From IMG/VR virus record IMGVR_UViG_3300050505_000515: a DNA stretch of 64,000 bases; one strand, given 5' to 3'. Position numbers and translations under genes: made by a program. The number at the start of each line of letters is the position of its first letter. Within the stretch, counting starts at the first letter, position 1. Positions 1 to 64,000 of the stretch are shown piece after piece. The notes under the pieces were generated by a model. The model made no database searches. It was not told where the DNA came from and saw only the letters and a program-made list of their open reading frames with translations. This stretch comes from a virus.

Positions 1-2
1 CG

Positions 3-1964
3 ATGGGGCCTCTGCTGGTCTTCGCCGGCGCCGGCAGCGGCAAGACCAGCTCGGTCACGCACCGGACGGCGCGGCTCATGTCCGTCAGCGAGATCCCGCC
101 GGAGCGCATCCTGCTCGTGACCTTCACCAACAAGGCCGCGAACGAGATGAAGGAGCGCATGGTCCCGCTCGTCGGCAAGGACCGGACGAAGCGCCTCTGG
201 GCTGGCACCTTCCACTCCATCGGCGCGCGCATCCTCCGCGCCCACGCAGCCGAGGTCCACCGCCGCAAGGACTTCTCCATCTACGACGACTCCGACCAGG
301 AGATCGTCGTCAAGCAGATCGTGGCCGAGCTCCGGCTCGACAAGAAGTTCTGGTCGGCGGCGACGCTCGTCGAGCGGATCCAGAAGGCCAAGCAAAACGG
401 CTACGGGCCGGGCGACATCCCCGAGGTGGACGCCGAGACCGCCATCTTCCTCAGGATCTGGGAGCGCTACGAGGCGTGGCTCGCGAGCTGCAACGCGCTC
501 GACTTCGAGGACCTCATTCTCCTACCGATGCGCCTCAGCGAGTCGAGCTCCGACCTCGGCGCCAGGCTCCGGCATCTCTTCTCCCACGTGATGGTGGACG
601 AGTTCCAGGACACGAACGCGACCCAGTACCGGCTGATCAAGGCCCTGGCCACGAGCCGCAACCTCGCCGTCATCGGCGACGACGACCAGTGCATCTACAC
701 CTGGCGCGGCGCCAACATCGGCAACATCCGCGACTTCCAGAAGGAGTACCCGGACGCGACCGTGGTCAAGCTGGAGCAGAACTACCGCTCCACGAAGCGC
801 ATCGTCGCCTGCGCCCTCGGCGTCATCTCGAAGAGCAAGATGCGCGTCGCGAAGGAGCTCTGGACCGACAACGCCCCGGGCGAACCGGTCGAGGTGGTCG
901 AGGTCCCGACCGACCGCGACGAGGCCCGGTTCGTGGTCGCCCGGATGCGCTCGCTCGCCGCCGGCAAGACCCCGTACGCGGACATGACCGTGCTCTACCG
1001 CACGCACGCGCAGTCGCGCGCCATCGAGGACGAGCTCCGGGACAAGAGCGTGCCCTACCGCATCGTCGGCGGGCACCGGTTCTACGACCGGAAGGAGGTG
1101 AAGGACGTCCTCTCCTACCTCCGCCTCGTCTCCAACCCCGACTCCGACGTGGATCTGCTCCGGATCATCAACGTGCCCTCGCGCGGCATCGGCGCGACCA
1201 CGGTCAAGCGCCTCGGCGAGATCGCCGGCTCGCGCAACGTCGGGCTCTGGGCGGCCCTGCCCATCGCCGAGACCGCGCCCGAGATCGGCCGGAAGGAGCG
1301 GATGCAGATCCGCGGCTTCCGCGACTGCCTCACGGAGTTCGGGAAGACGAGGAGGGACGAGCCCCCGAGCGCGTTCTGCAACCGCCTGCTCCGCGGCGTC
1401 GGCTACTACCGGATGTGGGAGACCGAGCAGAAGGAGCTCGCCAAGGAGGGCAAGCTCCGCGAAGCCGACGACGCCGGCGAGCGCCTCCGCAACGTGAGCG
1501 AGGTCGTCTCCGCCATCGCGTCGTACGAGGCCCGGGCGGCCGAGGAAGGCTACGAGGCGAGCCTTGACGGGTACCTGCAGATGGTGTCGCTCGCCTCCGA
1601 TGAGGCCAAGGACGAGACGGTCCAGAAGGTCGCGCTCATGACGGTGCACGCCGCCAAGGGGCTGGAGTTTGGCTACGTCTGGATCGTCGGCATGGAGGAA
1701 GGGCGCTTCCCGCTCGGCGCCGTCGACACCGACCCGATCGCGCTCGAAGAGGAGCGCCGGCTCGGCTACGTCGCCATCACCCGGGCGAAGAAGCGGCTCT
1801 GGGTGACGTATGCGCGCAGCCGCTTCGTCCGTGGCAAGCCCGAGATTTGCGGGCCGAGCCGGTTTCTCTTCGACATGCCCGGCGAGGTCGAGCGGAGCGA
1901 CGTCTACGCCTACGAGGCACGCGAGCGCGACCGGCTCATGCAGCGCCGCGCGGAGCAGTTTTGA
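3..1964 (+). CDS. uvrD: UvrD/PcrA-family SF1 DNA helicase (true start probably upstream of window)
   Basis: GAGSGKT, TFTNKAA, VDEFQDTN, GDDDQCIYTWRGA, LEQNYRST, TVHAAKGLEF, EEERRLGYVAITRAK motifs. Confidence 0.95.
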   Translation: MGPLLVFAGAGSGKTSSVTHRTARLMSVSEIPPERILLVTFTNKAANEMKERMVPLVGKDRTKRLWAGTFHSIGARILRAHAAEVHRRKDFSIYDDSDQEIVVKQIVAELRLDKKFWSAATLVERIQKAKQNGYGPGDIPEVDAETAIFLRIWERYEAWLASCNALDFEDLILLPMRLSESSSDLGARLRHLFSHVMVDEFQDTNATQYRLIKALATSRNLAVIGDDDQCIYTWRGANIGNIRDFQKEYPDATVVKLEQNYRSTKRIVACALGVISKSKMRVAKELWTDNAPGEPVEVVEVPTDRDEARFVVARMRSLAAGKTPYADMTVLYRTHAQSRAIEDELRDKSVPYRIVGGHRFYDRKEVKDVLSYLRLVSNPDSDVDLLRIINVPSRGIGATTVKRLGEIAGSRNVGLWAALPIAETAPEIGRKERMQIRGFRDCLTEFGKTRRDEPPSAFCNRLLRGVGYYRMWETEQKELAKEGKLREADDAGERLRNVSEVVSAIASYEARAAEEGYEASLDGYLQMVSLASDEAKDETVQKVALMTVHAAKGLEFGYVWIVGMEEGRFPLGAVDTDPIALEEERRLGYVAITRAKKRLWVTYARSRFVRGKPEICGPSRFLFDMPGEVERSDVYAYEARERDRLMQRRAEQF

Positions 1965-1983
1965 AGTGGGATGGAGGAAGAGG

Positions 1984-2301
1984 ATGAAGGTAAGGATGGT
2001 GGTGGTGCGGCCTGGCGCGGAGCCAGTGGCGGAGGACGTGGCCGGTTTCCAGGGCGTGAAGCAGCTCCTCGGCGGCGCCCACCTAGAGCGCATCCGGTTC
2101 GGGCCCTACGACGTCCTCTGCGACGAGGACGGCCTCCGCAAGCAGCTCCCCAACAACCGCGGCGGCCTCGTCGGGATCTTCGTCGTGACGCACCTGACCG
2201 ACCCGGACCTCACGCCGCTGACCGACGCCGAGGTGGCAGAGGTGCTGGCCGCCATGGCGGCCCCGTGGGTGCCGATCACGGAGGCCTCCGGCCACGCGTG
2301 A
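1984..2301 (+). CDS. DUF3846-like phage protein
   Basis: VVVRPG...LCDEDG.RKQLPNNR..LVGIFVV..LTD pattern; ATG after purine-rich SD. Confidence 0.55.
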   Translation: MKVRMVVVRPGAEPVAEDVAGFQGVKQLLGGAHLERIRFGPYDVLCDEDGLRKQLPNNRGGLVGIFVVTHLTDPDLTPLTDAEVAEVLAAMAAPWVPITEASGHA

Positions 2302-2381
2302 CCCTGGCCACTCAGTGGAAGAATAAAAAGTGTGCACGAAGCGTCTGGATCTGGCCCATGGCGAGACGAGGAGAGCAAGCC

Positions 2382-2555
2382 ATGAACGAAACGACGATGG
2401 CGAAGATCGACGCGTGGCGCGCAATTCTGGCCTGGGCTCAAGCACAGAACCAGAAGTACGCCGCCCAGAACTACCAGGGGTCGGTGCAGCTCTTGCTGCG
2501 GGACCTCGTGGCGGACGTCGAGAGAAACATCCTGGAGGAGATCCGGAAGCCATGA
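2382..2555 (+). CDS. hypothetical protein (57 aa)
   Basis: SD GAGGAG; stop overlaps next ATG. Confidence 0.5.
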   Translation: MNETTMAKIDAWRAILAWAQAQNQKYAAQNYQGSVQLLLRDLVADVERNILEEIRKP

Positions 2556-3352
2556 TCACGACGCGAAGCCAGCGCTGGCGCGAGCGCAGACAGTACTTCC
2601 GTCCGGCCGGAGAGCTCATCGACCCGCGCGACTACGAGACAGCGGCGATCGAGGGTGACGGGGCCGACACGATCGCGCGCCGGTTCATCGAGACGCACCA
2701 CTACGAGCACAGCTACGTCGCTGCTCGTCGGCGCTTCGGCTTCTACCACAAGAGCGGCGAGCTCGTCGGCGTGGCCGTGTTCGCGCATCCGGCGCGCGAC
2801 TGCGTGCTCACCAACGTCTTCCCGGGCGAGGCGATCGAGAGCTTGCTCCTCGGCCGCCTCGTCCTGCTCGACAGCGTGAAGGGCAACGGCGAGACCCGGT
2901 TCCTCAGCCAGGCGTTCAAGATGCTGCGCCGGGACGGCTTCATCGGCGTCCGGTCGTTTTCGGACCCGTTCCCGCGCACCGACGAGGAGGGGCGCACCAT
3001 CTTCAAGGGCCACATCGGCGGCATCTACCAGGCGTTCTCGGCCATCTACCTCGGCCGGGCGCGCAAGGACACGATGCGCCTGCTCCCGGACGGCCAGGTC
3101 CTGCACGGCCGCGCGCTCGCCAAGATCAAGAAGCGCGACCGCGGCTACCTCGGCCACGTCGAGACGCTGGAGCGCTTCGGCGCCGCGCCGCTCCGTCCCG
3201 AGGACGACGCCGAGGCCTGGGCCGAGCACTGGGCCGCGCGCCTGACGCGCAAGCTCCGCCACCCTGGTAACCACGACTACGCCTGGGGCCTCACCGCGCA
3301 GGTGCGCCGGCACCTGCCCGAGTCCAAGCCCTACCCGAAGCTGGCGGCGTGA
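2552..3352 (+). CDS. Mom-like (phage Mu Mom, GNAT-fold) DNA modification protein
   Basis: FIETHHY, LVGVAVF..P, LGRLVLLD.V.GN.E, SFSDP, GHIGGIYQA motifs. Confidence 0.78.
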   Translation: MITTRSQRWRERRQYFRPAGELIDPRDYETAAIEGDGADTIARRFIETHHYEHSYVAARRRFGFYHKSGELVGVAVFAHPARDCVLTNVFPGEAIESLLLGRLVLLDSVKGNGETRFLSQAFKMLRRDGFIGVRSFSDPFPRTDEEGRTIFKGHIGGIYQAFSAIYLGRARKDTMRLLPDGQVLHGRALAKIKKRDRGYLGHVETLERFGAAPLRPEDDAEAWAEHWAARLTRKLRHPGNHDYAWGLTAQVRRHLPESKPYPKLAA

Positions 3353-3606
3353 TGGCGGACATGACCTGGCGCGACACGGTGGCGATGCACGTGCTCTGCA
3401 CCCTCATCCCGCAGAAGGGCAACGACGCGGACGAGTACGAGGACCTCGCCTGCCTCTACGCCGAGGACCTGGCCAAGGCTGCGTGCAAGCGGTGGGGCCA
3501 TCGGTCGGAGCTCGTCAAGCACGGAGAGACGTCGAGCACGTGGGGTTACCACTGCGTGCGCTGCGGCGCTGATCTCAGTCCACGACGAAGAAAGAGCAAG
3601 AAATGA
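3352..3606 (+). CDS. hypothetical protein with CxxC
   Basis: coupled to both neighbours; HCVRCG. Confidence 0.5.
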   Translation: MADMTWRDTVAMHVLCTLIPQKGNDADEYEDLACLYAEDLAKAACKRWGHRSELVKHGETSSTWGYHCVRCGADLSPRRRKSKK

Positions 3607-4088
3607 GGATGCTCACCGCGATCGAACACGAAGTGCTGGTGGCGCAGCTCGCCTCCCTCCGGCCCGAGGTCGCCGCGTTCGCGCTGGCCATGGAAGACAA
3701 GCTCCGCCAGAACGACCACAAGGGCGGCTGGGACGACTGCTCGAAGCAGTACATGGCGATGCGCCTGACCCAGGAGCGCGAGGAGCTCCGGGACGCGATC
3801 GCGCGCGGCGCCCCGCCCGAGGAGATCCTGAAGGAAGCAGCCGACGTCGCCAACTTCGCCATGATGGTGGCCGATCTCGTGGGCGGCCTCGGCGCGGTCG
3901 TCGTCGCGCCGAACGACCGCCCGCCGCCAATCCGGCCGGCGTCGTATGTGGAGACGCAGCGCATCGAGCCCAAGCTCCGGTGGAAGAAGCTCTCGGTCGC
4001 CGAACGCATCGCTCTGCGCGACGAGCACCGCGGGCTGAGCGAGCACGAACTCAGCGAGGCGCACTGGGTCCCGAAGAAGACCACGTGA
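3603..4088 (+). CDS. MazG-like nucleotide pyrophosphohydrolase-domain protein
   Basis: AMEDKLRQNDHKGGW...EREEL...EAADVANFAMM. Confidence 0.6.
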   Translation: MRMLTAIEHEVLVAQLASLRPEVAAFALAMEDKLRQNDHKGGWDDCSKQYMAMRLTQEREELRDAIARGAPPEEILKEAADVANFAMMVADLVGGLGAVVVAPNDRPPPIRPASYVETQRIEPKLRWKKLSVAERIALRDEHRGLSEHELSEAHWVPKKTT

Positions 4089-6334
4089 AGGCGCTCCCGG
4101 ACGGCATCTCGCTCGTCTCCGCGGCGTCGGAGACGGCGCCGGAGGAGCGGCGCGAGGTCGAGACCGGGCAGTGGTACTGGGTGACGCCGGAGGATTCCTT
4201 CGACATCGAAGGCAAGGCGGTCACCGCGCCCTACTTCGCGTGCGTCGTCCACATCGGCTCTAACTTCGTCGAGCTCCAGCCGCCGGGCAAGCATGCCTCG
4301 TCCGAGCGCATCCACACCGACGTCTTCTGGGACCGCGTCCGCTTCGAGCCCGACCCGGACGGCGTCATCCGGCAGCACACCTCGCACTACAAGGCGGAGG
4401 TCAAGCAGCTGCTCGCGCGCGTCCAGGCGGTCACGGCTGCGCTCGCGGTCGGACCGTCGCGGGAGCTCCGGGCCGGCGGCGAGACGGCCGCGCTCTCGCT
4501 CCGGCAGAGCGAGCAGTCGATGGACGACTACGGCAAGGCGCTCGTGACGGCCAAGAAGGATCTCCTGCCCGAGCTCTTCCAGGAGATCAAGCACGCCAAC
4601 GCGGCGCTGGCGAAGTGGATGCTGGCGCCGGCGATCCCGCTACGGGCCGAGGCCGAGAGCCACCAGGCCGTGATCGAGCAGATCGACGACCGCATCTTCT
4701 CGGTGGAGCTCTACGCGGGCCTGGTCGAGAAGGTCGAGCGCGTGAAGGACGGCGAGCCCGCGGCGATGGGAGACAAGATCCACATCATGCAGAGGCTCTG
4801 CTACATGGACGAGGAATGCCTCGCCCAGTACGAGACGGGCGGGATGGACTACAAGGGCATCGAGGACTTCGATGCGTGGCTCGCGAAGGAGAGCAACCTC
4901 CGGCGCCTCTTGCCGCACCCGCGCTCGGTCGTCTCGTTCCGGGTCCGGCGCGATCCCAAGGAGCGCGAGCTCGTCAACATCAGCGACTACTTCCGGATCG
5001 TGGCGGAGCGGGACCTCGACAAGCAGACGTTCCTCTACATCCGAAACGGCGGCGAGCTCTGGCGTCTCAAGACCGCGATCGAGTTCGGGGCGCGCCTGTT
5101 CCCCGACATGGCGCGTGGACCGAAGCGGGGCAAGCTCTGGGCAAAGCACTTCGGGCATCGCTTCCGCGACAACGAGGACGAGATCATCACCGACGACGAG
5201 TACCAGGCCATCGTCCGGGAGTGGAAGGAAGAGAAGAAGAAGACCCCGAAGGCGGATCGGTGGCACCTCCGGAGCGACCCGCGGCGCGAGTACGAGCCCT
5301 ACGACCAGGCGAGCGTCTACGCCGACGACATCGGCAAGAAGATCGCGCACCAGCACCGCGCCCAGAACCGGATCGCCCTCATCCTGCAAGGACTGCTCGA
5401 CCGCTCGCCGGTCTTTCACCCGCACCCGCCGTGGCAGATCTGGACCGAGGACGGCTACGAGGCCGCGTTCGAGCTCTGCTACGACGAGGCCCGCGCGCTC
5501 GTCGCCGGCGAGCGGCCCGACTTCGAGGCCTACCGGGCGCGCTGCAACGCGTCGCTCAAGAAAGGCGCCGTCACCGTGGGCCAGGAGTACGCCTGGCTCC
5601 GTGAGGAGGGCCGGAAGGAGTCGCGTCGGCTCGACCGCGACTGGAGAAACAAGAGCCACTACCGGCCGAGGATACACCAGCCATACGGCAACCCGGGGCC
5701 CGGCAAGCTCGCCAAGGTGAGCGAGTGGAGCCCGAGGTCAGGCGCGGTCGGCTACGCCTGGAACCGAGATCGCCAGGACTGGCGCTCCGAGAAGAGGGAG
5801 CCGATCCGGACGACGTTTTCGTGCAAGGCGGACAAGGTCCTCTGCGTCGACGGGTACAAGCCGGGCGACTTCCGGATCTTCTTCAACGACCCGCGCACGC
5901 GCTCCGAGTATCTCAAGTGGGCGCCGCTGCTCCTGGAGGCGGAGGAGTACCACGCCGGCAACCGCACGGCCAAGGAGCCGGTAGCGCCGTCGCCGAAGCA
6001 GAGCTCCTCGTACGAAGGCCAGATCCGCTACGAGCGCGCGCAGCGACGCAAGACCTTCATGAAGAAGGCCGTCCGGCTGCGCGAGGACACGCGGCTCAAG
6101 AACGGCACCATGCACAAGAAGGGCACGCTCTGGCGCGTGACTGAGGCCGAGCGCGGAGGCACGTTCGTGATCGTCGGCATCAGCGACGACGGCGCCTTCG
6201 AGAGCGACCATCGGGCCATCCGCGGCATGAGCTACCGCGACCTCTCGATCGACTCGGACATCCCGGCCGACCCGGACGAGGTGAAGAGGGCGAAGAGGAA
6301 GCCGCCCCCGGACGAGGACGACGACGATACGTGA
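4085..6334 (+). CDS. large hypothetical protein (about 750 aa) with coiled-coil N-terminal part
   Basis: long ORF, G/C-ending codons, GTG start overlapping upstream TGA. Confidence 0.8.
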   Translation: MKALPDGISLVSAASETAPEERREVETGQWYWVTPEDSFDIEGKAVTAPYFACVVHIGSNFVELQPPGKHASSERIHTDVFWDRVRFEPDPDGVIRQHTSHYKAEVKQLLARVQAVTAALAVGPSRELRAGGETAALSLRQSEQSMDDYGKALVTAKKDLLPELFQEIKHANAALAKWMLAPAIPLRAEAESHQAVIEQIDDRIFSVELYAGLVEKVERVKDGEPAAMGDKIHIMQRLCYMDEECLAQYETGGMDYKGIEDFDAWLAKESNLRRLLPHPRSVVSFRVRRDPKERELVNISDYFRIVAERDLDKQTFLYIRNGGELWRLKTAIEFGARLFPDMARGPKRGKLWAKHFGHRFRDNEDEIITDDEYQAIVREWKEEKKKTPKADRWHLRSDPRREYEPYDQASVYADDIGKKIAHQHRAQNRIALILQGLLDRSPVFHPHPPWQIWTEDGYEAAFELCYDEARALVAGERPDFEAYRARCNASLKKGAVTVGQEYAWLREEGRKESRRLDRDWRNKSHYRPRIHQPYGNPGPGKLAKVSEWSPRSGAVGYAWNRDRQDWRSEKREPIRTTFSCKADKVLCVDGYKPGDFRIFFNDPRTRSEYLKWAPLLLEAEEYHAGNRTAKEPVAPSPKQSSSYEGQIRYERAQRRKTFMKKAVRLREDTRLKNGTMHKKGTLWRVTEAERGGTFVIVGISDDGAFESDHRAIRGMSYRDLSIDSDIPADPDEVKRAKRKPPPDEDDDDT

Positions 6335-6399
6335 CCAGCTGTCCCGTGACCAGGCGCCCAGGGGTGCCGGGCGAGCAGGCTCCGTGGTAGCCTTCCGGC

Positions 6400-6819
6400 A
6401 TGCAGGGTGGTCGCATCCAGGCCAACGGCGGCGTGGTCGAGGGGGGCTGGTTCGTCTTCGATCCGGACGTGCTCGCCACGCTCCGGGCCGCCCACGGACC
6501 CGGCGTGCCGGCGCGCGTGCACGTCAGGCCCTACCGCTGGTGCAACCCGACGCCGCCGTTCGCGCCGACGCTCGGCGGTCACCACGAGCCCGGGGTCGGC
6601 TACTGCGAGCCGGGCGGCATGCGTCCGGAGTGGGACTCGACCTGGCGTGACGCGCCGTGGAGGCAGGCGCCGCGCTGGAATCCGCCGGCGCCGGCGCGGA
6701 GCGGGGTCGGGGCCTTCCCCGAAAAGGTCGACGTGGTGCTCACCCTTGGCCTCTTCGCGGTCCTCGCGGCCGTGATCTGGGCCTACCAGAAGCCGGAAGG
6801 TGGTCATGTCGCTCGCTGA
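6400..6819 (+). CDS. protein with C-terminal TM helix
   Basis: VVLTLGLFAVLAAVIWAYQK; TAGCCT 6 nt before ATG. Confidence 0.55.
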   Translation: MQGGRIQANGGVVEGGWFVFDPDVLATLRAAHGPGVPARVHVRPYRWCNPTPPFAPTLGGHHEPGVGYCEPGGMRPEWDSTWRDAPWRQAPRWNPPAPARSGVGAFPEKVDVVLTLGLFAVLAAVIWAYQKPEGGHVAR

Positions 6820-7990
6820 GGTCGTAGGCTGCGCCCCGTTCCGTCTGACTGCGCCTCGGGCGCTCACGCCGTACGAATGGGCGGTCGTCGAGACCGCGCT
6901 CGGCCGCGCCATGAGCCAGAAGGCGTTCGGGCTCGGCACGACGGACGAGCCCCGCCAGCTCCGGATGGCGATGCAGGTGCAGCCGTGCACGGCGTGGAAG
7001 ACCAGCCTCTTCGGACCGCCGCCGTCGGTCGCGACCTACTGGTACAAGTGCTTCGCCACCTGGTACGCCGGCTTCGACCCGGTGACGCGGATGAAGATCC
7101 GCGCGGACGTCGGCGGCGGCCTGCTCTGCGGCAGCTCCGGCGCGCCCTGGGCGAGCTGCACCCCGGAGAGCCGCGGCGCCGGCCCGGCCGACCTCTGGGA
7201 AGGCGGCCCGCAGATCGTCGAGCCCGCCATGGGCTTCCCGAGCAACGAAGCGTGCGCGCTCCTCCGCGACCGGACCATGTACACGCCCGTCCGCGGCAAG
7301 GACCTCGTGAAGATGCTCCAGTTCCTCGGTCCGGCGGGTCAGCTCCCGCCGGGCCTGCTCCAGATGGCGCAAGCCGCGCCCGCGCTCTTCCTCGACAAGG
7401 ACTTCCTCCTCGGCGTGCAGGCGAAGAAGGACATCTCGGCCGCCGTGCTCGGCGGCGGCCTCGCGCCGGATCTGCCAGGCCTCGCGCTCCAGACGCTCGA
7501 AGAGGTCGCGCTCATCTGGGCGCCGGGGCAGGGCGCGTCGCTCCTCGAATTCTTCAGCGGCAAGATCGACGCGGCCAAGCTGATGGCGCTGCTCACGAAG
7601 ATGAGCCCGGACATGCTCGGCACGCTCGCGAGCTCGCTCCCGGGGATCCTCCAGTCGCTCCCCGGCCTCGCGGCGCAGTACGGGCCGTCCATGGGCGACA
7701 TCTTCGGCGCTGCCACGCAGATGATCCCGCAGCTCCTGACGGGCCTCCAGGGCTTCGCCGGCGCGAGCTCCCAGGGCGCGTCGCAGCCGGGCACGCGGCC
7801 TACGACGGGCCTCACCGTGATCGACCAGCCCGGCCCCGCGCTCGCGGGCAGGACCGCGCCGCCGCTCCCGGCCGGGACGCCTACGGTGTCGCTCCCGGTC
7901 GCGAGCGACCAGAAGTCGCTCCTCTGGATCGCCGGTGCGGCGCTCGCCGCGATCGCGCTCGTCGTGGTCGTCGCGAAGGCGTCGGACTGA
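6806..7990 (+). CDS. membrane-anchored protein (Pro-rich linker, C-terminal TM)
   Basis: LLWIAGAALAAIALVVVVAK C-terminus; SD GGAAGG. Confidence 0.7.
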   Translation: MSLAEVVGCAPFRLTAPRALTPYEWAVVETALGRAMSQKAFGLGTTDEPRQLRMAMQVQPCTAWKTSLFGPPPSVATYWYKCFATWYAGFDPVTRMKIRADVGGGLLCGSSGAPWASCTPESRGAGPADLWEGGPQIVEPAMGFPSNEACALLRDRTMYTPVRGKDLVKMLQFLGPAGQLPPGLLQMAQAAPALFLDKDFLLGVQAKKDISAAVLGGGLAPDLPGLALQTLEEVALIWAPGQGASLLEFFSGKIDAAKLMALLTKMSPDMLGTLASSLPGILQSLPGLAAQYGPSMGDIFGAATQMIPQLLTGLQGFAGASSQGASQPGTRPTTGLTVIDQPGPALAGRTAPPLPAGTPTVSLPVASDQKSLLWIAGAALAAIALVVVVAKASD

Positions 7991-8003
7991 TCGAGGCACC
8001 TCG

Positions 8004-8642
8004 GTGGACACGGCGCTCCCGCTCCCCTCCTGGCCATCGCCGCCGGAGCCGTTCGCGGTGAGCGACCTGGAGACCGGGTGCGACTACCCGGACGAGAAGC
8101 CGGGCACGCAGGCGCTCCGGAGCTTCGTGATGACGCACCTCGGGGGCGCCGACCTCGGCATCACCCGACCCTGCGACAAGGGCGGCAAGAGCGAGCACAA
8201 GCGCGGCCGCGCCTGGGACTGGGGCATGCGCGCGGACGACGCCGAGGAGAGCGCCAAGGTCGGGGCCCTGCTCGACTGGCTCCTTGCCCCGGGCCCCACC
8301 GGAGAGCCGGCGGAGATGTTCCGGCGGATGGGGCTCATGTACGTGATCTGGAACCGCAAGGTGTGGAGCACGCTCTTCAAGGAGTGGCGCGACTACACCG
8401 GGGCCGATCCGCACACGGGACATGTGCACTTCTCCCTCTCCTGGCCAGGGGCGCTCGGCGAGACCAGCTTCTTCCGCTGGCTCCGCGGCGACGACACGGC
8501 ACCTGTCCCGCCGCCGACCCCACTGCCGCCTCCATTGCCGGTGCACGCGCCGGCGCCGGCGGGGCACTGGGCCGTGCTCCTTCTCGCCGCGGCCGCCGGC
8601 TATGCGGCCGTGCGTGCGCTCCGGGGGCGGAGGGGGACCTAG
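8004..8642 (+). CDS. M15/Hedgehog-DD-peptidase-fold zinc peptidase with C-terminal TM
   Basis: SEHKRGRAWD and HTGHVHFS motifs; poly-Pro linker; WAVLLLAAAAGYAAVRALRGRR. Confidence 0.7.
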   Translation: MDTALPLPSWPSPPEPFAVSDLETGCDYPDEKPGTQALRSFVMTHLGGADLGITRPCDKGGKSEHKRGRAWDWGMRADDAEESAKVGALLDWLLAPGPTGEPAEMFRRMGLMYVIWNRKVWSTLFKEWRDYTGADPHTGHVHFSLSWPGALGETSFFRWLRGDDTAPVPPPTPLPPPLPVHAPAPAGHWAVLLLAAAAGYAAVRALRGRRGT

Positions 8643-8646
8643 CAGC

Positions 8647-8895
8647 ATGCCCTGGTCGACCACGTCGCCCATGTGGAAGATCTCCGCCGACGACATCGTG
8701 AAGATGCTCCGCGGCGACACGACCGCCGCCGCCGACATGCTGCGCCGCCGCGCTCAGGCCTTGCTCGACGAGATCAACAAGTGGTCGAAGGATCACCCGC
8801 CGACCGACGACCAGAGGAAGGACGTGATCGCCAGGATCATGACCCTCTACCGCGAGACCCACGAGCACGTGGCGCGCGTCCGGCAGAAGCCCTGA
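8647..8895 (+). CDS. hypothetical helical protein
   Basis: follows upstream stop; typical codon usage. Confidence 0.5.
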   Translation: MPWSTTSPMWKISADDIVKMLRGDTTAAADMLRRRAQALLDEINKWSKDHPPTDDQRKDVIARIMTLYRETHEHVARVRQKP

Positions 8896-9058
8896 TGGCC
8901 TCGCGCACGGCTCGGCCGCGGCCGAGCTCGCCGCGGTCTTCAAGGCGCTCGGCGAGGACTTCGAGCGGGCCGACGCGGCTCCTCTTGCCGAGGCAGGCGT
9001 TGCAGACGTCGTAGGGGAATGCGGCGGGGGCTCCGCACGGGCACGTGGCGCTCTCCAT
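8837..9058 (-). CDS. small putative Zn-binding protein
   Basis: CPCG...CNAC; overlaps the convergent gene's tail. Confidence 0.35.
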   Translation of the reverse strand: MESATCPCGAPAAFPYDVCNACLGKRSRVGPLEVLAERLEDRGELGRGRAVREAIRASAGRAPRARGSRGRGS

Positions 9059-9132
9059 GAGAGGTATTCGCGGTCCGAGGGCGAAGTTCGACAGCGGGAG
9101 GTCGATTTAGGGACGAGCGGCGGCGTGTTTCA

Positions 9133-9225
9133 TGGACGCATCACCTCGCCGTACTGGGCTCTCCCCAGCCACCATGCGCCGAACCGCTCGTGCTCAGCGA
9201 GCCTACCACGATCGGATGGCGTCCA
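9133..9225 (-). ncRNA. possible second structured RNA
   Basis: TGGACGC[C]ATC pairs with GATGCGTCCA (bulged C); internal hairpins GCTCG-7-CGAGC and CTGGG-5-CCCAG. Confidence 0.35.
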
Positions 9226-9245
9226 CTCCTCCAGCCCACGAGGGG

Positions 9246-9399
9246 GCGTCCGAGTGGCTGGGCCGCGAGTAGGGCCTGATGCTCTACCTTTGAGCTACCC
9301 CGGAAGCTTGCGCCGTCGCCGGCGGATCCCCCGAGCGCGGGACTCGAACCCGCACCCTTCAGGTTTCGGTGTGCGTGTAGGGCCCAGCCGGCCGGACAC
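9246..9399 (-). ncRNA. circularly permuted tRNA-like RNA (YrlA-type Y RNA or permuted tRNA)
   Basis: T arm GCGGG-TTCGAGT-CCCGC precedes D arm GCTC-AAAGGTA-GAGC; CCTGA/TCAGG stem; acceptor-like stem closed by CGCCG-GCGA-CGGCG; terminal helix GGCTGGGCC/GGCCCAGCC. Confidence 0.7.
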
Positions 9400-9527
9400 G
9401 GACGGGATGCTACCGCGGCGACGCGAGCTCGGCAAGCTGCTACGCTCGGCGCGGGTTACCTGAGGCCCCACGCCCGCTCCGGAGAGCTCGACAGGATCGT
9501 CTTGAGCCCGAGAGAGCGGGTAGCGCC

Positions 9528-9977
9528 TCAGCCCGCGGCGCGGCCCGGGCGCCTCCGGTCGACGAGCACGCCGCGGACGCACTCGGAGATCATGGCGCGC
9601 ACGTCTTCGAGGCTGCCGGCGAGACCGTCGAGCAGGTAGATGTGCTTCCAAGGCGCCCAGATCGCGAACGAGTATGCGTACGCGCTCGTCGGCGTGAGGC
9701 TCTGCTTCTGCCGCGCCTCGGCCCGCCGGCGCGCGGCTCCGCTCGGGCAGGCCACGAGCGCGACCGCGTAGAACCGAGGCTTGTGGCCGCGGCCGACCTC
9801 GCGCGAGAGGATCCCGTGCGCGGCCGACCGGCGCGCCTGGTGCGCTGGGCCAAGCAGATCCCGGGCCCGGAGGCGCGTGCCGGCGACCGACGCAGCCGGC
9901 ATGAGCGCCGCGGAGAGCGGCGCCGTCGAGAGCTCCGTCGCAGCGTGGTCGTAGCGGTAGAGCCGGAGGTGTCTCAT
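9528..9977 (-). CDS. hypothetical protein
   Basis: ATG overlaps recombinase TGA. Confidence 0.55.
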   Translation of the reverse strand: MRHLRLYRYDHAATELSTAPLSAALMPAASVAGTRLRARDLLGPAHQARRSAAHGILSREVGRGHKPRFYAVALVACPSGAARRRAEARQKQSLTPTSAYAYSFAIWAPWKHIYLLDGLAGSLEDVRAMISECVRGVLVDRRRPGRAAG

Positions 9978-12900
9978 CGGAGCCCCAGCCAGCCGACGAG
10001 CGTCACCGGGCTCGGCACGTGCTGGCGCGCGTTCGCGAGGTAGCGCTTCACGTGCGGAGCGGCGTTGCGTCCGAATTCCTCCTGGAGCGGCGCCTCGAAC
10101 ACGCTCGGGGTCTCGCCGCGTCGCGCCTCCAGCTCTTCGATGCGGGCGCGGGCGAGCCGGCGCTCCCGCGGCGTCGACAGCGACGTCCCCTTCTCGACCT
10201 CCTCCTGGCGGTGGGCGTCCCAGGTGGCCAGGAGCTGCAGCGGCGGCGCGCCGCCGAGGCGGGACCGGAGCTCCGCTTCGAGAGGGGCGGGGCAAGGCAC
10301 CTTGTAGAAGACCCAGGTGTCTAGCTGCTCGGCCAGCTCGCGTGCGAGCGAGGAGCCTGCAAGCTCGGCCGACCTCGGGTCGAACCGCACCGCGCCCGCC
10401 TTCTTCAGCTCCCAGAGCAGGCGTGCGATGCGGCGCGCCACGCACTCGGAGTGCGCGCCGGTGTCCCTCGCGAACCGCACCTGGAAGTCGGGCTTGTGCA
10501 CGATCGTCTGCCGCCCGGGATCGTACGTGAAGAGGTCGCGGTAGTCCCCGGCCGCCGGCATCGAGCCACGAAGCGGCGCGCCCTGGCAGAGCGCGAAGAG
10601 GCCGAGCGCCTCGTCGTCCGCGGCCTCGGGACCGATCAGCTCACCGATCGTGCGCATGTAGAAGTGCCGGCGCAGATCTCGGCGGCGGTCGGCCTTGTCG
10701 GCCATTGCCTCCTCGTTCGGGTCGCCTTGCTTGAGGCCGGAGCGGGTCTTCTTCACGCGCTCGGCGACGAGCGCCTTGATGTCGACGTCGCGGCCGCGCG
10801 TCAGCGTCCTCGCCTGCGCGTGCACCATCATCTCCGCCTCGGCGAGCGCCTTCTGGGCGCGGCGCACGTCCTGCTCACGCGCGGTCCCGTGCCGTACGGC
10901 GCGCTTCGCGTCCTTGAGGTCGTCCTCGGCGGTGTCGTAGGCGCAGAGCAGGCCGATGAGGCCGGCCACCTCCCAGCGCGAGAGCGCCGGCGTCTTCTCG
11001 CCCGGGCCGCGCGGGAAGCGCTTCGTCCGGTCCGGGGGCGCGCGCCCGGTGAGGGCGTAGATCCAGTCGATGAGGTCGGCGCGGTCCTCGGCGGACAGGC
11101 TCGCGAGCGGATCCGCCTCGTCGTACCAGGGCATCTGCACGCGCGGATCCTTCGGGCGGAAGCCCGCGGCCGTGTCGTCCACCGCCCGGCCGACCCGGGC
11201 CTTCTCGCCGCCGCGGCCGCGCGCCTGCATGTACGTGTACGCCCGGAGCTTGAACCAGAGCACGATCATGTCCTCGCGGTGCATCCGGAGGTTTTTCGCG
11301 TGGTCGTCGACGAAGTGGGTGAGCCCGATGGGCGAGTCGTACGGCACCCAGGCGCCGCCGCGGGACTCGCGCTCCATGTCCGTCTGCTCCATGACGCCGA
11401 GCGCCTCTCGAAACCACGAGAGGAGCGCCGCGGCCGCGGTCGGGCCTCGGTCCGGCTCCTCGCCGCTCGACCAGCGCGTCCAGAGATCCTCCAGGCCCTG
11501 CCGGATCGATCCGTACGGGCCGGGATCGTCGACGAGCTGGAGCGGCGCCATCACCGGCATCTCCGGCTTGAGCTTACCGCTCGGGCCTGCCCACCAGACG
11601 AGGCCGGAGGCGCGGCTCACGTAGGTCTGCACGAGCAGGTCGTCGCGCGCCTCGACATCCCCGGCCGACATCTTCTCGGCGTGGAGAGGCTGGCGGGATC
11701 CGCCGGCCTTGCCGGACTCGCCCCAGCGCGCCGCGGTGTAGATCTGGTCGAGCGCGGCCGTGGACGGCAGCTCCGTCACGGTGAGGCCCGAGAGCTCCTG
11801 CTCGCTCGGAAGCGGCTTCTTCGGGGGCGGCTGCCGGCCGATGGCGACGAGGCGCTCCTCCTTCGGGACCGGCGCAGGCGGGGGCGCAGCCGCCGCCGGA
11901 GGGGGCATCACCGGCAGGACCACGGGCACCCCGGTCGTCTCGATGATCTCCGGGCGCCGCACCGGGGGCCTGGCCGGCGACGTGGGCACGGCCGCCGCCG
12001 GCGCGTGCGCTGGTGGTGACGGCGGGGCCACGAAGAGAGAAACCTGGCGCGGATCGCGCGCTTCCACGTACTGGCCGGTGGTGCCGAGGCTCTGGTGCCC
12101 GAGCACGGCCTGCACGACGCGGACCGGGACCCCGGCCTCGACGGCCGTGAGCGAGGCCAGGTGCCGGAGCCCGTGTGGGTGGACGCGCGCGAACTCGTCC
12201 GATCCGGGCGCGATCCCGGCCTGGATGGCGCGCCTCCGGAGCATCATGGCGAAGGCCTGCCGGCTGAGGCCACGCTCTTCCTGGGCCCGCGGGGAGTAGG
12301 CGTTGCAGCCCCAGCGGGCGATGGCGGGCAGGAGCGGCGCCGAGTCCTCCAGGAGGCGCGACATCCGCGAGGTCGTCCCCAGGCTCCGCCGCTCGGCCGC
12401 GTTGGCGAGCTCGGCGATCTTGCGCCGCAGCTCTTCGAGCGCTGCCACGGCTGGCTCCGGCAGCGCGAACGAGCGCGCGCGGCCGCCCTTGCCGACCACG
12501 GTGACGACGGGTGGGTCGCCGGCGACGTCGCTCCGGCGGAGCGAGCCTAGCTCCTCGGCCCGCAGGCCCGTCCAGAGGAAGACGAGGAGCGCGGCGCGGT
12601 CGCGCACGTCCTCGAACGCGCTGCTCGGCGTGGGGGTGCCGTCCTCCATCACGTACGTGGTGGCCAGCAGCTTCTGGAAGGTCTCGATCCCGGGCGTCTT
12701 GCGCGCGCGGGCAGCGGCCTTGTGGCTCGGCGCGAGCTCGACCGCGGCCGCGAGCGGCACCTGCCAGATGTTGTGCTCCAAGAGGGCCTGCTCCGAGCCG
12801 GTGTTCTCGCCGGTCTCGCTGATCCAGTAGGTCCAGAGCGCCGAGAGCGCCGCAAGACGCGTCGCCATCGCGCTGGCACGCTCCGGGCCGCGCGCCGTCG

Positions 12901-13540
12901 TCGCCTCCGCGACCGAGTAGGCGAAGAGATCCGGATCGAGCCGCTCGCCGAGCCGGCCGTAGAGCGTCGGGTCGCGGCGGCGGAGCTCCTCGACCGTGGG
13001 CGTGCGCGCGAAGAGCTTCTCCTCGACGAGGCAGGCGAGCCGGCGATCGAGCCCCGAGGGGTTGTCCTTCTCGATGGTGAGCACGCGGCCGCCGCCCGGG
13101 AGCGTGGTCACGAACTCGCTCCGGCCGGCGAGGCGGCGGCGAATGTCGGCGATGTGCACCCCGGGCGCGTGCTTGACGATCTCGTAGATGGCGTGGTCGA
13201 GCCGGCGATCGGGATCGCGCGCGAGCCGGTGCTCGGCCAGGCCCGTCTGCCGCGTCCGGAGCCAGTCGGCGTAGCGCTGCGCGTCGCGCCGCTCGATCCG
13301 GTCCGGCGTCGGCAGCCGCCCGTAGGTCGACTCGTACCAGTCCCAGAACTCCTCGATCGCGTAGCGGTACGAGCGCGCCGTGTGCTCGTTGGTGAGGCCC
13401 TGGAGGAAGTTTCTGAGGTACTGGATGAACCGGCCGGCCCGCCGCGAGTCGGGGCTACGGCGCCACGCCTCCGCGATCCGGACGAGGCTCGACTGCGTGC
13501 GCGCGCTGGCGTCGGGGTTTTGCTGGGCGAGCGCGGGCAT
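9974..13540 (-). CDS. very large XerC/D-like tyrosine recombinase with long C-terminal extension
   Basis: RDRAALLVFLWTGLRAEEL, GKGGRAR, HPHGLRH, VQAVLGHQSLGTTGQY (complete R-K-H-R-H-Y set). Confidence 0.9.
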   Translation of the reverse strand: MPALAQQNPDASARTQSSLVRIAEAWRRSPDSRRAGRFIQYLRNFLQGLTNEHTARSYRYAIEEFWDWYESTYGRLPTPDRIERRDAQRYADWLRTRQTGLAEHRLARDPDRRLDHAIYEIVKHAPGVHIADIRRRLAGRSEFVTTLPGGGRVLTIEKDNPSGLDRRLACLVEEKLFARTPTVEELRRRDPTLYGRLGERLDPDLFAYSVAEATTARGPERASAMATRLAALSALWTYWISETGENTGSEQALLEHNIWQVPLAAAVELAPSHKAAARARKTPGIETFQKLLATTYVMEDGTPTPSSAFEDVRDRAALLVFLWTGLRAEELGSLRRSDVAGDPPVVTVVGKGGRARSFALPEPAVAALEELRRKIAELANAAERRSLGTTSRMSRLLEDSAPLLPAIARWGCNAYSPRAQEERGLSRQAFAMMLRRRAIQAGIAPGSDEFARVHPHGLRHLASLTAVEAGVPVRVVQAVLGHQSLGTTGQYVEARDPRQVSLFVAPPSPPAHAPAAAVPTSPARPPVRRPEIIETTGVPVVLPVMPPPAAAAPPPAPVPKEERLVAIGRQPPPKKPLPSEQELSGLTVTELPSTAALDQIYTAARWGESGKAGGSRQPLHAEKMSAGDVEARDDLLVQTYVSRASGLVWWAGPSGKLKPEMPVMAPLQLVDDPGPYGSIRQGLEDLWTRWSSGEEPDRGPTAAAALLSWFREALGVMEQTDMERESRGGAWVPYDSPIGLTHFVDDHAKNLRMHREDMIVLWFKLRAYTYMQARGRGGEKARVGRAVDDTAAGFRPKDPRVQMPWYDEADPLASLSAEDRADLIDWIYALTGRAPPDRTKRFPRGPGEKTPALSRWEVAGLIGLLCAYDTAEDDLKDAKRAVRHGTAREQDVRRAQKALAEAEMMVHAQARTLTRGRDVDIKALVAERVKKTRSGLKQGDPNEEAMADKADRRRDLRRHFYMRTIGELIGPEAADDEALGLFALCQGAPLRGSMPAAGDYRDLFTYDPGRQTIVHKPDFQVRFARDTGAHSECVARRIARLLWELKKAGAVRFDPRSAELAGSSLARELAEQLDTWVFYKVPCPAPLEAELRSRLGGAPPLQLLATWDAHRQEEVEKGTSLSTPRERRLARARIEELEARRGETPSVFEAPLQEEFGRNAAPHVKRYLANARQHVPSPVTLVGWLGLR

Positions 13541-13546
13541 GGCGGG

Positions 13547-13840
13547 TCAGTGGACGTGGACCGGGATCGGCGCGTCCCCGTAGGAGAAGCAGACGTGCTT
13601 GCCGCTCGGGAGATCGAAGTGCACGTGGAGCTTGTCGGTCCCGACGCCGAGCTTGTCTGCCAGGATCGCCACCTGGCCCGCCATCCCGAGCACGAGCGCC
13701 ATCTCCTCTTTCGAGATCTCCTCCGGCGGAGCGCCCGACAGGACCAGCTTTTTCTTGCTGGCGACGGCGACGTCCGCCGGCCCGAGGTCTTCCACGGCTT
13801 GTCCGAGGGCCTTCGCCGCGCGCCGGTCGTGGCGGTTCAT
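13547..13840 (-). CDS. hypothetical protein
   Basis: TAAAAT 6 nt before ATG; typical codons. Confidence 0.6.
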   Translation of the reverse strand: MNRHDRRAAKALGQAVEDLGPADVAVASKKKLVLSGAPPEEISKEEMALVLGMAGQVAILADKLGVGTDKLHVHFDLPSGKHVCFSYGDAPIPVHVH

Positions 13841-13849
13841 GGGGCGATT

Positions 13850-14059
13850 TTAGCTGCCTGGCAGCCCGAAGTCGATCTCGCAGAGCACCTGCAGCTCGAC
13901 CACGTGCGCCTCGTCATTCACGAGGTCGCGGTCCTCCGCGTACTGCTTGGCGCGCTCGCAGGCCTCCTCGGCGGAGGCGGCGATCCCGCAGACCGTCACG
14001 CCGCCCTGGACGCCAGGGCTCGGAGCGACCCCGACCTTGTAGCAGTACTGGACCGTCAC
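13850..14059 (-). CDS. hypothetical protein
   Basis: coupled operon member. Confidence 0.55.
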   Translation of the reverse strand: MTVQYCYKVGVAPSPGVQGGVTVCGIAASAEEACERAKQYAEDRDLVNDEAHVVELQVLCEIDFGLPGS

Positions 14060-14313
14060 GGCTCCACGGACACCGCCGCGTCCGCGTACACCGCCGCGAT
14101 CAGGCGCTCGCGGACCTTCTCCACGGAGCGGCAGACGGCCGCGTACTGCGTCGTCTCCCTATCCTCGGCCTCCTCGACGTTGTACTCGGCCTTCAGGTCG
14201 TCCCAGTCGTAGCAGCCCTGTTCGGAGTCCCAGGCGATGCGCCCGAGCTCGTCCACCGGGATGGCCCGGATCCGCTCGACCGCCGCCTCGATCGCCTTGT
14301 CGTCCACGCTCAC
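14056..14313 (-). CDS. hypothetical acidic protein
   Basis: GTG overlaps upstream TGA. Confidence 0.55.
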   Translation of the reverse strand: MSVDDKAIEAAVERIRAIPVDELGRIAWDSEQGCYDWDDLKAEYNVEEAEDRETTQYAAVCRSVEKVRERLIAAVYADAAVSVEP

Positions 14314-14531
14314 CTCTTCTGCTCGTACGCGAGGATCACCGCGCCCTCGACCGGCGCCTGGATCCAGCTCCCGTTTGAGCCCTTCTTGCACTGCCCGTAG
14401 CGGCCGCTCTTCACGTCGGCGAAGTCGTACCAGGTGCCGGGCTCGGGCACCTCGACGACGGTCCAGCGCTCCGCCGGGAGCCGGCAGAGCTCTGCGAACA
14501 TGGCCCGCGATGCGCGCTCGTGGTCGGTCAC
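14310..14531 (-). CDS. hypothetical protein
   Basis: coupled operon member. Confidence 0.55.
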   Translation of the reverse strand: MTDHERASRAMFAELCRLPAERWTVVEVPEPGTWYDFADVKSGRYGQCKKGSNGSWIQAPVEGAVILAYEQKR

Positions 14532-14761
14532 TGGGCGATCTCGTAGTAGTAGCGCGGCCGGTAGCCCCGCTCGGGGCCGCCCGGCTCGGTCGTCACCTTG
14601 AGGACGCCCTCGTCCTCCATGGCTCGAATCGTCGGATAGAAGCGCGCGGCGAGCGCCAGCCGGCCGAAGAAGCCGCGCCGGCGCTCGATGCGCTCACGGA
14701 TCTCGAAGCCCCAGAGCCGACCGTTGGTCAGCTCCGAGAGGATGTCGTCGCGCAGGCTCAC
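14528..14761 (-). CDS. PadR-like winged-helix regulator
   Basis: ILSEL..WGFEI...FYPTIRAMEDEG...GGPERGYRPRYYYEI. Confidence 0.7.
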   Translation of the reverse strand: MSLRDDILSELTNGRLWGFEIRERIERRRGFFGRLALAARFYPTIRAMEDEGVLKVTTEPGGPERGYRPRYYYEIAQ

Positions 14762-15201
14762 GACTCGGGCGGCGCCTTCTTCGGCGCCGGGGCGGGCAGC
14801 GCCTTCTTCCGCTTCGACTTCTCCTCCCCGAGGAGCGGGTCGCCCTTCGGGATCGTGAGCGGCGGCGCGCTGCCGTCGCCGAGCGCCTTCTGGAAGATCC
14901 CCTCGGGCAGCTGCATCCCGAGCTTCTGGGCCTTCTTGGCGCTGAGCGCGCCCGAGAGCACGAGCACCGCCTTGTCGTAGCGCAGGGCCACGCCGGCCTC
15001 GCCCTGGGTGGCGTCGCCGTAGATGAGCGTCCCTTCCTCGCTCTCGGGCTTGTCCGCGAACCGCACGAACCGCTGCCCGGCCCGGTCGACCCAGATGTGC
15101 GTCGCGTCCTTCTCGGGGTCGTCGCTCGCGGCGCCTCGCTGGAAGTTGTTCTCCTCCAGGACCTTCTCGATCTCCTCGCGCGTGATGGCCATGTCCGTCA
15201 T
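14758..15201 (-). CDS. hypothetical protein
   Basis: coupled operon member. Confidence 0.6.
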   Translation of the reverse strand: MTDMAITREEIEKVLEENNFQRGAASDDPEKDATHIWVDRAGQRFVRFADKPESEEGTLIYGDATQGEAGVALRYDKAVLVLSGALSAKKAQKLGMQLPEGIFQKALGDGSAPPLTIPKGDPLLGEEKSKRKKALPAPAPKKAPPES

Positions 15202-15545
15202 TCCTCCACCTCCGTAGTGGCTTTATGGATCGCTTCGCGGAGCGCGTCAGGGATCGATCCGTACATCATGGATGGCACGCGCGAGATGTCCTCCAGCACG
15301 CGCCTGGCCGCCCGGAGCAGATCCGGCGCGGCCGAGATCAGCGCCGCGTTAGCGCGCAGGGTCCGGTCGCTCGCCGCCTCGGTGCGATGGCGCGGGAGAC
15401 CCGCTTGCTGGATCCTGACAGGGCCGGCCTCGACGACGGTGCCGTTGCCGACCACGCGCCACTCGTCCTTGACGAAGCGGTCGATCTGCGCCGGCTGGTT
15501 GCGCAGCGGCTGTGGCGTGTGCGTACGTCGTGCAGCTTGGCTCAT
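15198..15545 (-). CDS. phage protein with ANAALISAAPDLL motif
   Basis: common phage ANA.LI.AAP.LL motif; coupled. Confidence 0.6.
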   Translation of the reverse strand: MSQAARRTHTPQPLRNQPAQIDRFVKDEWRVVGNGTVVEAGPVRIQQAGLPRHRTEAASDRTLRANAALISAAPDLLRAARRVLEDISRVPSMMYGSIPDALREAIHKATTEVEE

Positions 15546-15802
15546 GATGCTCCTCGTTTTTGCTCCTCGATGGCGTCCGTGACCGCGGCGTCGAACTCCT
15601 CGGCGAACTCCGGTCCGCGCGTCTTCAGGGCGTTGCAGAGCGCCGCGCTGAGAGCGTGCGCATCCGGTCCGCAGTGCGCGCACCAGTAGAGGTACGCTCC
15701 CGGCTCCACGTCGGTGAAGTCCATGGTGTAGCGCTCGTCGGCCGCGCCGAGACAGCCAGGCCGGTCGCCGTAATCGCGGCAGAGCTTGGGATCGTCCGTC
15801 AT
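15542..15802 (-). CDS. Cys-containing hypothetical protein
   Basis: coupled; WCAHCG. Confidence 0.55.
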   Translation of the reverse strand: MTDDPKLCRDYGDRPGCLGAADERYTMDFTDVEPGAYLYWCAHCGPDAHALSAALCNALKTRGPEFAEEFDAAVTDAIEEQKRGAS

Positions 15803-17658
15803 GACGCAGGCACCGCCTCGGCCGGCCGCACGATGTTGCTCCGCCTCGTCGCATCGACCAGACCGTTCTTGGCGAGGTGGGCGATGTACTGCCGGAACGT
15901 CCCGCCCGTGATCTCGAAGCCCGTGTGCCGGGCGAGGTCCGCGCGCGTGAGCCCGCTCGGATGCGCCAGCACCGCGTGCAGGATCGTCCGCTCGCCGGCG
16001 CGGAACCGGCCCTCCCAGAGCTCGACGACCTCGTCTCGCGTGAACGGACGCGGCGCAGCCACGTCGACGCGTGCGAGGCCCCTGCTCGTGATGACCAGCC
16101 CGGTCCGCCGGTCCTGCTTCCACTCGTACTCCATCACGTATTCGAGCGTGATGAGGTGCCGGAGGTACTGCCGGAACGTCCCGCCAGTCGGCGCGATCCC
16201 GGTGAGCAGGGAGAGCGAGGCGCGCGAGAGCGTCGTATTGCTCCGCCAGGTCGCGCCCTGCCGCGCCAGGACGACCAGCATCTGCCGCTCGCCGGCCCGG
16301 AGCTCGTCGCTTGGAGCGTCCGTCGGCGTCGCGGCCGGTTTGCCGTTCGACTTCGCCTTCGGGAATGGAGCGACCTCCTTCTCGACCTCGGCTGCATCCC
16401 AGTTCTTCCAGGAGTCCTTCACCTTCTCGCGGCGGCGCTCGCCGAGATTGGCGTGGTCGATGGCGGCGATCGCAAGGCTGAGCTGCTTCTGCTGCTCCAC
16501 GAGGACCTCGCGGACGCGTCCGATGGCCAAGCGGGCGTCGTCGACGAGCCCCTCGGCTTCTGCCTTGACCGCGCGGACGTCCTTCGCGGTCGCTCGGAGC
16601 TCGTCCTCCAGCTTGAGCACGCGCGCCTCGGAGACGCGGGCCATGCTCGGCGGGACGTCGTGCGCGGCCGCGAGCGCCTTCTTGAGCTCGGCCACCTCGG
16701 CCTTGAGGAGCTTCGGGTCCGTCTCCTTCTTCCGGTCGATCGCCGCCGCCATCTTCTTCCGGAACGCGCCGAGGTCCACGTCCGCGCGCGCGGCGGGCTC
16801 GTCACGGGTCACGCCCACCTCGGGCGTGCGGCCGGAGTCGTAGGTCTCGATCGGCAGGGTCTGGACGTGCTGGAAGATGCCGTCGGCGGTGGGCCAGCCG
16901 GGCGACCACACCCAGGCCCGGCCGACGGGCAACGACGGCAGCGTCGTCATCATCCGCACCCGGTCCGCCTCTGTTCCGTGCGTCTCGGTCCAGCCCCGCA
17001 TCGCCTTGAGATCGAGCTCGGCGATCGTGCGCAGCGCGACGAGGACCTGGACCTGCGTGAGCACGTCCTTCGAGAGCACCGCGGTCCGCTGGGTGATGAG
17101 CGTGCAGCCGATGCCGCGCTGGCCGCCGCGGCGCACGATGTCGTTGGCGGCGCCGAGCATGCGCTCGGTGTTGCCGCCCTTCATGCCCTGGCGGCCGGAG
17201 GCCTGCGGGGCGATCTGGTCGGCCTCGTCGATGAAGAGCATGACCGGGGTCCGGTAGCGCTCGTGGTTCTTGAGGCGGTAGAGCGTCTCCAGAAACCCGG
17301 CCATGAACGTCGCCACCTCGTGCTTGCGGAGGTCCGACAGATCCAGCAGCGCGCTCACCCGGTCCTCGACGACGAGCTGGGCCACGAGCTCGCCGGAGCC
17401 GGGCTCCAGGGGCACGTCGCCGCGCTCGCCCCCGAGCGCCACGATGGGCAGGCCCGGGCCGCGCCCGTCCGCGCTCGACTTGATCCCCCACCAGTCCCCC
17501 TTAGGGTCCACGATCACGATCTGCTGGCCGGCGTGGTAGAGCTGCTCGGCGAAGCGCCGGGCGAAGTAACTCTTGCCCGCGCGCTTCATCGCGACGATGC
17601 CGACGGTCTGAGTCACGACGTCCGGCGGCAGGTTGAGCGCGGTGCCGATCCGGATCAC
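15799..17658 (-). CDS. HerA/DUF87-family ATPase with two C-terminal winged-helix-like repeats
   Basis: AMKRAGKS, VIVDPKGDW, LFIDEAD, ITQR; repeated TG..TGGTFRQY..HL. Confidence 0.85.
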   Translation of the reverse strand: MIRIGTALNLPPDVVTQTVGIVAMKRAGKSYFARRFAEQLYHAGQQIVIVDPKGDWWGIKSSADGRGPGLPIVALGGERGDVPLEPGSGELVAQLVVEDRVSALLDLSDLRKHEVATFMAGFLETLYRLKNHERYRTPVMLFIDEADQIAPQASGRQGMKGGNTERMLGAANDIVRRGGQRGIGCTLITQRTAVLSKDVLTQVQVLVALRTIAELDLKAMRGWTETHGTEADRVRMMTTLPSLPVGRAWVWSPGWPTADGIFQHVQTLPIETYDSGRTPEVGVTRDEPAARADVDLGAFRKKMAAAIDRKKETDPKLLKAEVAELKKALAAAHDVPPSMARVSEARVLKLEDELRATAKDVRAVKAEAEGLVDDARLAIGRVREVLVEQQKQLSLAIAAIDHANLGERRREKVKDSWKNWDAAEVEKEVAPFPKAKSNGKPAATPTDAPSDELRAGERQMLVVLARQGATWRSNTTLSRASLSLLTGIAPTGGTFRQYLRHLITLEYVMEYEWKQDRRTGLVITSRGLARVDVAAPRPFTRDEVVELWEGRFRAGERTILHAVLAHPSGLTRADLARHTGFEITGGTFRQYIAHLAKNGLVDATRRSNIVRPAEAVPAS

Positions 17659-19604
17659 TCCGACCTCGCGTCGGTCGACGTCACGCGGCCGTCGTTGGCC
17701 AGGTACGTCCGGAGCGTGCCGTTTTCGCCTCCGGACACGCCCGCGGTGTCCGCGATGGCGACGACGACATTGTCGACCAGTCCCGCGCGCGCGAGACTCG
17801 CGAGCCCGGAGAGCAGCTCCGGCCGGTGCACGGGGTGCACCTGCTCGAAGTTGTCGAGGAAGATGCCGACCCATGGCGGACGGCGCACGATCGCGGTCGC
17901 GACGAGGAGCGCGATGGTCGCCCGGTACTTCTCCGAGGACGACATCATCTCGACCGGCACGAACCTCTGCCCGAGCGCGGCGGCCGCGTCACCGGCGTAC
18001 CCGAACGCGACTCCGCCCTTCGCGGGCACGAGCATCCAGTGCGACCCGGGCGGCGCCAGCATCCCGAGCTCCGTGAGCGCGGAGAGGAGCGGCGCCACGC
18101 CGTCGTGGAGCATGCGCTTGCGCACCTGCCGCATCCGGTCCCGCCGGACGCTGAGCACCGCCGCTCGCGCATCCGCCTGGCGGCCAGCCTCGCGCTGACC
18201 GGCGCGCTCGCGCGCGAGCGTGTGGCGCTTCCGGAGCTCCGCGAGCGCCGTGTAGGCCTCGGCGTGGACCTGGTCGGCCTTCTCCACGTCGGCCTCCTTG
18301 CAGCCCGGCAGATGCACCCCGATCGCGGCGAGCTCCGCCTCCCTCGCGTCGCGGCTGCGTTGCAATGACACACGATGCGACGCAAATCCCGAGAGCGCGC
18401 GCTCGTAAGCCTCGACCTCGGCCTTGTGCGCCGTGGCCCTGACGCATGCCTCGTAGAGCACCTGGGCTTGCCTTTCGGCCTGCTCCAGCTCCGCGGTCAG
18501 GGCTTCTTGCTTCTGCTCCGCGTACCCGAGCCGCGCCTTCAGGGTTTGCAGCGTGTGCGCGCTCAGGTGCGACGCACAGATCGGACACTGCGGCGCCGTG
18601 CCGTCCGGCAACGTCCCGAGCGTGTGCTTGAGCATCGACACCTCGGCCTCCACCATCGAGAGCGACTTCGCCGCCGGGTCGAGCGTCTGCTCCTGGAACG
18701 CCCCGTGCGCATCGATCGTCTCGGCGACCGACGGCGATGGCGTCGGCGCCTCCGGGGGCCGGAGCTTCTTCAGCTCCTCGTTCACGGCATCGAGCTCCTC
18801 GCGGACGCGCGCGGCGTCCGCTGTCAGGGTGCGGGCGGCACCGAGCGCGGTCTGGAGACGGCGATACTCCGAGGCCGCAGCGTCGACTCTCTTCTCTGCC
18901 GCCGCAATCTCCTCGTCGGTCGGCTCCGGGTCGACGAGCGCGATCCCCTCGGCGATGGTGGCCGCTTCGCGTGAGACCCGCTGCGCCGCCGTGTAGCGCT
19001 CGTCGAGCCGGAGCAGATTAATCTCCAGGCACGTCGACGGCTCCTCGGACGCGAGCGGGTCCCAGTCCTCGTTCGGCTCGCCGAGCTCCTCGCCGAGGCG
19101 CGCGTGGGTCCAGCCCGCCTTGCCGGCGCACAGGGCAAACGCCCACTGCGTGCGAAGCTCGATCGATTTGCGCCAGATGCTCCGCTCCGCGTCGAACGCG
19201 TCGACCGCGAAGCCGGGTTCGCCGAAGTGCTTCATGATGGTCGCCTCGGCGTCGTGCACCTTGCGGCTGGCGGCGACGCCGGATCCCATCGTCCGGAGCC
19301 GATGGCCCTTGCTCCCGCACCCGCGCTCGATGATGAGCTCCTGGTCCGGGCCGTCGCGGCGGGGCTGGAGCGAGTAGAGCCGGACGAGGAAGCCTTCGTC
19401 CGGGTCGCGGGCGAGTGGCTTGATGTCGTCGACGTGGGTGCCGATGACGCCGGGGTAGCGTCCGGTCAGGCCGTAGGCGATGGCGCCGAGCACGGTCGAC
19501 TTGCCGCCGCCGTTCGGGCCGGCGATGACGGTGACCGGAGCGAGCGGGACGGTGACGCCGCCGAGGGTGCGGAGCCCCTCGATCCGGACCTCGGTCAGAC
19601 GCAC
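17655..19604 (-). CDS. Rad50/SbcC-like ABC ATPase with zinc hook
   Basis: IEGLR, GPNGGGKS, central CPIC within coiled coil, MMSSSEK signature, IFLDNFE Walker B. Confidence 0.85.
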   Translation of the reverse strand: MRLTEVRIEGLRTLGGVTVPLAPVTVIAGPNGGGKSTVLGAIAYGLTGRYPGVIGTHVDDIKPLARDPDEGFLVRLYSLQPRRDGPDQELIIERGCGSKGHRLRTMGSGVAASRKVHDAEATIMKHFGEPGFAVDAFDAERSIWRKSIELRTQWAFALCAGKAGWTHARLGEELGEPNEDWDPLASEEPSTCLEINLLRLDERYTAAQRVSREAATIAEGIALVDPEPTDEEIAAAEKRVDAAASEYRRLQTALGAARTLTADAARVREELDAVNEELKKLRPPEAPTPSPSVAETIDAHGAFQEQTLDPAAKSLSMVEAEVSMLKHTLGTLPDGTAPQCPICASHLSAHTLQTLKARLGYAEQKQEALTAELEQAERQAQVLYEACVRATAHKAEVEAYERALSGFASHRVSLQRSRDAREAELAAIGVHLPGCKEADVEKADQVHAEAYTALAELRKRHTLARERAGQREAGRQADARAAVLSVRRDRMRQVRKRMLHDGVAPLLSALTELGMLAPPGSHWMLVPAKGGVAFGYAGDAAAALGQRFVPVEMMSSSEKYRATIALLVATAIVRRPPWVGIFLDNFEQVHPVHRPELLSGLASLARAGLVDNVVVAIADTAGVSGGENGTLRTYLANDGRVTSTDARSE

Positions 19605-19741
19605 GAGCGGCCGCCTTCGTACTTCTGCGCGTGTCGGCCGCAGAGCCACATCCACATGCGCCAGAGGCCCCGGCCCCCCACCATCACGTGGTGGCGCGCC
19701 CATCGCCCGCAGCCCCAGACCTCACATCGCGTCTCGTCCAC
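19595..19741 (-). CDS. small putative Zn-finger protein
   Basis: SD AGGAGG, GTG; C..WGC...LCGRH. Confidence 0.45.
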   Translation of the reverse strand: MDETRCEVWGCGRWARHHVMVGGRGLWRMWMWLCGRHAQKYEGGRSCV

Positions 19742-19766
19742 GCCTGTCCTCCTCCTGAACGAGTGC

Positions 19767-19807
19767 ACCCTACGCCGTTCTCGCCTGGCGGTCAATTCTG
19801 ACCGTCA
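19767..19807 (-). promoter_or_regulatory. sigma70-type promoter TTGACC-17-TAGGGT overlapped by palindrome CGGTCA-N4-TGACCG
   Basis: exact 17-bp spacing; 19-mer TGACGGTCAGAATTGACCG also at 46795-46813. Confidence 0.7.
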
Positions 19808-19841
19808 CCCAGTTGACGGGAGCAAAATCCCCTGGCAGCCT
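19802..19841 (+). promoter_or_regulatory. divergent promoter TTGACG-17-CAGCCT with palindrome CCGTCA-N6-TGACGG
   Basis: directly upstream of the XRE gene ATG at 19853. Confidence 0.5.
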
Positions 19842-19852
19842 AGGGCACTAGG

Positions 19853-20140
19853 ATGCAAGCAGCGGACAAGTCCGGGTCGAAACGAAAGCGCAAGGCGGAG
19901 CCTGGTGAGGAGACGGGGGAGGCGATCCTCCGGTGGCGCGTCTCCGGCGCCACCATCTCCAAGGAGGAGCTCGCCGCCCACCTCGGCCGCTCGATGTCGA
20001 CCATCCAGCGCTGGGAACGCGGCGCGCAGGAGCCGCGTCTCTCCGACGTGCGCGCGATGGAGGAGTACAAGCCCGGGCTCGTGGCGCTGCTCTTCCCGCG
20101 TACGAAGGCGCCTGCCCACCAAAACGGAAGCCGCGCGTGA
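19853..20140 (+). CDS. XRE/Cro-C1-family HTH regulator
   Basis: SKEELAAHLGRSMSTIQRWERGAQEPRL. Confidence 0.8.
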   Translation: MQAADKSGSKRKRKAEPGEETGEAILRWRVSGATISKEELAAHLGRSMSTIQRWERGAQEPRLSDVRAMEEYKPGLVALLFPRTKAPAHQNGSRA

Positions 20141-20358
20141 GCATCGACTGGTCCAAGTTCGACGGGGACCCCGAGATGACGATCACGTGCGGCTGCGGCT
20201 CCGTCTTCCGGAGCCACGCGAAGTTCGTGAACGTGCCCGAGCCGCACGTCGAGACGCGCAAGCCGTGCCCCGCGTGCGGCAAGACCGACCGCGTCCGCTC
20301 AGCACGAGGAGAACCGGAGTCGTACACCATCCGCAAGGACGACATCGGCAAGCCGTGA
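20137..20358 (+). CDS. Zn-ribbon protein
   Basis: CGCG...CPACG; coupled. Confidence 0.55.
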   Translation: MSIDWSKFDGDPEMTITCGCGSVFRSHAKFVNVPEPHVETRKPCPACGKTDRVRSARGEPESYTIRKDDIGKP

Positions 20359-20627
20359 AGAGACGAGAGGGCACCCGGCGCGACAAGCGCGTCAAGGGCT
20401 GGACGCACCTGTCGTCGTGCGGGCGCTGGCTCTTCGTCCGGCTCCCGATCCGGGGCGGCCTCTACATCCGCACGCACCCGTGCGTGGCCTCCGTCGCGTG
20501 TCCGACGTGCGGAGCCGCGCGCGAGGAGCCGTGCAAGAGCGGCCCGCGCGACCGCGACCAGGGCCCGAAGACGGAGGCGCACTACCAGCGCCGCTACCTC
20601 GCGTCCGGCCGGAAAGCTCCAGCATGA
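20355..20627 (+). CDS. phage Zn-finger protein
   Basis: VACPTCGA..EPC...H..R. Confidence 0.55.
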   Translation: MKRREGTRRDKRVKGWTHLSSCGRWLFVRLPIRGGLYIRTHPCVASVACPTCGAAREEPCKSGPRDRDQGPKTEAHYQRRYLASGRKAPA

Positions 20628-21121
20628 GCCACGCCGACGACTACCGCGAGCTCCTCCGCCAGCTGCTCCGGCGGCGCTGGGCCGAGGGCCCACTCGAAGA
20701 CGAGGTCGAGTGCGACTACACTGCCCGCTTCGAGGACATCTGGGACGCGATGACGCCCGACGAGCGCGAGACCCAAGATCAGTGGACCCGGAAGAACCGC
20801 ATCCACGCCGTCGTTTTCGAGGAGGGTGATGGAGAGCCTGGCTGGGCCGCGCGCTGTCTCGCCTACAACATCGTCGGCAAGGGAACATCGAAGAGAGCCG
20901 CGATCGAGGACCTGAAGCTCGCGGTCGTCCGGTACGCCCACCTCTTGCGGCAGCCCGTACTCACCCACGTGCATCCGCCTCCCCCAAGCGTCATCGACTG
21001 GGCCGTCGGCAAGCTCATCGCGCGCATCATGCTTCGTGGGACCAAGGGCGACGAACTGCTGTTCATCGAGCCCGAGCAGAAGTCCGAGGCGTGGACGCTT
21101 TACGTCGTGGATCTAAGCTAG
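20624..21121 (+). CDS. hypothetical protein with possible HicB-like domain
   Basis: WAARCLAYNIVGKGTSKRAAIEDLK. Confidence 0.5.
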   Translation: MSHADDYRELLRQLLRRRWAEGPLEDEVECDYTARFEDIWDAMTPDERETQDQWTRKNRIHAVVFEEGDGEPGWAARCLAYNIVGKGTSKRAAIEDLKLAVVRYAHLLRQPVLTHVHPPPPSVIDWAVGKLIARIMLRGTKGDELLFIEPEQKSEAWTLYVVDLS

Positions 21122-21128
21122 GCGGATC

Positions 21129-22841
21129 ATGTTCGAGGTGACTGGGCTCGTCGTGTCGGCGCGGCCGCGGCCCGACGGCTCGTTCGCGGTCACGCTCGGG
21201 CCCGGACCGGAGACGTACTGGTACGTCGCACCAGACCCGCCGCGGCTCGGCTCGAAGGTCCAGGTCTCGGCCGAAGACTTCACCCGACGGCGCGTCGGCG
21301 ACGGCCCGCTCGCCGTCACGGTCCTGCGGAGCGCGAAGCAGACGGTGATCCCGGCCGTCGGCTACACCCCGCGCGTCGTCGCGCAGAAGTGGCTCGACCG
21401 CGTGCAGGCCGCGATGTACCGGCCGCTCCTTCGCTACCAGGTCGAGGGCGCCGGCTGGGCCGCGTCCCGCCTCGCCGCGGGCAAGGGCGCCATCGTCGGC
21501 GACGAGCCTGGGCTCGGCAAGACGTGTCAGGCGATCGCGGCCGTGGTCGCGACCGAGTGCTTCCCGACGATCGTCGTCTGCCCGAAGAGCCTCAAGCTCA
21601 ACTGGGGCAAAGAATTCGGCTGGTGCAACCGCGAGCTGTCGATCGAGTACGTGCACGGACGCCGCGGCCCGGTCGCGCCGGCCGACGTGGTCGTGCTCTC
21701 GTACGAGCTGCTCCGCTACCGCGAGGCCGACCTCGCCCGCATCGGCGCGCGCTCGCTCATCTACGACGAGGGTCACGTGCTCAAGGAGCCGCGGCCGGCG
21801 GCTCTGCATCGCGCCATGTGCGCGACCAGGCTAGCAGCGTGGATCGGCCGCGCGCTCATCCTGACCGGGACGCCCGTCCAGAACCGCCCCGCGGAATTCT
21901 GGCGCCTGCTCCACATCGTCGACCCGTCCGAGTGGCCGAGCTACGACGACTTCCGCGAGCGCTACTGCGTCGCGCCTCCGTCGGACGAGGAAGGGAGCCG
22001 ACCCGGCCAGCGCATCGTCACGAGCTACGGCCGGGCCGAGCACCTCGACGAGCTGCGCGCCCGGTTCGAGCCGGCGATGCTCCGGCGCCTGAAGAGCGAG
22101 GTCCTCGTGGACCTGCCCCCGAAGTCGCGCCGCTCGCGCCTGATCGAGCTCGACCCGTTCGACATGCAGCGCTACCGCGCGGCCGAGAGCGACGTCGTCG
22201 CGTGGCTCCGGACCCAGGGCAGCGGCGCGCGCGCGCACCGGGCCACCAGGGCTCTGGCGCTCGTGAAGTTCCGGCACCTCCGGGAGATCGCCGCCATCGG
22301 CAAGCTCCGGACGGCTCTGCCCGAGTACCTGACCGAGTGGTTCGACCGGACCGAGGTCGAGCCGCTCGTCATCTTCGCCTACCACCGGAGCGTGCTCTAC
22401 GGGACCGCCGAGCACGGCGGCGTGGTCGACCTCTGCCGATCGATGGGCCTGCGGGCCGTCGGCATCGGCGGCCGCGACTCCGACGCCTACCGCCAGGCCG
22501 CCGTCGACGCCTTCGACCGTGGCGAGGCGGAGGTCTTCATCGCCCCCATTGCCTCGGCCGGGGTGGGCCTTAACCTCCAGCGCGCCTCGAACACGCTCTT
22601 CCTGGAGCGGGTTTGGGTGCCGGCCCAGATGACCCAGGCCGAGGACCGCGTCCACCGGATCGGCCAGACCAAGAAGGTGGTCGCCACCTACCTCGACGCA
22701 GCTGGGACCATAGACGAGCACCTGGCGCACGTCGCCGACCAGAAGCAAGAGCTCATCGTACGTGTGGTAGACGACCGAACCGTGAGCGAGGACGAGCAGT
22801 TTGCGACCGCGGCGGTGCTCATGTCCCGGTACGCGGCGTAG
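21129..22841 (+). CDS. SNF2/HARP-like SF2 helicase
   Basis: DEPGLGKT, DEGH, LTGTPVQN, GVGLNL, QAEDRVHRIGQ. Confidence 0.92.
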   Translation: MFEVTGLVVSARPRPDGSFAVTLGPGPETYWYVAPDPPRLGSKVQVSAEDFTRRRVGDGPLAVTVLRSAKQTVIPAVGYTPRVVAQKWLDRVQAAMYRPLLRYQVEGAGWAASRLAAGKGAIVGDEPGLGKTCQAIAAVVATECFPTIVVCPKSLKLNWGKEFGWCNRELSIEYVHGRRGPVAPADVVVLSYELLRYREADLARIGARSLIYDEGHVLKEPRPAALHRAMCATRLAAWIGRALILTGTPVQNRPAEFWRLLHIVDPSEWPSYDDFRERYCVAPPSDEEGSRPGQRIVTSYGRAEHLDELRARFEPAMLRRLKSEVLVDLPPKSRRSRLIELDPFDMQRYRAAESDVVAWLRTQGSGARAHRATRALALVKFRHLREIAAIGKLRTALPEYLTEWFDRTEVEPLVIFAYHRSVLYGTAEHGGVVDLCRSMGLRAVGIGGRDSDAYRQAAVDAFDRGEAEVFIAPIASAGVGLNLQRASNTLFLERVWVPAQMTQAEDRVHRIGQTKKVVATYLDAAGTIDEHLAHVADQKQELIVRVVDDRTVSEDEQFATAAVLMSRYAA

Positions 22842-22880
22842 GGGAATTGACTAGCGCTCCGTAGAATGCGAGCATCAGCC

Positions 22881-23267
22881 ATGCCAGTGCGCTACGACAC
22901 CGTGGGACGCCAGGCGCTGGCCGGCGCCATCGCGGAGCTCCGCGAGAAACGGCGCCTGAACCAGCGCTGGGTCGCGGCCGCGCTCGGGGTCACGCAGGGG
23001 GCGGTCTCGGAGTGGATCCGAGGAATTTCCCGACCGACCGTGGGCAATGCCCTCTGCCTCCACAAGCTCTTCGGCATCCCGCTCGACGCCTGGCTCACCG
23101 ACGAGGAGCGCCGGGCCGTGGTGCGGGCGGAGACCGAGGCCTGCCGCCTCCAGCGCTCCCCCTTGCCGGAGCGCCAGGGCGCCTCCAGGGGCCGAAAGCC
23201 GAGCGTGGAGGACGGTCCCCTCAAGAACCAGATCCCCCTCTTCGAGGGCGCCACAGGAACCGTATGA
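22881..23267 (+). CDS. XRE-family HTH regulator
   Basis: LNQRWVAAALGVTQGAVSEWIRGISRP. Confidence 0.75.
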   Translation: MPVRYDTVGRQALAGAIAELREKRRLNQRWVAAALGVTQGAVSEWIRGISRPTVGNALCLHKLFGIPLDAWLTDEERRAVVRAETEACRLQRSPLPERQGASRGRKPSVEDGPLKNQIPLFEGATGTV

Positions 23268-23611
23268 GCAACCGGAACGAGCGCAGAGTCATCCGCCGGC
23301 GGACCAAGATGGCCCTGCCGGACGGCATCGAGAGCAAGGTCATGGCCTACCTCATCGGCGAGATGGCCGCCGAGGGCGCCGGTGTGCTCCACCGCCTCGA
23401 CCAGGACGTCGGCGGCCCGCACAAGCCTGGTCACGCGATTGACCGGGCCATGGACGCCGTGGCCGCCATGGAGCGCGCCGCGCTCTCGGGCGACCCCGTG
23501 ACCTACGCCCACGCCGCGGTCGAGGCGCTCTTCCTCGTGCGCGACATCGCGGTCTCGCAGGGCAAGATCAAGGTCTCGGCGGCGCCTTCCGACGGCGCCC
23601 AGCCGAACTAG
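23264..23611 (+). CDS. hypothetical protein
   Basis: ATGA coupling. Confidence 0.55.
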   Translation: MSNRNERRVIRRRTKMALPDGIESKVMAYLIGEMAAEGAGVLHRLDQDVGGPHKPGHAIDRAMDAVAAMERAALSGDPVTYAHAAVEALFLVRDIAVSQGKIKVSAAPSDGAQPN

Positions 23612-23871
23612 GTCGCCTTCGGCTTCCGGAAGAAGAAGTACCAGGCCGAGCCGCCGACCAGGGCCGCGGCGCCGATGAGGTAGTAGGTGAGCGGGATCCC
23701 GCCGCCGCTCGTGGCGCCCTTCATGAGGGAGGTACAGCGCGCGGTGTTGGCGGTCCCAGGATGCGCCTTGCCCTTGGCGATCTCCTCGCGCATGCACTGG
23801 GTCCACGCGGGCCCGAAGTCGAAGGTGATCTTGGGGGCGGTGGTCGCGCCGAAGCCGGGGTAGCCGTTCAC
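23608..23871 (-). CDS. small protein with C-terminal TM and basic tail
   Basis: SD GGAGG; YLIGAAALVGGSAWYFFFRKPK. Confidence 0.55.
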   Translation of the reverse strand: MNGYPGFGATTAPKITFDFGPAWTQCMREEIAKGKAHPGTANTARCTSLMKGATSGGGIPLTYYLIGAAALVGGSAWYFFFRKPKAT

Positions 23872-23945
23872 GTGGGAACCTCCGGACACAAGCGTACACG
23901 GCCGCCCGATGGCCGTCCACTGGACAGATGGGCTAGCCTGTACGC

Positions 23946-24317
23946 ATGCTCGAAGTCCTCGCTGTCATCGTGGTCGTCGGCCTCTTCCTCTGGGCGATCA
24001 ACGCGCTCATCCCGATGCAAGCGCAGTACAAGAACGCCCTGAACGTCCTGGCGATCTTCTTCCTCTGCGTCTGGCTGATCACCCTGTTCCTGCCGGGGCT
24101 CACCGCCTCGATCATGGCGTTCAAGATCGGCTCGGTGCCGGCGGTGCACGTGCTCGGGGTCATCGTCATCGTCGGGCTCGCCCTCTGGGTGGTCGACGCC
24201 ATCGTGCCGATGAAGGCGCAGTTCAAGAAGGCCCTGTACGTCGTGGCGGTGCTCTTCCTCTGCCTCTGGCTGATCACCCTCTTCGTGCCGAACCTGACCA
24301 GCCACCTCGGGCACTGA
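23946..24317 (+). CDS. membrane protein of two tandem Thivi_2564-like units
   Basis: VIV.VGL.LW....IPM...K.AL.V..V.FLC.WL.TLF occurs twice. Confidence 0.7.
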   Translation: MLEVLAVIVVVGLFLWAINALIPMQAQYKNALNVLAIFFLCVWLITLFLPGLTASIMAFKIGSVPAVHVLGVIVIVGLALWVVDAIVPMKAQFKKALYVVAVLFLCLWLITLFVPNLTSHLGH

Positions 24318-24318
24318 C

Positions 24319-24546
24319 GTGCGCGCGGCCCTGCTCAGCGTCGTCCTCGCCGCCGGCTGCACCGACGCGCCGGTGCCCGTTCCGGCTGCCTCCGCGGCCG
24401 CGGGCGCCGGCGGCGCGTGCGCCCTCGGCGACTGGCGCTGCTGCCAGGGCGCCGAGGTCCTGGAGCCCGTCTGCAAGGACGGGACGCTCACCTGCCTGGA
24501 CGGCTACGACACCTGCGAGCCGGACGGCGGGTCGTCAGCTCCCTGA
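24319..24546 (+). CDS. Cys-rich lipoprotein
   Basis: lipobox LAAGC; ends CEPDGG. Confidence 0.55.
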   Translation: MRAALLSVVLAAGCTDAPVPVPAASAAAGAGGACALGDWRCCQGAEVLEPVCKDGTLTCLDGYDTCEPDGGSSAP

Positions 24547-25256
24547 CCGGCGGCGAGCCGGGCGCCGAGGTGGGTCTCGCGCCCACGGGCGCGGCCGGCG
24601 AGGTGGGCGTCCACCCGCTGCATCCCGAACTCCAGGCTGGAGCGGCCGACGTCCTCCTTCGTGAGCTCCTTCACGAGTCGCTGCACGTGCCGGAGCGCCG
24701 CGTCCTGCCGCTCGTCCGAGATCCGAACGAGCGCACGCGAATCCTCGGCGCCGCCATGGCGCGCGCGCGCGAGCTGGTCCTTGATCCCGTACACGAACCC
24801 GAGCCGCCACGAGCTCGCCCCGAGCGGGCCTTGCCCCTTCGTCTCCGAGAGCCCGAGCCTGGCGATGTCGACCGAGAGCCACGCGAAGAGCGCGCGCACG
24901 ATCTCGATGTCGTCGGGGCGGCCGGCGAGGAGCGTGTCCTCGCGCCGCTTCTTGCCCCTCTCCTTCGGGAGCTGGCGGCGGAAGCAGACGACGCCGTAGT
25001 GCGCGGCGAGGACGTGCAGGAGCGCCGAGCGCCAGGGCTGGCGCTTCGTGTAGCTGTACGCCGGCTCGGACGAGAGCACGACCTCGGTCGTCGGGCGATC
25101 GCCGGCCGCCTCGATCTGCTCCTCGCGGAGCTGGTAGCGGGCGATCATCCGGTCGAGCGCGAGCGCCGCCGCCTCGGCCTCGTGGGGCGAGCCGCGGCGC
25201 GAGAGCGTCCGAAGAGCGTGCGCCCGCTTCAGGATGACTTCGAGCGCGGGCTTCAT
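24504..25256 (-). CDS. DUF2786-domain protein
   Basis: ALRTLS..SPHEAEAAALALDRMIARYQL; SWRLGFVYGI. Confidence 0.72.
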   Translation of the reverse strand: MKPALEVILKRAHALRTLSRRGSPHEAEAAALALDRMIARYQLREEQIEAAGDRPTTEVVLSSEPAYSYTKRQPWRSALLHVLAAHYGVVCFRRQLPKERGKKRREDTLLAGRPDDIEIVRALFAWLSVDIARLGLSETKGQGPLGASSWRLGFVYGIKDQLARARHGGAEDSRALVRISDERQDAALRHVQRLVKELTKEDVGRSSLEFGMQRVDAHLAGRARGRETHLGARLAAGQGADDPPSGSQVS

Positions 25257-25465
25257 GGGAGCCGCCGAGTCCCGAGACCGTCGGTGTAGAGCGTCTCGAT
25301 CGTCTCGCGCCACGAAGCGACCAGGGCGCGCTGCTGCTCCACCACGTCCTCGCCCGGACGCCTCAGCGTGAACCCGTCGGTCGGGTGATACCCGCCCGCG
25401 CCCGCGAAGGCGTAGAGGTCTCGCTCCTGCATCCGCCAGGCGCAGCCATAGCCCCAGGCGCTCAC
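25253..25465 (-). CDS. hypothetical protein
   Basis: coupled. Confidence 0.45.
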   Translation of the reverse strand: MSAWGYGCAWRMQERDLYAFAGAGGYHPTDGFTLRRPGEDVVEQQRALVASWRETIETLYTDGLGTRRLP

Positions 25466-25782
25466 GATGCCCGCCTACGGCGGTAGACCGGCACGGCCTC
25501 ACCGGGCTGCGGCCGCGGCTTCTTCGCCCGCTTCGCCCGCTCCGACGGAGGTACTCGCACCACGCGGTCCTCGCGCGCCCACGTGCGGCTCTGATCGGTC
25601 GTGGATTCGAGCTCGACCCAGCCCATCTCCCGGAAGACGACCTTCCAGGTCTCGCGCACGGCGCGGCCGTGGGGCCTGTCGATGTCGAGCACCCGCTCGT
25701 TCTGGAAGTGGTAGCTCGTCTTGCACTGCGGGCCGGCTGCGTCGCAGAGCGCGCACCGGAGGCGCACCTCCTGGCCGATCAT
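25462..25782 (-). CDS. hypothetical protein
   Basis: coupled; CALC. Confidence 0.5.
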   Translation of the reverse strand: MIGQEVRLRCALCDAAGPQCKTSYHFQNERVLDIDRPHGRAVRETWKVVFREMGWVELESTTDQSRTWAREDRVVRVPPSERAKRAKKPRPQPGEAVPVYRRRRAS

Positions 25783-26015
25783 GCCGCACGTCCAGGCCGG
25801 CAGAGCCGAACCATCGGCGCCAGGTAGGCGAGCGCCTGCGCCCAGCCGCTGTCCGCGATGCCGTCCCATGCCGAGGTGCCCCAGTGCCGGCCGGTCTTGA
25901 CCGCAAAGTTGCCGCGCGCGATCCAGCCGAGGTGGGAGCCCTTCCAGCGCTTCTGCAGGATGCGCGCGTGGCGGACGAGGCGCCGCGTCCGCCGGTCCAT
26001 GAACCGCTTCTTCAC
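25779..26015 (-). CDS. basic hypothetical protein
   Basis: coupled. Confidence 0.45.
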   Translation of the reverse strand: MKKRFMDRRTRRLVRHARILQKRWKGSHLGWIARGNFAVKTGRHWGTSAWDGIADSGWAQALAYLAPMVRLCRPGRAA

Positions 26016-26869
26016 GCTGCGTCCTCCAGGTACCCACACGCCGTGGCCTTGGTGGCCCTGACCTCGGCGCCGCAGACGGCGCACGGCTTGCGCTTGCCGG
26101 TCGGGCGCCCCTGCACGTAGAGCGGGAGCGGCGGCGCGCGGTAGCCGGTCACGTTGCCGTCTGCGTCCTTCGTCGAGCGGTAGCCCATGATCGAGAGCTT
26201 CTTGCCCGAGCGTGTCGGCGGCTTGTCGACTTCGAGCCTGGCCACCTCGGCGAAGACCGCGGGCAGCTCGCGCGCGAGCGTCTTCCAGTCCGTGAGCGAG
26301 CCGTACGGGCAGAAGACGCACGCGCTCTTGCGCGGCACCGGGTAGCCGGCCGCGCGCACGAGCGCTTCGCAGCGGCAGCGGCAGAGGCCCTTCTCGATCA
26401 GGGGGAAGCGGTTCTTGCGGTGGCCCTTCTCCTCGCCGGCGTTCGGGTCCTGCGCGGCGCGGCGCTCCTCGCCGGCCTCGAACCCGATCCACACGCGCAC
26501 GTCCTCGCCGGGGAACCGGTCCGCCATCCACCGCTCGAACCGCTCGACCTTGGCGATGCGCGTGCAGATCCGGTTCGGGCCGGCGACGGGGATCTGGTGG
26601 CGCGCCTGCATCCAGGCGAAGAGCGACGAGGCTCCGCGCACCGGGTAGCTCTCGGTGTCCAGCCACACGAACTCGATGCCGTGCGCTGCACAGAGAGGCA
26701 TCACCACCTCGCGCATGTGCCGGTAGGTGCCGGGCCACTCGCCGGGCGCCGTGCCGTCGGAGACGTCGACGAAGACGCACACCTCGGGCGGGGCGCCGTC
26801 GGCGATGGCAGTCAGCAGCAGCATCGCGAACGAGTCGAGGCCGCCGCCGTACGAGAGGACCTCACGCAT
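26012..26869 (-). CDS. PAPS-reductase/PP-loop family protein (paralog 1)
   Basis: SYGGGLDS, RICT, WIGFEAGE..R, FPL, PRKSACVFCPY. Confidence 0.8.
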   Translation of the reverse strand: MREVLSYGGGLDSFAMLLLTAIADGAPPEVCVFVDVSDGTAPGEWPGTYRHMREVVMPLCAAHGIEFVWLDTESYPVRGASSLFAWMQARHQIPVAGPNRICTRIAKVERFERWMADRFPGEDVRVWIGFEAGEERRAAQDPNAGEEKGHRKNRFPLIEKGLCRCRCEALVRAAGYPVPRKSACVFCPYGSLTDWKTLARELPAVFAEVARLEVDKPPTRSGKKLSIMGYRSTKDADGNVTGYRAPPLPLYVQGRPTGKRKPCAVCGAEVRATKATACGYLEDAA

Positions 26870-27371
26870 GGCGCCTCGCATCGATCGGCTTCCAGCCCTC
26901 GGGGGCCGGCGCCGTCCGCTCGGGCACGTAGAGCACGGCCTTGTAGCCGCGGCCGTAGCCGGGCAGCGCGCCGTCGGGCTCGATCTTGTAGTGGCCGGTC
27001 TTCGGGTCCTCGATACTGGTCGCGGCCTCGGTCGCGAGCTCCTGCTCCCAGGACGTGAGGTCGTGCCAGCTACGCCAGCCGCACTTCCGGAGCGCCTCCG
27101 GGGTCAGCCGGAAGAACCGCTCGCCGGTGCAGAGGTCCACCACGTCCCAGCCGTGCTTCTTGCCGGAGCCGCGCTCGCGCTTGCACTCGACGATGCCTCG
27201 GAGGCCCAGCCGCTCGGCGCGCGCCTTCTGCGCCTCGCCCCAGAAGCCTTCGAGCGCGGTCTCGATGCAGCCGACCTCGTCGACGGCGACCTGGAGCGCG
27301 ATGGTCGGGCGCACGAGCGCTGGCGACCCCGGCGAGTACCGCGGCGCGACCGTGTAGTAGTCGCGGCTCAC
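26862..27371 (-). CDS. hypothetical protein
   Basis: GTG overlaps upstream TGA. Confidence 0.55.
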   Translation of the reverse strand: MSRDYYTVAPRYSPGSPALVRPTIALQVAVDEVGCIETALEGFWGEAQKARAERLGLRGIVECKRERGSGKKHGWDVVDLCTGERFFRLTPEALRKCGWRSWHDLTSWEQELATEAATSIEDPKTGHYKIEPDGALPGYGRGYKAVLYVPERTAPAPEGWKPIDARRHA

Positions 27372-27874
27372 GGCCCCACCCCGTACGTCTTCTTGACCAG
27401 GCCTGCGCGCTGAACCTCCACGATGACCTCCTCCTGCTTCAGGGCTCGCGCGATCTCCTCGGCGAGCGCCAGCATCTCCGACACGAAGTCCTTCGCCTTC
27501 GCGCCGGAGGTGTTGAGGATGATGACCTGCGCGCCGTTCTCCTCGACGGTCGTGCCCGACAGGCTGCTCGTGTAGATTCCCTTCTGGGCGACGAAGCTCG
27601 CGTCGGGCGAGCGCTCCTGCTTCTTGCGCACGCGCTTCACGACCTTGATGAGGTCGTCGATGTCCCAGCGAGCCTTGCCGCCGACGTTGAAGCCGACGAA
27701 GATGCGCGCGGACCACATCCCGCCCGACGTGCTCCAGCGCGGCGCGAAGTTGGCGGTGGCGACCTCCGGGCCGACGACGAGGAGCTTGCCGTTCGGGCGG
27801 AAGGACCCGTGCGTCTGCGTCTTTCCACGCGGAGAGGCCCAGTGCCCGGGGCCGATGTTCGCTTCGATTCTCAT
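27368..27874 (-). CDS. possible SAM lyase/DUF3574-like ferredoxin-fold protein
   Basis: ARIFVGFN...GIY...G.TVEE..AQVII...LAEEIARALKQEEV. Confidence 0.5.
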   Translation of the reverse strand: MRIEANIGPGHWASPRGKTQTHGSFRPNGKLLVVGPEVATANFAPRWSTSGGMWSARIFVGFNVGGKARWDIDDLIKVVKRVRKKQERSPDASFVAQKGIYTSSLSGTTVEENGAQVIILNTSGAKAKDFVSEMLALAEEIARALKQEEVIVEVQRAGLVKKTYGVGP

Positions 27875-27886
27875 GGCTCCTCGATT

Positions 27887-29545
27887 CTACACCGGTTCGA
27901 TGGCGTAGCCTTCGTGCGCCGTCGCGTGGCCCACGCTGTAGCCGTGGCTGTTGTGGAGGTAGCTCCAGATCTCCTGCTCGGTGCCGCGCATGACCTCCTT
28001 GCCGTCGTGCTTGAGCACGTGCGTGACCGGACGGTCCGGCTCCAGCCCCTTGAAGAGGTTCGGGCGGGCGTGGACAGCGCGCGCCAGGCGGGCGCCGTAG
28101 AGGCAGAGCGCCTCGTGGTAGGCGTGGTCGAGGTGGTGCCCCTTCTCGTGCGCCAGCTCGTGGAGCACGAACCGCATGACTGCCGGGTCCAGGATGAACC
28201 GCCCGAACCAGTCCCGGCCGAGCGCGGCCGCGTTGATGGTCAGCTCCCGGAACGGGGCGCCGCGGTAGCAGCCGTTGAAGCGCCAGCCGGGATCGTCGGC
28301 GATCTTGACGTAGAGGTGGTCCGAGAGCCGCTGCGGCTGCGGGTCCTCGAAGAGGATGTCCGCGATGAGGCAGATGGCGCAGACCATCCGCCGCATCTCC
28401 GGCGTCCAGTCCTCCGGCTGGAGGAGCTTCAAGGGCTTGTCGGCGTCCTTGTCGAACGGCTTCGGCGTCGGGAAGACGCGCCCGGCCGGGGCGAGGGCGC
28501 CGGCTTCCTTCACGCGCTGGCGGAGCTCCGGCGGCAGGGCCAGCTGCTGGACCACGACGTGGCCGTGGCTGACCGCCTCCTTCTCGGCCTGGCGGTCGCT
28601 CGGGTCGGCGCCGACACGCTCGGTGCCGTAGCGCAGATCCATGACCGTGTGCACGGCCTGGTCGGCCGAGCGCGCGCTGCCGGCGCCGTCGGTCACCCAC
28701 GCGGCCGCGGCCACCTCGGGCGTGAAGCGCTCGGTCTTGGTCATGGCGTTCAGGACCTCGGCTCGGAGATCCCGGAGGTAGCCCGGGGTCACGTTGTCGC
28801 GCTCCATGTTGAGCGGCACGCGCTGCATCACCTGGACGTCCCAGGTGTCTCCCGTCTCGACGACGGGGACCGAGAGCTCGTAGAGCCGCGCCGGCTGTCC
28901 CGGCAGGGGCTCGTAGACCCGGACCGTGGTCTTGCGCGCGCTGCGCCTGAGCGGCTCGCCGGCGCCGCCGATCTCCGTGACGAGCGTGGTCTCGAACTCG
29001 CAGACCGGGGTGCGCGGCCGGACCGGCTCGCCGTTGAACGTGACCTCGACGCCATCCTTCACGAGCAGCGTGCGCGCGGCCTGGGCGATCTCCGCCTGCT
29101 CCTCGCGCGTCAGGCGCAGCACGCCCCAGAACTCGCTCCCCTCCTTCGTCTTCTCCTTCGCGCTCAGCCAGCGCTCCCCGTCCTCGGCGAACGTGACCGA
29201 GCCGGTCGTCGACCGGATCTGCGCCTCGATGCAGCGGCAGAGCACGAGCTTCTCCCCGATGTCGTAGCGCCCGCCCTTGGTGGCGTCCGCCTTCTTGGGG
29301 CTCTCGGCGAAGAGGGTGTAGGCGTGCTTCAGGTCCGAGAAGCCGTCCGGGTCGTTGTCCCGGACGCGGAGCTCCGCGTGCGGCCGGCCGGAGACGGGCG
29401 TGAGCTCCATCTCGATCTTGGTCGCGCGCGTGTCGTCGGCGTTCTGGTAGAGCTCGAAGAGGGCGTAGGCGATCCCGCGCCGCTCCAGGACCAGCGCCAT
29501 CCCGCTCTTGTCGACCGCGAACCAGCTGGTCGTAGGCTTGGCCAT
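27887..29545 (-). CDS. GHKL (HSP90/MutL-like) ATPase with C-terminal HEXXH motif
   Basis: ELYQNADD, VRDNDPDG, GRYDIGEK; LHELAHE. Confidence 0.8.
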   Translation of the reverse strand: MAKPTTSWFAVDKSGMALVLERRGIAYALFELYQNADDTRATKIEMELTPVSGRPHAELRVRDNDPDGFSDLKHAYTLFAESPKKADATKGGRYDIGEKLVLCRCIEAQIRSTTGSVTFAEDGERWLSAKEKTKEGSEFWGVLRLTREEQAEIAQAARTLLVKDGVEVTFNGEPVRPRTPVCEFETTLVTEIGGAGEPLRRSARKTTVRVYEPLPGQPARLYELSVPVVETGDTWDVQVMQRVPLNMERDNVTPGYLRDLRAEVLNAMTKTERFTPEVAAAAWVTDGAGSARSADQAVHTVMDLRYGTERVGADPSDRQAEKEAVSHGHVVVQQLALPPELRQRVKEAGALAPAGRVFPTPKPFDKDADKPLKLLQPEDWTPEMRRMVCAICLIADILFEDPQPQRLSDHLYVKIADDPGWRFNGCYRGAPFRELTINAAALGRDWFGRFILDPAVMRFVLHELAHEKGHHLDHAYHEALCLYGARLARAVHARPNLFKGLEPDRPVTHVLKHDGKEVMRGTEQEIWSYLHNSHGYSVGHATAHEGYAIEPV

Positions 29546-29802
29546 CAGTCCTTCGCTCCCCTCTGCAGGCGCACCAGCGCCTCGCCGGCCTCGCGCCACT
29601 CCTTCACGGCCTTGCGCAGCTCGTCCATCTCCCGCTGGGGCACCGTGGCGGTGCCTCGGTGCGGCACGTCGACCGCGTACGCGACCACAGCCGCGGCCGC
29701 GTCAGCGACGTCGTTGTGGGCTCGCTCCAGCGTCTCCGCCGCGGCCTGCTCGCACAGGCCGAGCCGGACGCCCTCGGCGTGCTCCGTCGTGGTGTTCGTC
29801 AT
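29545..29802 (-). CDS. helical hypothetical protein
   Basis: SD GGAAGGA; coupled. Confidence 0.5.
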   Translation of the reverse strand: MTNTTTEHAEGVRLGLCEQAAAETLERAHNDVADAAAAVVAYAVDVPHRGTATVPQREMDELRKAVKEWREAGEALVRLQRGAKD

Positions 29803-29933
29803 CGTCGGTTCCTTCCGTCGTTGTCGTTTGCTGCGGTGACGTAGCTCATCGGGTAGCGCTGCCCGTGGAAGAGGGTCCAGCACCGGCGGAGGCGTGGCCA
29901 CGGGCGCCACTCCGCGGCCGTCCGGCGCTTCAT
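29799..29933 (-). CDS. small hypothetical protein (44 aa, not in ORF track)
   Basis: start and stop both overlap neighbouring genes. Confidence 0.35.
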   Translation of the reverse strand: MKRRTAAEWRPWPRLRRCWTLFHGQRYPMSYVTAANDNDGRNRR

Positions 29934-30199
29934 ACGCCGGCCTCGGCCTTGACGCGGCGGCACCAGCACTCCGGGTGGGTGCAGTCGAGCCCGCGGGCCC
30001 GCGACTGGGCGGTGTGCACCCGCACGAACTCGTGGTCGACCAGGCGGACCACGTCCTCGACCGCCGCCCAGAAGTTGATGTTGCCGTGGGCGCGCATCGT
30101 CACGGTGCTCTTGTGGGGCGGCCGCGGCAGCTCCGCGAGCAGCATGTAGCCCATGCCGCGCACCACGTAGACCTTGCCGACGACGAGAGGGTCCGCCAT
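29930..30199 (-). CDS. hypothetical protein
   Basis: SD AGGAG. Confidence 0.5.
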   Translation of the reverse strand: MADPLVVGKVYVVRGMGYMLLAELPRPPHKSTVTMRAHGNINFWAAVEDVVRLVDHEFVRVHTAQSRARGLDCTHPECWCRRVKAEAGV

Positions 30200-30201
30200 G
30201 G

Positions 30202-30699
30202 CTAGAACGCTCCTGTCGCGGCGAGCCCCGCGTACGATGGCCCGACCACGGGCGCGACGGCGACGGGCGTGCCGACGGGCACGAGCACCTTCTTCTCCAG
30301 GACGAGCCCGGTCACCATGACCGCGGCCCCGCCGACCTGGCCGAGCGAGGCGACGATGAGCGTGGCCTTCGAGCCGCCCGGCATCTTGTCCGTGACGGCC
30401 ATGTCGACGAGCGGGCCCACGATCGGGACGAAGGCCCAGCCGGAGGTGCACTGCTTGTCGGGGTGGTCGCCCTTGCAGACGGCGCTCGCCACGGACGGCG
30501 CCAGGTAGAAGGCGACGAAGGTGACGGCGCCGCCGAGCACGAGGTCGTAGCGCGTGCGCGTGGCGACCACCTGGCCCTCGGGGACCGGGTCGCCCTGGCT
30601 GTACTCCACCTCCTTCGGAGGCTTCGGAGTGTCGTCCGCGTACGCGGCGGAGCTCGTGGAGAGCACCAGCGCGGCGGCGAGGATGGTGGCGCGGTTCAT
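30202..30699 (-). CDS. myxobacterial-type exported membrane protein
   Basis: signal peptide; P.G..TRTRYDLVLGG...FVPIVGP...GQVGG pattern. Confidence 0.7.
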   Translation of the reverse strand: MNRATILAAALVLSTSSAAYADDTPKPPKEVEYSQGDPVPEGQVVATRTRYDLVLGGAVTFVAFYLAPSVASAVCKGDHPDKQCTSGWAFVPIVGPLVDMAVTDKMPGGSKATLIVASLGQVGGAAVMVTGLVLEKKVLVPVGTPVAVAPVVGPSYAGLAATGAF

Positions 30700-31157
30700 G
30701 CGGTCTTCTTTCTGTCGCGCGCCGGCCGCTCTCCGGGCGGCAGGCAGGCGACGATGTGGCACCGGACGCAGTCGTGGTCGGTGACGCCGTTGTGGCGTGG
30801 GTCGTGGTCCTTCGTGAGGTCGTACTCCTCGATGGCCTCGCGGATCGCGGCCAGGAACTCGTAGAAGGGGTTGTCGCGGTACGGCCTGTCCTCGTCGGAG
30901 TCGTAGACGAGGCGCGAGACGATGTAGCCGCCGGCGGGCGCCGGGCCCAGGTTGAAGTTGGGACCGTCCGCGCCGGTGAGCGGGTCGCACCCGTACTCGA
31001 CGACGCGCACGCCGGCGAGCTTCGCCGCGGCGCGGACCGCCCGTGCGATGCTGATCGCGGCGTGGTCGGGCAGCCCGGGCCCGTGCAGCACCCGGATGAG
31101 CTCATTGTGCTGGTCCACGATGTGGTAGCGCCGCTGCGGCGGCAGGTCTTCGGCCAT
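30696..31157 (-). CDS. hypothetical protein
   Basis: SD GGAGGA; coupled. Confidence 0.5.
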   Translation of the reverse strand: MAEDLPPQRRYHIVDQHNELIRVLHGPGLPDHAAISIARAVRAAAKLAGVRVVEYGCDPLTGADGPNFNLGPAPAGGYIVSRLVYDSDEDRPYRDNPFYEFLAAIREAIEEYDLTKDHDPRHNGVTDHDCVRCHIVACLPPGERPARDRKKTA

Positions 31158-31172
31158 GGTCGTGTCCTCCAC

Positions 31173-31222
31173 GGGCGCTCCCGAGCGGGTCAAGGAGCCG
31201 GAACTCCCGCCCGGGGGCGCCT
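31173..31222. other. 17-bp intergenic inverted repeat
   Basis: GGGCGCTCCCGAGCGGG / CCCGCCCGGGGGCGCCT. Confidence 0.55.
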
Positions 31223-31237
31223 GCGCAAGACGCGACG

Positions 31238-31450
31238 TCACTTGCCGCTCCAGCCGTCGCGGATGGCGCGGCGGTGGACCTCGTCCCGGCTGAGCCGGAC
31301 GCCCGGCGGGACGACGAAGGTGACGCGGCAGGCGTCGACCGTGACTTCGAGGAGGAAGTCCTCCGCGATGTCGCGCCCGAAGCGCGCAGCCGCGCTCCCG
31401 TCCTCGAACGTCAGCTCGTGGCGGGTGCCCTGTCGCCAACGTTCGTTCAT
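31238..31450 (-). CDS. hypothetical protein
   Basis: coupled to upstream gene. Confidence 0.45.
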   Translation of the reverse strand: MNERWRQGTRHELTFEDGSAAARFGRDIAEDFLLEVTVDACRVTFVVPPGVRLSRDEVHRRAIRDGWSGK

Positions 31451-32226
31451 GGCAGGCCCCGGATGAAGTCGGCCATGGAGCCCGGGTGCGGGGTCGCGCC
31501 GCGGGCGCCCTTGACGGAGCGGCGCCAGAGGCCCTCGATCGTCGTCAGGTGCGGCTTCGCGCGGTCCTCCATCTCGATGATGCGCGCCGTCAGCTCCGGG
31601 TGCTTTCTGTGGAGCGTGACGAGCTCGGCGGGCTTGCTCGCCGGGCAGTAGAAGCACGCGCTCTTCTCGGGCACGGGCAGGCCCGCGCGCTGGATCTCCT
31701 CGATGCAGCGCTCGCGCGTCCAGCCCCAGTCGCGGAGCGGGTATACGTACGTATACCGGTGGTCGCTCTTGAGGTTCCAGGCGCGCCTGGAGTCCTGGGG
31801 CCCGGCGTCGTAGCCGATGGCCTTCGTGACCCGGAGCCCCGCGGCCCAGGCGGCGCGCGCCGGCTCCCAGGCCGCGCAGTAGGCGTCCTGGGGCTCGCGC
31901 TTCCACTTGGACGAGCAGGCCTTCCTCCCGAACGCGAGGGACGGCAACGTCTCGTGCTCCAGGCAGTTCTCCCCGAGCGTCGAGTAGACGTTGCCGGTCA
32001 CGCGCGAGCGGGTGGGCTTGCGCCGGACGGTGATGACCGCCGGCCAGCCGCGGTCGGCGAGCCAGCCGTCGATGACGGCTCTGTAGCCGTACGTCTCCGG
32101 CTTCTCGTCGCCGGTGTCGGCGAAGAGGATGAGGTCCGGCCGCCGGCCGCGGGCGTGGAGCCCGAGCAGCATCGCGGTCGAGTCGACCCCCTGGCCGTAG
32201 GCGACGATGAAGGGGGCGGCGGTCAT
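31447..32226 (-). CDS. PAPS-reductase/PP-loop family protein (paralog 2)
   Basis: AYGQGVDS, FADTGDEKPETY, CSSKWK, IGYDAG, YPL, PEKSACFYCP. Confidence 0.85.
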   Translation of the reverse strand: MTAAPFIVAYGQGVDSTAMLLGLHARGRRPDLILFADTGDEKPETYGYRAVIDGWLADRGWPAVITVRRKPTRSRVTGNVYSTLGENCLEHETLPSLAFGRKACSSKWKREPQDAYCAAWEPARAAWAAGLRVTKAIGYDAGPQDSRRAWNLKSDHRYTYVYPLRDWGWTRERCIEEIQRAGLPVPEKSACFYCPASKPAELVTLHRKHPELTARIIEMEDRAKPHLTTIEGLWRRSVKGARGATPHPGSMADFIRGLP

Positions 32227-32513
32227 GGGCTCCCCCAGAGGTCAGCGAGGTCCGCCGGCGCGGCTTCAAGCACGCACGGGACGGCGTCGCGCGCAATCCC
32301 GCGCGTCGTCGGCTGCATCGCCAGGACCACGGCGCGCATGGCGCGCACCGCCATGGTCTGGCCCTGTTCGTCGGCGACGGCGTAGAGCTCCAGGAGATGC
32401 ACGAACGCTTGCAGCGCGCGGCGGTCCTGGCCGGTGAGCGGAGCGAGGTACGTCCGCCCGTGGCGATTCTTGAGCCACGAGAAGGCGTCCTGACAGATGG
32501 GCTTGTCGGCCAT
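32223..32513 (-). CDS. hypothetical protein
   Basis: coupled. Confidence 0.55.
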   Translation of the reverse strand: MADKPICQDAFSWLKNRHGRTYLAPLTGQDRRALQAFVHLLELYAVADEQGQTMAVRAMRAVVLAMQPTTRGIARDAVPCVLEAAPADLADLWGSP

Positions 32514-33319
32514 CAGCGCACCCTCCTGAGAATGCAGCGCGGCTGCGCGCCGCCGCCGTAGAAGATGACGCCGCCGGGCGCGAGCGCCCGGATCTCGTCC
32601 GGGTCCACCTCGGGGTTGTCGTCCCGAGGGTTGGCGTCCAGGAACTCCTGGAGGTCGATCGACTCTCCGTCGAGCGTGTACGCCGGCGGCGGATCGAGGA
32701 TGCCGAGCTTGTAGACCGGTTCCCCGGCCTTGCCGAAAGACACCTGCGGGACGCCGCGCGCGCCGAGCACCCGGAGCTGGCCTTCACGCGGCTCGCCCGG
32801 GTACGCCGGCTCCCTGTCGTAGCGCACGGTGTAGATGTCCTTCCTCGACCAGACGTAGCTTCGCGAGAACGCCGCGTCCTCGGGCGTCGGGTAGAGCTCC
32901 GCCGCGGCGACGGTGCCCTCGTGGTAGTCGAGCCAGCCGCGGCCAGTCCAGACGCGGACCTTCTGCCCGACGGTGAGCGTATGGGCGAGGAGCCAGGTGC
33001 ACACCTCCTCCGGCTCGACGGCGACGATGCGCGCGTTCTTGGCGTGAGCCTTCATCCGTGCGCGGTCGTCGTCGAGCCAGGTGAAGAGGTTCGGGTGGAC
33101 AGCGCGCGCACGCGATTCCGGCACGCGCTTGCACTTCCTCCGCAGCACCTCGATCGAGACGCCGCCCGAGGCCGGCATCGAATTCGGCTCGGCCATCGCG
33201 GCGACGTACGCCTCGTACTCGCCGTGCGCGTAGTTGTCGGGGAAGATCGCCAGGCAGTTGCCGGTCGACCGCCGCTTGCGCGGGTCGTGAAACTCCTCGT
33301 AGAACCGCACGCCCTTCAC
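32513..33319 (-). CDS. hypothetical protein
   Basis: SD GGAGGAG; GTG overlaps TGA. Confidence 0.6.
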   Translation of the reverse strand: MKGVRFYEEFHDPRKRRSTGNCLAIFPDNYAHGEYEAYVAAMAEPNSMPASGGVSIEVLRRKCKRVPESRARAVHPNLFTWLDDDRARMKAHAKNARIVAVEPEEVCTWLLAHTLTVGQKVRVWTGRGWLDYHEGTVAAAELYPTPEDAAFSRSYVWSRKDIYTVRYDREPAYPGEPREGQLRVLGARGVPQVSFGKAGEPVYKLGILDPPPAYTLDGESIDLQEFLDANPRDDNPEVDPDEIRALAPGGVIFYGGGAQPRCILRRVR

Positions 33320-33516
33320 GGCTCCTCCTTGTAGTAGCCGTCGAACCACTCCCCGCGGTCGGCCGTGAGCTTCTTGCCCTCGGCGCTCGTGCAGGTGCGG
33401 CTCGACGTGTCGAGGTCCGAGCAGTGGGCCTGCGCCTCTTCGAGCGTCAGGCCGGTCTGGAGTGTCTCCTTCGGGTAGCCCCCGAGGAAGAACCGGACGA
33501 TCTTGTAGGTGGTCAC
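33316..33516 (-). CDS. conserved small phage protein
   Basis: YKIVRF...TGLTLEEAQAHC...SS.T...WFDGY. Confidence 0.65.
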   Translation of the reverse strand: MTTYKIVRFFLGGYPKETLQTGLTLEEAQAHCSDLDTSSRTCTSAEGKKLTADRGEWFDGYYKEEP

Positions 33517-33719
33517 GGCCCCTCCTTGTAGCGGCAGAGGATGTTTCGCACCGTGGCGGGCTCGCTGGCCGGCCGCGCGTGGTCCTGGCAGTGCTCCTCG
33601 AACCACTCGTTCAGCTCGTTCTGGAACAGGCCGCCGTCGAGCACGTCGTTCACGGCGTCGCGAGCGTCTTCGGCGGACTCTGCCTCGATGTGCAGCTCCA
33701 CCACGATCTTGACGATCAT
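33513..33719 (-). CDS. hypothetical protein
   Basis: coupled. Confidence 0.5.
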   Translation of the reverse strand: MIVKIVVELHIEAESAEDARDAVNDVLDGGLFQNELNEWFEEHCQDHARPASEPATVRNILCRYKEGP

Positions 33720-34882
33720 GCGGCCGCCTTTCCGATGGCGACGACGCTGGATGCGTCGGTCATCTGTGCGGCGCCGAGCTCCACGTACGCGGTCGCGCGG
33801 TCGCGGAGCGGAGCGCCCGGGTAGACCGAGCACTCGATGGCCACGGTCCAGAGGCGAGCGCCGAGGGCGCCCAGCTCGTCGAGGGCCGCGTTCTGGGCGT
33901 GGTGATTCCCGTCCTCGCCGTCGGTCACGAGCACGACGTCGGCGCCGACTTGGCCCTTCTTCGTCAGCTCGCGCACCTGCTCGGCCGCGTTGGAGAGCGC
34001 CATGCCGATGGCGGTCCCGCCGCCCATGAAGTGACGGATCATCTCGACCACGGCGCCGGCGTCGCCGGGCTTGATCGGTCGGACGACCACGGACGTCGAG
34101 TAGTGGATGACCACGACATCGCGCTTCTCCTCGAAGGCGATGCGCATGAGCGCGATGGCGGCGGCGCGAGCCCACTCGTTCCGGTAGCCGCGCATGCTGC
34201 TGGATTCGTCCAGCGCCATCACGAGCGGGCCCTTGCTGACGTGGGAGGAGCCACGGACCGCGTACTGGAGCGCGCGGGACTCGATGATCCGGACGAGCAC
34301 GGGCAGCTCCAGCTCCGGATCCATCAGCTGCGCGTGCTCGGTCGGGAGCAGGCGCGGGATGTTGTTCCCCATCTCGACGGAGTGGACCTCCTCGGGGATG
34401 CCGTGGACGCGGCCGGCGCGGGCGCCGGAGAGCGCCGCGTGCATCCGGCCGGCGAGGCGCGCTACGCGCTCCACGTCGGCCGTATTGCCGCCGCCGACGG
34501 CGACGTCCTGGAGCGTCACCCAGGCACTGTCGAGGCTCCAGCCGAAGCCGGAGGCGAGCTCCACGGTCGCGGTCGCGCGGTCGTGAAAGAGCGCCCAGGC
34601 TTCCCTGGCATGGTCGCGGAGCGCCACGCCCGTCAGGCGGGCGGTGCCGCGGAGCGCCGCGTCCCAGTGCATCGAGAACGCGTACGCGCACGCCACGTCG
34701 GAGCCCGCGAGCAGGCTCGCGTACTCGGTCGGCGCGGTGTCACGCACGGCCTCGGCGTAGCTGCCCACCGTGGGCTCGCCGTCGTCGCAGACGGCGGCCC
34801 AGAGGGCAGCCGCGAGCGCGAGATCGCGCTTTGCTGCTTCGCCGACGACGCGGTGTCGCCGGCGTGCTTCCTGGAATCGCAT
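33716..34882 (-). CDS. VWA-domain protein (ViaA/YehP-like)
   Basis: MIDAS LDESSSM, GGGT, VVLVTDG; adjacent to a MoxR ATPase. Confidence 0.85.
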   Translation of the reverse strand: MRFQEARRRHRVVGEAAKRDLALAAALWAAVCDDGEPTVGSYAEAVRDTAPTEYASLLAGSDVACAYAFSMHWDAALRGTARLTGVALRDHAREAWALFHDRATATVELASGFGWSLDSAWVTLQDVAVGGGNTADVERVARLAGRMHAALSGARAGRVHGIPEEVHSVEMGNNIPRLLPTEHAQLMDPELELPVLVRIIESRALQYAVRGSSHVSKGPLVMALDESSSMRGYRNEWARAAAIALMRIAFEEKRDVVVIHYSTSVVVRPIKPGDAGAVVEMIRHFMGGGTAIGMALSNAAEQVRELTKKGQVGADVVLVTDGEDGNHHAQNAALDELGALGARLWTVAIECSVYPGAPLRDRATAYVELGAAQMTDASSVVAIGKAAA

Positions 34883-34901
34883 GCTGTCCTCCTTTCTTTG
34901 G

Positions 34902-36083
34902 TTAGGGCATCCCGCTGTAGCGCTGGCTCACGAGGTCTTCCTTGAGCTGCTGATTCGCCGCCTTGAGGGCTGCGACCTTGCGCTCCACCTTCTCGTGCGC
35001 GCGGCGCGTGAGCTTGCCGGCGTACTGCTGGACCCGCTTGCCGGCGGTCGCCAGCGTGGTCATCAGCGTCGGGATCGCGGCGTAGTACGCCGCGGGATCG
35101 GTCGGCCTGGCCTCGTAGGCCCGGAGCGCGTCGTCGATGATGTCGAGCGCTTCGCGCGCGGGACCGAGGTCCACGGTCTTGAGCGTGGCCTCGACCGGGC
35201 CGATCTCCGCCTGTTTCGACCAGAGGCCGAAGCGGAGCGCGTAGAGGTGGTCCTTCTCGACCTCGGGCGCGCCATCGAGCCAGGCCGCAGCCTGGAGCAC
35301 GCCGCAGAGCTGGATCCAGCGCCGGTCAGACACGACCACGCCGTCGCGGGTGAGCAGCGCCTTGAGGCGCTCCAGCTCGTCGTAGATGGCGTCCGGGATG
35401 ACCACGGCGGTGACCGCGCGGGTCACGGCGTCCCACTCGGCGACGGTGATCGTCGCCGGGGGCGTGAAGCTCGGGCGAGCCTTGAGCATGCCCTTCCAGG
35501 CGTGCGGGGACTCGACGTACGAGACCACGTAGCGGAGCAGGAACCGGTCGAAGAGGGCGCCGAGGGTTTCGTCCTCGGGCATCTCGTTCGAGGCGCCGCA
35601 CGCCATGCGGAGCGGGGAAGGCTTGCCCTTGTAGGTCCGCTCGTTCAGGACCGAGAGCGTCGAGTTGAGCACGGCGCTGTTGGCCTTGAACGTCTCGTCC
35701 AGGAAGGCCACCTCGCAGCCGGGCAGGTGCCCGTCCGTCGAGCGCTCGAATCGGTCCTGTTTCAGGGCCGAGAGCTTGGCCGGGCCGCACACCTCGTCCT
35801 CGGTCGAGAACTTGGTGAGCAGCGTGGAGAAGTACCGGGCGCCCGAGATGCAGCGGGTCAGCGCACCGATGAGGTGCGACTTGCCGGTGCCGGGCGGCCC
35901 GAGCAGCAGCGGGTGCTGCTGGCAGAGCGCCGAGAGCATGATGCACTCGACGGCGTCGTCGCGCTCGACGTACGTCCGGAGCATCGCGTCGCGGATCGCG
36001 GCGAAACGCCTCCGGAGGTCGCCGAGATCCACCGCGGGCGCGGCGGTCGCGAGACCGTTCTGAGCGGGTGAGATGTCGTCCAC
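34902..36083 (-). CDS. RavA/MoxR-family AAA+ ATPase
   Basis: LLGPPGTGKS, LLTKFSTEDEVCGP, FLDETFKANSAVLNSTL; SD GAAGGAG. Confidence 0.9.
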   Translation of the reverse strand: MDDISPAQNGLATAAPAVDLGDLRRRFAAIRDAMLRTYVERDDAVECIMLSALCQQHPLLLGPPGTGKSHLIGALTRCISGARYFSTLLTKFSTEDEVCGPAKLSALKQDRFERSTDGHLPGCEVAFLDETFKANSAVLNSTLSVLNERTYKGKPSPLRMACGASNEMPEDETLGALFDRFLLRYVVSYVESPHAWKGMLKARPSFTPPATITVAEWDAVTRAVTAVVIPDAIYDELERLKALLTRDGVVVSDRRWIQLCGVLQAAAWLDGAPEVEKDHLYALRFGLWSKQAEIGPVEATLKTVDLGPAREALDIIDDALRAYEARPTDPAAYYAAIPTLMTTLATAGKRVQQYAGKLTRRAHEKVERKVAALKAANQQLKEDLVSQRYSGMP

Positions 36084-36115
36084 GGGTTGGCTCCTTCGTG
36101 GTGCATGCCGGAATT

Positions 36116-36219
36116 GGCATGGCGCTGCGGCGGTAGGCACCCAGAGCCCAGACCGGGATGGGCGGGCCTAGGACCCGGACGGCGCACGGCCGCCTGACAT
36201 ACCGTCGCAGCGCCATGCC
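36116..36219. other. 20-bp inverted repeat in structured intergenic region
   Basis: GGCATGGCGCTGCGGCGGTA / TACCGTCGCAGCGCCATGCC, one mismatch. Confidence 0.7.
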
Positions 36220-36326
36220 CCCGAGCGCGCAGCTCGGGGAGCATGCCGCCGTTCTCGCACGGCGGAGCGTAGTCTCGTTTCTATGGCGGGGACCATCCGC
36301 CACAAGCGTTCAGCGAGAACGCGCGA

Positions 36327-37283
36327 TCACTCGGCAGCGACCGGCTCGTCACTCGCTTTTGGGAAGTCGAACGCGTCGGCGTCCTTGTCGAGCCGCTTCC
36401 GGAACTTGTCCTGGAGCGCGGACGTCTCCGCCTTGAGCTGATCGAGCCAGCCGCCGAGGATGTCGGCGTAGAGCTCGCTCTTGACGACCAGGGCGTCGCA
36501 GTCGGCGACGCGGTGCTCGACCGTGGTGTCGCGGGTCTTCTCGTTGAAGCCCGCCAGCTCCTTCCGGAGCGCGGCGAGATCCGACTCCAGGCTGGCCTTG
36601 ACCATGTGGCCGGTGGCCTTCGTCGAGCGGTGATCGTCCGACATCGGGTAGGACAGATCCACGAACCCGAACGGAAGGAGCTTGGCGGCGAGCCGCTCCC
36701 AGATCGCGGCCGATCCCGGCCGGAGGAAGTAGACGCCGCCGCGCTTGCGCATGTTGACGCCCGCGAGCGGGCCCGTGAGCACGGAGATCGCGGCCGACGT
36801 GACGTCGGTGGTCTCCGCGTACGTGAGCAGCTCCCGCGCGTCGAGCGCGATGCGCTCCGCGATCTCGAAGCAGCCCGTTTCGGCGTGGCCGTTCTCGGGC
36901 GAGAGCGCGAGCACGGTGTCGGCGACGACGCGGATCCGCGCGCCGCAGACGAAGTTGTCCCCGGCCTCGTCGGCGCTCGCGTTGGGCGACTGCCGATAGA
37001 TGCCGATGGCGTGCGGCGTGTCCTTGTGGGGACGCGCGAACGCCTTGATGATGATGTCCTTCGGGACCGGCTTCCCAGCCGCGCGCGAGAGCGCGCTCCG
37101 GGCCTCGATCGCGGTCGGCACGTGCTCGCCGAATCCTTCGGAGTCGAAAGCCGCGCGCAAGTCGGCGCGCGGGATCCGGATCCGTTCGGCGTCGTACGTG
37201 ACGACGTCTCCGAGATGGCGCGCGCCTTCCGAAAGCGCACGCTCGCCGGTCGCACGCAATCGCGTGACGACCTCGTTACCCAT
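36327..37283 (-). CDS. DUF6744/DUF3150-like protein
   Basis: MRKRGGVYFL motif; upstream of the AAA-VWA pair. Confidence 0.65.
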   Translation of the reverse strand: MGNEVVTRLRATGERALSEGARHLGDVVTYDAERIRIPRADLRAAFDSEGFGEHVPTAIEARSALSRAAGKPVPKDIIIKAFARPHKDTPHAIGIYRQSPNASADEAGDNFVCGARIRVVADTVLALSPENGHAETGCFEIAERIALDARELLTYAETTDVTSAAISVLTGPLAGVNMRKRGGVYFLRPGSAAIWERLAAKLLPFGFVDLSYPMSDDHRSTKATGHMVKASLESDLAALRKELAGFNEKTRDTTVEHRVADCDALVVKSELYADILGGWLDQLKAETSALQDKFRKRLDKDADAFDFPKASDEPVAAE

Positions 37284-37315
37284 GACTCTGCTCCTTTCGC
37301 AGATTGGACTCCGGG

Positions 37316-37397
37316 CATCGGAGACCAAAGCGAACCCGCGGGGACCGCCGAGGGGGGTCGGACAGAGATCCCCGCAGGCTCGCTTTGAGCACCGATG
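37316..37397 (-). other. long hairpin in 5' leader
   Basis: 18-bp core stem whose plus-strand A-C/C-A mismatches become G-U on minus; outer CATCGG/CCGATG. Confidence 0.65.
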
Positions 37398-37511
37398 AGA
37401 GAGCGCACGCACGTCGGGCGGCTGGCCGGGACCACGCGGCGCGCGGGCTATGTGCGCACGCCGGATGGGACCGCAGCACCGCGCCGCCCGACGGGCAGGC
37501 GCACGTGGCTC

Positions 37512-37661
37512 CTAGATATACCTTCCTTCCTCGCGCACCTTGCGCGCACCGATCGACTTGAGAAACTGCCGAGCGAGGCGGACCTTGCTCGGATCGCACT
37601 CGAACGCGCGGCGACCCTTCTCGCCGCGGACCTTGAACGTGAAGCGGACGACGGGCAGCAT
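37512..37661 (-). CDS. small basic protein
   Basis: coupled to upstream stop. Confidence 0.45.
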   Translation of the reverse strand: MLPVVRFTFKVRGEKGRRAFECDPSKVRLARQFLKSIGARKVREEGRYI

Positions 37662-37870
37662 CAGCGCAGCCCGCGCGGACGCGGATCGCGCCAGCCTTCC
37701 GGCTCGATGTCGCACAGATCCGACACGCAGACCCGCTCGACCTTGATCTCGCCCGTGCCGACGTCGTCGTAGAAGTCGACGAAGGCGCGCGGCGACTTGT
37801 AGAGGATGGCCGGATCGAGCTCGACGTGGACACGTCGGCCGAGCCAACCAACCTTGGCAGTGCAGTGCAT
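37661..37870 (-). CDS. hypothetical protein
   Basis: SD GAAAGGAG. Confidence 0.5.
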   Translation of the reverse strand: MHCTAKVGWLGRRVHVELDPAILYKSPRAFVDFYDDVGTGEIKVERVCVSDLCDIEPEGWRDPRPRGLR

Positions 37871-37940
37871 GGCTCTCCTTTCGTTGGAATGGCGAGTCCG
37901 CGGACCCGCCCGACCGGAGCCGGGCGGTAGCGTGGAATCG

Positions 37941-38162
37941 TCAGGCCACGATCGCGACGGAGACCGCGCCGTAGTGCGCGATCCAGCCGGTGTGCCGCAG
38001 AAAGACCTCGCGGAACAGCGGCGCCGAGCAGAACGCGTCGCCCGACGGCGTCGGGTAGACGGTGGCCTGCTGGCAGTAGCCGAACATCGGCGCACACGCG
38101 TCGTACGGATTGGGGGCGAGCTCCGCCACGAGGGCGTGATACTCGCGCATCTCTTCGGTCAT
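37941..38162 (-). CDS. hypothetical protein
   Basis: SD GAAGAGG. Confidence 0.45.
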   Translation of the reverse strand: MTEEMREYHALVAELAPNPYDACAPMFGYCQQATVYPTPSGDAFCSAPLFREVFLRHTGWIAHYGAVSVAIVA

Positions 38163-38313
38163 CGGACCTCCTTCTAGGACGCGGCAGCCCTGACGAGCGG
38201 CCGCCGGCGAGAACGGAGCACGCCCCGCGTGCCCCTGGCCAGCTAGCGCGCTCGAAAGCGCGCATCGCACAGCCTCGCCAGCGGCCCCCGTGAGCCGCCA
38301 ACCCTTGTTCCGG

Positions 38314-38520
38314 CGCGGCGCCCCACCGGGCCAACCGAACCGAACCATCACCCCATGTCCCGCCGCGGCGCCCCATCTGCATACGTGACGATAAGGGTGA
38401 TTATCATCACGTGTCCAGGATTATCGTCACGTGTGGGCACTTTATCGTCACGTTTCACGAGGGGCGCCGCGACCGGGCAAGGAGTGAGAGGCGACGATGG
38501 GCGGCGCAAGGGGCGCCGCG
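38314..38520. repeat. symmetric control region: four TTATC(G/A)TCACGT copies flanked by 2+2 inverted CGCGGCGCCCC boxes
   Basis: 12-mers at 38383-94 (inverted), 38401-12, 38421-32, 38442-53; GC boxes at 38314, 38364 and inverted at 38461, 38510. Confidence 0.85.
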
Positions 38521-38586
38521 ACGGAGCCTCGGTTGTGGCCCACGGGGGCCGGATGGCGCGGGATGCCGCGCCGCAAGGGGAGTCAC

Positions 38587-39138
38587 ATGCTCAAGCTCAC
38601 AGAGGAGCAGAGGGACGCCGTCCTTCCCGCTCCGTTCGTTCCGATCCGCAAGTCTGCGCCCGCGTCGCCACTCGACGCGGTCGCCAGGGCCGCCGCGGCC
38701 CGCAAGGTGTACGTCTACGTCGAGCCGACGGTGCGCATCGACGCCCCCTCGCCCGAGGGTGCGCCGGTCGTCCCGGCCGCTCCCGAGCCGCTCGACGGCT
38801 TCACCGCCGTCCTCATGCTCGGCGGCCAGGCCTACGACTCGGTCCCCCTCAAGGGGATCCGCCGGGGCCTCCTGGACGTCGCGATCCGCGCCGACCGGGC
38901 CCTGCTCGACTCCGGCGCCGATGCCGTCGCGGTCCTCGGGCCCGATGGCACGGTCGTCCTCCACACGGTCCGCGCCGCGGCCGAGCGGCGCTTCGCCGGC
39001 GAGGCCCTTGCGGCCGAGCGGTCCAAGGACCGCGCGGACCGCCAAGCGGCCCGGGGCCCCGTCTGCAAGCACTCCAACTTCAACCGCTCGTCCCTCTGGG
39101 CGAAGGCGAAGCAGACCCGCGTCGTTCTCCCGCGCTGA
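38587..39138 (+). CDS. hypothetical protein
   Basis: SD AAGGGGAG; first gene of rightward block. Confidence 0.6.
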   Translation: MLKLTEEQRDAVLPAPFVPIRKSAPASPLDAVARAAAARKVYVYVEPTVRIDAPSPEGAPVVPAAPEPLDGFTAVLMLGGQAYDSVPLKGIRRGLLDVAIRADRALLDSGADAVAVLGPDGTVVLHTVRAAAERRFAGEALAAERSKDRADRQAARGPVCKHSNFNRSSLWAKAKQTRVVLPR

Positions 39139-39154
39139 ACCCTCGCGCGGATCT

Positions 39155-39211
39155 CCCCGGTCGGGCCGGAAGGCTCGGCCGGGGGCCATTCTCCGGCGCA
39201 ACCCTGCGCCG
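39155..39211 (+). repeat. two-hairpin intergenic element, copy 1
   Basis: 13-bp stem/GGAA loop, GCCA, CGGCGC-6-GCGCCG. Confidence 0.55.
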
Positions 39212-39257
39212 AGCGGCGCCCGACCGCCTCGGGCTCTCTCTCAAGAGGAGCATCCTC

Positions 39258-39506
39258 ATGCCTCGGATCATCTCCCTCCGGCGCGCCGCCAAGTGCGCCG
39301 ACTGCGGCGCGGATCTGCCCGTCGGCGCCCGCGCCAAGTGGTACCGCAACGGCGCCGTCTACGGCGTGACGTGCCACGAGCGGCCGGCGAACCTGCCGCG
39401 CCGCGCGCCGCGCGCCGACGCGCCCCCGGCCCCGGCCGTCGACGATCCGGCCGCCTTCGACTTCGGCGCGTACGTGCCGCAGCCGGAAACCGCCGGGTGC
39501 GAGTAG
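39258..39506 (+). CDS. small Zn-binding protein
   Basis: SD GAGGAG; CADC...CH. Confidence 0.55.
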   Translation: MPRIISLRRAAKCADCGADLPVGARAKWYRNGAVYGVTCHERPANLPRRAPRADAPPAPAVDDPAAFDFGAYVPQPETAGCE

Positions 39507-39508
39507 CC

Positions 39509-39829
39509 ATGCTGCGGTTCGTCTTCGTCACGGGCGGCATGGCCCACCTCGGGATCCGCCCGAAGTCGGTCGGCGAAGGCTGGCGCGTCCGCACGCCCGG
39601 CCGTCCGCAGTCCGCGGCTCTCTTCGCCGCGCGCTGCCTGACGAGCGGCGTCACTCTGCTCGCCAAGGTCGAGGACGACGACGGGCTCCGCACGCTCGTG
39701 ATCTGCCGCTCGGGCAAGGTCGGGCGCGGCGCGCGCAAGCTCCTCGCGATGCTCCTCTCGGACGACGAGCATCGTCTGCTGCTGCTGTTCGCGGTCTCGC
39801 GCCGCACCATGTACGGGAAGGGAGGCTAG
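39509..39829 (+). CDS. hypothetical protein
   Basis: ATG 3 nt after upstream TAG. Confidence 0.5.
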   Translation: MLRFVFVTGGMAHLGIRPKSVGEGWRVRTPGRPQSAALFAARCLTSGVTLLAKVEDDDGLRTLVICRSGKVGRGARKLLAMLLSDDEHRLLLLFAVSRRTMYGKGG

Positions 39830-39834
39830 CTCGC

Positions 39835-40128
39835 ATGCCATCGATCTCCACGTCCGCGCCCACGGGCGCACCCGCGCCCGCCACGACCTCGGTCCGCTAC
39901 TGGTTCTCGGTCTGGGGCGGCCCCTGGTACGCGTGCGGCTGGTGCTTCGGGGAGACCCCCGAGCTCGCGCTCGACGACGCGATCCGTCACGTCAAGCGCT
40001 GGCAGCCCCAGATCCAGCACGGCAACGTCACGCTTCAGTCGGACGAGCGTCCCTACGACGACGATCGTCCGCCCGCGAAGTACCACGACTTCCCCAAGGT
40101 CGTGTTCGCGCACGGGCCCACCTCGTAG
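39835..40128 (+). CDS. hypothetical protein
   Basis: operon position. Confidence 0.45.
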   Translation: MPSISTSAPTGAPAPATTSVRYWFSVWGGPWYACGWCFGETPELALDDAIRHVKRWQPQIQHGNVTLQSDERPYDDDRPPAKYHDFPKVVFAHGPTS

Positions 40129-40140
40129 GCCCGCGCGTTT

Positions 40141-40190
40141 CCGCCCCTCCGGGTGACACCGGGCGGGTGGGCCAAGGCGCTCTTGCGCCC
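40141..40190 (+). repeat. two-hairpin intergenic element, copy 2
   Basis: 12-bp stem/GTGACA loop, GCCAA, GGCGC-TCTT-GCGCC, then GAAAGGA SD. Confidence 0.65.
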
Positions 40191-40202
40191 AGAAAGGACC
40201 GT

Positions 40203-40961
40203 ATGCGACTGACCGAATCGGGCAGCTTCGCGCTCACGCGCGCGGAGCTCGTCGCCCTGATGACCCACGCGTCCAGCGACATCACGCGGGCGCACGTCAA
40301 CTCCGTCTGCTTCGACGTCGGCCGCGGCCGCGTCGTCGCCACCGACGGGCACCGGCTCGCCGTCTGCCTGGCGCGCGAAGCGCCCGGCCCGAGACCGGAC
40401 GTCTCGTACCTGATCTCGCTCGACGACTGCAAGGCGGCCGTCCGGAGCGCGAAGCAGAAGGTCCACACCATCTGCTTCGACCTCCTGAAGCGCCCGGAGA
40501 AGAAGGACGACGTCTGCGGCGTCGAGATCCGGATCGTCGACACGAGCATGTACCCGGATCCGTTCGACCCGAGCTTCCCGGACGCGCTCCAGGTGCGCAT
40601 GCGCCCGCGTCCCGTGAACGCGCAGTTCCCGCCGATCGACCAGGTCCTCCGGAAGCTGCCCCACAAGGGCCAGCCGGCGACGTCCTGGTACGCCGTGAAC
40701 GCGAGCTACCTCGCGGATCTCGCGGTCGTGGTCAAGGCCGGCGCATGCAACGACCGCTGCGGCGGCGTCCAGATGTTCCTGCCCGAGCCCGACGACGAGC
40801 TGGGCCCGATGCTGGCGTGCGCCAAGGGCGACGACTGCGACTGGACGGTCCTCATCATGCCGATGCGCGACATCGATCCGCGCGCGGCCGCGCCCGAGCC
40901 GGTCGAGGAGCCCGCTCCGGCCGTCCGTCCGAAGGTGGTCCCGCTGCGGCGCCCCGCCTGA
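40203..40961 (+). CDS. DNA polymerase III beta-clamp-like protein (short)
   Basis: ASSDITRAHVNSVCF...VVATDGHRLA; FPPIDQV; VNASYLADL. Confidence 0.68.
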   Translation: MRLTESGSFALTRAELVALMTHASSDITRAHVNSVCFDVGRGRVVATDGHRLAVCLAREAPGPRPDVSYLISLDDCKAAVRSAKQKVHTICFDLLKRPEKKDDVCGVEIRIVDTSMYPDPFDPSFPDALQVRMRPRPVNAQFPPIDQVLRKLPHKGQPATSWYAVNASYLADLAVVVKAGACNDRCGGVQMFLPEPDDELGPMLACAKGDDCDWTVLIMPMRDIDPRAAAPEPVEEPAPAVRPKVVPLRRPA

Positions 40962-40983
40962 ACGCTTGCTCCGGAAGACTCCG

Positions 40984-41034
40984 CCCCGGGCCGAGGTGAT
41001 ACTCGGCTCGGGGGCCAAGGGCGCACCCGCGCCC
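40984..41034 (+). repeat. two-hairpin intergenic element, copy 3
   Basis: 12-bp stem/GTGATA loop, GCCAA, GGGCGC-ACCC-GCGCCC, then GAAAGGAGG SD. Confidence 0.65.
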
Positions 41035-41056
41035 GCTGCCCTGAAAGGAGGGCGCC

Positions 41057-41395
41057 ATGTCCGACGACCGCGTGATCACGTACACGACCGCGCCCGAAGC
41101 CTACGACTGGTTCGGGACGCGCACCGAGCGCATCGCCGGCACGACCGGCGGCAAGACCGTGCGCATGGTCAGCTCGCGAACCGCCCACGTCGAGGCCCAG
41201 CGCGACCGCTACGCCTCCGGCTGCCACATGGCCAAGGACGAGGCCGAGTGGACGAAGCTCGTCACCTACAAGCTCGCGGTCCCCGCGTGCGGTCTCTGCC
41301 AGGAGACGCGGCCGCTCAGGCCCGATCCCTACGGCGGCGCGCCCGTGTGCGAGAGCTGCTACGTGCCTCAACCGAAGGAGGCCGACTGTGGATGA
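41057..41395 (+). CDS. hypothetical protein with two CxxC
   Basis: strong SD; CGLC, CESC. Confidence 0.55.
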   Translation: MSDDRVITYTTAPEAYDWFGTRTERIAGTTGGKTVRMVSSRTAHVEAQRDRYASGCHMAKDEAEWTKLVTYKLAVPACGLCQETRPLRPDPYGGAPVCESCYVPQPKEADCG

Positions 41396-41702
41396 TCCCC
41401 TGATCTCCGCGGCCGCCTTTGACGGCTGGCGGGTCATGCTCTGCCGCGGCGAGGACGGCACGATGCTCGTGCAGGTCGACTCCCCGACGGACAAGGACTG
41501 CGACGCCGACGGTACACCGCGCTGCCGCGTCTACCTGAACGACGCGGACGAGCCGCTCTACGAGCACCCGCGCCTCCGCTGCTGCGCCGAGTGCGGCGAG
41601 ACGATCCGCGAGGACGACTCCCCGGGCGTGCTCGTACACGCCGGCGAGGACGGCCACGAGCGCGACGCGGACCACACACCCTACGAATCGGAGGGACCAT
41701 GA
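41388..41702 (+). CDS. hypothetical protein
   Basis: SD AAGGAGG; CAECG. Confidence 0.5.
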   Translation: MDDPLISAAAFDGWRVMLCRGEDGTMLVQVDSPTDKDCDADGTPRCRVYLNDADEPLYEHPRLRCCAECGETIREDDSPGVLVHAGEDGHERDADHTPYESEGP

Positions 41703-41974
41703 CCGCTCTCGCCCGCAAGACGCGGAAGCAAAAGCGACCGGAGCCGGTGGAGGACATCTTCGTCGCCACCGGGCCCGACACCTACCTCTGCGCCGAGTGT
41801 CTCAACACGCCAGCGCACGACGAGCTGCGCGCCCGCCTGGGCGACGTCGACGTCGATGTCTGGGAGGAATTCAGCGACGGCTGGCTCAGCGCGCCCGTGT
41901 GCGCCGAGTGCAAGCTCTCGCTCCCGGTCTACGTCAACGGCAACGACGACGCAGACGCCGAGGAGGACACATGA
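41699..41974 (+). CDS. hypothetical protein with two CxxC
   Basis: coupled; CAEC twice. Confidence 0.5.
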   Translation: MTALARKTRKQKRPEPVEDIFVATGPDTYLCAECLNTPAHDELRARLGDVDVDVWEEFSDGWLSAPVCAECKLSLPVYVNGNDDADAEEDT

Positions 41975-42663
41975 TCGGCGACGTCCCCGGCACCGACGAC
42001 TGCGGCTGCGAGCCGTGGCACGAGACCGGCATCATGCAGTACGTCCGCTTCCCGTGGGAAGACGACACCGGCTACGCCTGCATCATCCACTGCGATTGCG
42101 GCGGCCCGGACAGCTACGCCTACGACGACGACGCAGCGCTCGCGCTCGGCAAGTTGACAGGCCGCGCTGTGCTGCTCGTCGACTGCGGCGCGCGCCCGCA
42201 CTTCGTCCTCGCGAACGAGGACGGCACGCCCATGACCACGGAGCAGGGCGACGCCTTCAAGGCGGCGTGGCGCGCGGCCCACCCGGCCGCGAACCCGAAC
42301 CCGCCCGCGCGCGACCCAAACGCGTGCGCCGATCCCGCCTGCGAGCGCTGTCCGCGCATCGCGCGCGGCGAGACGTGCTCGCCGGATTGCGCCGGATGGG
42401 TCCTCGACCAGCGCGGGCGCGTCGCGCCGTGCGACGAGTGCGGGCTCTACGTCGACGAACAGGCGGCCGCGGAGGCCGACGCCTTCCTCGTGGCGCACTG
42501 CCCGGGAGCCCGCGTCTACCTCTGCGAAACGCTCGACCAGCACGGGTCCTTCTACGCCGTGCTCGCCGATTCCACCGACGACGGGCCTTGGACCGACGAC
42601 GAGGCCCGGCGCATCGCCTGCGACGCGGTGCGCCGCGAAGGCTTCATCGTCGCATCAGGATAG
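41971..42663 (+). CDS. Cys-rich hypothetical protein
   Basis: SD GAGGAGG; coupled. Confidence 0.55.
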   Translation: MIGDVPGTDDCGCEPWHETGIMQYVRFPWEDDTGYACIIHCDCGGPDSYAYDDDAALALGKLTGRAVLLVDCGARPHFVLANEDGTPMTTEQGDAFKAAWRAAHPAANPNPPARDPNACADPACERCPRIARGETCSPDCAGWVLDQRGRVAPCDECGLYVDEQAAAEADAFLVAHCPGARVYLCETLDQHGSFYAVLADSTDDGPWTDDEARRIACDAVRREGFIVASG

Positions 42664-42665
42664 CC

Positions 42666-42956
42666 ATGAACCACCCCGACAACGACAACGCGCTCGGCCC
42701 CGCCGACGTGGCGGCGCTGCTCTACGGCTTCACCGCGCTGCTCAATCTCACCCGCGAGCCGGACCTCCGGTTCAAGCGCGGGGGCACCTACACGGTGATC
42801 TCGGCGCACACGAAGACCGGCCGGGCGTGGGTCAAGAAACACGTCCAGTACGCGCCTTGGCAGAAACGCCCCGAGGGGATCTACGCCGACGCGCGCTTGG
42901 CCGCAGACATCGCCGGCGCCGTCCAGGCCGCTGGCCTCAACTGGAGATGGCGATGA
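42666..42956 (+). CDS. hypothetical protein
   Basis: ATG right after TAG. Confidence 0.5.
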   Translation: MNHPDNDNALGPADVAALLYGFTALLNLTREPDLRFKRGGTYTVISAHTKTGRAWVKKHVQYAPWQKRPEGIYADARLAADIAGAVQAAGLNWRWR

Positions 42957-43270
42957 ATCGCGCACCAGACCTCACGCACCACGGCGTCCCGTTGCACCTC
43001 TGCCGCTTCGCGCTCGGCCACATCGTGGCCACGCCCGGCGTGCTCGATGCCGTGCCCGTGGACGAGCTGCTCGGGGCTCTCCGCCGCCACGTCACCTGCG
43101 ACTTCGGCGACGTCTCCGAGAGCGACCGGCGCGCCAGCGAGCACGCGGTCATCAACGCCGACGACTACATCCTCTCGGTCTACGCGACCGCCGACTACTC
43201 GGCGCGGTTCTACGTGGTGACCGAGCACGACCGGAGCGTGACCACGCTCTGTCTCCCGGAGGAGCGATGA
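42953..43270 (+). CDS. conserved plasmid/phage protein (F.LG...TPG...RH..DFG...TE.DRS.TT.LP.E family)
   Basis: family motif clearly present; function unknown. Confidence 0.75.
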   Translation: MNRAPDLTHHGVPLHLCRFALGHIVATPGVLDAVPVDELLGALRRHVTCDFGDVSESDRRASEHAVINADDYILSVYATADYSARFYVVTEHDRSVTTLCLPEER

Positions 43271-43476
43271 CCAGGATTCTGCTACTCGCGCTCGCACTGT
43301 CCGCGTGCACCTCGACGGCGGGGCCGTTCGTGCGGACCGTGACGCCGCTTCCGGGCGGTGCCATCCGCGTCGAGCGCTGCTTCGCGCAGTACACGCAGGA
43401 CCTCTTCGGGCAGGAGATCAAGACTGGCTCCTGCCACGAAGAGGTCGTGCCGGTGGCCAAGGGCGGCGAGCCATGA
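43267..43476 (+). CDS. small lipoprotein, paralog A
   Basis: lipobox LSAC; AGPFV..V.PLP.GAIRV..C. Confidence 0.65.
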   Translation: MTRILLLALALSACTSTAGPFVRTVTPLPGGAIRVERCFAQYTQDLFGQEIKTGSCHEEVVPVAKGGEP

Positions 43477-43733
43477 CGAGACAGCACGACACCGTGGGCT
43501 GGCGATTCCGATTCGCGGGTGCGGTCTTCCGCTGTATCCGCTGGAGGCGCGAGTCCGGCTACGACATGAAGGTGCTGGAGCTCGGCCCAGACTCGACGGG
43601 CATCGGTCCCGTGGGCTCGGTCCGCAGCGTCTCCGAGAACGCCATCAACCGCACCTACCACCAGGACTTCCAGGAGGAGGAGCCGGCGGCGCACGAGCCG
43701 CCGTGCAACTGCTTCGTCTGCGAGGACCGATGA
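43473..43733 (+). CDS. hypothetical protein
   Basis: coupled. Confidence 0.5.
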   Translation: MTRQHDTVGWRFRFAGAVFRCIRWRRESGYDMKVLELGPDSTGIGPVGSVRSVSENAINRTYHQDFQEEEPAAHEPPCNCFVCEDR

Positions 43734-44113
43734 GAAAGCTCGACCAGAAGGATCTGGCTCCGCTCGTCGGCGCCATCATCGGCGCGTACCTCGCGACCGG
43801 CAAGGACCTCACCGCGCGCGAGCTCGCGGCCCGGATCGGCTGGCCAGAGTCCAAGGTCCGCCGCTACCTGACCGCCGGCCCTGGCGGCGGTCCGCCGGAC
43901 GGGATCCGCACGTTCAGCGAGGCGCGCACGAGCTACTCCCGGGACTATCCCGGGATGGAGGCCGGCGCGCACAAGGTGACCACGTACGGGCCCACGCGCG
44001 AGAGACTGCGCGACTTCATCCTGCTCCTGCAGAAGATCGAGCAGCGCGAGCGGGCGTACGGTCCGGACAAGACGATCGACCGGCTTGTCCCCATCTCCAA
44101 GGAGGAACCGTGA
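43730..44113 (+). CDS. HTH-domain protein
   Basis: LTARELAARIGWPESKVRRYL. Confidence 0.55.
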   Translation: MRKLDQKDLAPLVGAIIGAYLATGKDLTARELAARIGWPESKVRRYLTAGPGGGPPDGIRTFSEARTSYSRDYPGMEAGAHKVTTYGPTRERLRDFILLLQKIEQRERAYGPDKTIDRLVPISKEEP

Positions 44114-44637
44114 CCACACTCGACGAGGGCCTGGCCATCATCGCCAAGATGAAGGCCGAGGCCCGCAAGCTCCCCGAGGGGTTCTACCGCCTCAAGTGCG
44201 ACGTCACGAACCCGCAGCCCGACCGGCGGCAGAAGCACGACTGGCGTGCTCTCGTGAGCTGGCAGAAGGGCGCGCGCTTTCGCATCGTCGACCCCTGCGG
44301 CGACGGGCGGGAGCTCCAGCGCGGCAAGTGGAGCCACCACCGGATCTGCATCGACGCCAACGGCAACACGTACGGCGAGGTGCTCGACCGCATCCTCCCC
44401 TGTCTCCGCCCGGAGACGGCCCAGGACAACCCCGACACCGAGCTGGAGTGGGCCATCCTGAAGCGTGGCCACAGCCTCGACGGCTGCGGCGCAGACTTGC
44501 TCTGCTACCTCATCCGCCGTGGCAAGGTCACGGTGGCGGACGCCCTCGCCGCGCTCGATGAATTCGAGCGCGACTTGGCGGCGGACGACGACGCGGTGCG
44601 AGCCAATGTCCCGCCCGAGGAGGACACGGCGCCATGA
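44110..44637 (+). CDS. hypothetical protein
   Basis: SD AAGGAGG; coupled. Confidence 0.55.
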   Translation: MTTLDEGLAIIAKMKAEARKLPEGFYRLKCDVTNPQPDRRQKHDWRALVSWQKGARFRIVDPCGDGRELQRGKWSHHRICIDANGNTYGEVLDRILPCLRPETAQDNPDTELEWAILKRGHSLDGCGADLLCYLIRRGKVTVADALAALDEFERDLAADDDAVRANVPPEEDTAP

Positions 44638-45422
44638 CCCCCGACCTCCAGAGCTACGACGTCCTGCTCGTCAACTCCAGCGCCGGCAAGGACAGCCAGG
44701 CCATGCTCGACCAGGTTGTCGCGCTGGCCGGCGCCGCCGGGATCCATGACCGCGTGGTCGTGGTCCACGCCGACCTCGGCCGGGTGGAGTGGCAAGGGAC
44801 GCGCGCGCTCGCGGAGGAGCAGGCCGCCCACTACGGCGTCCGGTTCGAGGTGGTCAAGCGCACCCAGAACGATCTGCTCGGCCACGTGAGGGCGCGGGGG
44901 CGCTGGCCCGGGATGGGCCCGACCCGCTTCTGCACGAGCGACCACAAGCGCGGCCCGGTGCGCACGCTGATGACCCGGCTCGTCCGGGAGCTCCACCGCG
45001 GCCGGCCGGTCCGGATCCTCAACTGCATGGGGATGCGCGCGGCCGAGAGCCCGGCGCGGGCCAAGATGACTGCCTTCGCGTACGACGCGGCGTCCTCCAA
45101 CGGACGGCGCCACGTCGACAAGTGGCTGCCGATTCACGACTGGTCGAAGGACCAGGTCTGGGCGCGCATCCGGGAGAGCAAGGTCCGGCACCACCGGGCC
45201 TACGATCTCGGGATGCCGCGCCTCAGCTGCGTGTTCTGCATCTACGCGCCGCGCGACGCGCTGCTCCTCGCCGGGGAGCACAACCCGGAGCTGCTCGCCG
45301 AGTACGTCTCGGTCGAGCGGCTCATCCGGCACAAGTTCAAGGCGGATCTCGCCATCGAGGAGATCCAGGACGCGCTCGCACGGGGCGAGCGCGCCGCCAA
45401 ACCGGCCGACTGGGCCATGTAG
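44634..45422 (+). CDS. PAPS-reductase/PP-loop family protein (paralog 3)
   Basis: NSSAGKDS, HADLG, RFCTSDHKRGP, GMRAAES..R, WLPIHDW, RLSCVFC. Confidence 0.85.
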   Translation: MTPDLQSYDVLLVNSSAGKDSQAMLDQVVALAGAAGIHDRVVVVHADLGRVEWQGTRALAEEQAAHYGVRFEVVKRTQNDLLGHVRARGRWPGMGPTRFCTSDHKRGPVRTLMTRLVRELHRGRPVRILNCMGMRAAESPARAKMTAFAYDAASSNGRRHVDKWLPIHDWSKDQVWARIRESKVRHHRAYDLGMPRLSCVFCIYAPRDALLLAGEHNPELLAEYVSVERLIRHKFKADLAIEEIQDALARGERAAKPADWAM

Positions 45423-45431
45423 GAGACTGCG

Positions 45432-45620
45432 ATGAAGTGGACCTTCGTTCTGCTGCTGGGGCTCGCCGCCTGCGCGACGGCTGGGCCGTACGTGACCGAG
45501 GTGCGACCGCTGCCGAACGGCGCGATCCGCGTCAAGAAGTGCTTCGTCGCGTACACCTGGGGCCCGCTCGGCGACAACGTCTACACCGGCGAGTGCCGGG
45601 AAGAGACGGTGAAGCCGTGA
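45432..45620 (+). CDS. small lipoprotein, paralog B
   Basis: lipobox LAAC; AGPYV..V.PLPNGAIRV..C. Confidence 0.65.
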   Translation: MKWTFVLLLGLAACATAGPYVTEVRPLPNGAIRVKKCFVAYTWGPLGDNVYTGECREETVKP

Positions 45621-45967
45621 GCTGGGCGGACGCGAAGTTCGCGAAGCCCGCGCGCTCGATGGCAGATATTGTCGCCCACGCCGTGGCGGCGTTCTGGGCC
45701 GACGTCGCCGCGCAGCACCCGGAGATCACGACTGGCGACCTCGGGGCCATGGAGACCGCGGCGTTCGAGGACGCTGCGAGCATCGCCGTGCTGGAGTGGC
45801 TCCGAGCGAACGAGCCCCACCCGAGCGACGTCGAGCACTTCGTCGGCAAGACGGTCGTACGCGTGGACCACAATGCGCTCGTGGGCTCGCACGGCGAGCC
45901 GACCGTCACCCTGCATTTCGGCGACCGGACGACGCACACCTACGTCCTGTCGCCCCACGACGACTGA
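45617..45967 (+). CDS. hypothetical protein
   Basis: GTGA coupling. Confidence 0.5.
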   Translation: MSWADAKFAKPARSMADIVAHAVAAFWADVAAQHPEITTGDLGAMETAAFEDAASIAVLEWLRANEPHPSDVEHFVGKTVVRVDHNALVGSHGEPTVTLHFGDRTTHTYVLSPHDD

Positions 45968-45990
45968 CCCCAACCCAACGAAAGGACCCC

Positions 45991-46797
45991 ATGGCACGCA
46001 AGACATCGCCGCGGCGAGCTCCCGATCACGTGCTCGCCAAGCTGGAGCGCCTGCGCGTCTCCGGCAACGTCGCGCTCCGCTACGAGGAGCAGCTCGACCG
46101 CGAGGAGTACCTCGCCATGAACCTCGTGCTCGAAGCCCTGGGCGGCAAGTGGAACCGGAAAGCCAACGGGCACATCTTCCCGGGCGACCCGACGCCGCTG
46201 CTCACCCAGGTGCTGGAGACCGGCATCTACACCGACGGCAAGAAGGACTTCGGGTTCTTCGAGACGCCCGAGCACCTCGCCGAGGCGATGGTCGAGCGGG
46301 CCGGCGTGAAGCTCCACCACCAGGTGCTGGAGCCGTCCGCCGGCCGCGGGCGCATCGCCCTGCAGGCGCGCCTGTCGGGCGCGTTCGTGCACTGCGTCGA
46401 GATCCAGCCCGAGCACGCGAAGTACCTGCGCGAAACGCTCGGGTTCACGAACGTGCACGAGGCCGACTTCCTGACCCTCTGGTCAGACTCCGGCCACAAG
46501 CACTTCGGTCCGTACGTCGCCCAGAACGGCGGCTTCGACCGCATCGTCATGAACCCGCCGTTCGCGGGCCAGGTCGACATCGACCACGTGCTGCACGCCT
46601 ACGGGATGCTCCGTCCGGGCGGCACGCTGGTCAGTGTGATGGCGGCCGGCGTCGCCTTCCGCGAGAACGCGAAGACCCGGGGCTTCCGCGAATTTGTGAG
46701 CGAATGCCGCGGCGGCAGCATCGAGCCTCTGCCGGACGGCACGTTCGAGGAGAGCGGCACCGGCGTGCGCACCGTGCTCGTCACGCTGCATCGCTGA
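45991..46797 (+). CDS. class I SAM-dependent amino (probably N6-adenine) methyltransferase
   Basis: FFETP, VLEPSAGRG, EADFL, VMNPPF. Confidence 0.85.
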   Translation: MARKTSPRRAPDHVLAKLERLRVSGNVALRYEEQLDREEYLAMNLVLEALGGKWNRKANGHIFPGDPTPLLTQVLETGIYTDGKKDFGFFETPEHLAEAMVERAGVKLHHQVLEPSAGRGRIALQARLSGAFVHCVEIQPEHAKYLRETLGFTNVHEADFLTLWSDSGHKHFGPYVAQNGGFDRIVMNPPFAGQVDIDHVLHAYGMLRPGGTLVSVMAAGVAFRENAKTRGFREFVSECRGGSIEPLPDGTFEESGTGVRTVLVTLHR

Positions 46798-46835
46798 CGG
46801 TCAGAATTGACCGGGCGCCCGGGTCGTCCTACGCT
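46795..46835 (+). promoter_or_regulatory. promoter TTGACC-17-TACGCT overlapped by CGGTCA-N4-TGACCG
   Basis: 19-mer identical to minus strand 19789-19807. Confidence 0.7.
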
Positions 46836-46860
46836 TGGGGGGCAGAGAGAAAGAGGAGAG

Positions 46861-47217
46861 ATGCTCAGCCACAAGGAAATCATCGCGCGGTTCAAGCTCG
46901 AAGACGAGAGCGCCGCCTACGACGCCAACGCCATCGACCAGATCCAGCTCGCCGGCTTCAAGCACGGCAAGGACGGTCTCCGCTGGGACGACGCCTGCGA
47001 CGCCGCCGCCATCGACATGGACGTCGAGCACACGGCGCAGATCCTGTTCGTGCCCGAGGCCAAGGTCCGCCGGATCTACGACGAGGCCTGGCGCGAGGGC
47101 GCGGCGTCGCGATCGGTCGACGAGGTGCGCATCCAGCGCGCGGAGGCCAATCTGGCTCAGGCCCCGAAGAAGGCGAAGAAGCGCGCTTCATCACGCGCCG
47201 CCCGCGCGAGCGCGTGA
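46861..47217 (+). CDS. hypothetical protein
   Basis: SD GAGGAG after promoter. Confidence 0.55.
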   Translation: MLSHKEIIARFKLEDESAAYDANAIDQIQLAGFKHGKDGLRWDDACDAAAIDMDVEHTAQILFVPEAKVRRIYDEAWREGAASRSVDEVRIQRAEANLAQAPKKAKKRASSRAARASA

Positions 47218-47435
47218 TGGCGCCCGCATCGGAAGACCGGGCGCGCGCGCTCGAAGCGTCGGCCGAGGTGCTCGGCGCCGTCAGCCGGCTCAGCCTGACC
47301 GGCGCGCCCGAGCTCGGTCGCGCCGTCCTCTCGTTCGAGACGGAGGCGGGCTCCTACGCCGTCGAGCTCACGCCCGCCCACATCGTGGCGATCGCCGCGG
47401 CCGCTCCGGCCGTGCTCGCCGGGATCTGCGACTGA
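47217..47435 (+). CDS. hypothetical protein
   Basis: TGATG coupling. Confidence 0.45.
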   Translation: MAPASEDRARALEASAEVLGAVSRLSLTGAPELGRAVLSFETEAGSYAVELTPAHIVAIAAAAPAVLAGICD

Positions 47436-47683
47436 TGTTCACGCACGCCATCGCAGACCCCAGGGACGGCATCCTGGTCGGCCGCCGGCCGGAGCTCGAC
47501 GAGCTCCGCGAGGCGCTCAGGCTGCGCACCAAAGAGCACTTCACCGCGCTCGCGATCGCCAACGCGCTCGGCGGCGCCAGGTCGGCGGCGTGGGCTCTCG
47601 CCCACACGTTCACCGCCGACGAGCTACGACGTGAGCTCTTGAAGCGCGGGGTGGACCCGACGCTCGTGGAGAAGGACCCATGA
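47435..47683 (+). CDS. hypothetical protein
   Basis: TGATG coupling. Confidence 0.45.
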   Translation: MFTHAIADPRDGILVGRRPELDELREALRLRTKEHFTALAIANALGGARSAAWALAHTFTADELRRELLKRGVDPTLVEKDP

Positions 47684-47922
47684 CCAAGGACAAGAGACGA
47701 TTCCGGCTCCAGGACGCCCGCGGGGAAGACTGCCTCGGCGGCGCCGTTACCATCGACAACCCCTACATCAGCGGCTACGGCACGCTCGTCGGCGGCTCCC
47801 CGCCCGACAAGCTCCGCGTCCGCGACTCCTGCAAGAAGCGCTACGCGCTCTCGGGCCAGAAGCCGACGGTCTACACCATCGTGCGCGTCGAGGACGCGGA
47901 GGAGGAGCCGTGCGCCTCCTAG
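47680..47922 (+). CDS. hypothetical protein
   Basis: SD AAGGA; coupled. Confidence 0.55.
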   Translation: MTKDKRRFRLQDARGEDCLGGAVTIDNPYISGYGTLVGGSPPDKLRVRDSCKKRYALSGQKPTVYTIVRVEDAEEEPCAS

Positions 47923-48593
47923 CCCTGGGCCTGCTCACGCTCGCCGGCTGCGGCGGCGGTGACTTCGTGGCCGGTGAGACGGACCCGGACGCCGCGGGCG
48001 TGACCGACACCTCGTCGAGCTCTGCCAGCTCTGGCCCCGGCGGCGAGGCGGGCGGGAGCTCGGTCTCTTCGTCGACCGGCCAGGGCGCCGGCGGCAGCGG
48101 AGCCGGTCCGGCTTCGTCGTCGTCCTCGACCACTGGGCCTGGCGGAGGCGGAGCCGGTGGCGGCTGCGTCGCCAAGACTTGCGAGGACCTCGGCAAGGAC
48201 TGCGGTCCCGAGGACGACGGCTGCGGCGGCCCGCTCGACTGCGGCTCTTGCCCCGTGAACGAAACATGCGGCGGCGGCGGTACTCCCGGCGTCTGCGGCG
48301 GGTGCGTGCCCACGTCCTGCGCGGCCGAGGACGTGCACTGCGGCACGGTCGCGGACGGCTGCGGCAACACCCTCGACTGCGGCGCCTACCAGGCGTCGCC
48401 CGGCAACGACTTCGGCCAGAACTCCACCGCCGCGTGCCCCGATGCCACGTGGCCGCTCGCGTGGAAGTGCGCCGCCGGCGGCAAGAAGGGCGCGAGCCCG
48501 CCGCCGCCAGGGGCCACGTCCTGCATCGACAACCCCGTCGTGGCCGGCTGGACCGACTACGGCGACTACTACTGGTGCTGCGATTTCCCATGA
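47910..48593 (+). CDS. myxobacterial-type Cys-rich lipoprotein
   Basis: lipobox LAGC; Ser/Gly linker; C..TC...CG...DGCG..LDCG repeats. Confidence 0.75.
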   Translation: MRLLALGLLTLAGCGGGDFVAGETDPDAAGVTDTSSSSASSGPGGEAGGSSVSSSTGQGAGGSGAGPASSSSSTTGPGGGGAGGGCVAKTCEDLGKDCGPEDDGCGGPLDCGSCPVNETCGGGGTPGVCGGCVPTSCAAEDVHCGTVADGCGNTLDCGAYQASPGNDFGQNSTAACPDATWPLAWKCAAGGKKGASPPPPGATSCIDNPVVAGWTDYGDYYWCCDFP

Positions 48594-48841
48594 GCAAGAC
48601 CAAGCATCCGCAAGCCGTGCGTCTCTACCTCTGCGGCGGCGGCAAGCCGCACGGGCTCGTGCCGCGGCGTGCCGACGGCACGTACGAGACGCCCGACGTC
48701 GGCGACTACAAGGGGATGGTCACGGACTACATCGAGGTCACCATCCGCGATGGCGGCATTGACGTCCGCGTGGGCGAGGGGGTGCTCCAGGTCGAGCCGC
48801 ATGCCGGCAACCACATCCGCGTCTGCCGGCGGGACTACTGA
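48590..48841 (+). CDS. hypothetical protein
   Basis: ATGA coupling. Confidence 0.5.
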   Translation: MSKTKHPQAVRLYLCGGGKPHGLVPRRADGTYETPDVGDYKGMVTDYIEVTIRDGGIDVRVGEGVLQVEPHAGNHIRVCRRDY

Positions 48842-48847
48842 TGGCGT

Positions 48848-48973
48848 CGCGCGCGAGGGGCTGCCCTCTCGTGGAGTCGGGCTTCGCCGGTGCGGGCGTA
48901 CAGGGGAAAGAGAGAGCCTCCGTTCGCATGCAACCGGCCGGCGCGTCCCGAAGAGAGGGCAGCCTCGCGCGCG
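48848..48973. other. long intergenic inverted repeat ahead of an SD
   Basis: GGCTGCCCTCTC/GAGAGGGCAGCC plus CGCGCGCGAG/CTCGCGCGCG. Confidence 0.65.
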
Positions 48974-48989
48974 TGACGAAGGAGAGCAC

Positions 48990-49154
48990 ATGACGGACCG
49001 ACAGCTGCCCAAGTGCGCCCGCGGCGAGCCGTGCGAGCGCGACCGCGTGCACGCGCCCGAGCGCGTCACCTGGGATGATCTGCAACGCCTGACGCTCTGC
49101 GCGGAGCACCGCGAGGAGCTCACCAAGGCCTCGAAGAGGACGGCGAGCAAGTGA
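48990..49154 (+). CDS. small Cys/His protein
   Basis: SD GAAGGAG. Confidence 0.45.
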   Translation: MTDRQLPKCARGEPCERDRVHAPERVTWDDLQRLTLCAEHREELTKASKRTASK

Positions 49155-49441
49155 AGCCGCGCCACGAACACGACTGCGAGAGGTGCACCTTCCTCGGCTG
49201 CTACGGCGACGCCGACCTCTACCACTGCGCGAAGGGCGTCGGCCCGACGGTGATCGCGCGCTACGGCGCCGAGGCGGACTACGCGTCCGCGCCGGTGTGG
49301 ATGCGCGAAACTCGTCCAGAGCCACAGCCGCTGCCGGGCCAGCCTGGCTGGCCTGAGCTGGAGCAGATGGCGGCGCTCCGGGTCGCCTACCTCCTCGCCA
49401 TCGACGCCGGCCTGCCGGTCGAGCCGGTCGAGAAGCCATGA
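49151..49441 (+). CDS. hypothetical protein
   Basis: HEHDCERC.FLG; coupled. Confidence 0.55.
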   Translation: MKPRHEHDCERCTFLGCYGDADLYHCAKGVGPTVIARYGAEADYASAPVWMRETRPEPQPLPGQPGWPELEQMAALRVAYLLAIDAGLPVEPVEKP

Positions 49442-49713
49442 GCCGGTCCTACTTCCTCGCGTCGCGCACGCTGCCCGACGGTCGTGAGCTCGGCATCGTG
49501 CCGCTCACCTACGGACGGGCGCGAATCGTCTGGAGCCGGAGCGCCGGAGCGCTCACCTACGAAGACGCCTGGTGATACGACACGCCCGAGGCCGCGGTCG
49601 CGGCCTTCGATGCGTGGGACGGGGAAGGCGAGCCCTCCGGGTGGATGCGCCATCCGAGCTCGGGACGGCGCCGGCCTGGAGGAGACCCTGCGAAGGAGTA
49701 CGTGAACCGATGA
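49438..49713 (+). CDS. candidate selenoprotein (91 aa) with in-frame TGA at 49573-49575
   Basis: ATG overlaps upstream TGA; frame runs W-TGA-YDTPEAAVAAFDAWDGEGEPSGWMRHPSSGRRRPGGD to a stop overlapping next ATG; SECIS-like hairpin follows. Confidence 0.68.
49581..49616 (+). promoter_or_regulatory. bacterial SECIS-like stem-loop
   Basis: CGAGGCCGC-GGTC-GCGGCCTTCG, loop 20 nt after TGA; lower stem CACGC/GCGTG. Confidence 0.6.
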
Positions 49714-49991
49714 AGAAGGAAGAGAGCGACGACTACTTCCGCGCCACGTTCGGCGACGTTAGGCCGGGTCGCTTGGCGAACGTCCCGCGTGCTCCCACGC
49801 TGTGGCAGCTCTTGGCCATCGCCGCCGGCGCCGTCCTGGTCGGCGTGGCCGTACGCAAGAGCCTGCGTGTCCGCGTCTCCTCGCCCGCGCCGCTCGCTGA
49901 CGCGTCGCTCGGGACGTGCGAGGATGGGTTCCGCGGTGGCGTCTACGCCGGCAGCGGGGAGGACACCCATGGACCCACATCGCAGCCCTGA
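49710..49991 (+). CDS. single-TM protein
   Basis: LWQLLAIAAGAVLVGVAV; ATGA coupling. Confidence 0.5.
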   Translation: MKKEESDDYFRATFGDVRPGRLANVPRAPTLWQLLAIAAGAVLVGVAVRKSLRVRVSSPAPLADASLGTCEDGFRGGVYAGSGEDTHGPTSQP

Positions 49992-50376
49992 CTGGAAGCG
50001 AATCGCATTCGAGCGCGAGGCCGACGTCGCTGACCTGACCGAGGAGATCGCCGCCGTCAGGCGCCTCCTTCGGATCCAGAAGCTCCAGTCCTGGGGCCGG
50101 GTGCTCCTCTTCTCGACGCTGAGCATGGTCGGCATCTTCGGGGCCGGGATCTTCGTTGGCTCCTACCCGCCAGATCCGTTCGCGACGCGGGCCCCGGTGC
50201 CGGCGCCGCCGTGCGTCGACTCGGTGACCGTCCTCGACTACACCAACGTCAGCATCAGCCGCTGCCCTGCCGGCGCTGCGATGTCGACGGAGAAGATCTC
50301 CTGCCGCGACCAGGGCGACTTCTTCACTTCGGACGTCTACCTGGTCGTGCGCTGCACCTGCGGGGCCGAGCATTGA
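49969..50376 (+). CDS. membrane protein with Cys-rich C-terminus
   Basis: SD GGAGGA; TM VLLFSTLSMVGIFGAGIFV. Confidence 0.5.
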   Translation: MDPHRSPDWKRIAFEREADVADLTEEIAAVRRLLRIQKLQSWGRVLLFSTLSMVGIFGAGIFVGSYPPDPFATRAPVPAPPCVDSVTVLDYTNVSISRCPAGAAMSTEKISCRDQGDFFTSDVYLVVRCTCGAEH

Positions 50377-50426
50377 GCCGCGCGCGCGTGCCCACCCTCG
50401 GCCGCCACGCCGACGGCGTGGGCATC

Positions 50427-51101
50427 ATGACCACCGTCACGCGCTTCGAGAAGGCGCTCGGCGAGCGTGCCCAGGCCTGGTCCGGCCGCTGCTACGAGAT
50501 CGCCTGCGCCATCGTCAAGAAGCGCCTGGTCGACGGCGTGGCCGTCTACGGGCACTGGCTCGGCCCGGTGCACCGGCGCTCCCCGCTCTACCGGGAGCGC
50601 GCGCCGTTCTCGCGCCACGGCTGGGTCTCGCTCGAAGGCGGCAACGTGCTCGACCCGACCCGATGGGTGTTCGAGGCGGCGAGCCCGTACATCTACATCG
50701 GCCCCGTCGGCGACGTCTACGACGAGGGGGGCAACAAGTGGCGCCGAGCGGTGCAGCCGGATCCGCCGCCATACGACGACTCGGACCGACAGTACGAGAT
50801 CACCGCCCAGATCCTGCCGAGCGCGGGCTGGAACTTCGTTGAGCGCTACCTCCGGATCTGGCAGAGCGACACGCAGCCGGTCGGGTTCCTGACGGAGCCG
50901 CAGCTGCTCTACCTCGCCAACGCGCCGCTCGACGACCTCGGCGAGCACGCGGCTGCCATCTACCAGGCGCTCACCAAGCTCGGGCGCCGCGGGCTCATCC
51001 CGATCGACAACTACGACCGCGTGGAGCGCGCACGCGCGGCTCCACCGGCCCCGGCCGCCAGTCGTCGAGGGCGCGGGAAACAAGAGGGAGGCTCGGTGTG
51101 A
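50427..51101 (+). CDS. possible transglutaminase/papain-like Cys-His-Asp protein
   Basis: GRCYEIA...RHGWV...VLDPT. Confidence 0.55.
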   Translation: MTTVTRFEKALGERAQAWSGRCYEIACAIVKKRLVDGVAVYGHWLGPVHRRSPLYRERAPFSRHGWVSLEGGNVLDPTRWVFEAASPYIYIGPVGDVYDEGGNKWRRAVQPDPPPYDDSDRQYEITAQILPSAGWNFVERYLRIWQSDTQPVGFLTEPQLLYLANAPLDDLGEHAAAIYQALTKLGRRGLIPIDNYDRVERARAAPPAPAASRRGRGKQEGGSV

Positions 51102-51457
51102 TGCGCTGGCTCATGTGCTTGGTGTTGACGCTCGCTGGCTGCTCGTCCGAGGAGCGCGCCCACGCGCCCCTGCAGCACGGGATGGGCGGCTCCGGTGGCC
51201 AGGCCGCGGCGGCGAGTTCGGCGGCGACGGGCGGACAAGGCGGCGAGCCAACGGACGCCGGCTGCGATGCCTGGGCCGACGAGGGCTGCTGCGCGCCGTC
51301 GACGTTTTGCAAGGAGGGCTCGCTCGGACCGTGCCAGGTGGACGTGAAGCTCTGCGAGGGCGAGTGCGCGGGGACGCCAACGCCGGTGCCGAACACGAAG
51401 TGCGGCGACGGCGGCGTCTGCGCGGAAGGAGCCTGCGCGTACCCCGACGCGGGCTAG
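51098..51457 (+). CDS. Cys-rich lipoprotein
   Basis: lipobox LAGC; ends YPDAG. Confidence 0.65.
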   Translation: MMRWLMCLVLTLAGCSSEERAHAPLQHGMGGSGGQAAAASSAATGGQGGEPTDAGCDAWADEGCCAPSTFCKEGSLGPCQVDVKLCEGECAGTPTPVPNTKCGDGGVCAEGACAYPDAG

Positions 51458-51642
51458 ACCGGCCCGACCCGATCCACGAGCCCCCAGTCGTCGAAGATCT
51501 CGACGTACGACCCCTTCTCACGGGTGCTGAGGATGTCGGCCGCGCGCTCCTCGGCGGCCTCCAGGCTCGCCTCCACGAACGATCTCCGCACCCCGTCTTC
51601 CGGCGTGTGCAGCACGCCTTCGTAGCGGCGAGGCCGCTGCAT
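51454..51642 (-). CDS. hypothetical protein
   Basis: ATG right after upstream TAG. Confidence 0.45.
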   Translation of the reverse strand: MQRPRRYEGVLHTPEDGVRRSFVEASLEAAEERAADILSTREKGSYVEIFDDWGLVDRVGPV

Positions 51643-51644
51643 CT

Positions 51645-52124
51645 CTACTTCGGGTGCTCCGCCACCCAGCGGTCGAGCGCCGACTCGCACGCCGCGTAGA
51701 GCGCGCGCTCGGTCTCTCCTGGCGTGGCGGTGTCGGCGACGCCAACCACGCTCCAGTAGTGCGCCTCCATGCGGTAGAAGATCACGGTCGCCTGCCGGAG
51801 CGAGTCGCGCCGGAAGAGGGTGACCGTCAGGCCACGGGCCCGAGCGGCACGCTCCACCTGCTGGCGGATCTCCTCGGTCTGGACCGCGCCTGCGAAGATC
51901 CGGGTGAGCGAATTCGGAGGGGTCGGGCGATCGAGCGCGAGCCGGATGGCCTGGTCGCGGCACCAGCGCCAGGCGTCGGCGCTCATGCGCGCGAATTCGG
52001 CGCCGTCCCTCCGCCGGAGCACGACCGCCCCGTGCGGGGGCTCCTCGCTCTCGTACTCGGCGTAGTCTCCGTCCTCAGGCTCTGGGAGCCAGAAGTGCAC
52101 GCCTCGACTGGGCGCGTCCGTCAT
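51645..52124 (-). CDS. hypothetical protein
   Basis: ATGA coupling. Confidence 0.5.
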   Translation of the reverse strand: MTDAPSRGVHFWLPEPEDGDYAEYESEEPPHGAVVLRRRDGAEFARMSADAWRWCRDQAIRLALDRPTPPNSLTRIFAGAVQTEEIRQQVERAARARGLTVTLFRRDSLRQATVIFYRMEAHYWSVVGVADTATPGETERALYAACESALDRWVAEHPK

Positions 52125-52405
52125 CGGCCCTTCGGGAGCGGCGGCAGCGCCCGGATGGCGGCGTAGCCGGCCATGACCGCGGCCGCGTCGCAGGCTGCGT
52201 TCGCGAACGAGTCGTGCGTGGAGTAGGGGAAGACGCCGGGCATGGCGTCCTTCAGCTGGTCCTCGACGAGCTCCCAGCCGATGGCGAGCCCGAGCGCGGC
52301 CCACCAGGGCAGACGCGCGAGGCCGTAGAGCACGCCGATGGAGGCGTGGCCGAGGGTGTAGCGGTCGACCGCGGCCTCGTTGACGTTGCCGAGCGCGCGC
52401 CTCAT
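52121..52405 (-). CDS. small multi-pass membrane protein with H...WE..E...D motif
   Basis: DRYTLGH..G...GWELVE...DS..N..CD. Confidence 0.65.
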   Translation of the reverse strand: MRRALGNVNEAAVDRYTLGHASIGVLYGLARLPWWAALGLAIGWELVEDQLKDAMPGVFPYSTHDSFANAACDAAAVMAGYAAIRALPPLPKGR

Positions 52406-54003
52406 GGCGTCATCCCGACCACGGCCGCCTCGAAGTGCATGCCGTCGAGCCGGCCCTTGAAGTGGCCGCCCCAGTAGAAGCCGTGGGCGTTCGCGAGCGG
52501 GACGAGCTCGCGCACGCTGCCCTTCTGACCGGCGAGCGCGGGCCGCGCGCCGAGGGGGTTCTGGGGGGCGTTGATGTCGAACGCCGTGCCGAAGGCGTGG
52601 TTCGAGAGGGAGGTCGTGCTCCCCCGTATGAACCGCGGCGCGTAGCTCCCGGCCCAGGAGAGCACGAGCGGCATGAGCCCCGCCTCCTTCCAGGCGGCGA
52701 AGAGGGCGAGCACCTGGTCGGCGATGTCGCGGTGGAGCTGGATGCGCCCGGTCGAAGGCGCGCCCTGGATGCCGGCGAGCTCGGGCACGGTGACGGTGAC
52801 GAGGTGCTCGGCGGCCCAGCCGTTGGTGACCCGGATATGCTCCGGGTTGCCCGGCTGGGGATCGGCCACGTAGGTCATGGGGCCGAAGATCCGCTGCCGC
52901 TCGACGGTGCCGACGAGCGGAGGGAAGCTCGGCGGCGGGGGCCAGTCCGGGCCGGCGTGATCGGCCGGCGAGCCCGGGGGCTCCGCCGAGGGGCCGTCGA
53001 GGCCGAGCGCGGAGGCGACCACGCGCGTCGCGGCATCGACCACGCCGGTCTGCACGAGGCTGTGGCGGAGCTGAAACTCGCGCGTCGCTTCCTCGGTCGC
53101 AGGGCCGAAGCTCCCGTCTGCGCCGTACTTCAGCGGGACATCCTGGCCTACGAGGAAGAGCTGCCAGCGCGTGACGAGCGGGCCCTTGTCGCCGCGCTTG
53201 AGCCCGAGGACCGACTGCGGCGGAGACGGCGGAGGCGGAGTGGACCCAGGCGCCGGCGCCGCGCCGGTGTCCTTCGTCCACGGGATCCACCGCTTCCAGA
53301 CCTCGTCGTAGAGGTGGGCCTCGGTGATGTGCTCGTCGGCGCCCATGCCGGCGAACTCGATCACATGGAGGTTTCCGTACGCGAGCGCCTCGATGAAGCC
53401 GTGGTGGTCGAGCACGTCGGCCGAAGCGGTCGGGTCCGGGCCGAGCCGCTCGCCGAGCTCGGCCTCGACGTAGCGGACGATGGCCTCGACGCACTCCTTC
53501 GACGACGCGTACGAGGTGGAGATGCGCGAGTGGAGCAGCACCATGATGCGCTCGCCGCGCGCGGCCGCGAGCGCGTAGCGGCCGAGCGCCTGGAGGCTCG
53601 CGTCCCAGACCACCTGGCCGTCGCCGCGCTTCGCCCCTGCGGGCTTCGAGCCGTAGACGGCGTCGAGCAGGACGATGGCCTCGGGGAGGTCGTCACCAGC
53701 GACGCAGACATCCTTCGCGACCTGGCCGCCGGCGCTCCAGCAGGTGAGGCACCAGTTACGGAACCACTCCCCGGGTCCGCCGGCGCGGCCCGCGGCTCTC
53801 GCGATGTAGCCGAGCCAGCCCGCCGTGCCGCCGTAGTGGGGCAGGAGCGGCTTGTAGGCCGAGGTCCCGTTGCCCCAGAGCTCGACCGCGACCGAGTCGT
53901 CGGTCGTCTCCTTGACCTTCTGCTCGATGATGGAGGCGGCGATGTGGCAGTAGACGAAGAGGTCGGTGCCGCCCTTGCCCTTCCAGATCGTCGTCGTCGA
54001 CAC
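52402..54003 (-). CDS. endolysin: alpha/beta-hydrolase-like domain + PG-binding domain + M15 peptidase
   Basis: TCWSAGG; LKRGDKG..V..WQ..L...DG.FGPATE.A..FQ; SLSNHAFGTAFDIN, DGMHFE. Confidence 0.85.
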   Translation of the reverse strand: MSTTTIWKGKGGTDLFVYCHIAASIIEQKVKETTDDSVAVELWGNGTSAYKPLLPHYGGTAGWLGYIARAAGRAGGPGEWFRNWCLTCWSAGGQVAKDVCVAGDDLPEAIVLLDAVYGSKPAGAKRGDGQVVWDASLQALGRYALAAARGERIMVLLHSRISTSYASSKECVEAIVRYVEAELGERLGPDPTASADVLDHHGFIEALAYGNLHVIEFAGMGADEHITEAHLYDEVWKRWIPWTKDTGAAPAPGSTPPPPSPPQSVLGLKRGDKGPLVTRWQLFLVGQDVPLKYGADGSFGPATEEATREFQLRHSLVQTGVVDAATRVVASALGLDGPSAEPPGSPADHAGPDWPPPPSFPPLVGTVERQRIFGPMTYVADPQPGNPEHIRVTNGWAAEHLVTVTVPELAGIQGAPSTGRIQLHRDIADQVLALFAAWKEAGLMPLVLSWAGSYAPRFIRGSTTSLSNHAFGTAFDINAPQNPLGARPALAGQKGSVRELVPLANAHGFYWGGHFKGRLDGMHFEAAVVGMTP

Positions 54004-54011
54004 GTCGGGTC

Positions 54012-54107
54012 CTATCGCTTGCGGGTGAGCACGTAGCCGGCGAAGAAGGCGAGCGAGGCCGAGACCACGAGCAGGATCGTGGCGCCCCAGCTGACTTCAG
54101 GAGCCAT
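54012..54107 (-). CDS. 31-aa single-TM peptide (not in ORF track)
   Basis: MAPEVSWGATILLVVSASLAFFAGYVLTRKR. Confidence 0.5.
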   Translation of the reverse strand: MAPEVSWGATILLVVSASLAFFAGYVLTRKR

Positions 54108-54324
54108 CGTCCCCCACGAACTGCACCACCCCCCCAGGCAAGGTCACCTCGGTCCACCGGAGCTGGGTCGAGCCGATGGTGTTCTGGATGGCCTTCTTCG
54201 CGTCCCCCACCTGCGGGTAGGGGCCGAGGGACTGCAGGGGCTCCCCCGTCACCTTGGCCTCCAGCCACGCGACGTAAGGCTTCGAGCCGTTGCTCACCCG
54301 GGTGACGATGCCGACGGTCGCCAT
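54097..54324 (-). CDS. hypothetical protein
   Basis: TAGGAT 7 nt before ATG. Confidence 0.55.
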   Translation of the reverse strand: MATVGIVTRVSNGSKPYVAWLEAKVTGEPLQSLGPYPQVGDAKKAIQNTIGSTQLRWTEVTLPGGVVQFVGDDGS

Positions 54325-54357
54325 GCCCGAGATCCTATCCCGAGGCGGCCGGGCGGT

Positions 54358-54951
54358 CTAGGCGAGCCAGCGCCAGATGGCGCCGGCCCAGCCGGCGTAC
54401 CCGATCGCCGTAGGCAAAACCCCGTCTTGACCCCGGGGCAGGACGAGCGCGTCCGAGGGGAAGCACGCCGCTCCGAAGCGGCCGAGGACGGCGCGGAGGA
54501 CCTCGGTCTCGGCCCGAGGCTTCGGGGGCAGGACCCAGACGCTCGGGACCCCGGGCGGCCGCGCCGTGCGCAGGGTGCGCGCGATCGCGGCAAGGTCGGG
54601 CGAGATGTCGCGCTCGGTCGAGAGGTCGGAGAGGCCCAGGGAGACGACCGCGATCGTGGCCGGGAACGTCCCGAGGTGCTCGGCGAGCCAGGGCTCCTTC
54701 GCCCAGTCGGCGATGGTCGTGCCCGGGCGACCGCCACTGGCGAGCAGCACGCCCTCCTCCTGGGCGAGTTGGCGGAGCGCGGGGCCGAGCCCCTTGGCGG
54801 TCGCGTCCCCGACGACCAGCATCCGCGCGCCGCGGACGAGGCAGCCCTTGCCGCCGGTGGCGGGCTTCTTCGGCTCGGACGCGACCACGAGCCCGCTCGA
54901 CGACGCGAGGCCGAGGCCGCCCCAGATCCAGCTGCGTTTCCTCGGGTGCAT
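54358..54951 (-). CDS. SGNH/GDSL-fold protein with substituted catalytic residues
   Basis: VVGDA, GRPGTT, VSLGLSD, DGVLPT..GYAGWA; N-terminal hydrophobic segment. Confidence 0.65.
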   Translation of the reverse strand: MHPRKRSWIWGGLGLASSSGLVVASEPKKPATGGKGCLVRGARMLVVGDATAKGLGPALRQLAQEEGVLLASGGRPGTTIADWAKEPWLAEHLGTFPATIAVVSLGLSDLSTERDISPDLAAIARTLRTARPPGVPSVWVLPPKPRAETEVLRAVLGRFGAACFPSDALVLPRGQDGVLPTAIGYAGWAGAIWRWLA

Positions 54952-54976
54952 CGGCCTGCTACCCTCACGTTAGCAC

Positions 54977-55684
54977 ATGGCCACGCCTGCTCGCTGGACT
55001 TGGGAGACGACGGACACCGGGTTCGTGCTGGTGGACCAGGGCAGCGGCCCGAGCGCGATCGAGCTCCCAGGCCCCGACGCCTCCACCGTGCGGACGGAGA
55101 GCTGGCTCGACCTCGCGAAGCGGCACGCCGCGATGCATCAGATCCCGCTCTCCTGGGTGCTCGCCGTCATCTACTCCGAGAGCGGGGGCCAGCCCCAGGT
55201 GCGCAACTCCTGCTGCGCCGGGCTCATGGCGCTCTCGCTCGCGGTCTACAAGCTGACCGAGCAGGAAGCGTTCGACCCGGAGACCAACGTCCACCTCGGC
55301 GCCCAGACCCTCGGCGGCTACCGGGCGAAGGGCTGGCAGCTGCCGGAGACGGCGTCCATGTACAACGCCGGCCCGTCGAGCGTGACCGGAGGTCCGAAGG
55401 CGGCCGAGAGCGACCCCTGGGGCTTCGTCGAGAACCGCCCCGCCGTCCCCTGGACCGGCTACATCGAGAAGGTCGTGCGCGCCTCCAACTGGTGGCGCCG
55501 GCGCGAGCTCGCCGGCGAGCTCGGGGTCGTGACCCCGATCCCTCCGCCGCCGCCCTCTCCGGGGACGCCGCCTCCGCCCTACCTCGCCGGCGCGACCTCG
55601 GCGCCGGGAGGGCCGTTCGCGTGGATGCTCGGCGCCGTCGCCGGCTTCGCGATCGTGCGGCGCTGGCTCAAACGCAAGCCCTGA
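54977..55684 (+). CDS. lytic transglycosylase (SLT) with Pro linker and C-terminal TM
   Basis: AVIYSESGG, GLMA, FDPETN..LGA, MYNAG; FAWMLGAVAGFAIVRRWLKRK. Confidence 0.8.
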   Translation: MATPARWTWETTDTGFVLVDQGSGPSAIELPGPDASTVRTESWLDLAKRHAAMHQIPLSWVLAVIYSESGGQPQVRNSCCAGLMALSLAVYKLTEQEAFDPETNVHLGAQTLGGYRAKGWQLPETASMYNAGPSSVTGGPKAAESDPWGFVENRPAVPWTGYIEKVVRASNWWRRRELAGELGVVTPIPPPPPSPGTPPPPYLAGATSAPGGPFAWMLGAVAGFAIVRRWLKRKP

Positions 55685-55686
55685 GT

Positions 55687-55723
55687 GGTCACGGTTGACC
55701 GGCACGGCTGACCGTGCCACCGT
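55687..55723 (+). promoter_or_regulatory. putative promoter TTGACC-17-CACCGT overlapped by GGTCA-N4-TGACC
   Basis: same palindrome core as 19789 and 46798; ATG 6 nt downstream. Confidence 0.45.
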
Positions 55724-55729
55724 CGCCCT

Positions 55730-56119
55730 ATGTCGCTCGACCGGTTCGTGAGGTGGGAGGGGGAGGGGCCGACGCGCGAGGAGCTAGAGCTCGTGCTGGA
55801 GGACTACATCGGCGAGTCCGGCGTCGTGCGCTGGGACGAGAGATCGGGTCGGTTCTGGATCTCGTTCGCGACCCACGCCCCGGGCCACGGGCTGGCGGCG
55901 CACTCCGATGCCTACAGGCGCGCGGGTCTCGTCACCGGCGTCGTGAAGCAGGCGGCGATGCTCCGCTACCACGAGGGCGCGCGCTCGATCGAGGTCTACG
56001 TCGACAGGGACCACGTCGACGTCATCACCCGGATGGCGGACGACTTCACGAACGGGGTCGCCGCGCGGCTAGCCGAGGTCCTCGGCCGGCTGTTCGGCGG
56101 CCGGGTCGAGGCTGGCTGA
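55730..56119 (+). CDS. hypothetical protein
   Basis: typical codon usage. Confidence 0.55.
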   Translation: MSLDRFVRWEGEGPTREELELVLEDYIGESGVVRWDERSGRFWISFATHAPGHGLAAHSDAYRRAGLVTGVVKQAAMLRYHEGARSIEVYVDRDHVDVITRMADDFTNGVAARLAEVLGRLFGGRVEAG

Positions 56120-56477
56120 TCGGCTCGCACGGGCACGGCTTCGGTGGCTTGTGCTTCCGGAGCCACGCCCGGATGTAGCGGTCGCCAGCGCGCTCTGCCG
56201 CGATCGCGGTCCGGTACTTCTCGCCGATGACCTCGTGCGAGTGCTTCTCGAAGACGTCGCTCGGGCTCGTAGCCGAGGCCCGGTTCACGACCGCCGTCGC
56301 CGACCAGACCTTGGTCTTGAGCTTGGCGACGTGGATGGTGAGCGCGAGCGGGCCGCTCGTGACCGTCCGGATGTAGAGGTGGACGATGGTCCAGTCGAAG
56401 AGGCAGCTCTCGACGGTGCGCTTGACGTACGCGGTCAGGATGCGGCGCATCCGGGTGGACGGGTTCTCGCGCTTCAT
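56046..56477 (-). CDS. basic hypothetical protein
   Basis: TGATG coupling with def. Confidence 0.5.
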   Translation of the reverse strand: MKRENPSTRMRRILTAYVKRTVESCLFDWTIVHLYIRTVTSGPLALTIHVAKLKTKVWSATAVVNRASATSPSDVFEKHSHEVIGEKYRTAIAAERAGDRYIRAWLRKHKPPKPCPCEPISQPRPGRRTAGRGPRLAARRPRS

Positions 56478-57025
56478 CAGTGGTCGTCCTTGTGTCCGAT
56501 GCGGCGACCCATCTCCTCGTGCGAGATGAACGGCCCCTGGCGCCGGCGCTCAAGCTCCGCCTCCTGCTCCGGCGAGAGCGCGCCTGCGTGCATGTGCCGC
56601 TCGGTCATGAGCACCCCGTCGAGGTGATCGATCTCGTGCTGCACCGCGGCCGCGAAGATCCCCTTGCACTCCATCTGGAACCTCGCCCCCGAGATCCCGG
56701 AGGCCTCCACGATCACGCGTTCCGCGCGCGTCACCAGGCGCGTCACGCCCGGGATGGAGAGGCAGCCCTCCTCGTGCGCGGCACACCCCTCGGCGCGGAT
56801 GATGTCCGGGTCGATGAAGATGATCCCGGCGCCATTGGCGTCGAGCACGAAGATGCGTAGGCTCCGGCCGACCTGCGGAGCGGCGAGGCCGAGGCCTTCG
56901 GCCGCGCGCATGGTGTCCACCATGTCGTTGGCGAGCGCGGAGATCTCCGCCGTCACCGCGCCGACGGGGCGCGCCACCTCCCGGAGCACCGGGTCCGGTG
57001 CCGTCACGATCGTCAGCACCGCCAT
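56477..57025 (-). CDS. def: peptide deformylase
   Basis: GLGLAAPQVG, EGCLSIPG, QHEIDHLDG. Confidence 0.95.
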   Translation of the reverse strand: MAVLTIVTAPDPVLREVARPVGAVTAEISALANDMVDTMRAAEGLGLAAPQVGRSLRIFVLDANGAGIIFIDPDIIRAEGCAAHEEGCLSIPGVTRLVTRAERVIVEASGISGARFQMECKGIFAAAVQHEIDHLDGVLMTERHMHAGALSPEQEAELERRRQGPFISHEEMGRRIGHKDDH

Positions 57026-57164
57026 CGGTTCACCGAGGCCCTCCAGCCAACGACCTGTTCACCGTCGAGCCTCCAGCCCCACAACGAGAAGCAGTCCGCC
57101 TCCATCCCCACCTCGCACCCGGCCGCGTTACCACCCAACCTCCGTCCCACGGCGGCCGAGCCTA

Positions 57165-57344
57165 TCACGGGCACGTGCACTTCGGAGGCTTCTCCGGCGC
57201 GTGCAGGTAGAGGCCGTCCGGGGCGGGCTCGGCGCACCAGCAGCACGGCTGGTCGCCCACGATCTCTTCGTCGACGAGCTGGCGCAGATCCGAGTCGGCC
57301 GGGATCTCTCGGAGGCAGCTCTGGCAGATGGAGTGCGGGATCAC
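57165..57344 (-). CDS. 59-aa Cys-rich protein (not in ORF track)
   Basis: GTG overlaps upstream TGA; CQSC, CCWC, CTC. Confidence 0.5.
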   Translation of the reverse strand: MIPHSICQSCLREIPADSDLRQLVDEEIVGDQPCCWCAEPAPDGLYLHAPEKPPKCTCP

Positions 57345-57841
57345 CGCCGGCCCGCAGCTCTCGCCTCGATCTGACGCATGCGGCGCGCGGCCGGCACGCG
57401 GAAAAGCGCCGCCATGAACCAGCGGTTCGTGAGCGCGTTGGCCCGGCGGGCCTTGACGAGGCGGGCCGCCTCCGCGCCGGAGATCCCGGTCAGCATGTGG
57501 AGGGCCAGGGCGGAGACGAGGCCGCTCCTGTTACGGCCGGCCGCGCAGGTGACGAGCACGCGCTCGCCGCCGCGCACGCGCCGGGCCACGAGCTCGGCGG
57601 CCTGGACCGCCGTCTGCCACTGCTCGCGGGTGATCGGGGAGCCGTCGTCGTTGTTGGGGGCGTGCACGACCGTGACGCCGGGGAAGTCGACCGAGCCGGG
57701 CTGGATCTCCTGGGCGGCGAGCACGAGCGTGTCGAAGCCGCACTGCCGGAGGGCGTAGCCTCGGGGCGGCTCGCTCCCCTGGTAGAGCCCGGGGGCAATC
57801 TCGGAGGCGTCGACCTGGCAGTCCGGAGCGCGCGTAGCCAT
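57341..57841 (-). CDS. dual-specificity (PTP-superfamily) phosphatase
   Basis: LYQGS, DDG, VLVTCAAGRNRSG (CX5R). Confidence 0.85.
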   Translation of the reverse strand: MATRAPDCQVDASEIAPGLYQGSEPPRGYALRQCGFDTLVLAAQEIQPGSVDFPGVTVVHAPNNDDGSPITREQWQTAVQAAELVARRVRGGERVLVTCAAGRNRSGLVSALALHMLTGISGAEAARLVKARRANALTNRWFMAALFRVPAARRMRQIEARAAGRR

Positions 57842-57861
57842 AAGCGTTCACCCTACCAGAA

Positions 57862-58254
57862 TCAGTGCCGGCTGGGGAGAGACGGCGGAGGGCCCGCCTC
57901 GATCTCCTTCAGCATCTCGAAGAGGCGCCCGAGCTCCACGGGCTTCTTCATGTAGTACGGGGCCTGGAGCTCGGCCGCGATGATGTGGAGGTTAGACCCG
58001 GCCGAGAGCAGGATCACGGGGATGTCCCGCGTCGTCCGGTCCGCGAGCTGCACCGCGCGGAAGGCCCAGCCGTTCATGAGGGGCATCATCAGATCCAAGA
58101 GGATCACGCTCGGGCGGTAGCCGTTCTCCAGGTACCGGAGCGCGCTCCGGCCGTTCGAGGCGACGTCGACGATGTAGCCCTCGTCCCCGAGCGACTCCGC
58201 CAGGCTCGCCTGGATCTCGGGGTCGTCCTCGGCGAGCAGGATGCGCTTCGCCAC
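57862..58254 (-). CDS. single-domain response regulator receiver
   Basis: ILLAEDD, ILLDLMMP.MNG, LSA, KKP. Confidence 0.9.
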   Translation of the reverse strand: MAKRILLAEDDPEIQASLAESLGDEGYIVDVASNGRSALRYLENGYRPSVILLDLMMPLMNGWAFRAVQLADRTTRDIPVILLSAGSNLHIIAAELQAPYYMKKPVELGRLFEMLKEIEAGPPPSLPSRH

Positions 58255-58258
58255 CGTC

Positions 58259-58855
58259 CTACCCGAACCAGTGCTGCAGGAGGTCCACGAACTTCGACGC
58301 GGCGGCGCTGAGCACGGTGATGGCCGCGACCGCGCCGCCGGCGATCTTGGCCCAGTCGGCCTTCGAGCGCTTGTGCCGGAGCGCGATGGGGCGCTTGTCG
58401 ATGGGGGTGAAGCTGTCGACCTTCTTGTGCATGGACGCGACCTCGGCGAGGACCGAGCCGACCGCGGTCATCACCTCGTCGCGCAGGCCTCCGAAGGCCG
58501 TGGACGCGGCGATGAAGCTCTGGCTGGTCGTGACCGCGAGCTGCTCGGAGCTCTTCGCAAACGCCTCGACCGCGGTCTTCTGTTCGCGCACCTGGCGCTC
58601 GACCACGACGATGCGGTCGCGGCATTCGAGCCCGACCTTGTGGTTTCGATCGAGATCGTTCAAGACGTACTTGTTCTTGAGCATCAGCTCCATGACCAGG
58701 CCTTCGAGCTCGAAGTAGCCTTGCTCCTGGAGGCGCTTCATCTGCTCGGCCGTCATCTGCGCCGGCTGGCCCGAGACCGGTGGCTCGTCGTGCGAGGTCA
58801 CCAGCCGGGCGCGCGGGGGGTCGGTGCGCGGGTCGTCGTCTCTAGGCACTTCCAT
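58259..58855 (-). CDS. coiled-coil protein with C-terminal TM
   Basis: SD AAGGAG; IAGGAVAAITVLSAAA. Confidence 0.6.
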   Translation of the reverse strand: MEVPRDDDPRTDPPRARLVTSHDEPPVSGQPAQMTAEQMKRLQEQGYFELEGLVMELMLKNKYVLNDLDRNHKVGLECRDRIVVVERQVREQKTAVEAFAKSSEQLAVTTSQSFIAASTAFGGLRDEVMTAVGSVLAEVASMHKKVDSFTPIDKRPIALRHKRSKADWAKIAGGAVAAITVLSAAASKFVDLLQHWFG

Positions 58856-58869
58856 TTGCTCCTTGCTAC

Positions 58870-60126
58870 TCACGGCAGGATAGCCGTTTCCACCTGACCT
58901 GCCGCCCCCGCCTCCCCCACATGGCCTGCGCCCCCGTTCGTGCCAGTGCCCGTGCCGATGCCGCCCGAGCTCGCGGCCCCGGGCGTGCCGCCGTTTGCCT
59001 GGACGGTGACGCCTCCGCCGAGGCTCATGGTCTTGATGGCGACGAGGCCGCCGGAGCCGCCCCCGCCGCCCCCGCCGCCCCCGGCCCCGCCGCCGTTGGT
59101 CGGGTTGCCAGCCCCGCCGTTCGCTCCGTCGACTCCGGCCGACCCGTTCGCGCTGATTCGACCTGTGCCCGTGATCGTAGGCCCGGCGATGAAGAGGAAG
59201 CCGGCCGCGCTACCGCCCGCGCCGCCCGCTCCGCCAGTCGCTCCTGGGGGCCCGGGAGCTTGGGTGGTAGCTCCACCGCCCCCGCCCGACCCGCCGCTCC
59301 CGGGCGAAGCGACCACCACGCCCGTCGTGTTGTTGGAGATGAAGCCCGGCATCTGGAGCGGGTCCCACCTGATCTGGGCGTACTTCGTCTCGTTAAAGTT
59401 GGCGGTGCCTCCGGTCTGGGCGCCGGCGGTGCCGCCGCCACCGCCACCTGTGAGGCCGGGCGTGCCCGTGCCCGCGCCGCCGCCGCCCGCTCCGCCGCGG
59501 CCGCCCTGAAACTGCTGCGGCGGCCCGCCGACGAAGTTGTTCCCCGGGGCACCAGGTAGGCCCGAGCTCCCGTTGCTGCCGAGACCTCCGGTCGCGCCCG
59601 CCAGGGTCGTCACGGACGAGGGGAACTGACTCTGGTTGGCGAGCGTGACGGAGATGCCGATGCCGCCCGTCTGACCGTTGCCCACGCCGCCAGCGCCGCC
59701 GGCGCCACCCGCGATCAGGGCGTCGGCGTTGATGGAGGCTCCGCCGTCGATGGTGATGACCCCGGTCGCGCGGATGGAGAGGCCATTGCGCGCGGCCATA
59801 GGCGTAACGTCCCCGGTAGCGTGAAACGTCGTCGCCTGGTACTGCTCCTTCGTCGCCGCCCCGGTGCCGAGCGACACCGCGCTGTCCGCGCCGTCGCCGA
59901 AGAAGAACGTGCCCGCCGTCTCGGTGCCCGCGATGAGGTTATCGAGGTGGGTCTTGTCCGCCGCCGACTCGAATCCGGCCACGGACGTGGTGGCGACCGA
60001 GTGCTGGTTCGCGCCTCCGCGATTGCCATGCTGGGCATCGGTCGCGAGGATGTTGACACCCACGACCTCGGGGCTCGCGACCGCGAGCGACCCGTCCGGA
60101 TTGGCGCGGACCTGGGCGTAGCGCAT
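58870..60126 (-). CDS. Gly-rich fibre-like virion protein, paralog 1
   Basis: LATDAQHGNRGG, SAADK..LD, FGDG.D, IRAT..I.I.GGASINAD, GGAGG repeats. Confidence 0.75.
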   Translation of the reverse strand: MRYAQVRANPDGSLAVASPEVVGVNILATDAQHGNRGGANQHSVATTSVAGFESAADKTHLDNLIAGTETAGTFFFGDGADSAVSLGTGAATKEQYQATTFHATGDVTPMAARNGLSIRATGVITIDGGASINADALIAGGAGGAGGVGNGQTGGIGISVTLANQSQFPSSVTTLAGATGGLGSNGSSGLPGAPGNNFVGGPPQQFQGGRGGAGGGGAGTGTPGLTGGGGGGTAGAQTGGTANFNETKYAQIRWDPLQMPGFISNNTTGVVVASPGSGGSGGGGGATTQAPGPPGATGGAGGAGGSAAGFLFIAGPTITGTGRISANGSAGVDGANGGAGNPTNGGGAGGGGGGGGGSGGLVAIKTMSLGGGVTVQANGGTPGAASSGGIGTGTGTNGGAGHVGEAGAAGQVETAILP

Positions 60127-60131
60127 CGGAG

Positions 60132-60905
60132 CTAGCTCGGCTCCTCTTCGGCCGGCGCAGCGGGCTCACCCGAGGGCCCGAGCGGCGTCGGGGTCCCGGC
60201 GCTCGTCCAGTAGCTGTTGAGCTCGTGGGCCTCGTCGAAGATCTGGTGGTCGAGGAGCGTCACCGGGTTCTCTTCCCCGGGGACGACGTGCACGGCCACC
60301 ATGCGGAGGAGCCGGTCGCGCTGATCTCCTTCGTTGATCAAGTGCGGCGCCTTCGGCATCACGTCGGCTGCGTCTTTGTCGCAATGGCGACAGATCACGG
60401 CCGGGCCCTTCGGGCCGAGGTGCATACCCGGGATGTAGTCGCCCTCTTCGACCGTGCCGTCCGCGTGCTCGATCCGGAACTGCCCATCCTTCACCGTGAT
60501 GGTCGGCCCCGGCTGGCCGGAACCCTCGACGACGGGGAAGTCGTGCAGGCCCTCCGGATGGGCCTCGCACGGCGGGACCTCCGGTGCCGGCCCCATCGGC
60601 AGGTAATGCTCGTCGGTCTCGGTCGCGTACCACTCGTGCGCGCACTCCTCCGAGCAAAACCGCCACCAGCGCTGCGTGTTCACGCGCGCCTGCACGGCTC
60701 GGCCGTCCTCGTCCGCGGTGTGGCTACGGACGCTCGTCATGATCATGCGCCGGTAGCCGTTGACCGGCTCGGCGCAATGGTCGCAGAGCTCGGGCGGCGG
60801 CGGCTCCCCCCGCCCCTCGCGTGAAGCTCGGCTCAATAGGCCGAGCTGGCGCTGAAACTCCGCGAGCGCCTCGGCGCCTCTCAGGATCTTGGGATCGTCC
60901 GCCAT
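60132..60905 (-). CDS. hypothetical protein with CxxC motifs between fibre genes
   Basis: SD AGGAG; CDHC, CSEEC, CRHC. Confidence 0.6.
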   Translation of the reverse strand: MADDPKILRGAEALAEFQRQLGLLSRASREGRGEPPPPELCDHCAEPVNGYRRMIMTSVRSHTADEDGRAVQARVNTQRWWRFCSEECAHEWYATETDEHYLPMGPAPEVPPCEAHPEGLHDFPVVEGSGQPGPTITVKDGQFRIEHADGTVEEGDYIPGMHLGPKGPAVICRHCDKDAADVMPKAPHLINEGDQRDRLLRMVAVHVVPGEENPVTLLDHQIFDEAHELNSYWTSAGTPTPLGPSGEPAAPAEEEPS

Positions 60906-60914
60906 CGCCGTCTC

Positions 60915-62132
60915 CTATGCGAGCACCACCGAGTCGACGCGACCCGCGCCGCCTGTGCCGCCTGTATTCCCGTTGCCGCCCGCGCCTGCGCCTGCGCCAC
61001 CTGTCCCGCCCGTGCCGCCGCCGCCGCCTGTGCCGCCGTTGGCTTGCACCGTGAGGCCGCCCCCCAGGCTCTTGGTCACGAGCACCACCTCGCCTCCGGA
61101 ACCGCCTCCGGATCCGCCGCCGCCGCCGCCGCCGCCCTGCGCGGCCGAATTGGTGCCGTTCGTGCCCGCGACGCCTACGGTGCCATTGGCGCTGATGCGC
61201 CCTGTCCCAATGAACGCCGGCGCCGCGAGGAAGAGATAGCCGCCGCCGGTCGCGGTCGTGCCATTGCCGCCGGCCCCGCCCGCGCCGCCGCCGCCGCCGC
61301 CATTGCCGCCCCCACCGCCGCCGGCCCCGCCAATGCCGACCACGACGCCAGTGCTCGTGAGCGACGAGAGCTGCAGCGGGTCCCACCGGGCCTGGGCCCA
61401 CTTGTAGCTGTCGAACACGTTGCCGGCAGCTTCCTGCCCACCAGCGCCGCCTGCAGCGCCCACAGCGGCGGTGCCGCCGCCTCCGCCGCCTCCGCCTGCT
61501 CCAGCTCCTCCTTGGAGCGTGTTGCCCGCGCTGAGCGGCGCGGCGCCGCCGCCGCCATTGCCGCCGATCGCGCCGGCGGCGCCGGCCGTGCCGCCCAGCA
61601 CCTGGGCCGGGTTCGCGAAGAGCTGGGTCTGGGTCGCGGCCACCTTGCTTCCGCCGCCCCCGCCAGGAGCTCCGCCAGCGCCGCCGGTTGCGCCCGCGCT
61701 GCCGAGTCCGTCGGCGTTGATGGAGGCGCCGCCGTCGACCTCGATGGAGACGGTGGCGCGGATGATGAGACCGAGGTGCGCGGGCGAGGCCGTCGGCGTG
61801 ACGTTGCCGGTCGCGTGGAAGGTGGTCGCGCGCGTGAGCGGCTGCGTGACGGAAGCCGTCCCGATCGAGACTGGGCCGTCCGCGCCGTCCCCGAACATGG
61901 CCGAGCCCGAGAGCAGGCCGGAGACGATCCCGTCGAGGTTCGACTTGTCGGTGGCCGACATGAACCCCTCGACCGAGGTGGTCGCGAGCGCGTGCAGCGC
62001 GCCGCCGCCGCGGTTGCCGTGCTGAGCATCGGTCGCCAGGATCCCGACTCCGACGCGGGGCGCTGCCGGGCCGCCCGATCCCTGGATCGCGATCGAGCCG
62101 TCCACGTTGGGGGTGGGGTTCGTCTTGATCAT
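60915..62132 (-). CDS. Gly-rich fibre-like virion protein, paralog 2
   Basis: same N-terminal motifs as paralogs 1 and 3. Confidence 0.75.
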   Translation of the reverse strand: MIKTNPTPNVDGSIAIQGSGGPAAPRVGVGILATDAQHGNRGGGALHALATTSVEGFMSATDKSNLDGIVSGLLSGSAMFGDGADGPVSIGTASVTQPLTRATTFHATGNVTPTASPAHLGLIIRATVSIEVDGGASINADGLGSAGATGGAGGAPGGGGGSKVAATQTQLFANPAQVLGGTAGAAGAIGGNGGGGAAPLSAGNTLQGGAGAGGGGGGGGTAAVGAAGGAGGQEAAGNVFDSYKWAQARWDPLQLSSLTSTGVVVGIGGAGGGGGGNGGGGGGAGGAGGNGTTATGGGYLFLAAPAFIGTGRISANGTVGVAGTNGTNSAAQGGGGGGGGSGGGSGGEVVLVTKSLGGGLTVQANGGTGGGGGTGGTGGAGAGAGGNGNTGGTGGAGRVDSVVLA

Positions 62133-63328
62133 GGCAGGACCGTGCTCTCCACGACGCCCGCGCCGCCTGTCCCGCCGAGACCACCCGCTCGCCCCGCGGC
62201 CGCGCCTGCGCCCGCGGTGCCGCCGCTTCCCCCGCTGCCCCCGGCCGCGCCGTTGGCCTGGATGGTGAGGCCTCCGCCGATCGACTTCGCGATCACCTTG
62301 ACGTAGCCGCCGGAGCCGCCGCCCGAGCCGCCGCCGCCGCCGCCGCCGCCCTGCGCGGCCGAGTTCGAGCCGTTCGTGCCGTTGACGCCGACAGTGCCGT
62401 TGGCGCTGATGCGGCCTGTGCCCGTCACCGTCGGAGCTGCGAGGAAGATCCAGCCGCCGCCGTTCGCGGCGCCGCCGTTCGCGCCTGCTCCGCCTGCCCC
62501 ACCGGGGCCGCCTCCAGCGCCGCCGCCGCCGCCTCCAGCGCCGCCGATGCCGGTCGCCATGGTCGTCGAGATGAAGACCCCGATCGTGAGCGGGTCCCAG
62601 CGCATGCGCGCGGTGATGTGGGAGTCGAACGCGCTGCCTGCCGTTTGCAGGCCCCCGTTGCCGCCGTTGTTGCCCGCGAGGACGGTGCCGCCTCCGCCGC
62701 CGCCGCCGCCAGCGCCAGAGCCGCCCTCCATCTGGTTGCCCGTCGAGCCTGGGTTGCCCACGGTGCCTTGCGCGCCCGCGGCGCCGCCCGTGCCGCCGGT
62801 GCCGCCAGTCACCTGAGCCGGGTCCGCGAACATGTTCGTCTGCGACGCGGCCGGGACTGCGCTGGCGTTGGCCCCCGCAGCGCCGCCGGCCGAGCCGCCG
62901 CCGCCGCGCCCGTCGGCGTTAATGGAGGCGCCGCCGTTGATGGTGATCGACGTGGTCGCGCGGATGATGGTGCCGTTTCGGTTGGGCGAGCCCGTCTCCG
63001 GCGTGACGTTGCCTGTCGCCGTGAACGTCGTCGCCTGCGTCACCGGGCGCGTGATCGAAACGGTGCCGAGGGAGATCGCGCCATCGAACCCGAGCCCGAA
63101 GTACGCCGAGCCGCTGACCGTGCCCGCGACGATGCCGTCGAGGTTGGTCTTGTCCGCGGCCGACATGAAGCCGGCGGAGCCGGAGGTCGCGTTCGAGTGG
63201 ATGCCGCCGCCGCCGCGGTTGCCGTGCTGGGCGTCGGTCGCGAGCACGCCCACCTGCGCGATCGTGCCGCCCTCCGAGAGCGCGACAGAGCCGTCAGGAT
63301 TGGGAGTGAGGCGCTCGCCGAGCGGCAT
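62129..63328 (-). CDS. Gly-rich fibre-like virion protein, paralog 3
   Basis: same N-terminal motifs; ATGA coupling to paralog 2. Confidence 0.75.
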   Translation of the reverse strand: MPLGERLTPNPDGSVALSEGGTIAQVGVLATDAQHGNRGGGGIHSNATSGSAGFMSAADKTNLDGIVAGTVSGSAYFGLGFDGAISLGTVSITRPVTQATTFTATGNVTPETGSPNRNGTIIRATTSITINGGASINADGRGGGGSAGGAAGANASAVPAASQTNMFADPAQVTGGTGGTGGAAGAQGTVGNPGSTGNQMEGGSGAGGGGGGGGTVLAGNNGGNGGLQTAGSAFDSHITARMRWDPLTIGVFISTTMATGIGGAGGGGGGAGGGPGGAGGAGANGGAANGGGWIFLAAPTVTGTGRISANGTVGVNGTNGSNSAAQGGGGGGGGSGGGSGGYVKVIAKSIGGGLTIQANGAAGGSGGSGGTAGAGAAAGRAGGLGGTGGAGVVESTVLP

Positions 63329-63343
63329 CTCGGGCCCCTCTCC

Positions 63344-63646
63344 CTACGTGAGCTCCGTGATCCGGGCGCTGCCGGTTGCCACGTCCCAGATGCCGTCGAT
63401 GATGCCGGTGTACACCGGGGAGGGCAGCTCGTAGTAGGCGCCCGGGATGAGCTTCGCCGTGTAGCTCGTGGCCGATGCGGTCGCGCCGAGCTTCACGAAG
63501 AGGTTGTTGGACCCGTCGTTCGTGATCATCGCGCCCTTGCGCGCGGCGTTGGCGGCGAGCAGGGTCACGTTGGCCGCGTTCGAGGCGACGGACGTGGTTA
63601 CGCCCGTGCTCGGAGTCGGAACAGCGGGAGAGGTAACAGAGCTCAT
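63344..63646 (-). CDS. small beta-rich probable virion protein
   Basis: LLAAN.ARKG..I.N.G...L.V.LG...L.PG.YYE...YTG.I.GIW. Confidence 0.65.
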   Translation of the reverse strand: MSSVTSPAVPTPSTGVTTSVASNAANVTLLAANAARKGAMITNDGSNNLFVKLGATASATSYTAKLIPGAYYELPSPVYTGIIDGIWDVATGSARITELT

Positions 63647-63658
63647 GTTGTCATGCTC

Positions 63659-64000
63659 TCACTTGAACTTCACTTGGATCGCCTTCTCGCTCGTCCCATC
63701 CTCGGTGAAGGTGTTCTTGGTCGAGGACACCCCGATGGCGATACCCACTGCGAAGTGCGTCCCCTCGGTCCCGAAGAAGTCGGTCCCGATCACGTGCTCC
63801 GCGTCGGCGCTGCCGCTGGCGGGAGGCAGGACGAAGACGAGCAGCGGCACGTCCGTGTTCACCGGCGCCGACGCCTTGTCAAAGAGCTGGATGTAGCGCT
63901 TGGTCGTCCCGTCCTGGGACACCGAGCACGCGAAGACGTTGCCCGGGGAGCCCTTGACCAAGATCGAGCCGTCGGTGCCGAAATTCGTGACGAGCGAGGC
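63659..64000 (-). CDS. beta-rich probable virion protein (5' end beyond window)
   Basis: frame open to 64000; VKGSPG...YIQLFD...P...G..F..GI.IG.SST. Confidence 0.6.
   Translation of the reverse strand, partial: ASLVTNFGTDGSILVKGSPGNVFACSVSQDGTTKRYIQLFDKASAPVNTDVPLLVFVLPPASGSADAEHVIGTDFFGTEGTHFAVGIAIGVSSTKNTFTEDGTSEKAIQVKFK

Follow-up and report, generated by a model that had tools for sequence, protein, structure and literature searches.

Can a phage carry an RNA built like a bacterial Y RNA and have no gene nearby for the protein that such RNAs bind? In bacteria and mycobacteriophages, the Ro60/Rsr protein binds YrlA (RF02553), a Y RNA that mimics tRNA (Chen et al. 2014, PMC4201824). RNAs of this type have so far been defined by their place beside Ro60, and the surveys covered only TROVE-bearing genomes (PMC4201824). 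The question is raised by positions 9246–9399 of a 64-kb stretch of viral DNA, referred to here as the window, in which an earlier note, made from the letters alone, had recognised a circularly permuted tRNA-like RNA, possibly of the YrlA type. Our analysis indicates that the element is a non-coding stretch with a YrlA-like permuted tRNA topology.

The whole predicted RNA spans about 154 nt on the minus strand (9246..9399), to which all features of the RNA described below belong. It consists of a terminal clamp and a permuted tRNA-like body, in which a variable loop is followed by the T arm, a closed acceptor stem and the D arm, the whole being clamped by an end helix of 9+7 bp. The 5′ strands of the clamp (9381..9399) comprise helix 1 (GUGUCCG, 9399-9393), GCC and helix 2 (GGCUGGGCC, 9389-9381); they pair with 9264-9246, and GCC forms a 3-nt internal loop. 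On the other side, the 3′ strand of helix 2 is GGCCCAGCC (9264-9256) and that of helix 1 is CGGACGC (9252-9246). At the anticodon-loop position the strands pass through a large asymmetric internal loop into this 9+7-bp helix, which joins the RNA ends. The 5′ strand of the loop (9364..9380) carries CUAC (a YUAY sequence, 9380-9377), which abuts helix 2, and CCGAA (9369-9365), while the 3′ strand reads CCCUACUCGC (9274-9265).

The body opens with the 3′ strand of an anticodon-like stem, CCUGA (9363-9359), which pairs with UCAGG (9279-9275) in all five positions, and with the 5-nt variable loop AGGGU (9358-9354). These are followed by the T arm GCGGG-UUCGAGU-CCCGC (9337..9353), which was aligned to the T arm in both YrlA models described below. 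In the closed acceptor stem (9298..9336), the 3′ strand GCUCGGG (9336-9330) and the 5′ strand UCCGGGG (9304-9298) are paired at 6 of 7 positions, and the linker between them (9329-9305) contains the GNRA hairpin CGCCG-GCGA-CGGCG (9324-9311). The last segment (9275..9297) holds U8 and A9, the D arm GCUC-AAAGGUA-GAGC (9295-9281), A26 and UCAGG. Reading of the sequence and mapping found every stem, arm and loop of the earlier note where it had placed them on the minus strand; of its 24-nt linker with a GNRA hairpin, the hairpin stands and the length is corrected to 25 nt.

The bases on which the tRNA fold depends are also in place. The T arm has U54, U55, C56 and A58, and the D-arm region has A14, A15, G18, G19 and A21. 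The core and elbow bases are complete for U8-A14, A9-U12-A23, G10-C25-G45 and C13-G22-G46, and by inspection the further contacts G18-U55, G19-C56, U54-A58 and A15-U48 are possible, the last being a Levitt pair that U48 of the variable loop is able to form. Additionally, the leader contains UCCGUGU, a degenerate copy of the acceptor 5′ strand UCCGGGG, and the repeat GGCCCUACNCGC occurs on both sides of the core.

Comparison with Rfam, a check named in the earlier note, gave a divided answer. YrlA (RF02553) was the best Rfam match, with 26.1 bits over model positions 23–85 of 114, which cover the tRNA-like core only; at gathering thresholds, that of YrlA being 69 bits, Rfam returned no match to the element, tRNA included. 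Ro60-linked phage YrlAs score 28–52 bits on the same model, and because they also fall below 69 bits, the gathering threshold is a poor discriminator for actinophage YrlAs. We also used a covariance model (R1) built from 9 Ro60-linked actinophage YrlAs with the present element left out. With this model the element was the sole significant match in the window (128 kb of strand), at 27.9 bits and E 4.7e-5, aligned over model positions 28–109 of 138, and the next best score in the window was 9.4 bits. Both models thus agree with the YrlA topology that the note had claimed.

It is worth stressing that a model score alone is weak, because junctions between adjacent tRNA genes, in which a T arm is followed by a D arm after 20–50 nt, reach similar scores on YrlA models (22–42 bits, core only). 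In such junctions, however, the other halves of two complete tRNAs flank the match, and the strands pair across the junction at only 2–9 of 12 positions (51 real adjacent tRNA pairs), whereas the present RNA has no flanking tRNA by ARAGORN, pairs at 11 of 12 positions and has flanks that form the clamp. A junction of two tRNA genes was rejected on the absence of flanking tRNAs and on this complementarity. ARAGORN itself, another of the proposed checks, found no tRNA gene in the window, and the halves once artificially rejoined were recognised as a canonical 75-nt tRNA cloverleaf.

The leader–trailer pairing that had been claimed is borne out by the clamp: the energy of the duplex, -34.2 kcal/mol, was equalled in 1 of 5000 dinucleotide shuffles and in 26 of 1318 native segment pairs of the window. 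Both clamp helices are also present in the minimum-energy fold, from which the tRNA-like fold is separated by no more than about 2 kcal/mol. The folding energy of the whole sequence is ordinary (z = -1.14). In the GC3 plot no coding signal was seen in any frame of 8896–9527. No RNA sequencing run was among those listed as containing the stretch.

A candidate sigma-70-type promoter lies just upstream on the minus strand (9407..9435), with the −35 hexamer TTGCCG at 9435-9430, a 17-nt spacer and the −10 hexamer TAGCAT at 9412-9407, and the first G of the RNA (9399) is 8 nt downstream of the candidate −10. It agrees with the consensus at 8 of 12 positions, the threshold of the scanner being 9. Judging from these letters, it presumably serves the RNA. 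About 45 nt downstream of the RNA, a hairpin GCUCG-CUGAGCA-CGAGC (9186..9202, minus strand) with no U tract may possibly be a weak terminator, for which the evidence is weak. Promoter and terminator scans made no calls at the element, hairpin 9186–9202 included.

Two co-oriented genes lie upstream of the RNA, a tyrosine recombinase of 1188 aa (9974–13540, minus strand; PF00589, 7.5e-22) and a 149-aa ORF (9528–9977, minus strand). They are context of the RNA and not its partners. The 149-aa ORF was considered as a protein partner and rejected: it belongs to no Pfam or PHROG family, and its homologs adjoin the recombinase in relatives that have no such RNA. Relatives of the 1188-aa recombinase sit on IMG/VR viral contigs, and for this reason the contig can be regarded as phage-like.

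The absence of a Ro60 gene, which the earlier note had reported for this window, withstood a systematic search. Pfam scans of all ORFs of at least 396 aa with coding signal and of about 60 further ORFs revealed no TROVE/Ro60 in the 64-kb window, and tblastn with the Bxz1 Ro protein against the window gave noise only. Around the RNA, no Ro60 lies for 9 kb in one direction and for 54 kb in the other. Neither Rsr nor RtcB was found among the window ORFs scanned (about 70), nor were DUF7873, PNPase or ligases. Five related phage records likewise had no TROVE gene, and one of them is a complete 143.7-kb genome with direct terminal repeats. Since the genomes of relatives measure 140–180 kb and the window 64 kb, a Ro60 gene of the same phage could lie beyond the window edges. 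That YrlAs normally stand beside Ro60, as the note stated, agrees with the viral contigs that carry a canonical YrlA: in 11 of 12, Ro60 is within a few hundred nucleotides. A deformylase look-alike gene hints, weakly, at an actinobacterial host.

The part of YrlA that meets Ro60 was sought separately. In actinophage Ro60-linked YrlAs (32 RNAs) this handle reads GGGCCGGAG...CGGUUAY on the 5′ side and CCCGG...CA(A)CA(U/C)G on the 3′ side. HMMs of both sides built from these 32 RNAs gave no match at the element; the top match of the 5′ HMM was the Y-like RNA of a related phage contig (L125). The 3′ motif CA(A)CA(U/C)G is absent from the element, and both covariance models align the tRNA-like core only. 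By eye, partial traces of the handle can be seen in CCGAA (9369-9365), CUAC (9380-9377) and GCCGG (9392-9388), and the CCGAA of the internal loop is without the flanking G's of GNCGAAN0-1G. YrlA and Yrl RNAs are marked by YUAY and by a motif that contains CGAA, and the features stated to bind Ro60 are the CGAA motif and a stem-bulge-stem design (PMC4201824, PMC12135203). The label "Y RNA" given in the earlier note thus holds for the tRNA-like core and fails for the Ro60 handle.

Scans of viral, metagenome and genome contigs with exact and degenerate patterns recovered only the L120/L129 copy, which is one near-identical contig, and tandem tRNA genes with no relation to it; among GenBank phages and plasmids, blastn gave no useful match. 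The L120 copy is 94.7% identical, and its contig is 96% related. Other copies lie on contigs of four soil or rhizosphere runs, again near-identical, with about 5 positions differing. All 5 differences of L120 are in loops or give G-U, and the variants in the other samples are of the same kind. The single L120 change in helix 2 turns G-C into G-U, and A15 and U48 are kept. Both promoter hexamers are likewise unchanged, with 3 changes in the spacer, and the downstream hairpin differs in loop bases only. The flanks are nearly as conserved as the element itself. All copies being near-identical, there is no covariation among them.

In more distant phage relatives, 9 metagenome and 13 IMG/VR loci searched with Rfam, ARAGORN and model R1, the element is absent. 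All core-type matches in them proved to be junctions of adjacent tRNA genes, of which their arrays hold from 13 to more than 25. L125 belongs to the same phage group as the present contig, with 36% identity in the large recombinase and a VldE-like neighbour also common to both. This contig carries a Y-RNA-like gene at 3994–4069 that has the canonical handle, scores 22.2 bits with R1 and has no permuted tRNA core; no Ro60 was found within 23 kb of it. The promoter and 5′ end of the present RNA resemble those of the L125 gene (1 of 500 shuffles attained the local alignment score). The L125 RNA is therefore a handle without the core, whereas the present RNA is a core without the handle. We note as hints of Y RNA ancestry the CCGAA, the YUAY after helix 2 and the L125-like promoter and 5′ end.

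Taken together, the missing handle and the lack of a nearby Ro60 gene suggest that the element is probably a tRNA mimic of a variant kind, able to work without its own Ro60. Our preferred reading, which we hold tentatively, is that of a tRNA mimic without the Ro60 handle that serves as a decoy or an adaptor and needs no phage Ro60. The locus would then hold an independent gene whose product is a structured RNA of about 154 nt, part of the accessory cargo of a large phage of soil or rhizosphere with high GC. The RNA would have a promoter of its own and would fold into an L-shaped tRNA body seated on a rigid double-helical rod, and this body could be offered to proteins that recognise the tRNA shape. 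Candidate partners may include RNase P, the CCA-adding enzyme, enzymes that modify the T loop or D loop and a host defence factor directed at tRNA. Because the acceptor stem has seven positions, RNase P appears likely to cut 5′ of U9304, which would yield a two-piece RNA held together by the clamp; the precedent is M. smegmatis YrlA, which its seven-position acceptor stem makes an RNase P substrate (PMC4201824). The RNA might soak up a defence factor that recognises the tRNA elbow and the acceptor–T minihelix, or, alternatively, the two-piece RNA made by RNase P might recruit another partner. The interpretation of the earlier note is partly supported. The RNA may engage host Ro60 and PNPase or may be a decoy for tRNA-targeting nucleases.

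The first of these possibilities is the alternative that survives best, and we consider it unlikely. According to it, the element is a genuine YrlA-class Y RNA whose Ro60/Rsr is supplied in trans, by the host or by the phage genome beyond the window, and which is tethered to PNPase. The overall architecture is that of YrlA, YUAY comes right after the helix, CCGAA lies in the large 5′ internal loop, and GCCGG is found at the clamp-helix junction, where Ro60-linked RNAs carry GCCGGA. The L125 RNA, whose promoter and 5′ end are similar, has the canonical handle and is also without Ro60 within 23 kb, and tethering to PNPase has precedents in Deinococcus, Salmonella and the Thermus phage phiLo. The actinobacterial host to which the deformylase weakly points would fit as well, as many actinobacteria have Rsr (PMC4201824). 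What argues against a trans-acting Ro60 is that the handle profiles miss the element and both covariance models stop at the core, that the 3′ motif is missing, that the presumed binding region is paired almost throughout instead of forming a bulged loop, and that all full-length YrlAs open to checking adjoin their own Ro60.

We regard it as improbable that the element is without function and is what decay has left of two neighbouring copies of a single tRNA gene, their outer halves having been lost. The tRNA-rich arrays of the relatives, the YrlA-model scores of adjacent-tRNA junctions, the lack of covariation among near-identical copies and the absence of RNA runs from those listed for the stretch would agree with such decay, and the pair UCCGUGU/UCCGGGG and the GGCCCUACNCGC repeat are what a duplication would leave. 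Nevertheless, both junction-spanning stems are paired to an extent seen in none of the 51 real junctions, the flanks form a 16-bp clamp, equalled in 1 of 5000 shuffles, that decay would not produce, and the bases for tertiary contacts are all intact. Additionally, a promoter-like site with conserved hexamers stands at the right distance, and changes between copies avoid paired bases, G-U apart. An origin by duplication is in any case compatible with present function; YrlA itself is probably tRNA-derived.

Two further readings have very little chance. Many integrases use tRNA genes as attachment sites, and the RNA lies 575 nt downstream of the tyrosine recombinase operon, but a tRNA-derived attachment site or host tRNA fragment used by the 1188-aa enzyme would leave the 5′ half, the closed acceptor and the clamp unexplained; a search of 185,579 species genomes returned no exact copy of the 22-nt combination of T arm and acceptor 3′ strand, the wider permuted pattern is likewise in none, the recombinase is conserved in relatives without the element, and in one relative the complete genome has direct terminal repeats. 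Just as improbable is a permuted gene of the Cyanidioschyzon type whose product would be a functional amber-suppressor tRNA (anticodon CUA): ARAGORN does read the halves plus the 7 nt after the 5′ half as a cloverleaf, tRNA(cta), but the loop CCCUACU has C33 and C37 against the near-universal U33 and purine 37, the junction has 17 extra nt on its 5′ side, U1 is the first base, position 7:66 is a G-G mismatch, and we know of no splicing endonuclease pathway for permuted tRNAs in bacteria.

A tRNA mimic without handle or Ro60 gene, the reading that we prefer, would mean either that the tRNA-like module has a function of its own or that the Ro60 of the host is exploited. That there is a whole class of phage-borne permuted tRNA mimics that shed the Ro60 handle and work without Ro60 is more doubtful, and we put it forward only as a possibility; if true, it would indicate, together with the L125 RNA, that a group of large soil phages uses modules derived from Y RNAs while having no Ro60 gene itself. 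The matter bears on a question of Chen et al. (PMC4201824), namely the purpose of the tRNA-like domain in bacterial Y RNAs. The element is small and self-contained and is thus directly testable.

How does the RNA compare with systems already described? In permuted tRNA genes, as Cyanidioschyzon merolae and some archaea have them, the 3′ half comes first, a linker joins the acceptor ends, and leader and trailer pair. The present RNA has the same half order, acceptor-end linker and leader–trailer pairing as the C. merolae type. Permuted tRNAs of that type mature through a bulge-helix-bulge and the splicing endonuclease into functional tRNAs, whereas the present RNA belongs to a bacterial or phage system and would have a non-canonical anticodon loop. 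Yrl1 and Yrl2 of phiLo immediately precede the Ro60 gene that the phage itself carries, and their binding was shown (PMC12135203); the present RNA has no Ro60 gene in its window.

The closest likeness is to YrlA. Both share the order of 5′/3′ helix, YUAY, variable region, T arm, closed acceptor, D arm and helix, near-invariant T- and D-arm sequences, and the tRNA tertiary bases, including the A15:U48 Levitt pair. The seven-position acceptor stem is that of M. smegmatis and Bxz1, the long insert that closes this stem is found in Ro60-linked actinophage YrlAs such as Bxz1, and the Rfam score of 26 bits is near those of the Ro60-linked phage RNAs. Members of the YrlA class are bound by Rsr/Ro60 and carry pseudouridine 55 and dihydrouridine, and those with a long stem undergo RNase P and CCA processing. 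In contrast to them, the present RNA is missing the conserved handle, its clamp, interrupted by a 3x3 internal loop, is otherwise an almost perfect duplex of 16 bp, and its anticodon-like stem has the full 5 bp, with no V hairpin; YrlAs lie less than 4 kb from Ro60 on the same strand, whereas no Ro60 is near the present RNA. It is probably a variant of the known YrlA design.

We found every feature that the earlier note had described on the minus strand at 9399–9246, each at the position it gave; the sole correction concerns the linker, counted as 25 rather than 24 nt. Read 5′ to 3′, the element opens with the leader strands GUGUCCG and GGCUGGGCC, followed by the 17-nt single strand CUACACGCACACCGAAA, CCUGA, AGGGU and a perfect T arm. 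Then come GCUCGGG, the linker with its hairpin (CGCCG-GCGA-CGGCG), UCCGGGG, UA, a perfect D arm, A and UCAGG, and the 3′ part runs through a 10-nt single strand, GGCCCAGCC, ACU and CGGACGC. A complete tRNA body with an intact elbow, standing on a 16-bp rod (the terminal clamp), can form from this sequence, as can a seven-position acceptor stem closed by the hairpin-bearing linker. The element is intergenic, since 8896–9527 lacks a third-position GC signal in any frame, unlike the flanking genes. A co-oriented gene pair lies 129 nt upstream, namely a 1188-aa tyrosine recombinase (9974–13540, minus strand) and a 149-aa ORF (9528–9977, minus strand), and a plus-strand gene block ending at 8895 faces the element.

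Neither ARAGORN, run for tRNAs, nor Rfam at its gathering thresholds reported anything in the window. In the Infernal check that the earlier note had proposed, run against Rfam at high sensitivity on 351 nt, YrlA (the tRNA-mimicking Y RNA bound by Ro60) came out first among the families (26.1 bits, E 0.0013), but the alignment took in only the tRNA-like core (model positions 23–85 of 114) and stayed below the 69-bit threshold. For calibration we scored accepted family members on the same model, the Ro60-adjacent YrlAs of mycobacteriophage Bxz1 and of Gordonia and Streptomyces phages; all fell below that threshold too (28–52 bits). With R1, a covariance model built from nine Ro60-linked phage YrlAs with the element left out, and with filters off, the element scored 27.9 bits (E 4.7e-5), and nothing else anywhere in the window was significant (next best 9.4 bits).

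When its halves were rejoined in silico, ARAGORN called a canonical 75-nt cloverleaf, and the full set of tRNA tertiary-contact bases is present, including the A15:U48 Levitt pair. Constraining the T, D and anticodon-like stems gives a fold of −74.2 kcal/mol, compared with −76.4 for the minimum-energy structure. The energy of the leader–trailer duplex (−34.2 kcal/mol) is matched in 1 of 5000 dinucleotide-shuffled sequences and in 2% of native segment pairs of the same spacing. The overall folding energy is ordinary (z = −1.14), which counts against the element.

Junctions between neighbouring tRNA genes score 22–42 bits on R1, and relatives of the window's phage hold large tRNA arrays; we therefore measured cross-pairing in real tRNA pairs, matching the acceptor and anticodon 3′ strands of the upstream tRNA with the 5′ strands of the downstream one. 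Among 51 distinct adjacent pairs, 2–9 of 12 positions paired, compared with 11 of 12 in the element. Because of this pairing, the terminal clamp and the absence of flanking tRNA halves, we rejected a junction of adjacent tRNA genes; the element is a permuted module in its own right. A duplicated tRNA may well be its ancestor, an origin that fits both the degenerate copy of the acceptor 5′ strand in the leader and the repeat GGCCCUACNCGC flanking the core. More generally, tRNA-array junctions are a systematic source of false YrlA calls, which the cross-pairing count removes: in a 182-kb IMG/VR contig (L188, L191–L193) and in L158, junctions within arrays of 13 to >25 tRNA genes reach 42 bits on YrlA-type covariance models.

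Only near-identical copies of the element were found, in one contig (L120) and in contigs from four other soil or rhizosphere runs, effectively one lineage. L120 shares 94.7% identity over 245 nt, and its neighbouring proteins are 96–99% identical. Within the 154 nt there are five differences, four in loops or linker and one turning a G-C pair of helix 2, the 9-bp part of the clamp, into G-U. Promoter-like hexamers (TTGCCG and TAGCAT, 17-nt spacer) lie 8 nt upstream of the element's first G and are the same in both copies, with three changes in the spacer. This pattern fits an expressed, structured RNA, though the differences are too few for a test of covariation. No RNA run is among the sequencing runs listed as containing the stretch. 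L120 and contigs of two other rhizosphere runs lack an 87-nt segment (9440–9526) that lies after the stop codon of the 149-aa ORF and before the promoter; the edge of this indel falls immediately 5′ of the −35 box.

The window, from a rhizosphere metagenome and ~71% GC, has the look of a large phage's non-structural region and is absent from GenBank phages and plasmids. It encodes UvrD and SNF2 helicases, a RusA-like resolvase, methyltransferases, an M15 peptidase with a peptidoglycan-binding domain and an SLT transglycosylase. It also carries an accessory set unusual for a phage: three PAPS-reductase-like proteins, a Mom-family protein, a MoxR-VWA pair, a peptide deformylase, a DSP-type phosphatase and a stand-alone response regulator (accessory genes at 2552–3352, 26012–26869, 31447–32226, 33716–36032, 44634–45422 and 56477–58254).

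The large recombinase has homologs only in metagenomes and on IMG/VR viral contigs, which reach 182 kb and include a complete genome of 143.7 kb bearing direct terminal repeats. The family (the window gene, L120–L128 and L152–L164) comprises tyrosine recombinases of 1140–1370 aa with a conserved C-terminal ~650 aa that lacks a known domain and bears invariant motifs, including HSECVARR; its gene usually precedes the 149-aa ORF homolog and faces a VldE-like gene. In relatives, this homolog and the convergent VldE-like gene are kept beside the recombinase and the RNA is not, which on this comparison places the element in a variable cargo slot.

No TROVE gene was found in the window by Pfam on all large and ~60 smaller ORFs, and tblastn with Bxz1 Ro gave noise only, so the claim that no Ro60 ORF lies there held; five related viral records gave none either. 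Among viral contigs with a full-length YrlA, Ro60 lies a few hundred nt away in 11 of 12, the twelfth being cut at the locus end. In 32 Ro60-linked YrlAs from GenBank phages and IMG/VR contigs, the end module, or handle, is strikingly conserved (5′ GGGCCGGAG...CGGUUAY, 3′ CCCGG...CA(A)CA(U/C)G). HMMs of its two halves had no match at the element.

Several known phages also deserve mention. In Gordonia phage Mareelih (OP820470.1, L143:5227–5366), the annotated 'tRNA-Leu(gag)' (5227–5315) is probably a mis-annotated YrlA, since it overlaps an annotated tRNA-Gln and coincides with a YrlA match (RF02553 52.1 bits at 5267–5366; R1 101.9 bits at 5243–5378); a second YrlA-like RNA lies at 5037–5170 (R1 54.8 bits). 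The 52-kb temperate Gordonia phage Cashline (MW534378.1, L142:2189–2466) has two tandem YrlA genes, both unannotated in the record, directly 5′ of a Ro-like gene and adjacent to the tyrosine integrase. In Gordonia phage GMA2 (NC_070761.1, L145:4991–5047), a Pistol ribozyme match (56.8 bits, gathering 34.5) directly follows tRNA-Trp within a tRNA/tmRNA/YrlA cluster.

A metagenome contig of a related phage (L125/L151), whose recombinase is 36% identical to that of the window's phage, encodes an RNA with a canonical handle (GGGCCGGA-stem-CGGUUAC) and no permuted tRNA core (L125:3994–4069, R1 22.2 bits). The locus (L125:3960–4190 = L151:13650–13880) has a clean terminator and a TTGACG-17-TAGCCT promoter before this gene, and a tmRNA and a tRNA-Met gene ~3 kb upstream. 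Directly after the handle-bearing gene comes a normal-order tRNA-like sequence that ARAGORN does not call, with acceptor GGCGAGG/CCUCGCC, D and T arms, an encoded G-CCA end and a handle-like GCCGAUCGG...GGUUAUC just 5′ of the T arm. No TROVE gene was called within 23 kb of the handle-bearing RNA, which suggests that phages of this group have Y-RNA-derived genes but no Ro60 gene themselves; a host Ro60 could be in use. The RNA also resembles the element in promoter and 5′ end (1 of 500 shuffles). Both points favour a Y RNA that works with a Ro60 provided in trans, a reading that we nevertheless consider rather unlikely, as the element gave no handle match and both covariance models align its core only.

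Our tentative preference, short of an even chance, is that the element acts without Ro60, as a decoy or adaptor. It would be transcribed from its own candidate promoter, fold into the tRNA body on the clamp rod, probably be cleaved 5′ of U9304 by RNase P, and act by showing a tRNA-like shape to proteins of the host or the phage. That it is a non-functional relic seems improbable. An attachment site for the neighbouring recombinase is unlikely, since none of 185,579 species genomes contains the 22 nt of T arm plus acceptor strand, and the 5′ half and clamp would stay unexplained. A permuted gene for a CUA suppressor tRNA is unlikely given C33 and C37 in the would-be anticodon loop; these remaining readings have small odds.

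Four features define YrlAs (Chen et al., PMC4201824): a permuted tRNA-like domain, a motif close to the 5′ end that is thought to contact Ro60 (GNCGAAN0-1G), a YUAY opening the variable region, and a gene on the same strand as Ro60 and no more than 4 kb from it. The element has the permuted domain, YUAY (CUAC) after helix 2 and, in partial likeness, CCGAA in the large 5′ loop and GCCGG at the clamp-helix junction; it fails the objective tests for the Ro60 module and has no Ro60 nearby, and so falls short on two of the defining features. Of the earlier YrlA-type reading, the permuted topology and the missing TROVE neighbour stand, and the match itself does not extend beyond the core. The closest relative is the YrlA of M. 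smegmatis, likewise with a seven-pair acceptor stem, which RNase P cuts and to which CCA is added (PMC4201824). The architecture is common to the element and YrlA, and the ancestry probably is. Phage YrlAs beside Ro60 are already well known (PMC4201824, PMC12135203); what is new here is a YrlA-like RNA with neither the handle nor Ro60.

What the first reader, a model, noticed from the sequence alone, without database searches (positions are those of the whole stretch)
49438..49713. Candidate phage-encoded selenoprotein with an fdhF-type SECIS
Seen: the ATG at 49438 overlaps the upstream stop. The frame hits TGA at 49573-75 (EDAW*YDTPE), continues with G/C-ending codons and stops at 49711-13, overlapping the next ATG like most genes in this operon. 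Twenty nt after the TGA is the stem CGAGGCCGC/GCGGCCTTCG with loop GGTC, plus a lower stem CACGC/GCGTG. Established: the E. coli fdhF SECIS has a GGUC apical loop 18 nt after UGA whose G-U is read by SelB; bacterial SECIS loops typically begin about 16-37 nt downstream with a G near the loop start. Inference from memory, not a search: a common phage hypothetical family has W-C-Y here, followed by A..A...WDG.G.P.GW.RH..GRRR.GD. TGA would then sit at a conserved Cys, the classic Sec signature. The viral selenoproteins I know of are in poxviruses, not phages. The gene could also act as a selenium-dependent switch (45-aa versus 91-aa product).
Basis: partly seen in the sequence, partly recalled or inferred. 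Interest (0 to 1): 0.92.

Follow-up and report, generated by a model that had tools for sequence, protein, structure and literature searches.

The report
Phage gene family encoding selenocysteine
A small phage gene in this window has an in-frame TGA followed by an RNA hairpin that comparative evidence says is read as selenocysteine, which would be the first selenoprotein family I could find reported for viruses of bacteria.

Summary
ORF 49438-49713 has TGA at codon 46 (49573-75), and 11 nt later a GC-rich hairpin with a GGUC loop (49587-49609).

The TGA is not an accident. Of 88 homologous loci in viral and genome contigs, 53 have TGA at exactly this column, 29 have Cys codons, and one has TAG. 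The same genes end in TGA only 60% of the time. Sequence after the TGA shows a coding pattern, so it is translated.

The hairpin occurs only in TGA-bearers and covaries at synonymous third positions (0/500 shuffles reach the score). 46 of 52 meet all four published bacterial SECIS criteria, and 39 of 52 have 20-nt spacing and a GGUC loop, against 0 of 27 Cys forms.

Four genomes carrying TGA copies have selA, selB, selD and tRNA-Sec. Several of their own FdnG/SelD Sec sites use GGUC-type loops at varying spacing; FdnG shares the 11-nt spacer.

The family is large (1,151 cluster representatives) and has no Pfam or NCBIfam model and no significant structural match (its closest structural neighbours are uncharacterised homologs). 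The literature I could search describes no phage selenoprotein.

Verdict: a bacterial-type Sec-UGA/SECIS gene, confidence about 0.85. Protein function is unknown, and selenium incorporation has not been shown.

The parts
49438..49713 (+). Recoded ORF of 91 codons plus stop; predicted selenoprotein with U at residue 46
   Evidence: Translation. Full-length homologs span the TGA. Codon-position identity after the TGA is 0.75/0.82/0.39 in 52 TGA-bearers.
49438..49441 (+). ATGA overlap of the start codon with the stop of upstream ORF 49151-49441
49573..49575 (+). In-frame TGA, the predicted Sec codon 46, between near-invariant W45 and Y47
   Evidence: TGA at this column in 53 of 88 loci, Cys codons in 29, TAG in 1. 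Internal stop is TGA in 53 of 54 cases against 32 of 53 for terminal stops, Fisher p = 4.8e-7.
49576..49586 (+). 11-nt spacer between the TGA and the stem
   Evidence: Gapless alignment A2. The host FdnG Sec site has the same 11-nt spacer.
49587..49595 (+). 5' arm of the SECIS-like hairpin; conserved core is 49589/90-49595
   Evidence: Covariation at pairs 24-39, 25-38, 26-37, 27-36, 28-35 and 29-34 of A2
49596..49599 (+). Apical loop GGUC, starting 20 nt after the TGA
   Evidence: GGTC in 40 of 50 distinct TGA-bearers, including conserved synonymous positions. Spacing of 20 nt with GGUC in 39 of 52 TGA-bearers and 0 of 27 Cys forms.
49600..49609 (+). 3' arm of the hairpin; core is 49600-49605/06, with one unpaired U at 49606 or 49607
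49711..49713 (+). True terminal stop (TGA), overlapping the ATG of the next ORF (49710-49991)

Best explanation
The gene encodes a 91-residue selenoprotein. Shown by comparison: UGA46 is a conserved, TGA-specific codon that alternates with Cys codons across the family. The sequence after it is under coding constraint. A hairpin 11 nt downstream, with a GGUC loop starting 20 nt after the UGA, is kept by compensatory changes only where the codon is TGA. Inferred mechanism: on the phage mRNA the host's SelB, loaded with GTP and Sec-tRNA(Sec), binds this hairpin as it binds the host's own FdnG and SelD SECIS elements. It delivers Sec to the UGA in competition with release factor 2. Read-through gives the full protein, a small four-strand-plus-helix domain with Sec at the end of strand 4, followed by the highly conserved GW.RHP.SGRRRP.GD tail. 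Failure to insert Sec gives a 45-residue fragment without the conserved half. The phages carry no Sec machinery of their own in the records searched, so production depends on a Sec-decoding host and on selenium. The protein's biochemical role is unknown. My guess, which is inference only, is a single reactive or metal-binding Sec/Cys site rather than a CxxC-type redox centre.
For: (1) TGA sits at the same column in 53 of 88 loci with 40-65% protein identity, Cys codons in 29, TAG in 1, other residues in 5.
(2) Terminal stops of the same genes are TGA 32, TAG 11, TAA 10, so the internal stop is TGA-specific (Fisher 4.8e-7).
(3) After the TGA, codon-position identity is 0.75/0.82/0.39 and the most conserved motifs lie downstream.
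(4) The tree needs 8 TGA/Cys switches, at least 4 forced by well-supported branches, with Sec/Cys sister pairs.
(5) Hairpin covariation is 0.414 against 0.201 shuffled (0/500) and at most 0.197 when partners are slid. Pairs made of synonymous third positions show all six pair types: 27-36 is GC14 AU10 CG9 UA4 UG3 GU2.
(6) 46 of 52 TGA-bearers meet all four published bSECIS criteria (PMC13188914) against 8 of 27 Cys forms at scattered places. Spacing 20 with GGUC is 39 of 52 against 0 of 27. Mean MFE is -13.3 against -9.6 kcal/mol, p = 2.7e-4.
(7) Genomes G002-G005 holding TGA copies have selB, selA, tRNA-Sec and a Sec-containing selD.
(8) Host SECIS elements look alike: G003 FdnG is TGA, 11 nt, stem, GGUCU; G003 SelD is G-GUC-C; G004 SelD is GGUCG.
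(9) Database 'Trp' at this column is TGA read as W by gene callers. One Leu homolog uses TTA, one step from TGA, and keeps the hairpin intact.
(10) Cys forms occur in phages of Caulobacter vibrioides, which scores below the cut-off for selA, selB and selD in the control panels.
Against: There is no direct evidence of selenium incorporation or of translation. No RNA run holds the stretch.
The column is not invariant. About 30% of gene-called homologs carry Asp, Glu, Tyr, His, Gln, Val and others, and there is no partner Cys or CxxC motif, unlike most redox selenoproteins.
The window's own host is unknown because no genome is held.
Sec machinery is also present in 4 of 5 genomes with Cys or Asp forms, so host capacity does not separate the two forms.
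Assignment of phage contigs to MAGs is uncertain: L081 and L082 are the same contig binned in two phyla.
Six of 52 TGA-bearers fail my strict perfect-stem test, and L039 and L061 have weak hairpins.
One homolog has TAG (L008).
Rfam has no matching family.
Confidence: 0.85

Rival explanations
1. SelB-independent programmed read-through or termination. The UGA is decoded at low frequency by a near-cognate tRNA (for example tRNA-Trp, as in phage Q-beta A1), and the hairpin acts as a read-through stimulator that sets a ratio of 45-aa to 91-aa products.
For: The column tolerates many residues in other homologs. Both the truncated and the full product are conceivable. Hairpins downstream of stops can stimulate read-through (general knowledge).
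Against: The codon alternates specifically with Cys (29 of 35 loci without a stop). The apparent Trp homologs are TGA read as W by gene callers. Loop bases GGUC are conserved at synonymous sites and match host SECIS loops at the same 11-nt spacing. All four independent TGA-host genomes decode Sec. The base after the UGA is always U, which from memory is not a leaky context in E. coli.
Confidence: 0.08
2. The hairpin is only a by-product of coding Ala-Ala-Val-Ala-Ala with GC-rich codons, and the TGA is an inactivating mutation in a decaying gene, or a sequencing error.
For: GCN GCG GTC GCN GCN is partly self-complementary by construction. High-GC DNA folds readily.
Against: The TGA is kept in 53 divergent loci with a coding signature downstream. 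Covariation lies at synonymous third positions, which protein coding does not constrain. Cys forms do not keep AAVAA or the hairpin. Independent assemblies agree on the base.
Confidence: 0.02
3. Whole-genome stop-codon reassignment: these phages or their hosts read TGA as Trp or Gly (code 4 or 25), so the TGA is an ordinary sense codon.
For: Some gene callers did translate these genes with TGA=W.
Against: The same genes, and their neighbours, terminate at TGA (32 of 53 terminal stops). There is only one TGA per gene, always at one column and tied to a hairpin. The hosts are ordinary high-GC soil lineages.
Confidence: 0.01

Closest known systems
Bacterial Sec-UGA with an intragenic SECIS, as in E. 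coli fdhF/fdnG and the FdnG and SelD genes of the host genomes examined here
   Same: An in-frame UGA aligned with Cys in homologs. A hairpin inside the ORF, with the loop 16-37 nt from the UGA and G in the first loop positions. An 11-nt spacer and a GGUC-type loop, as in host FdnG.
   Different: The protein family is unrelated to any catalogued selenoprotein (no Pfam or NCBIfam hit). It is carried by phages and mobile elements. It has a 4-nt loop on a perfect 6-9 bp stem. The bulged U that I recall from the fdhF upper stem is not a conserved feature here.
Poxvirus selenoproteins: molluscum contagiosum GPx1-like and fowlpox GPx4-like (PMC8310308)
   Same: A virus-encoded selenoprotein that depends wholly on host Sec machinery. 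In fowlpox the SECIS also lies inside the coding region.
   Different: Those are captured eukaryotic glutathione peroxidases with eukaryotic-type SECIS elements. This is a bacterial-type SECIS in viruses of bacteria, in a family with no known cellular function.
Phage Q-beta A1 read-through protein
   Same: A phage UGA that must be read through to make the longer product.
   Different: Q-beta uses near-cognate tRNA-Trp at the end of the coat gene to add an extension (from memory). Here the UGA is in the middle of a domain, alternates with Cys and is coupled to a SECIS-like hairpin.
tRNA-Sec gene reported in Basilisk-like Bacillus phages (PMC6145125)
   Same: A link between phages and the Sec system.
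   Different: That report concerns a tRNA gene and names no phage selenoprotein. The phage records searched here carry no tRNA-Sec.
PHROG 24748 (unknown function)
   Same: Weak profile match over residues 4-84 (E = 0.0032).
   Different: It has no annotation and the match is too weak to claim membership.

Membership tests
Bacterial selenoprotein gene (Sec-UGA plus bSECIS) | In-frame UGA with conserved, coding-like sequence on both sides | tested here: met
   (codon-position identity 0.75/0.82/0.39 downstream)
Bacterial selenoprotein gene (Sec-UGA plus bSECIS) | Cys/Sec pair: homologs carry Cys where this gene has UGA | tested here: met
   29 Cys codons against 53 TGA among 88 loci. Cys in 76 of 108 gene-called representatives. 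The column is not invariant.
Bacterial selenoprotein gene (Sec-UGA plus bSECIS) | [quoted passage not shown] | tested here: met
   52 further loci, plus L092 and L093
Bacterial selenoprotein gene (Sec-UGA plus bSECIS) | bSECIS model (PMC13188914): apical loop of 3-9 nt on an upper stem of 4-16 bp | tested here: met
   The window has a 4-nt loop and an 8-bp perfect stem
Bacterial selenoprotein gene (Sec-UGA plus bSECIS) | G in one of the first two loop positions, usually followed by G or U | tested here: met
   GGUC in the window and in 40 of 50 distinct TGA-bearers
Bacterial selenoprotein gene (Sec-UGA plus bSECIS) | 16-37 nt between the UGA and the apical loop | tested here: met
   20 nt in the window and in nearly all TGA-bearers
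Bacterial selenoprotein gene (Sec-UGA plus bSECIS) | Hairpin free energy of -7.5 kcal/mol or lower | tested here: met
   -14.6 kcal/mol for the hairpin alone and -24.2 for 48 nt
Bacterial selenoprotein gene (Sec-UGA plus bSECIS) | Structure maintained by compensatory substitutions | tested here: met
   0 of 500 shuffles reach the score, and the slid controls are lower
Bacterial selenoprotein gene (Sec-UGA plus bSECIS) | The host has selA, selB, selC and selD | tested here: inconclusive
   No genome is held for the window. Four of four distinct genomes carrying TGA-type relatives have all four genes, but binning of phage contigs into MAGs is uncertain.
Bacterial selenoprotein gene (Sec-UGA plus bSECIS) | Selenium is actually incorporated at the UGA | not testable with these tools
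   Needs 75Se labelling, mass spectrometry or a reporter assay
E. coli fdhF-type SECIS specifically | GGUC-containing apical loop with the minimal element starting 11 nt after the UGA | tested here: met
   The fdhF details are from memory. The same layout was seen directly in host FdnG.
E. coli fdhF-type SECIS specifically | Bulged U in the upper stem that contributes to SelB binding (from memory) | tested here: not met
   The window has an unpaired U on the 3' side (49606 or 49607), but pairs beyond the 6-7 bp core are not conserved across homologs
Any catalogued prokaryotic selenoprotein family (Pfam/NCBIfam-indexed list in PMC13188914) | A profile match to a listed family | tested here: not met
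   No Pfam hit. No meaningful NCBIfam hit in 55 members. No PDB sequence hit.
Programmed stop-codon read-through (Q-beta A1 type) | The identity of the inserted residue is unimportant, and there is no dependence on Sec machinery | tested here: not met
   The codon alternates specifically with Cys and is tied to a SECIS-like hairpin. The dependence itself cannot be tested here.

The most novel reading that the evidence does not exclude
This is the first selenoprotein family of bacterial viruses, and the Sec is kept mainly as a gate rather than for catalysis. The column tolerates Asp, Glu and other residues in relatives, so the UGA/SECIS would make the full-length protein conditional on host SelB activity and selenium supply. 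The phage would then sense host physiological state, producing a 45-aa fragment or the 91-aa protein.
Probability: 0.2. Interest if true: 0.9.

Novelty: new variant of a known kind. Interest (0 to 1): 0.82.

Why it matters
Among viruses, selenoproteins are recorded only for two poxviruses (PMC8310308). The 2026 review of more than 110 prokaryotic selenoprotein families does not mention phages at all (PMC13188914).

A large phage-borne family (1,151 cluster representatives) in which well over half of the sampled loci carry a Sec-UGA with a covarying SECIS would show three things:
- Bacterial viruses routinely use host Sec recoding.
- Gene callers systematically truncate or mistranslate these genes. 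Database entries are 44-aa fragments or carry 'W' at the Sec site.
- Sec can sit in a small fold without significant similarity to characterised proteins and without a CxxC motif.

It also gives a compact natural UGA-plus-17-nt hairpin cassette for studying SelB specificity across phyla. Cys-form relatives in isolated Caulobacter and Sinorhizobium phages offer an experimental handle on function.

Tried and rejected
- **Own genome.** No genome is held for the window, so its host's sel genes could not be checked.
- **tRNAs and Rfam.** The window has no tRNAs and no Rfam match at gathering score. A permissive scan of 49300-49850 gave only noise.
- **Protein function.** Pfam, NCBIfam, PHROGs (one weak hit), PDB sequence search, four fold libraries and the ESM atlas gave no functional assignment.
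- **Synteny.** None of 12 neighbouring window proteins recurs near homologs. The commonest neighbour family (serine-recombinase-like) is in 9 of 88 loci.
- **Phage-encoded Sec machinery.** Five large viral records hold no tRNA-Sec above cut-off. The best hit is a tRNA-Ser.
- **Host contrast.** I expected Cys forms in Sec-less hosts, but 4 of 5 such genomes also have selA and selB, so the test does not discriminate. Caulobacter phages do fit the expectation.
- **Trp read-through idea.** It was prompted by 'W' homologs and dropped when these proved to be TGA read as W.
- **Expression.** No RNA run holds the stretch.
- **Earlier scan notes.** Nothing was on record.

Full report
**Observation**

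The ORF at 49438-49713 (+) is exactly as described.
- Its ATG overlaps the stop of the upstream ORF.
- An in-frame TGA lies at 49573-75 (codon 46, ...EDAW*YDTPE...).
- The frame continues to a TGA at 49711-13, which overlaps the next ATG.
- Eleven nucleotides after the internal TGA a stem begins: CGAGGCCGC (49587-95), loop GGTC (49596-99), GCGGCCTTCG (49600-09).

The loop, not the stem, starts 20 nt after the TGA. The 48-nt element folds at -24.2 kcal/mol (z = -2.86). It is the only place on either strand of the 64-kb, 71% GC window that combines a TGA, a GGUY-loop hairpin at 16-37 nt and open frames on both sides. Two separately assembled rhizosphere-metagenome runs carry the stretch without a difference (they may be the source of this DNA). 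A diverged short contig from another study also keeps the TGA.

**The read-through frame is a real gene family**

Translating through the TGA gives a 91-residue protein. It has 55 full-length homologs in the word-indexed protein search and 1,151 cluster representatives in the exhaustive search. All are unnamed. The most conserved residues lie after the TGA.

**The decisive result**

Protein databases hide interrupted genes, so I fetched DNA: 80 IMG/VR viral loci and 11 genome loci. I then read the codon at the W-x-Y column. Of 88 scorable loci, counting the window:

| Codon at the column | Loci |
|---|---|
| TGA | 53 |
| TGC or TGT (Cys) | 29 |
| TAG | 1 |
| Asp, Glu or Tyr codons | 5 |

- The terminal stops of the same TGA-bearing genes are TGA 32, TAG 11 and TAA 10. 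The internal stop is therefore specifically TGA (Fisher p = 4.8e-7).
- In 52 distinct TGA-bearers, a 23-codon block downstream has pairwise identity of 0.75/0.82/0.39 at codon positions 1/2/3. That is a plain coding signature, so ribosomes must pass the TGA.
- A maximum-likelihood tree needs 8 TGA/Cys switches, at least 4 of them forced by well-supported branches. It has Sec/Cys sister pairs such as L045/L085, and TGA is retained over long branches.
- Nonsense mutation, pseudogene and sequencing error are excluded.

**A correction to the protein-level picture**

The nearest gene-called homologs seemed to have Trp at the column, which would have favoured tRNA-Trp read-through. Their contigs show TGA; the database proteins exist only because a gene caller used TGA=W. 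A lone Leu homolog uses TTA, one step from TGA and a rare codon at this GC content, and its hairpin is fully intact. Another database entry is a 44-aa protein 91% identical to residues 3-45, the truncated call that ends at the TGA.

**The hairpin is a conserved RNA structure tied to the TGA**

The 52 TGA-bearers align without gaps over 63 nt (A2).
- Core pairs (columns 24-29 with 34-39) covary. The score is 0.414 against 0.201 in shuffles (0/500) and at most 0.197 when partners are slid.
- Pairs built from two synonymous third positions are the most telling. Pair 27-36 reads GC14 AU10 CG9 UA4 UG3 GU2, and pair 24-39 reads GC25 CG11 AU4 GU2 UG1. Protein coding cannot explain this.
- The loop is GGTC in 40 of 50 distinct sequences, including its two synonymous positions. 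A minority has a 5-nt CGUGC/CGUGU loop on a register-shifted but equally paired stem.
- Cys-bearers have no positionally conserved hairpin. Mean MFE is -9.6 against -13.3 kcal/mol (p = 2.7e-4).

**Test against the published bacterial SECIS model**

The 2026 review PMC13188914 states four constraints: a loop of 3-9 nt on a stem of 4-16 bp; G in the first two loop positions; 16-37 nt from the UGA to the loop; and MFE of -7.5 kcal/mol or lower. PMC10778597 gives the same spacing.
- The window meets all four: 4-nt GGUC loop, 8-bp perfect stem, 20 nt, -14.6 kcal/mol.
- With a strict perfect-stem implementation, 46 of 52 TGA-bearers pass, and 39 have exactly 20 nt plus GGUC.
- Eight of 27 Cys forms pass, at scattered positions with unrelated loops, and none has the 20-nt GGUC form (Fisher 1.9e-7).

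**Hosts**

No genome is held for the window. Five GTDB genomes hold TGA-type copies.
- Four of them (a Gemmatimonadota, a Thermomicrobiales, a Caldilineaceae and a Chloroflexota MAG) have selB, selA and tRNA-Sec above curated cut-offs. Each also has selD with one in-frame TGA, so they demonstrably use Sec.
- The fifth holds a contig identical to the Gemmatimonadota one and is probably a binning duplicate.
- Several of their own Sec sites use a GGUC-type loop. G003 FdnG reads ...ARI-U-HSS... with TGA, 11 nt, a 7-bp stem and GGUCU, the same spacer as the phage gene. G003 SelD has G-GUC-C about 33 nt after the UGA. G004 SelD has GGUCG. G005 SelD has CGUGA, echoing the minority phage loop. G002 SelD gave no clear hairpin.
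- The phage element therefore looks like a copy of what host SelB already recognises.
- The contrast test failed to discriminate, since 4 of 5 genomes with Cys or Asp forms also have selA and selB.
- Isolated relatives (Caulobacter jumbo phages C1, C2, J4, RB23, CcrBL9 and BL47; Sinorhizobium phage Phosso; a Skermanella plasmid) all have Cys. Caulobacter vibrioides scored below cut-off for selA, selB and selD in the control panels.
- Five large viral records carry no tRNA-Sec, so the phages depend on the host.

**The protein**

AlphaFold2 with the family alignment gives a confident model (pLDDT 85.3): four strands and then a helix (residues 50-59), with Sec46 at the end of strand 4, followed by the conserved Arg-rich tail.
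- No solved structure or BFVD viral model is significantly similar (best Z 4.7). The only significant AlphaFold DB neighbours are uncharacterised proteins, evidently homologs.
- No Pfam, NCBIfam or PDB sequence match exists.
- No gene neighbour recurs.
- The window protein has no other Cys. Among gene-called representatives the column is Cys in 76 of 108, then Asp 9 and Glu 4.
- The site is therefore important but replaceable. That is unusual for a selenoprotein and leaves room for a ligand role or a regulatory role for the UGA.

**Context of the window**

The neighbourhood has phage-like accessory genes: PAPS-reductase-like (two copies), a DNA methyltransferase, a Mom-family protein, an SLT transglycosylase, an M15/PG-binding endolysin-like protein, a peptide deformylase and an integrase-domain protein. 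No capsid or terminase was recognised. 'Phage-encoded' rests chiefly on the family's distribution.

**Novelty**

Full-text searches found no phage selenoprotein.
- The 2021 recoding review names only two poxvirus cases.
- A 2018 paper reports a phage tRNA-Sec, not a selenoprotein.
- The 2026 selenoproteome review never mentions phage or virus.
- Subscription-only literature could not be searched, so priority cannot be guaranteed.

**Verdict**

This is a bacterial-type Sec-UGA/SECIS gene in a large, uncharacterised, mostly phage-borne family. Confidence in Sec decoding is about 0.85. The main rival is SelB-independent read-through (about 0.08). Protein function is unknown, and selenium incorporation remains to be shown experimentally.

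Noticed in passing
L008:3112-3114 (IMGVR_UViG_3300031939_000001): One homolog has TAG instead of TGA at the Sec column, with a fully intact GGUC hairpin at the same spacing. Either it is a recent inactivating change, or its host reads UAG as Sec through a tRNA-Sec with an altered anticodon, which PMC10778597 says occurs in some species.
   Followed up: partly
L095:1501-1782: A homolog has TTA (Leu) at the column, one step from TGA and rare in high-GC DNA, with the hairpin intact. It looks like a recent escape from Sec decoding.
   Followed up: partly
P0012, P0013, P0086, P0102 and P0152 (protein database); P0094: Public protein collections hold this family either with 'W' at the Sec site (TGA=W confirmed in the DNA for P0012 and P0013; inferred for the others from their AAVAA context) or as 44-aa fragments that end at the TGA. 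This is a systematic annotation artefact for this family.
   Followed up: partly
L015:4901-4977: A tRNA with a CTA anticodon (amber suppressor; ARAGORN labels it tRNA-Pyl) lies 1.7 kb downstream of a TGA-type copy on a viral contig.
   Followed up: no
L081 and L082: The same roughly 83-kb contig region is binned into two MAGs of different phyla (Proteobacteria RBC095 and Gemmatimonadetes RBC101). Only the second genome has Sec machinery.
   Followed up: partly
L114-L117 (G002-G005): selD in all four host genomes has one in-frame TGA (Sec-containing SelD). G003 also has an FdnG-type formate dehydrogenase with a Sec-UGA at L110:1951.
   Followed up: yes
window 47910-48593 and 51098-51457 (+): Two predicted lipoproteins (LAGC lipobox) with Gly/Ser-rich linkers and Cys-rich C-terminal parts lie in the same co-directional gene string as the candidate. 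They have no family match.
   Followed up: no
window 2330-3352 (+), 31447-32226 (-), 44634-45422 (+), 45796-46797 (+): The window holds a cluster of DNA-modification genes: a Mom-family protein, two PAPS-reductase-like proteins and a DNA methyltransferase. This suggests a heavily DNA-modifying mobile element.
   Followed up: no
window 33716-36140 (-): A MoxR-type AAA+ ATPase (bpMoxR domain) lies next to a VWA-domain protein, a pairing typical of MoxR-VWA ternary systems.
   Followed up: no
P0056 (99 aa, source 'src'): A protein beginning MRHPSSGRRRPGGDPAREY is 87% identical to the window protein's C-terminal part and then continues into unrelated sequence. It is probably a gene call that starts at the internal Met after a TGA in a close relative.
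   Followed up: no
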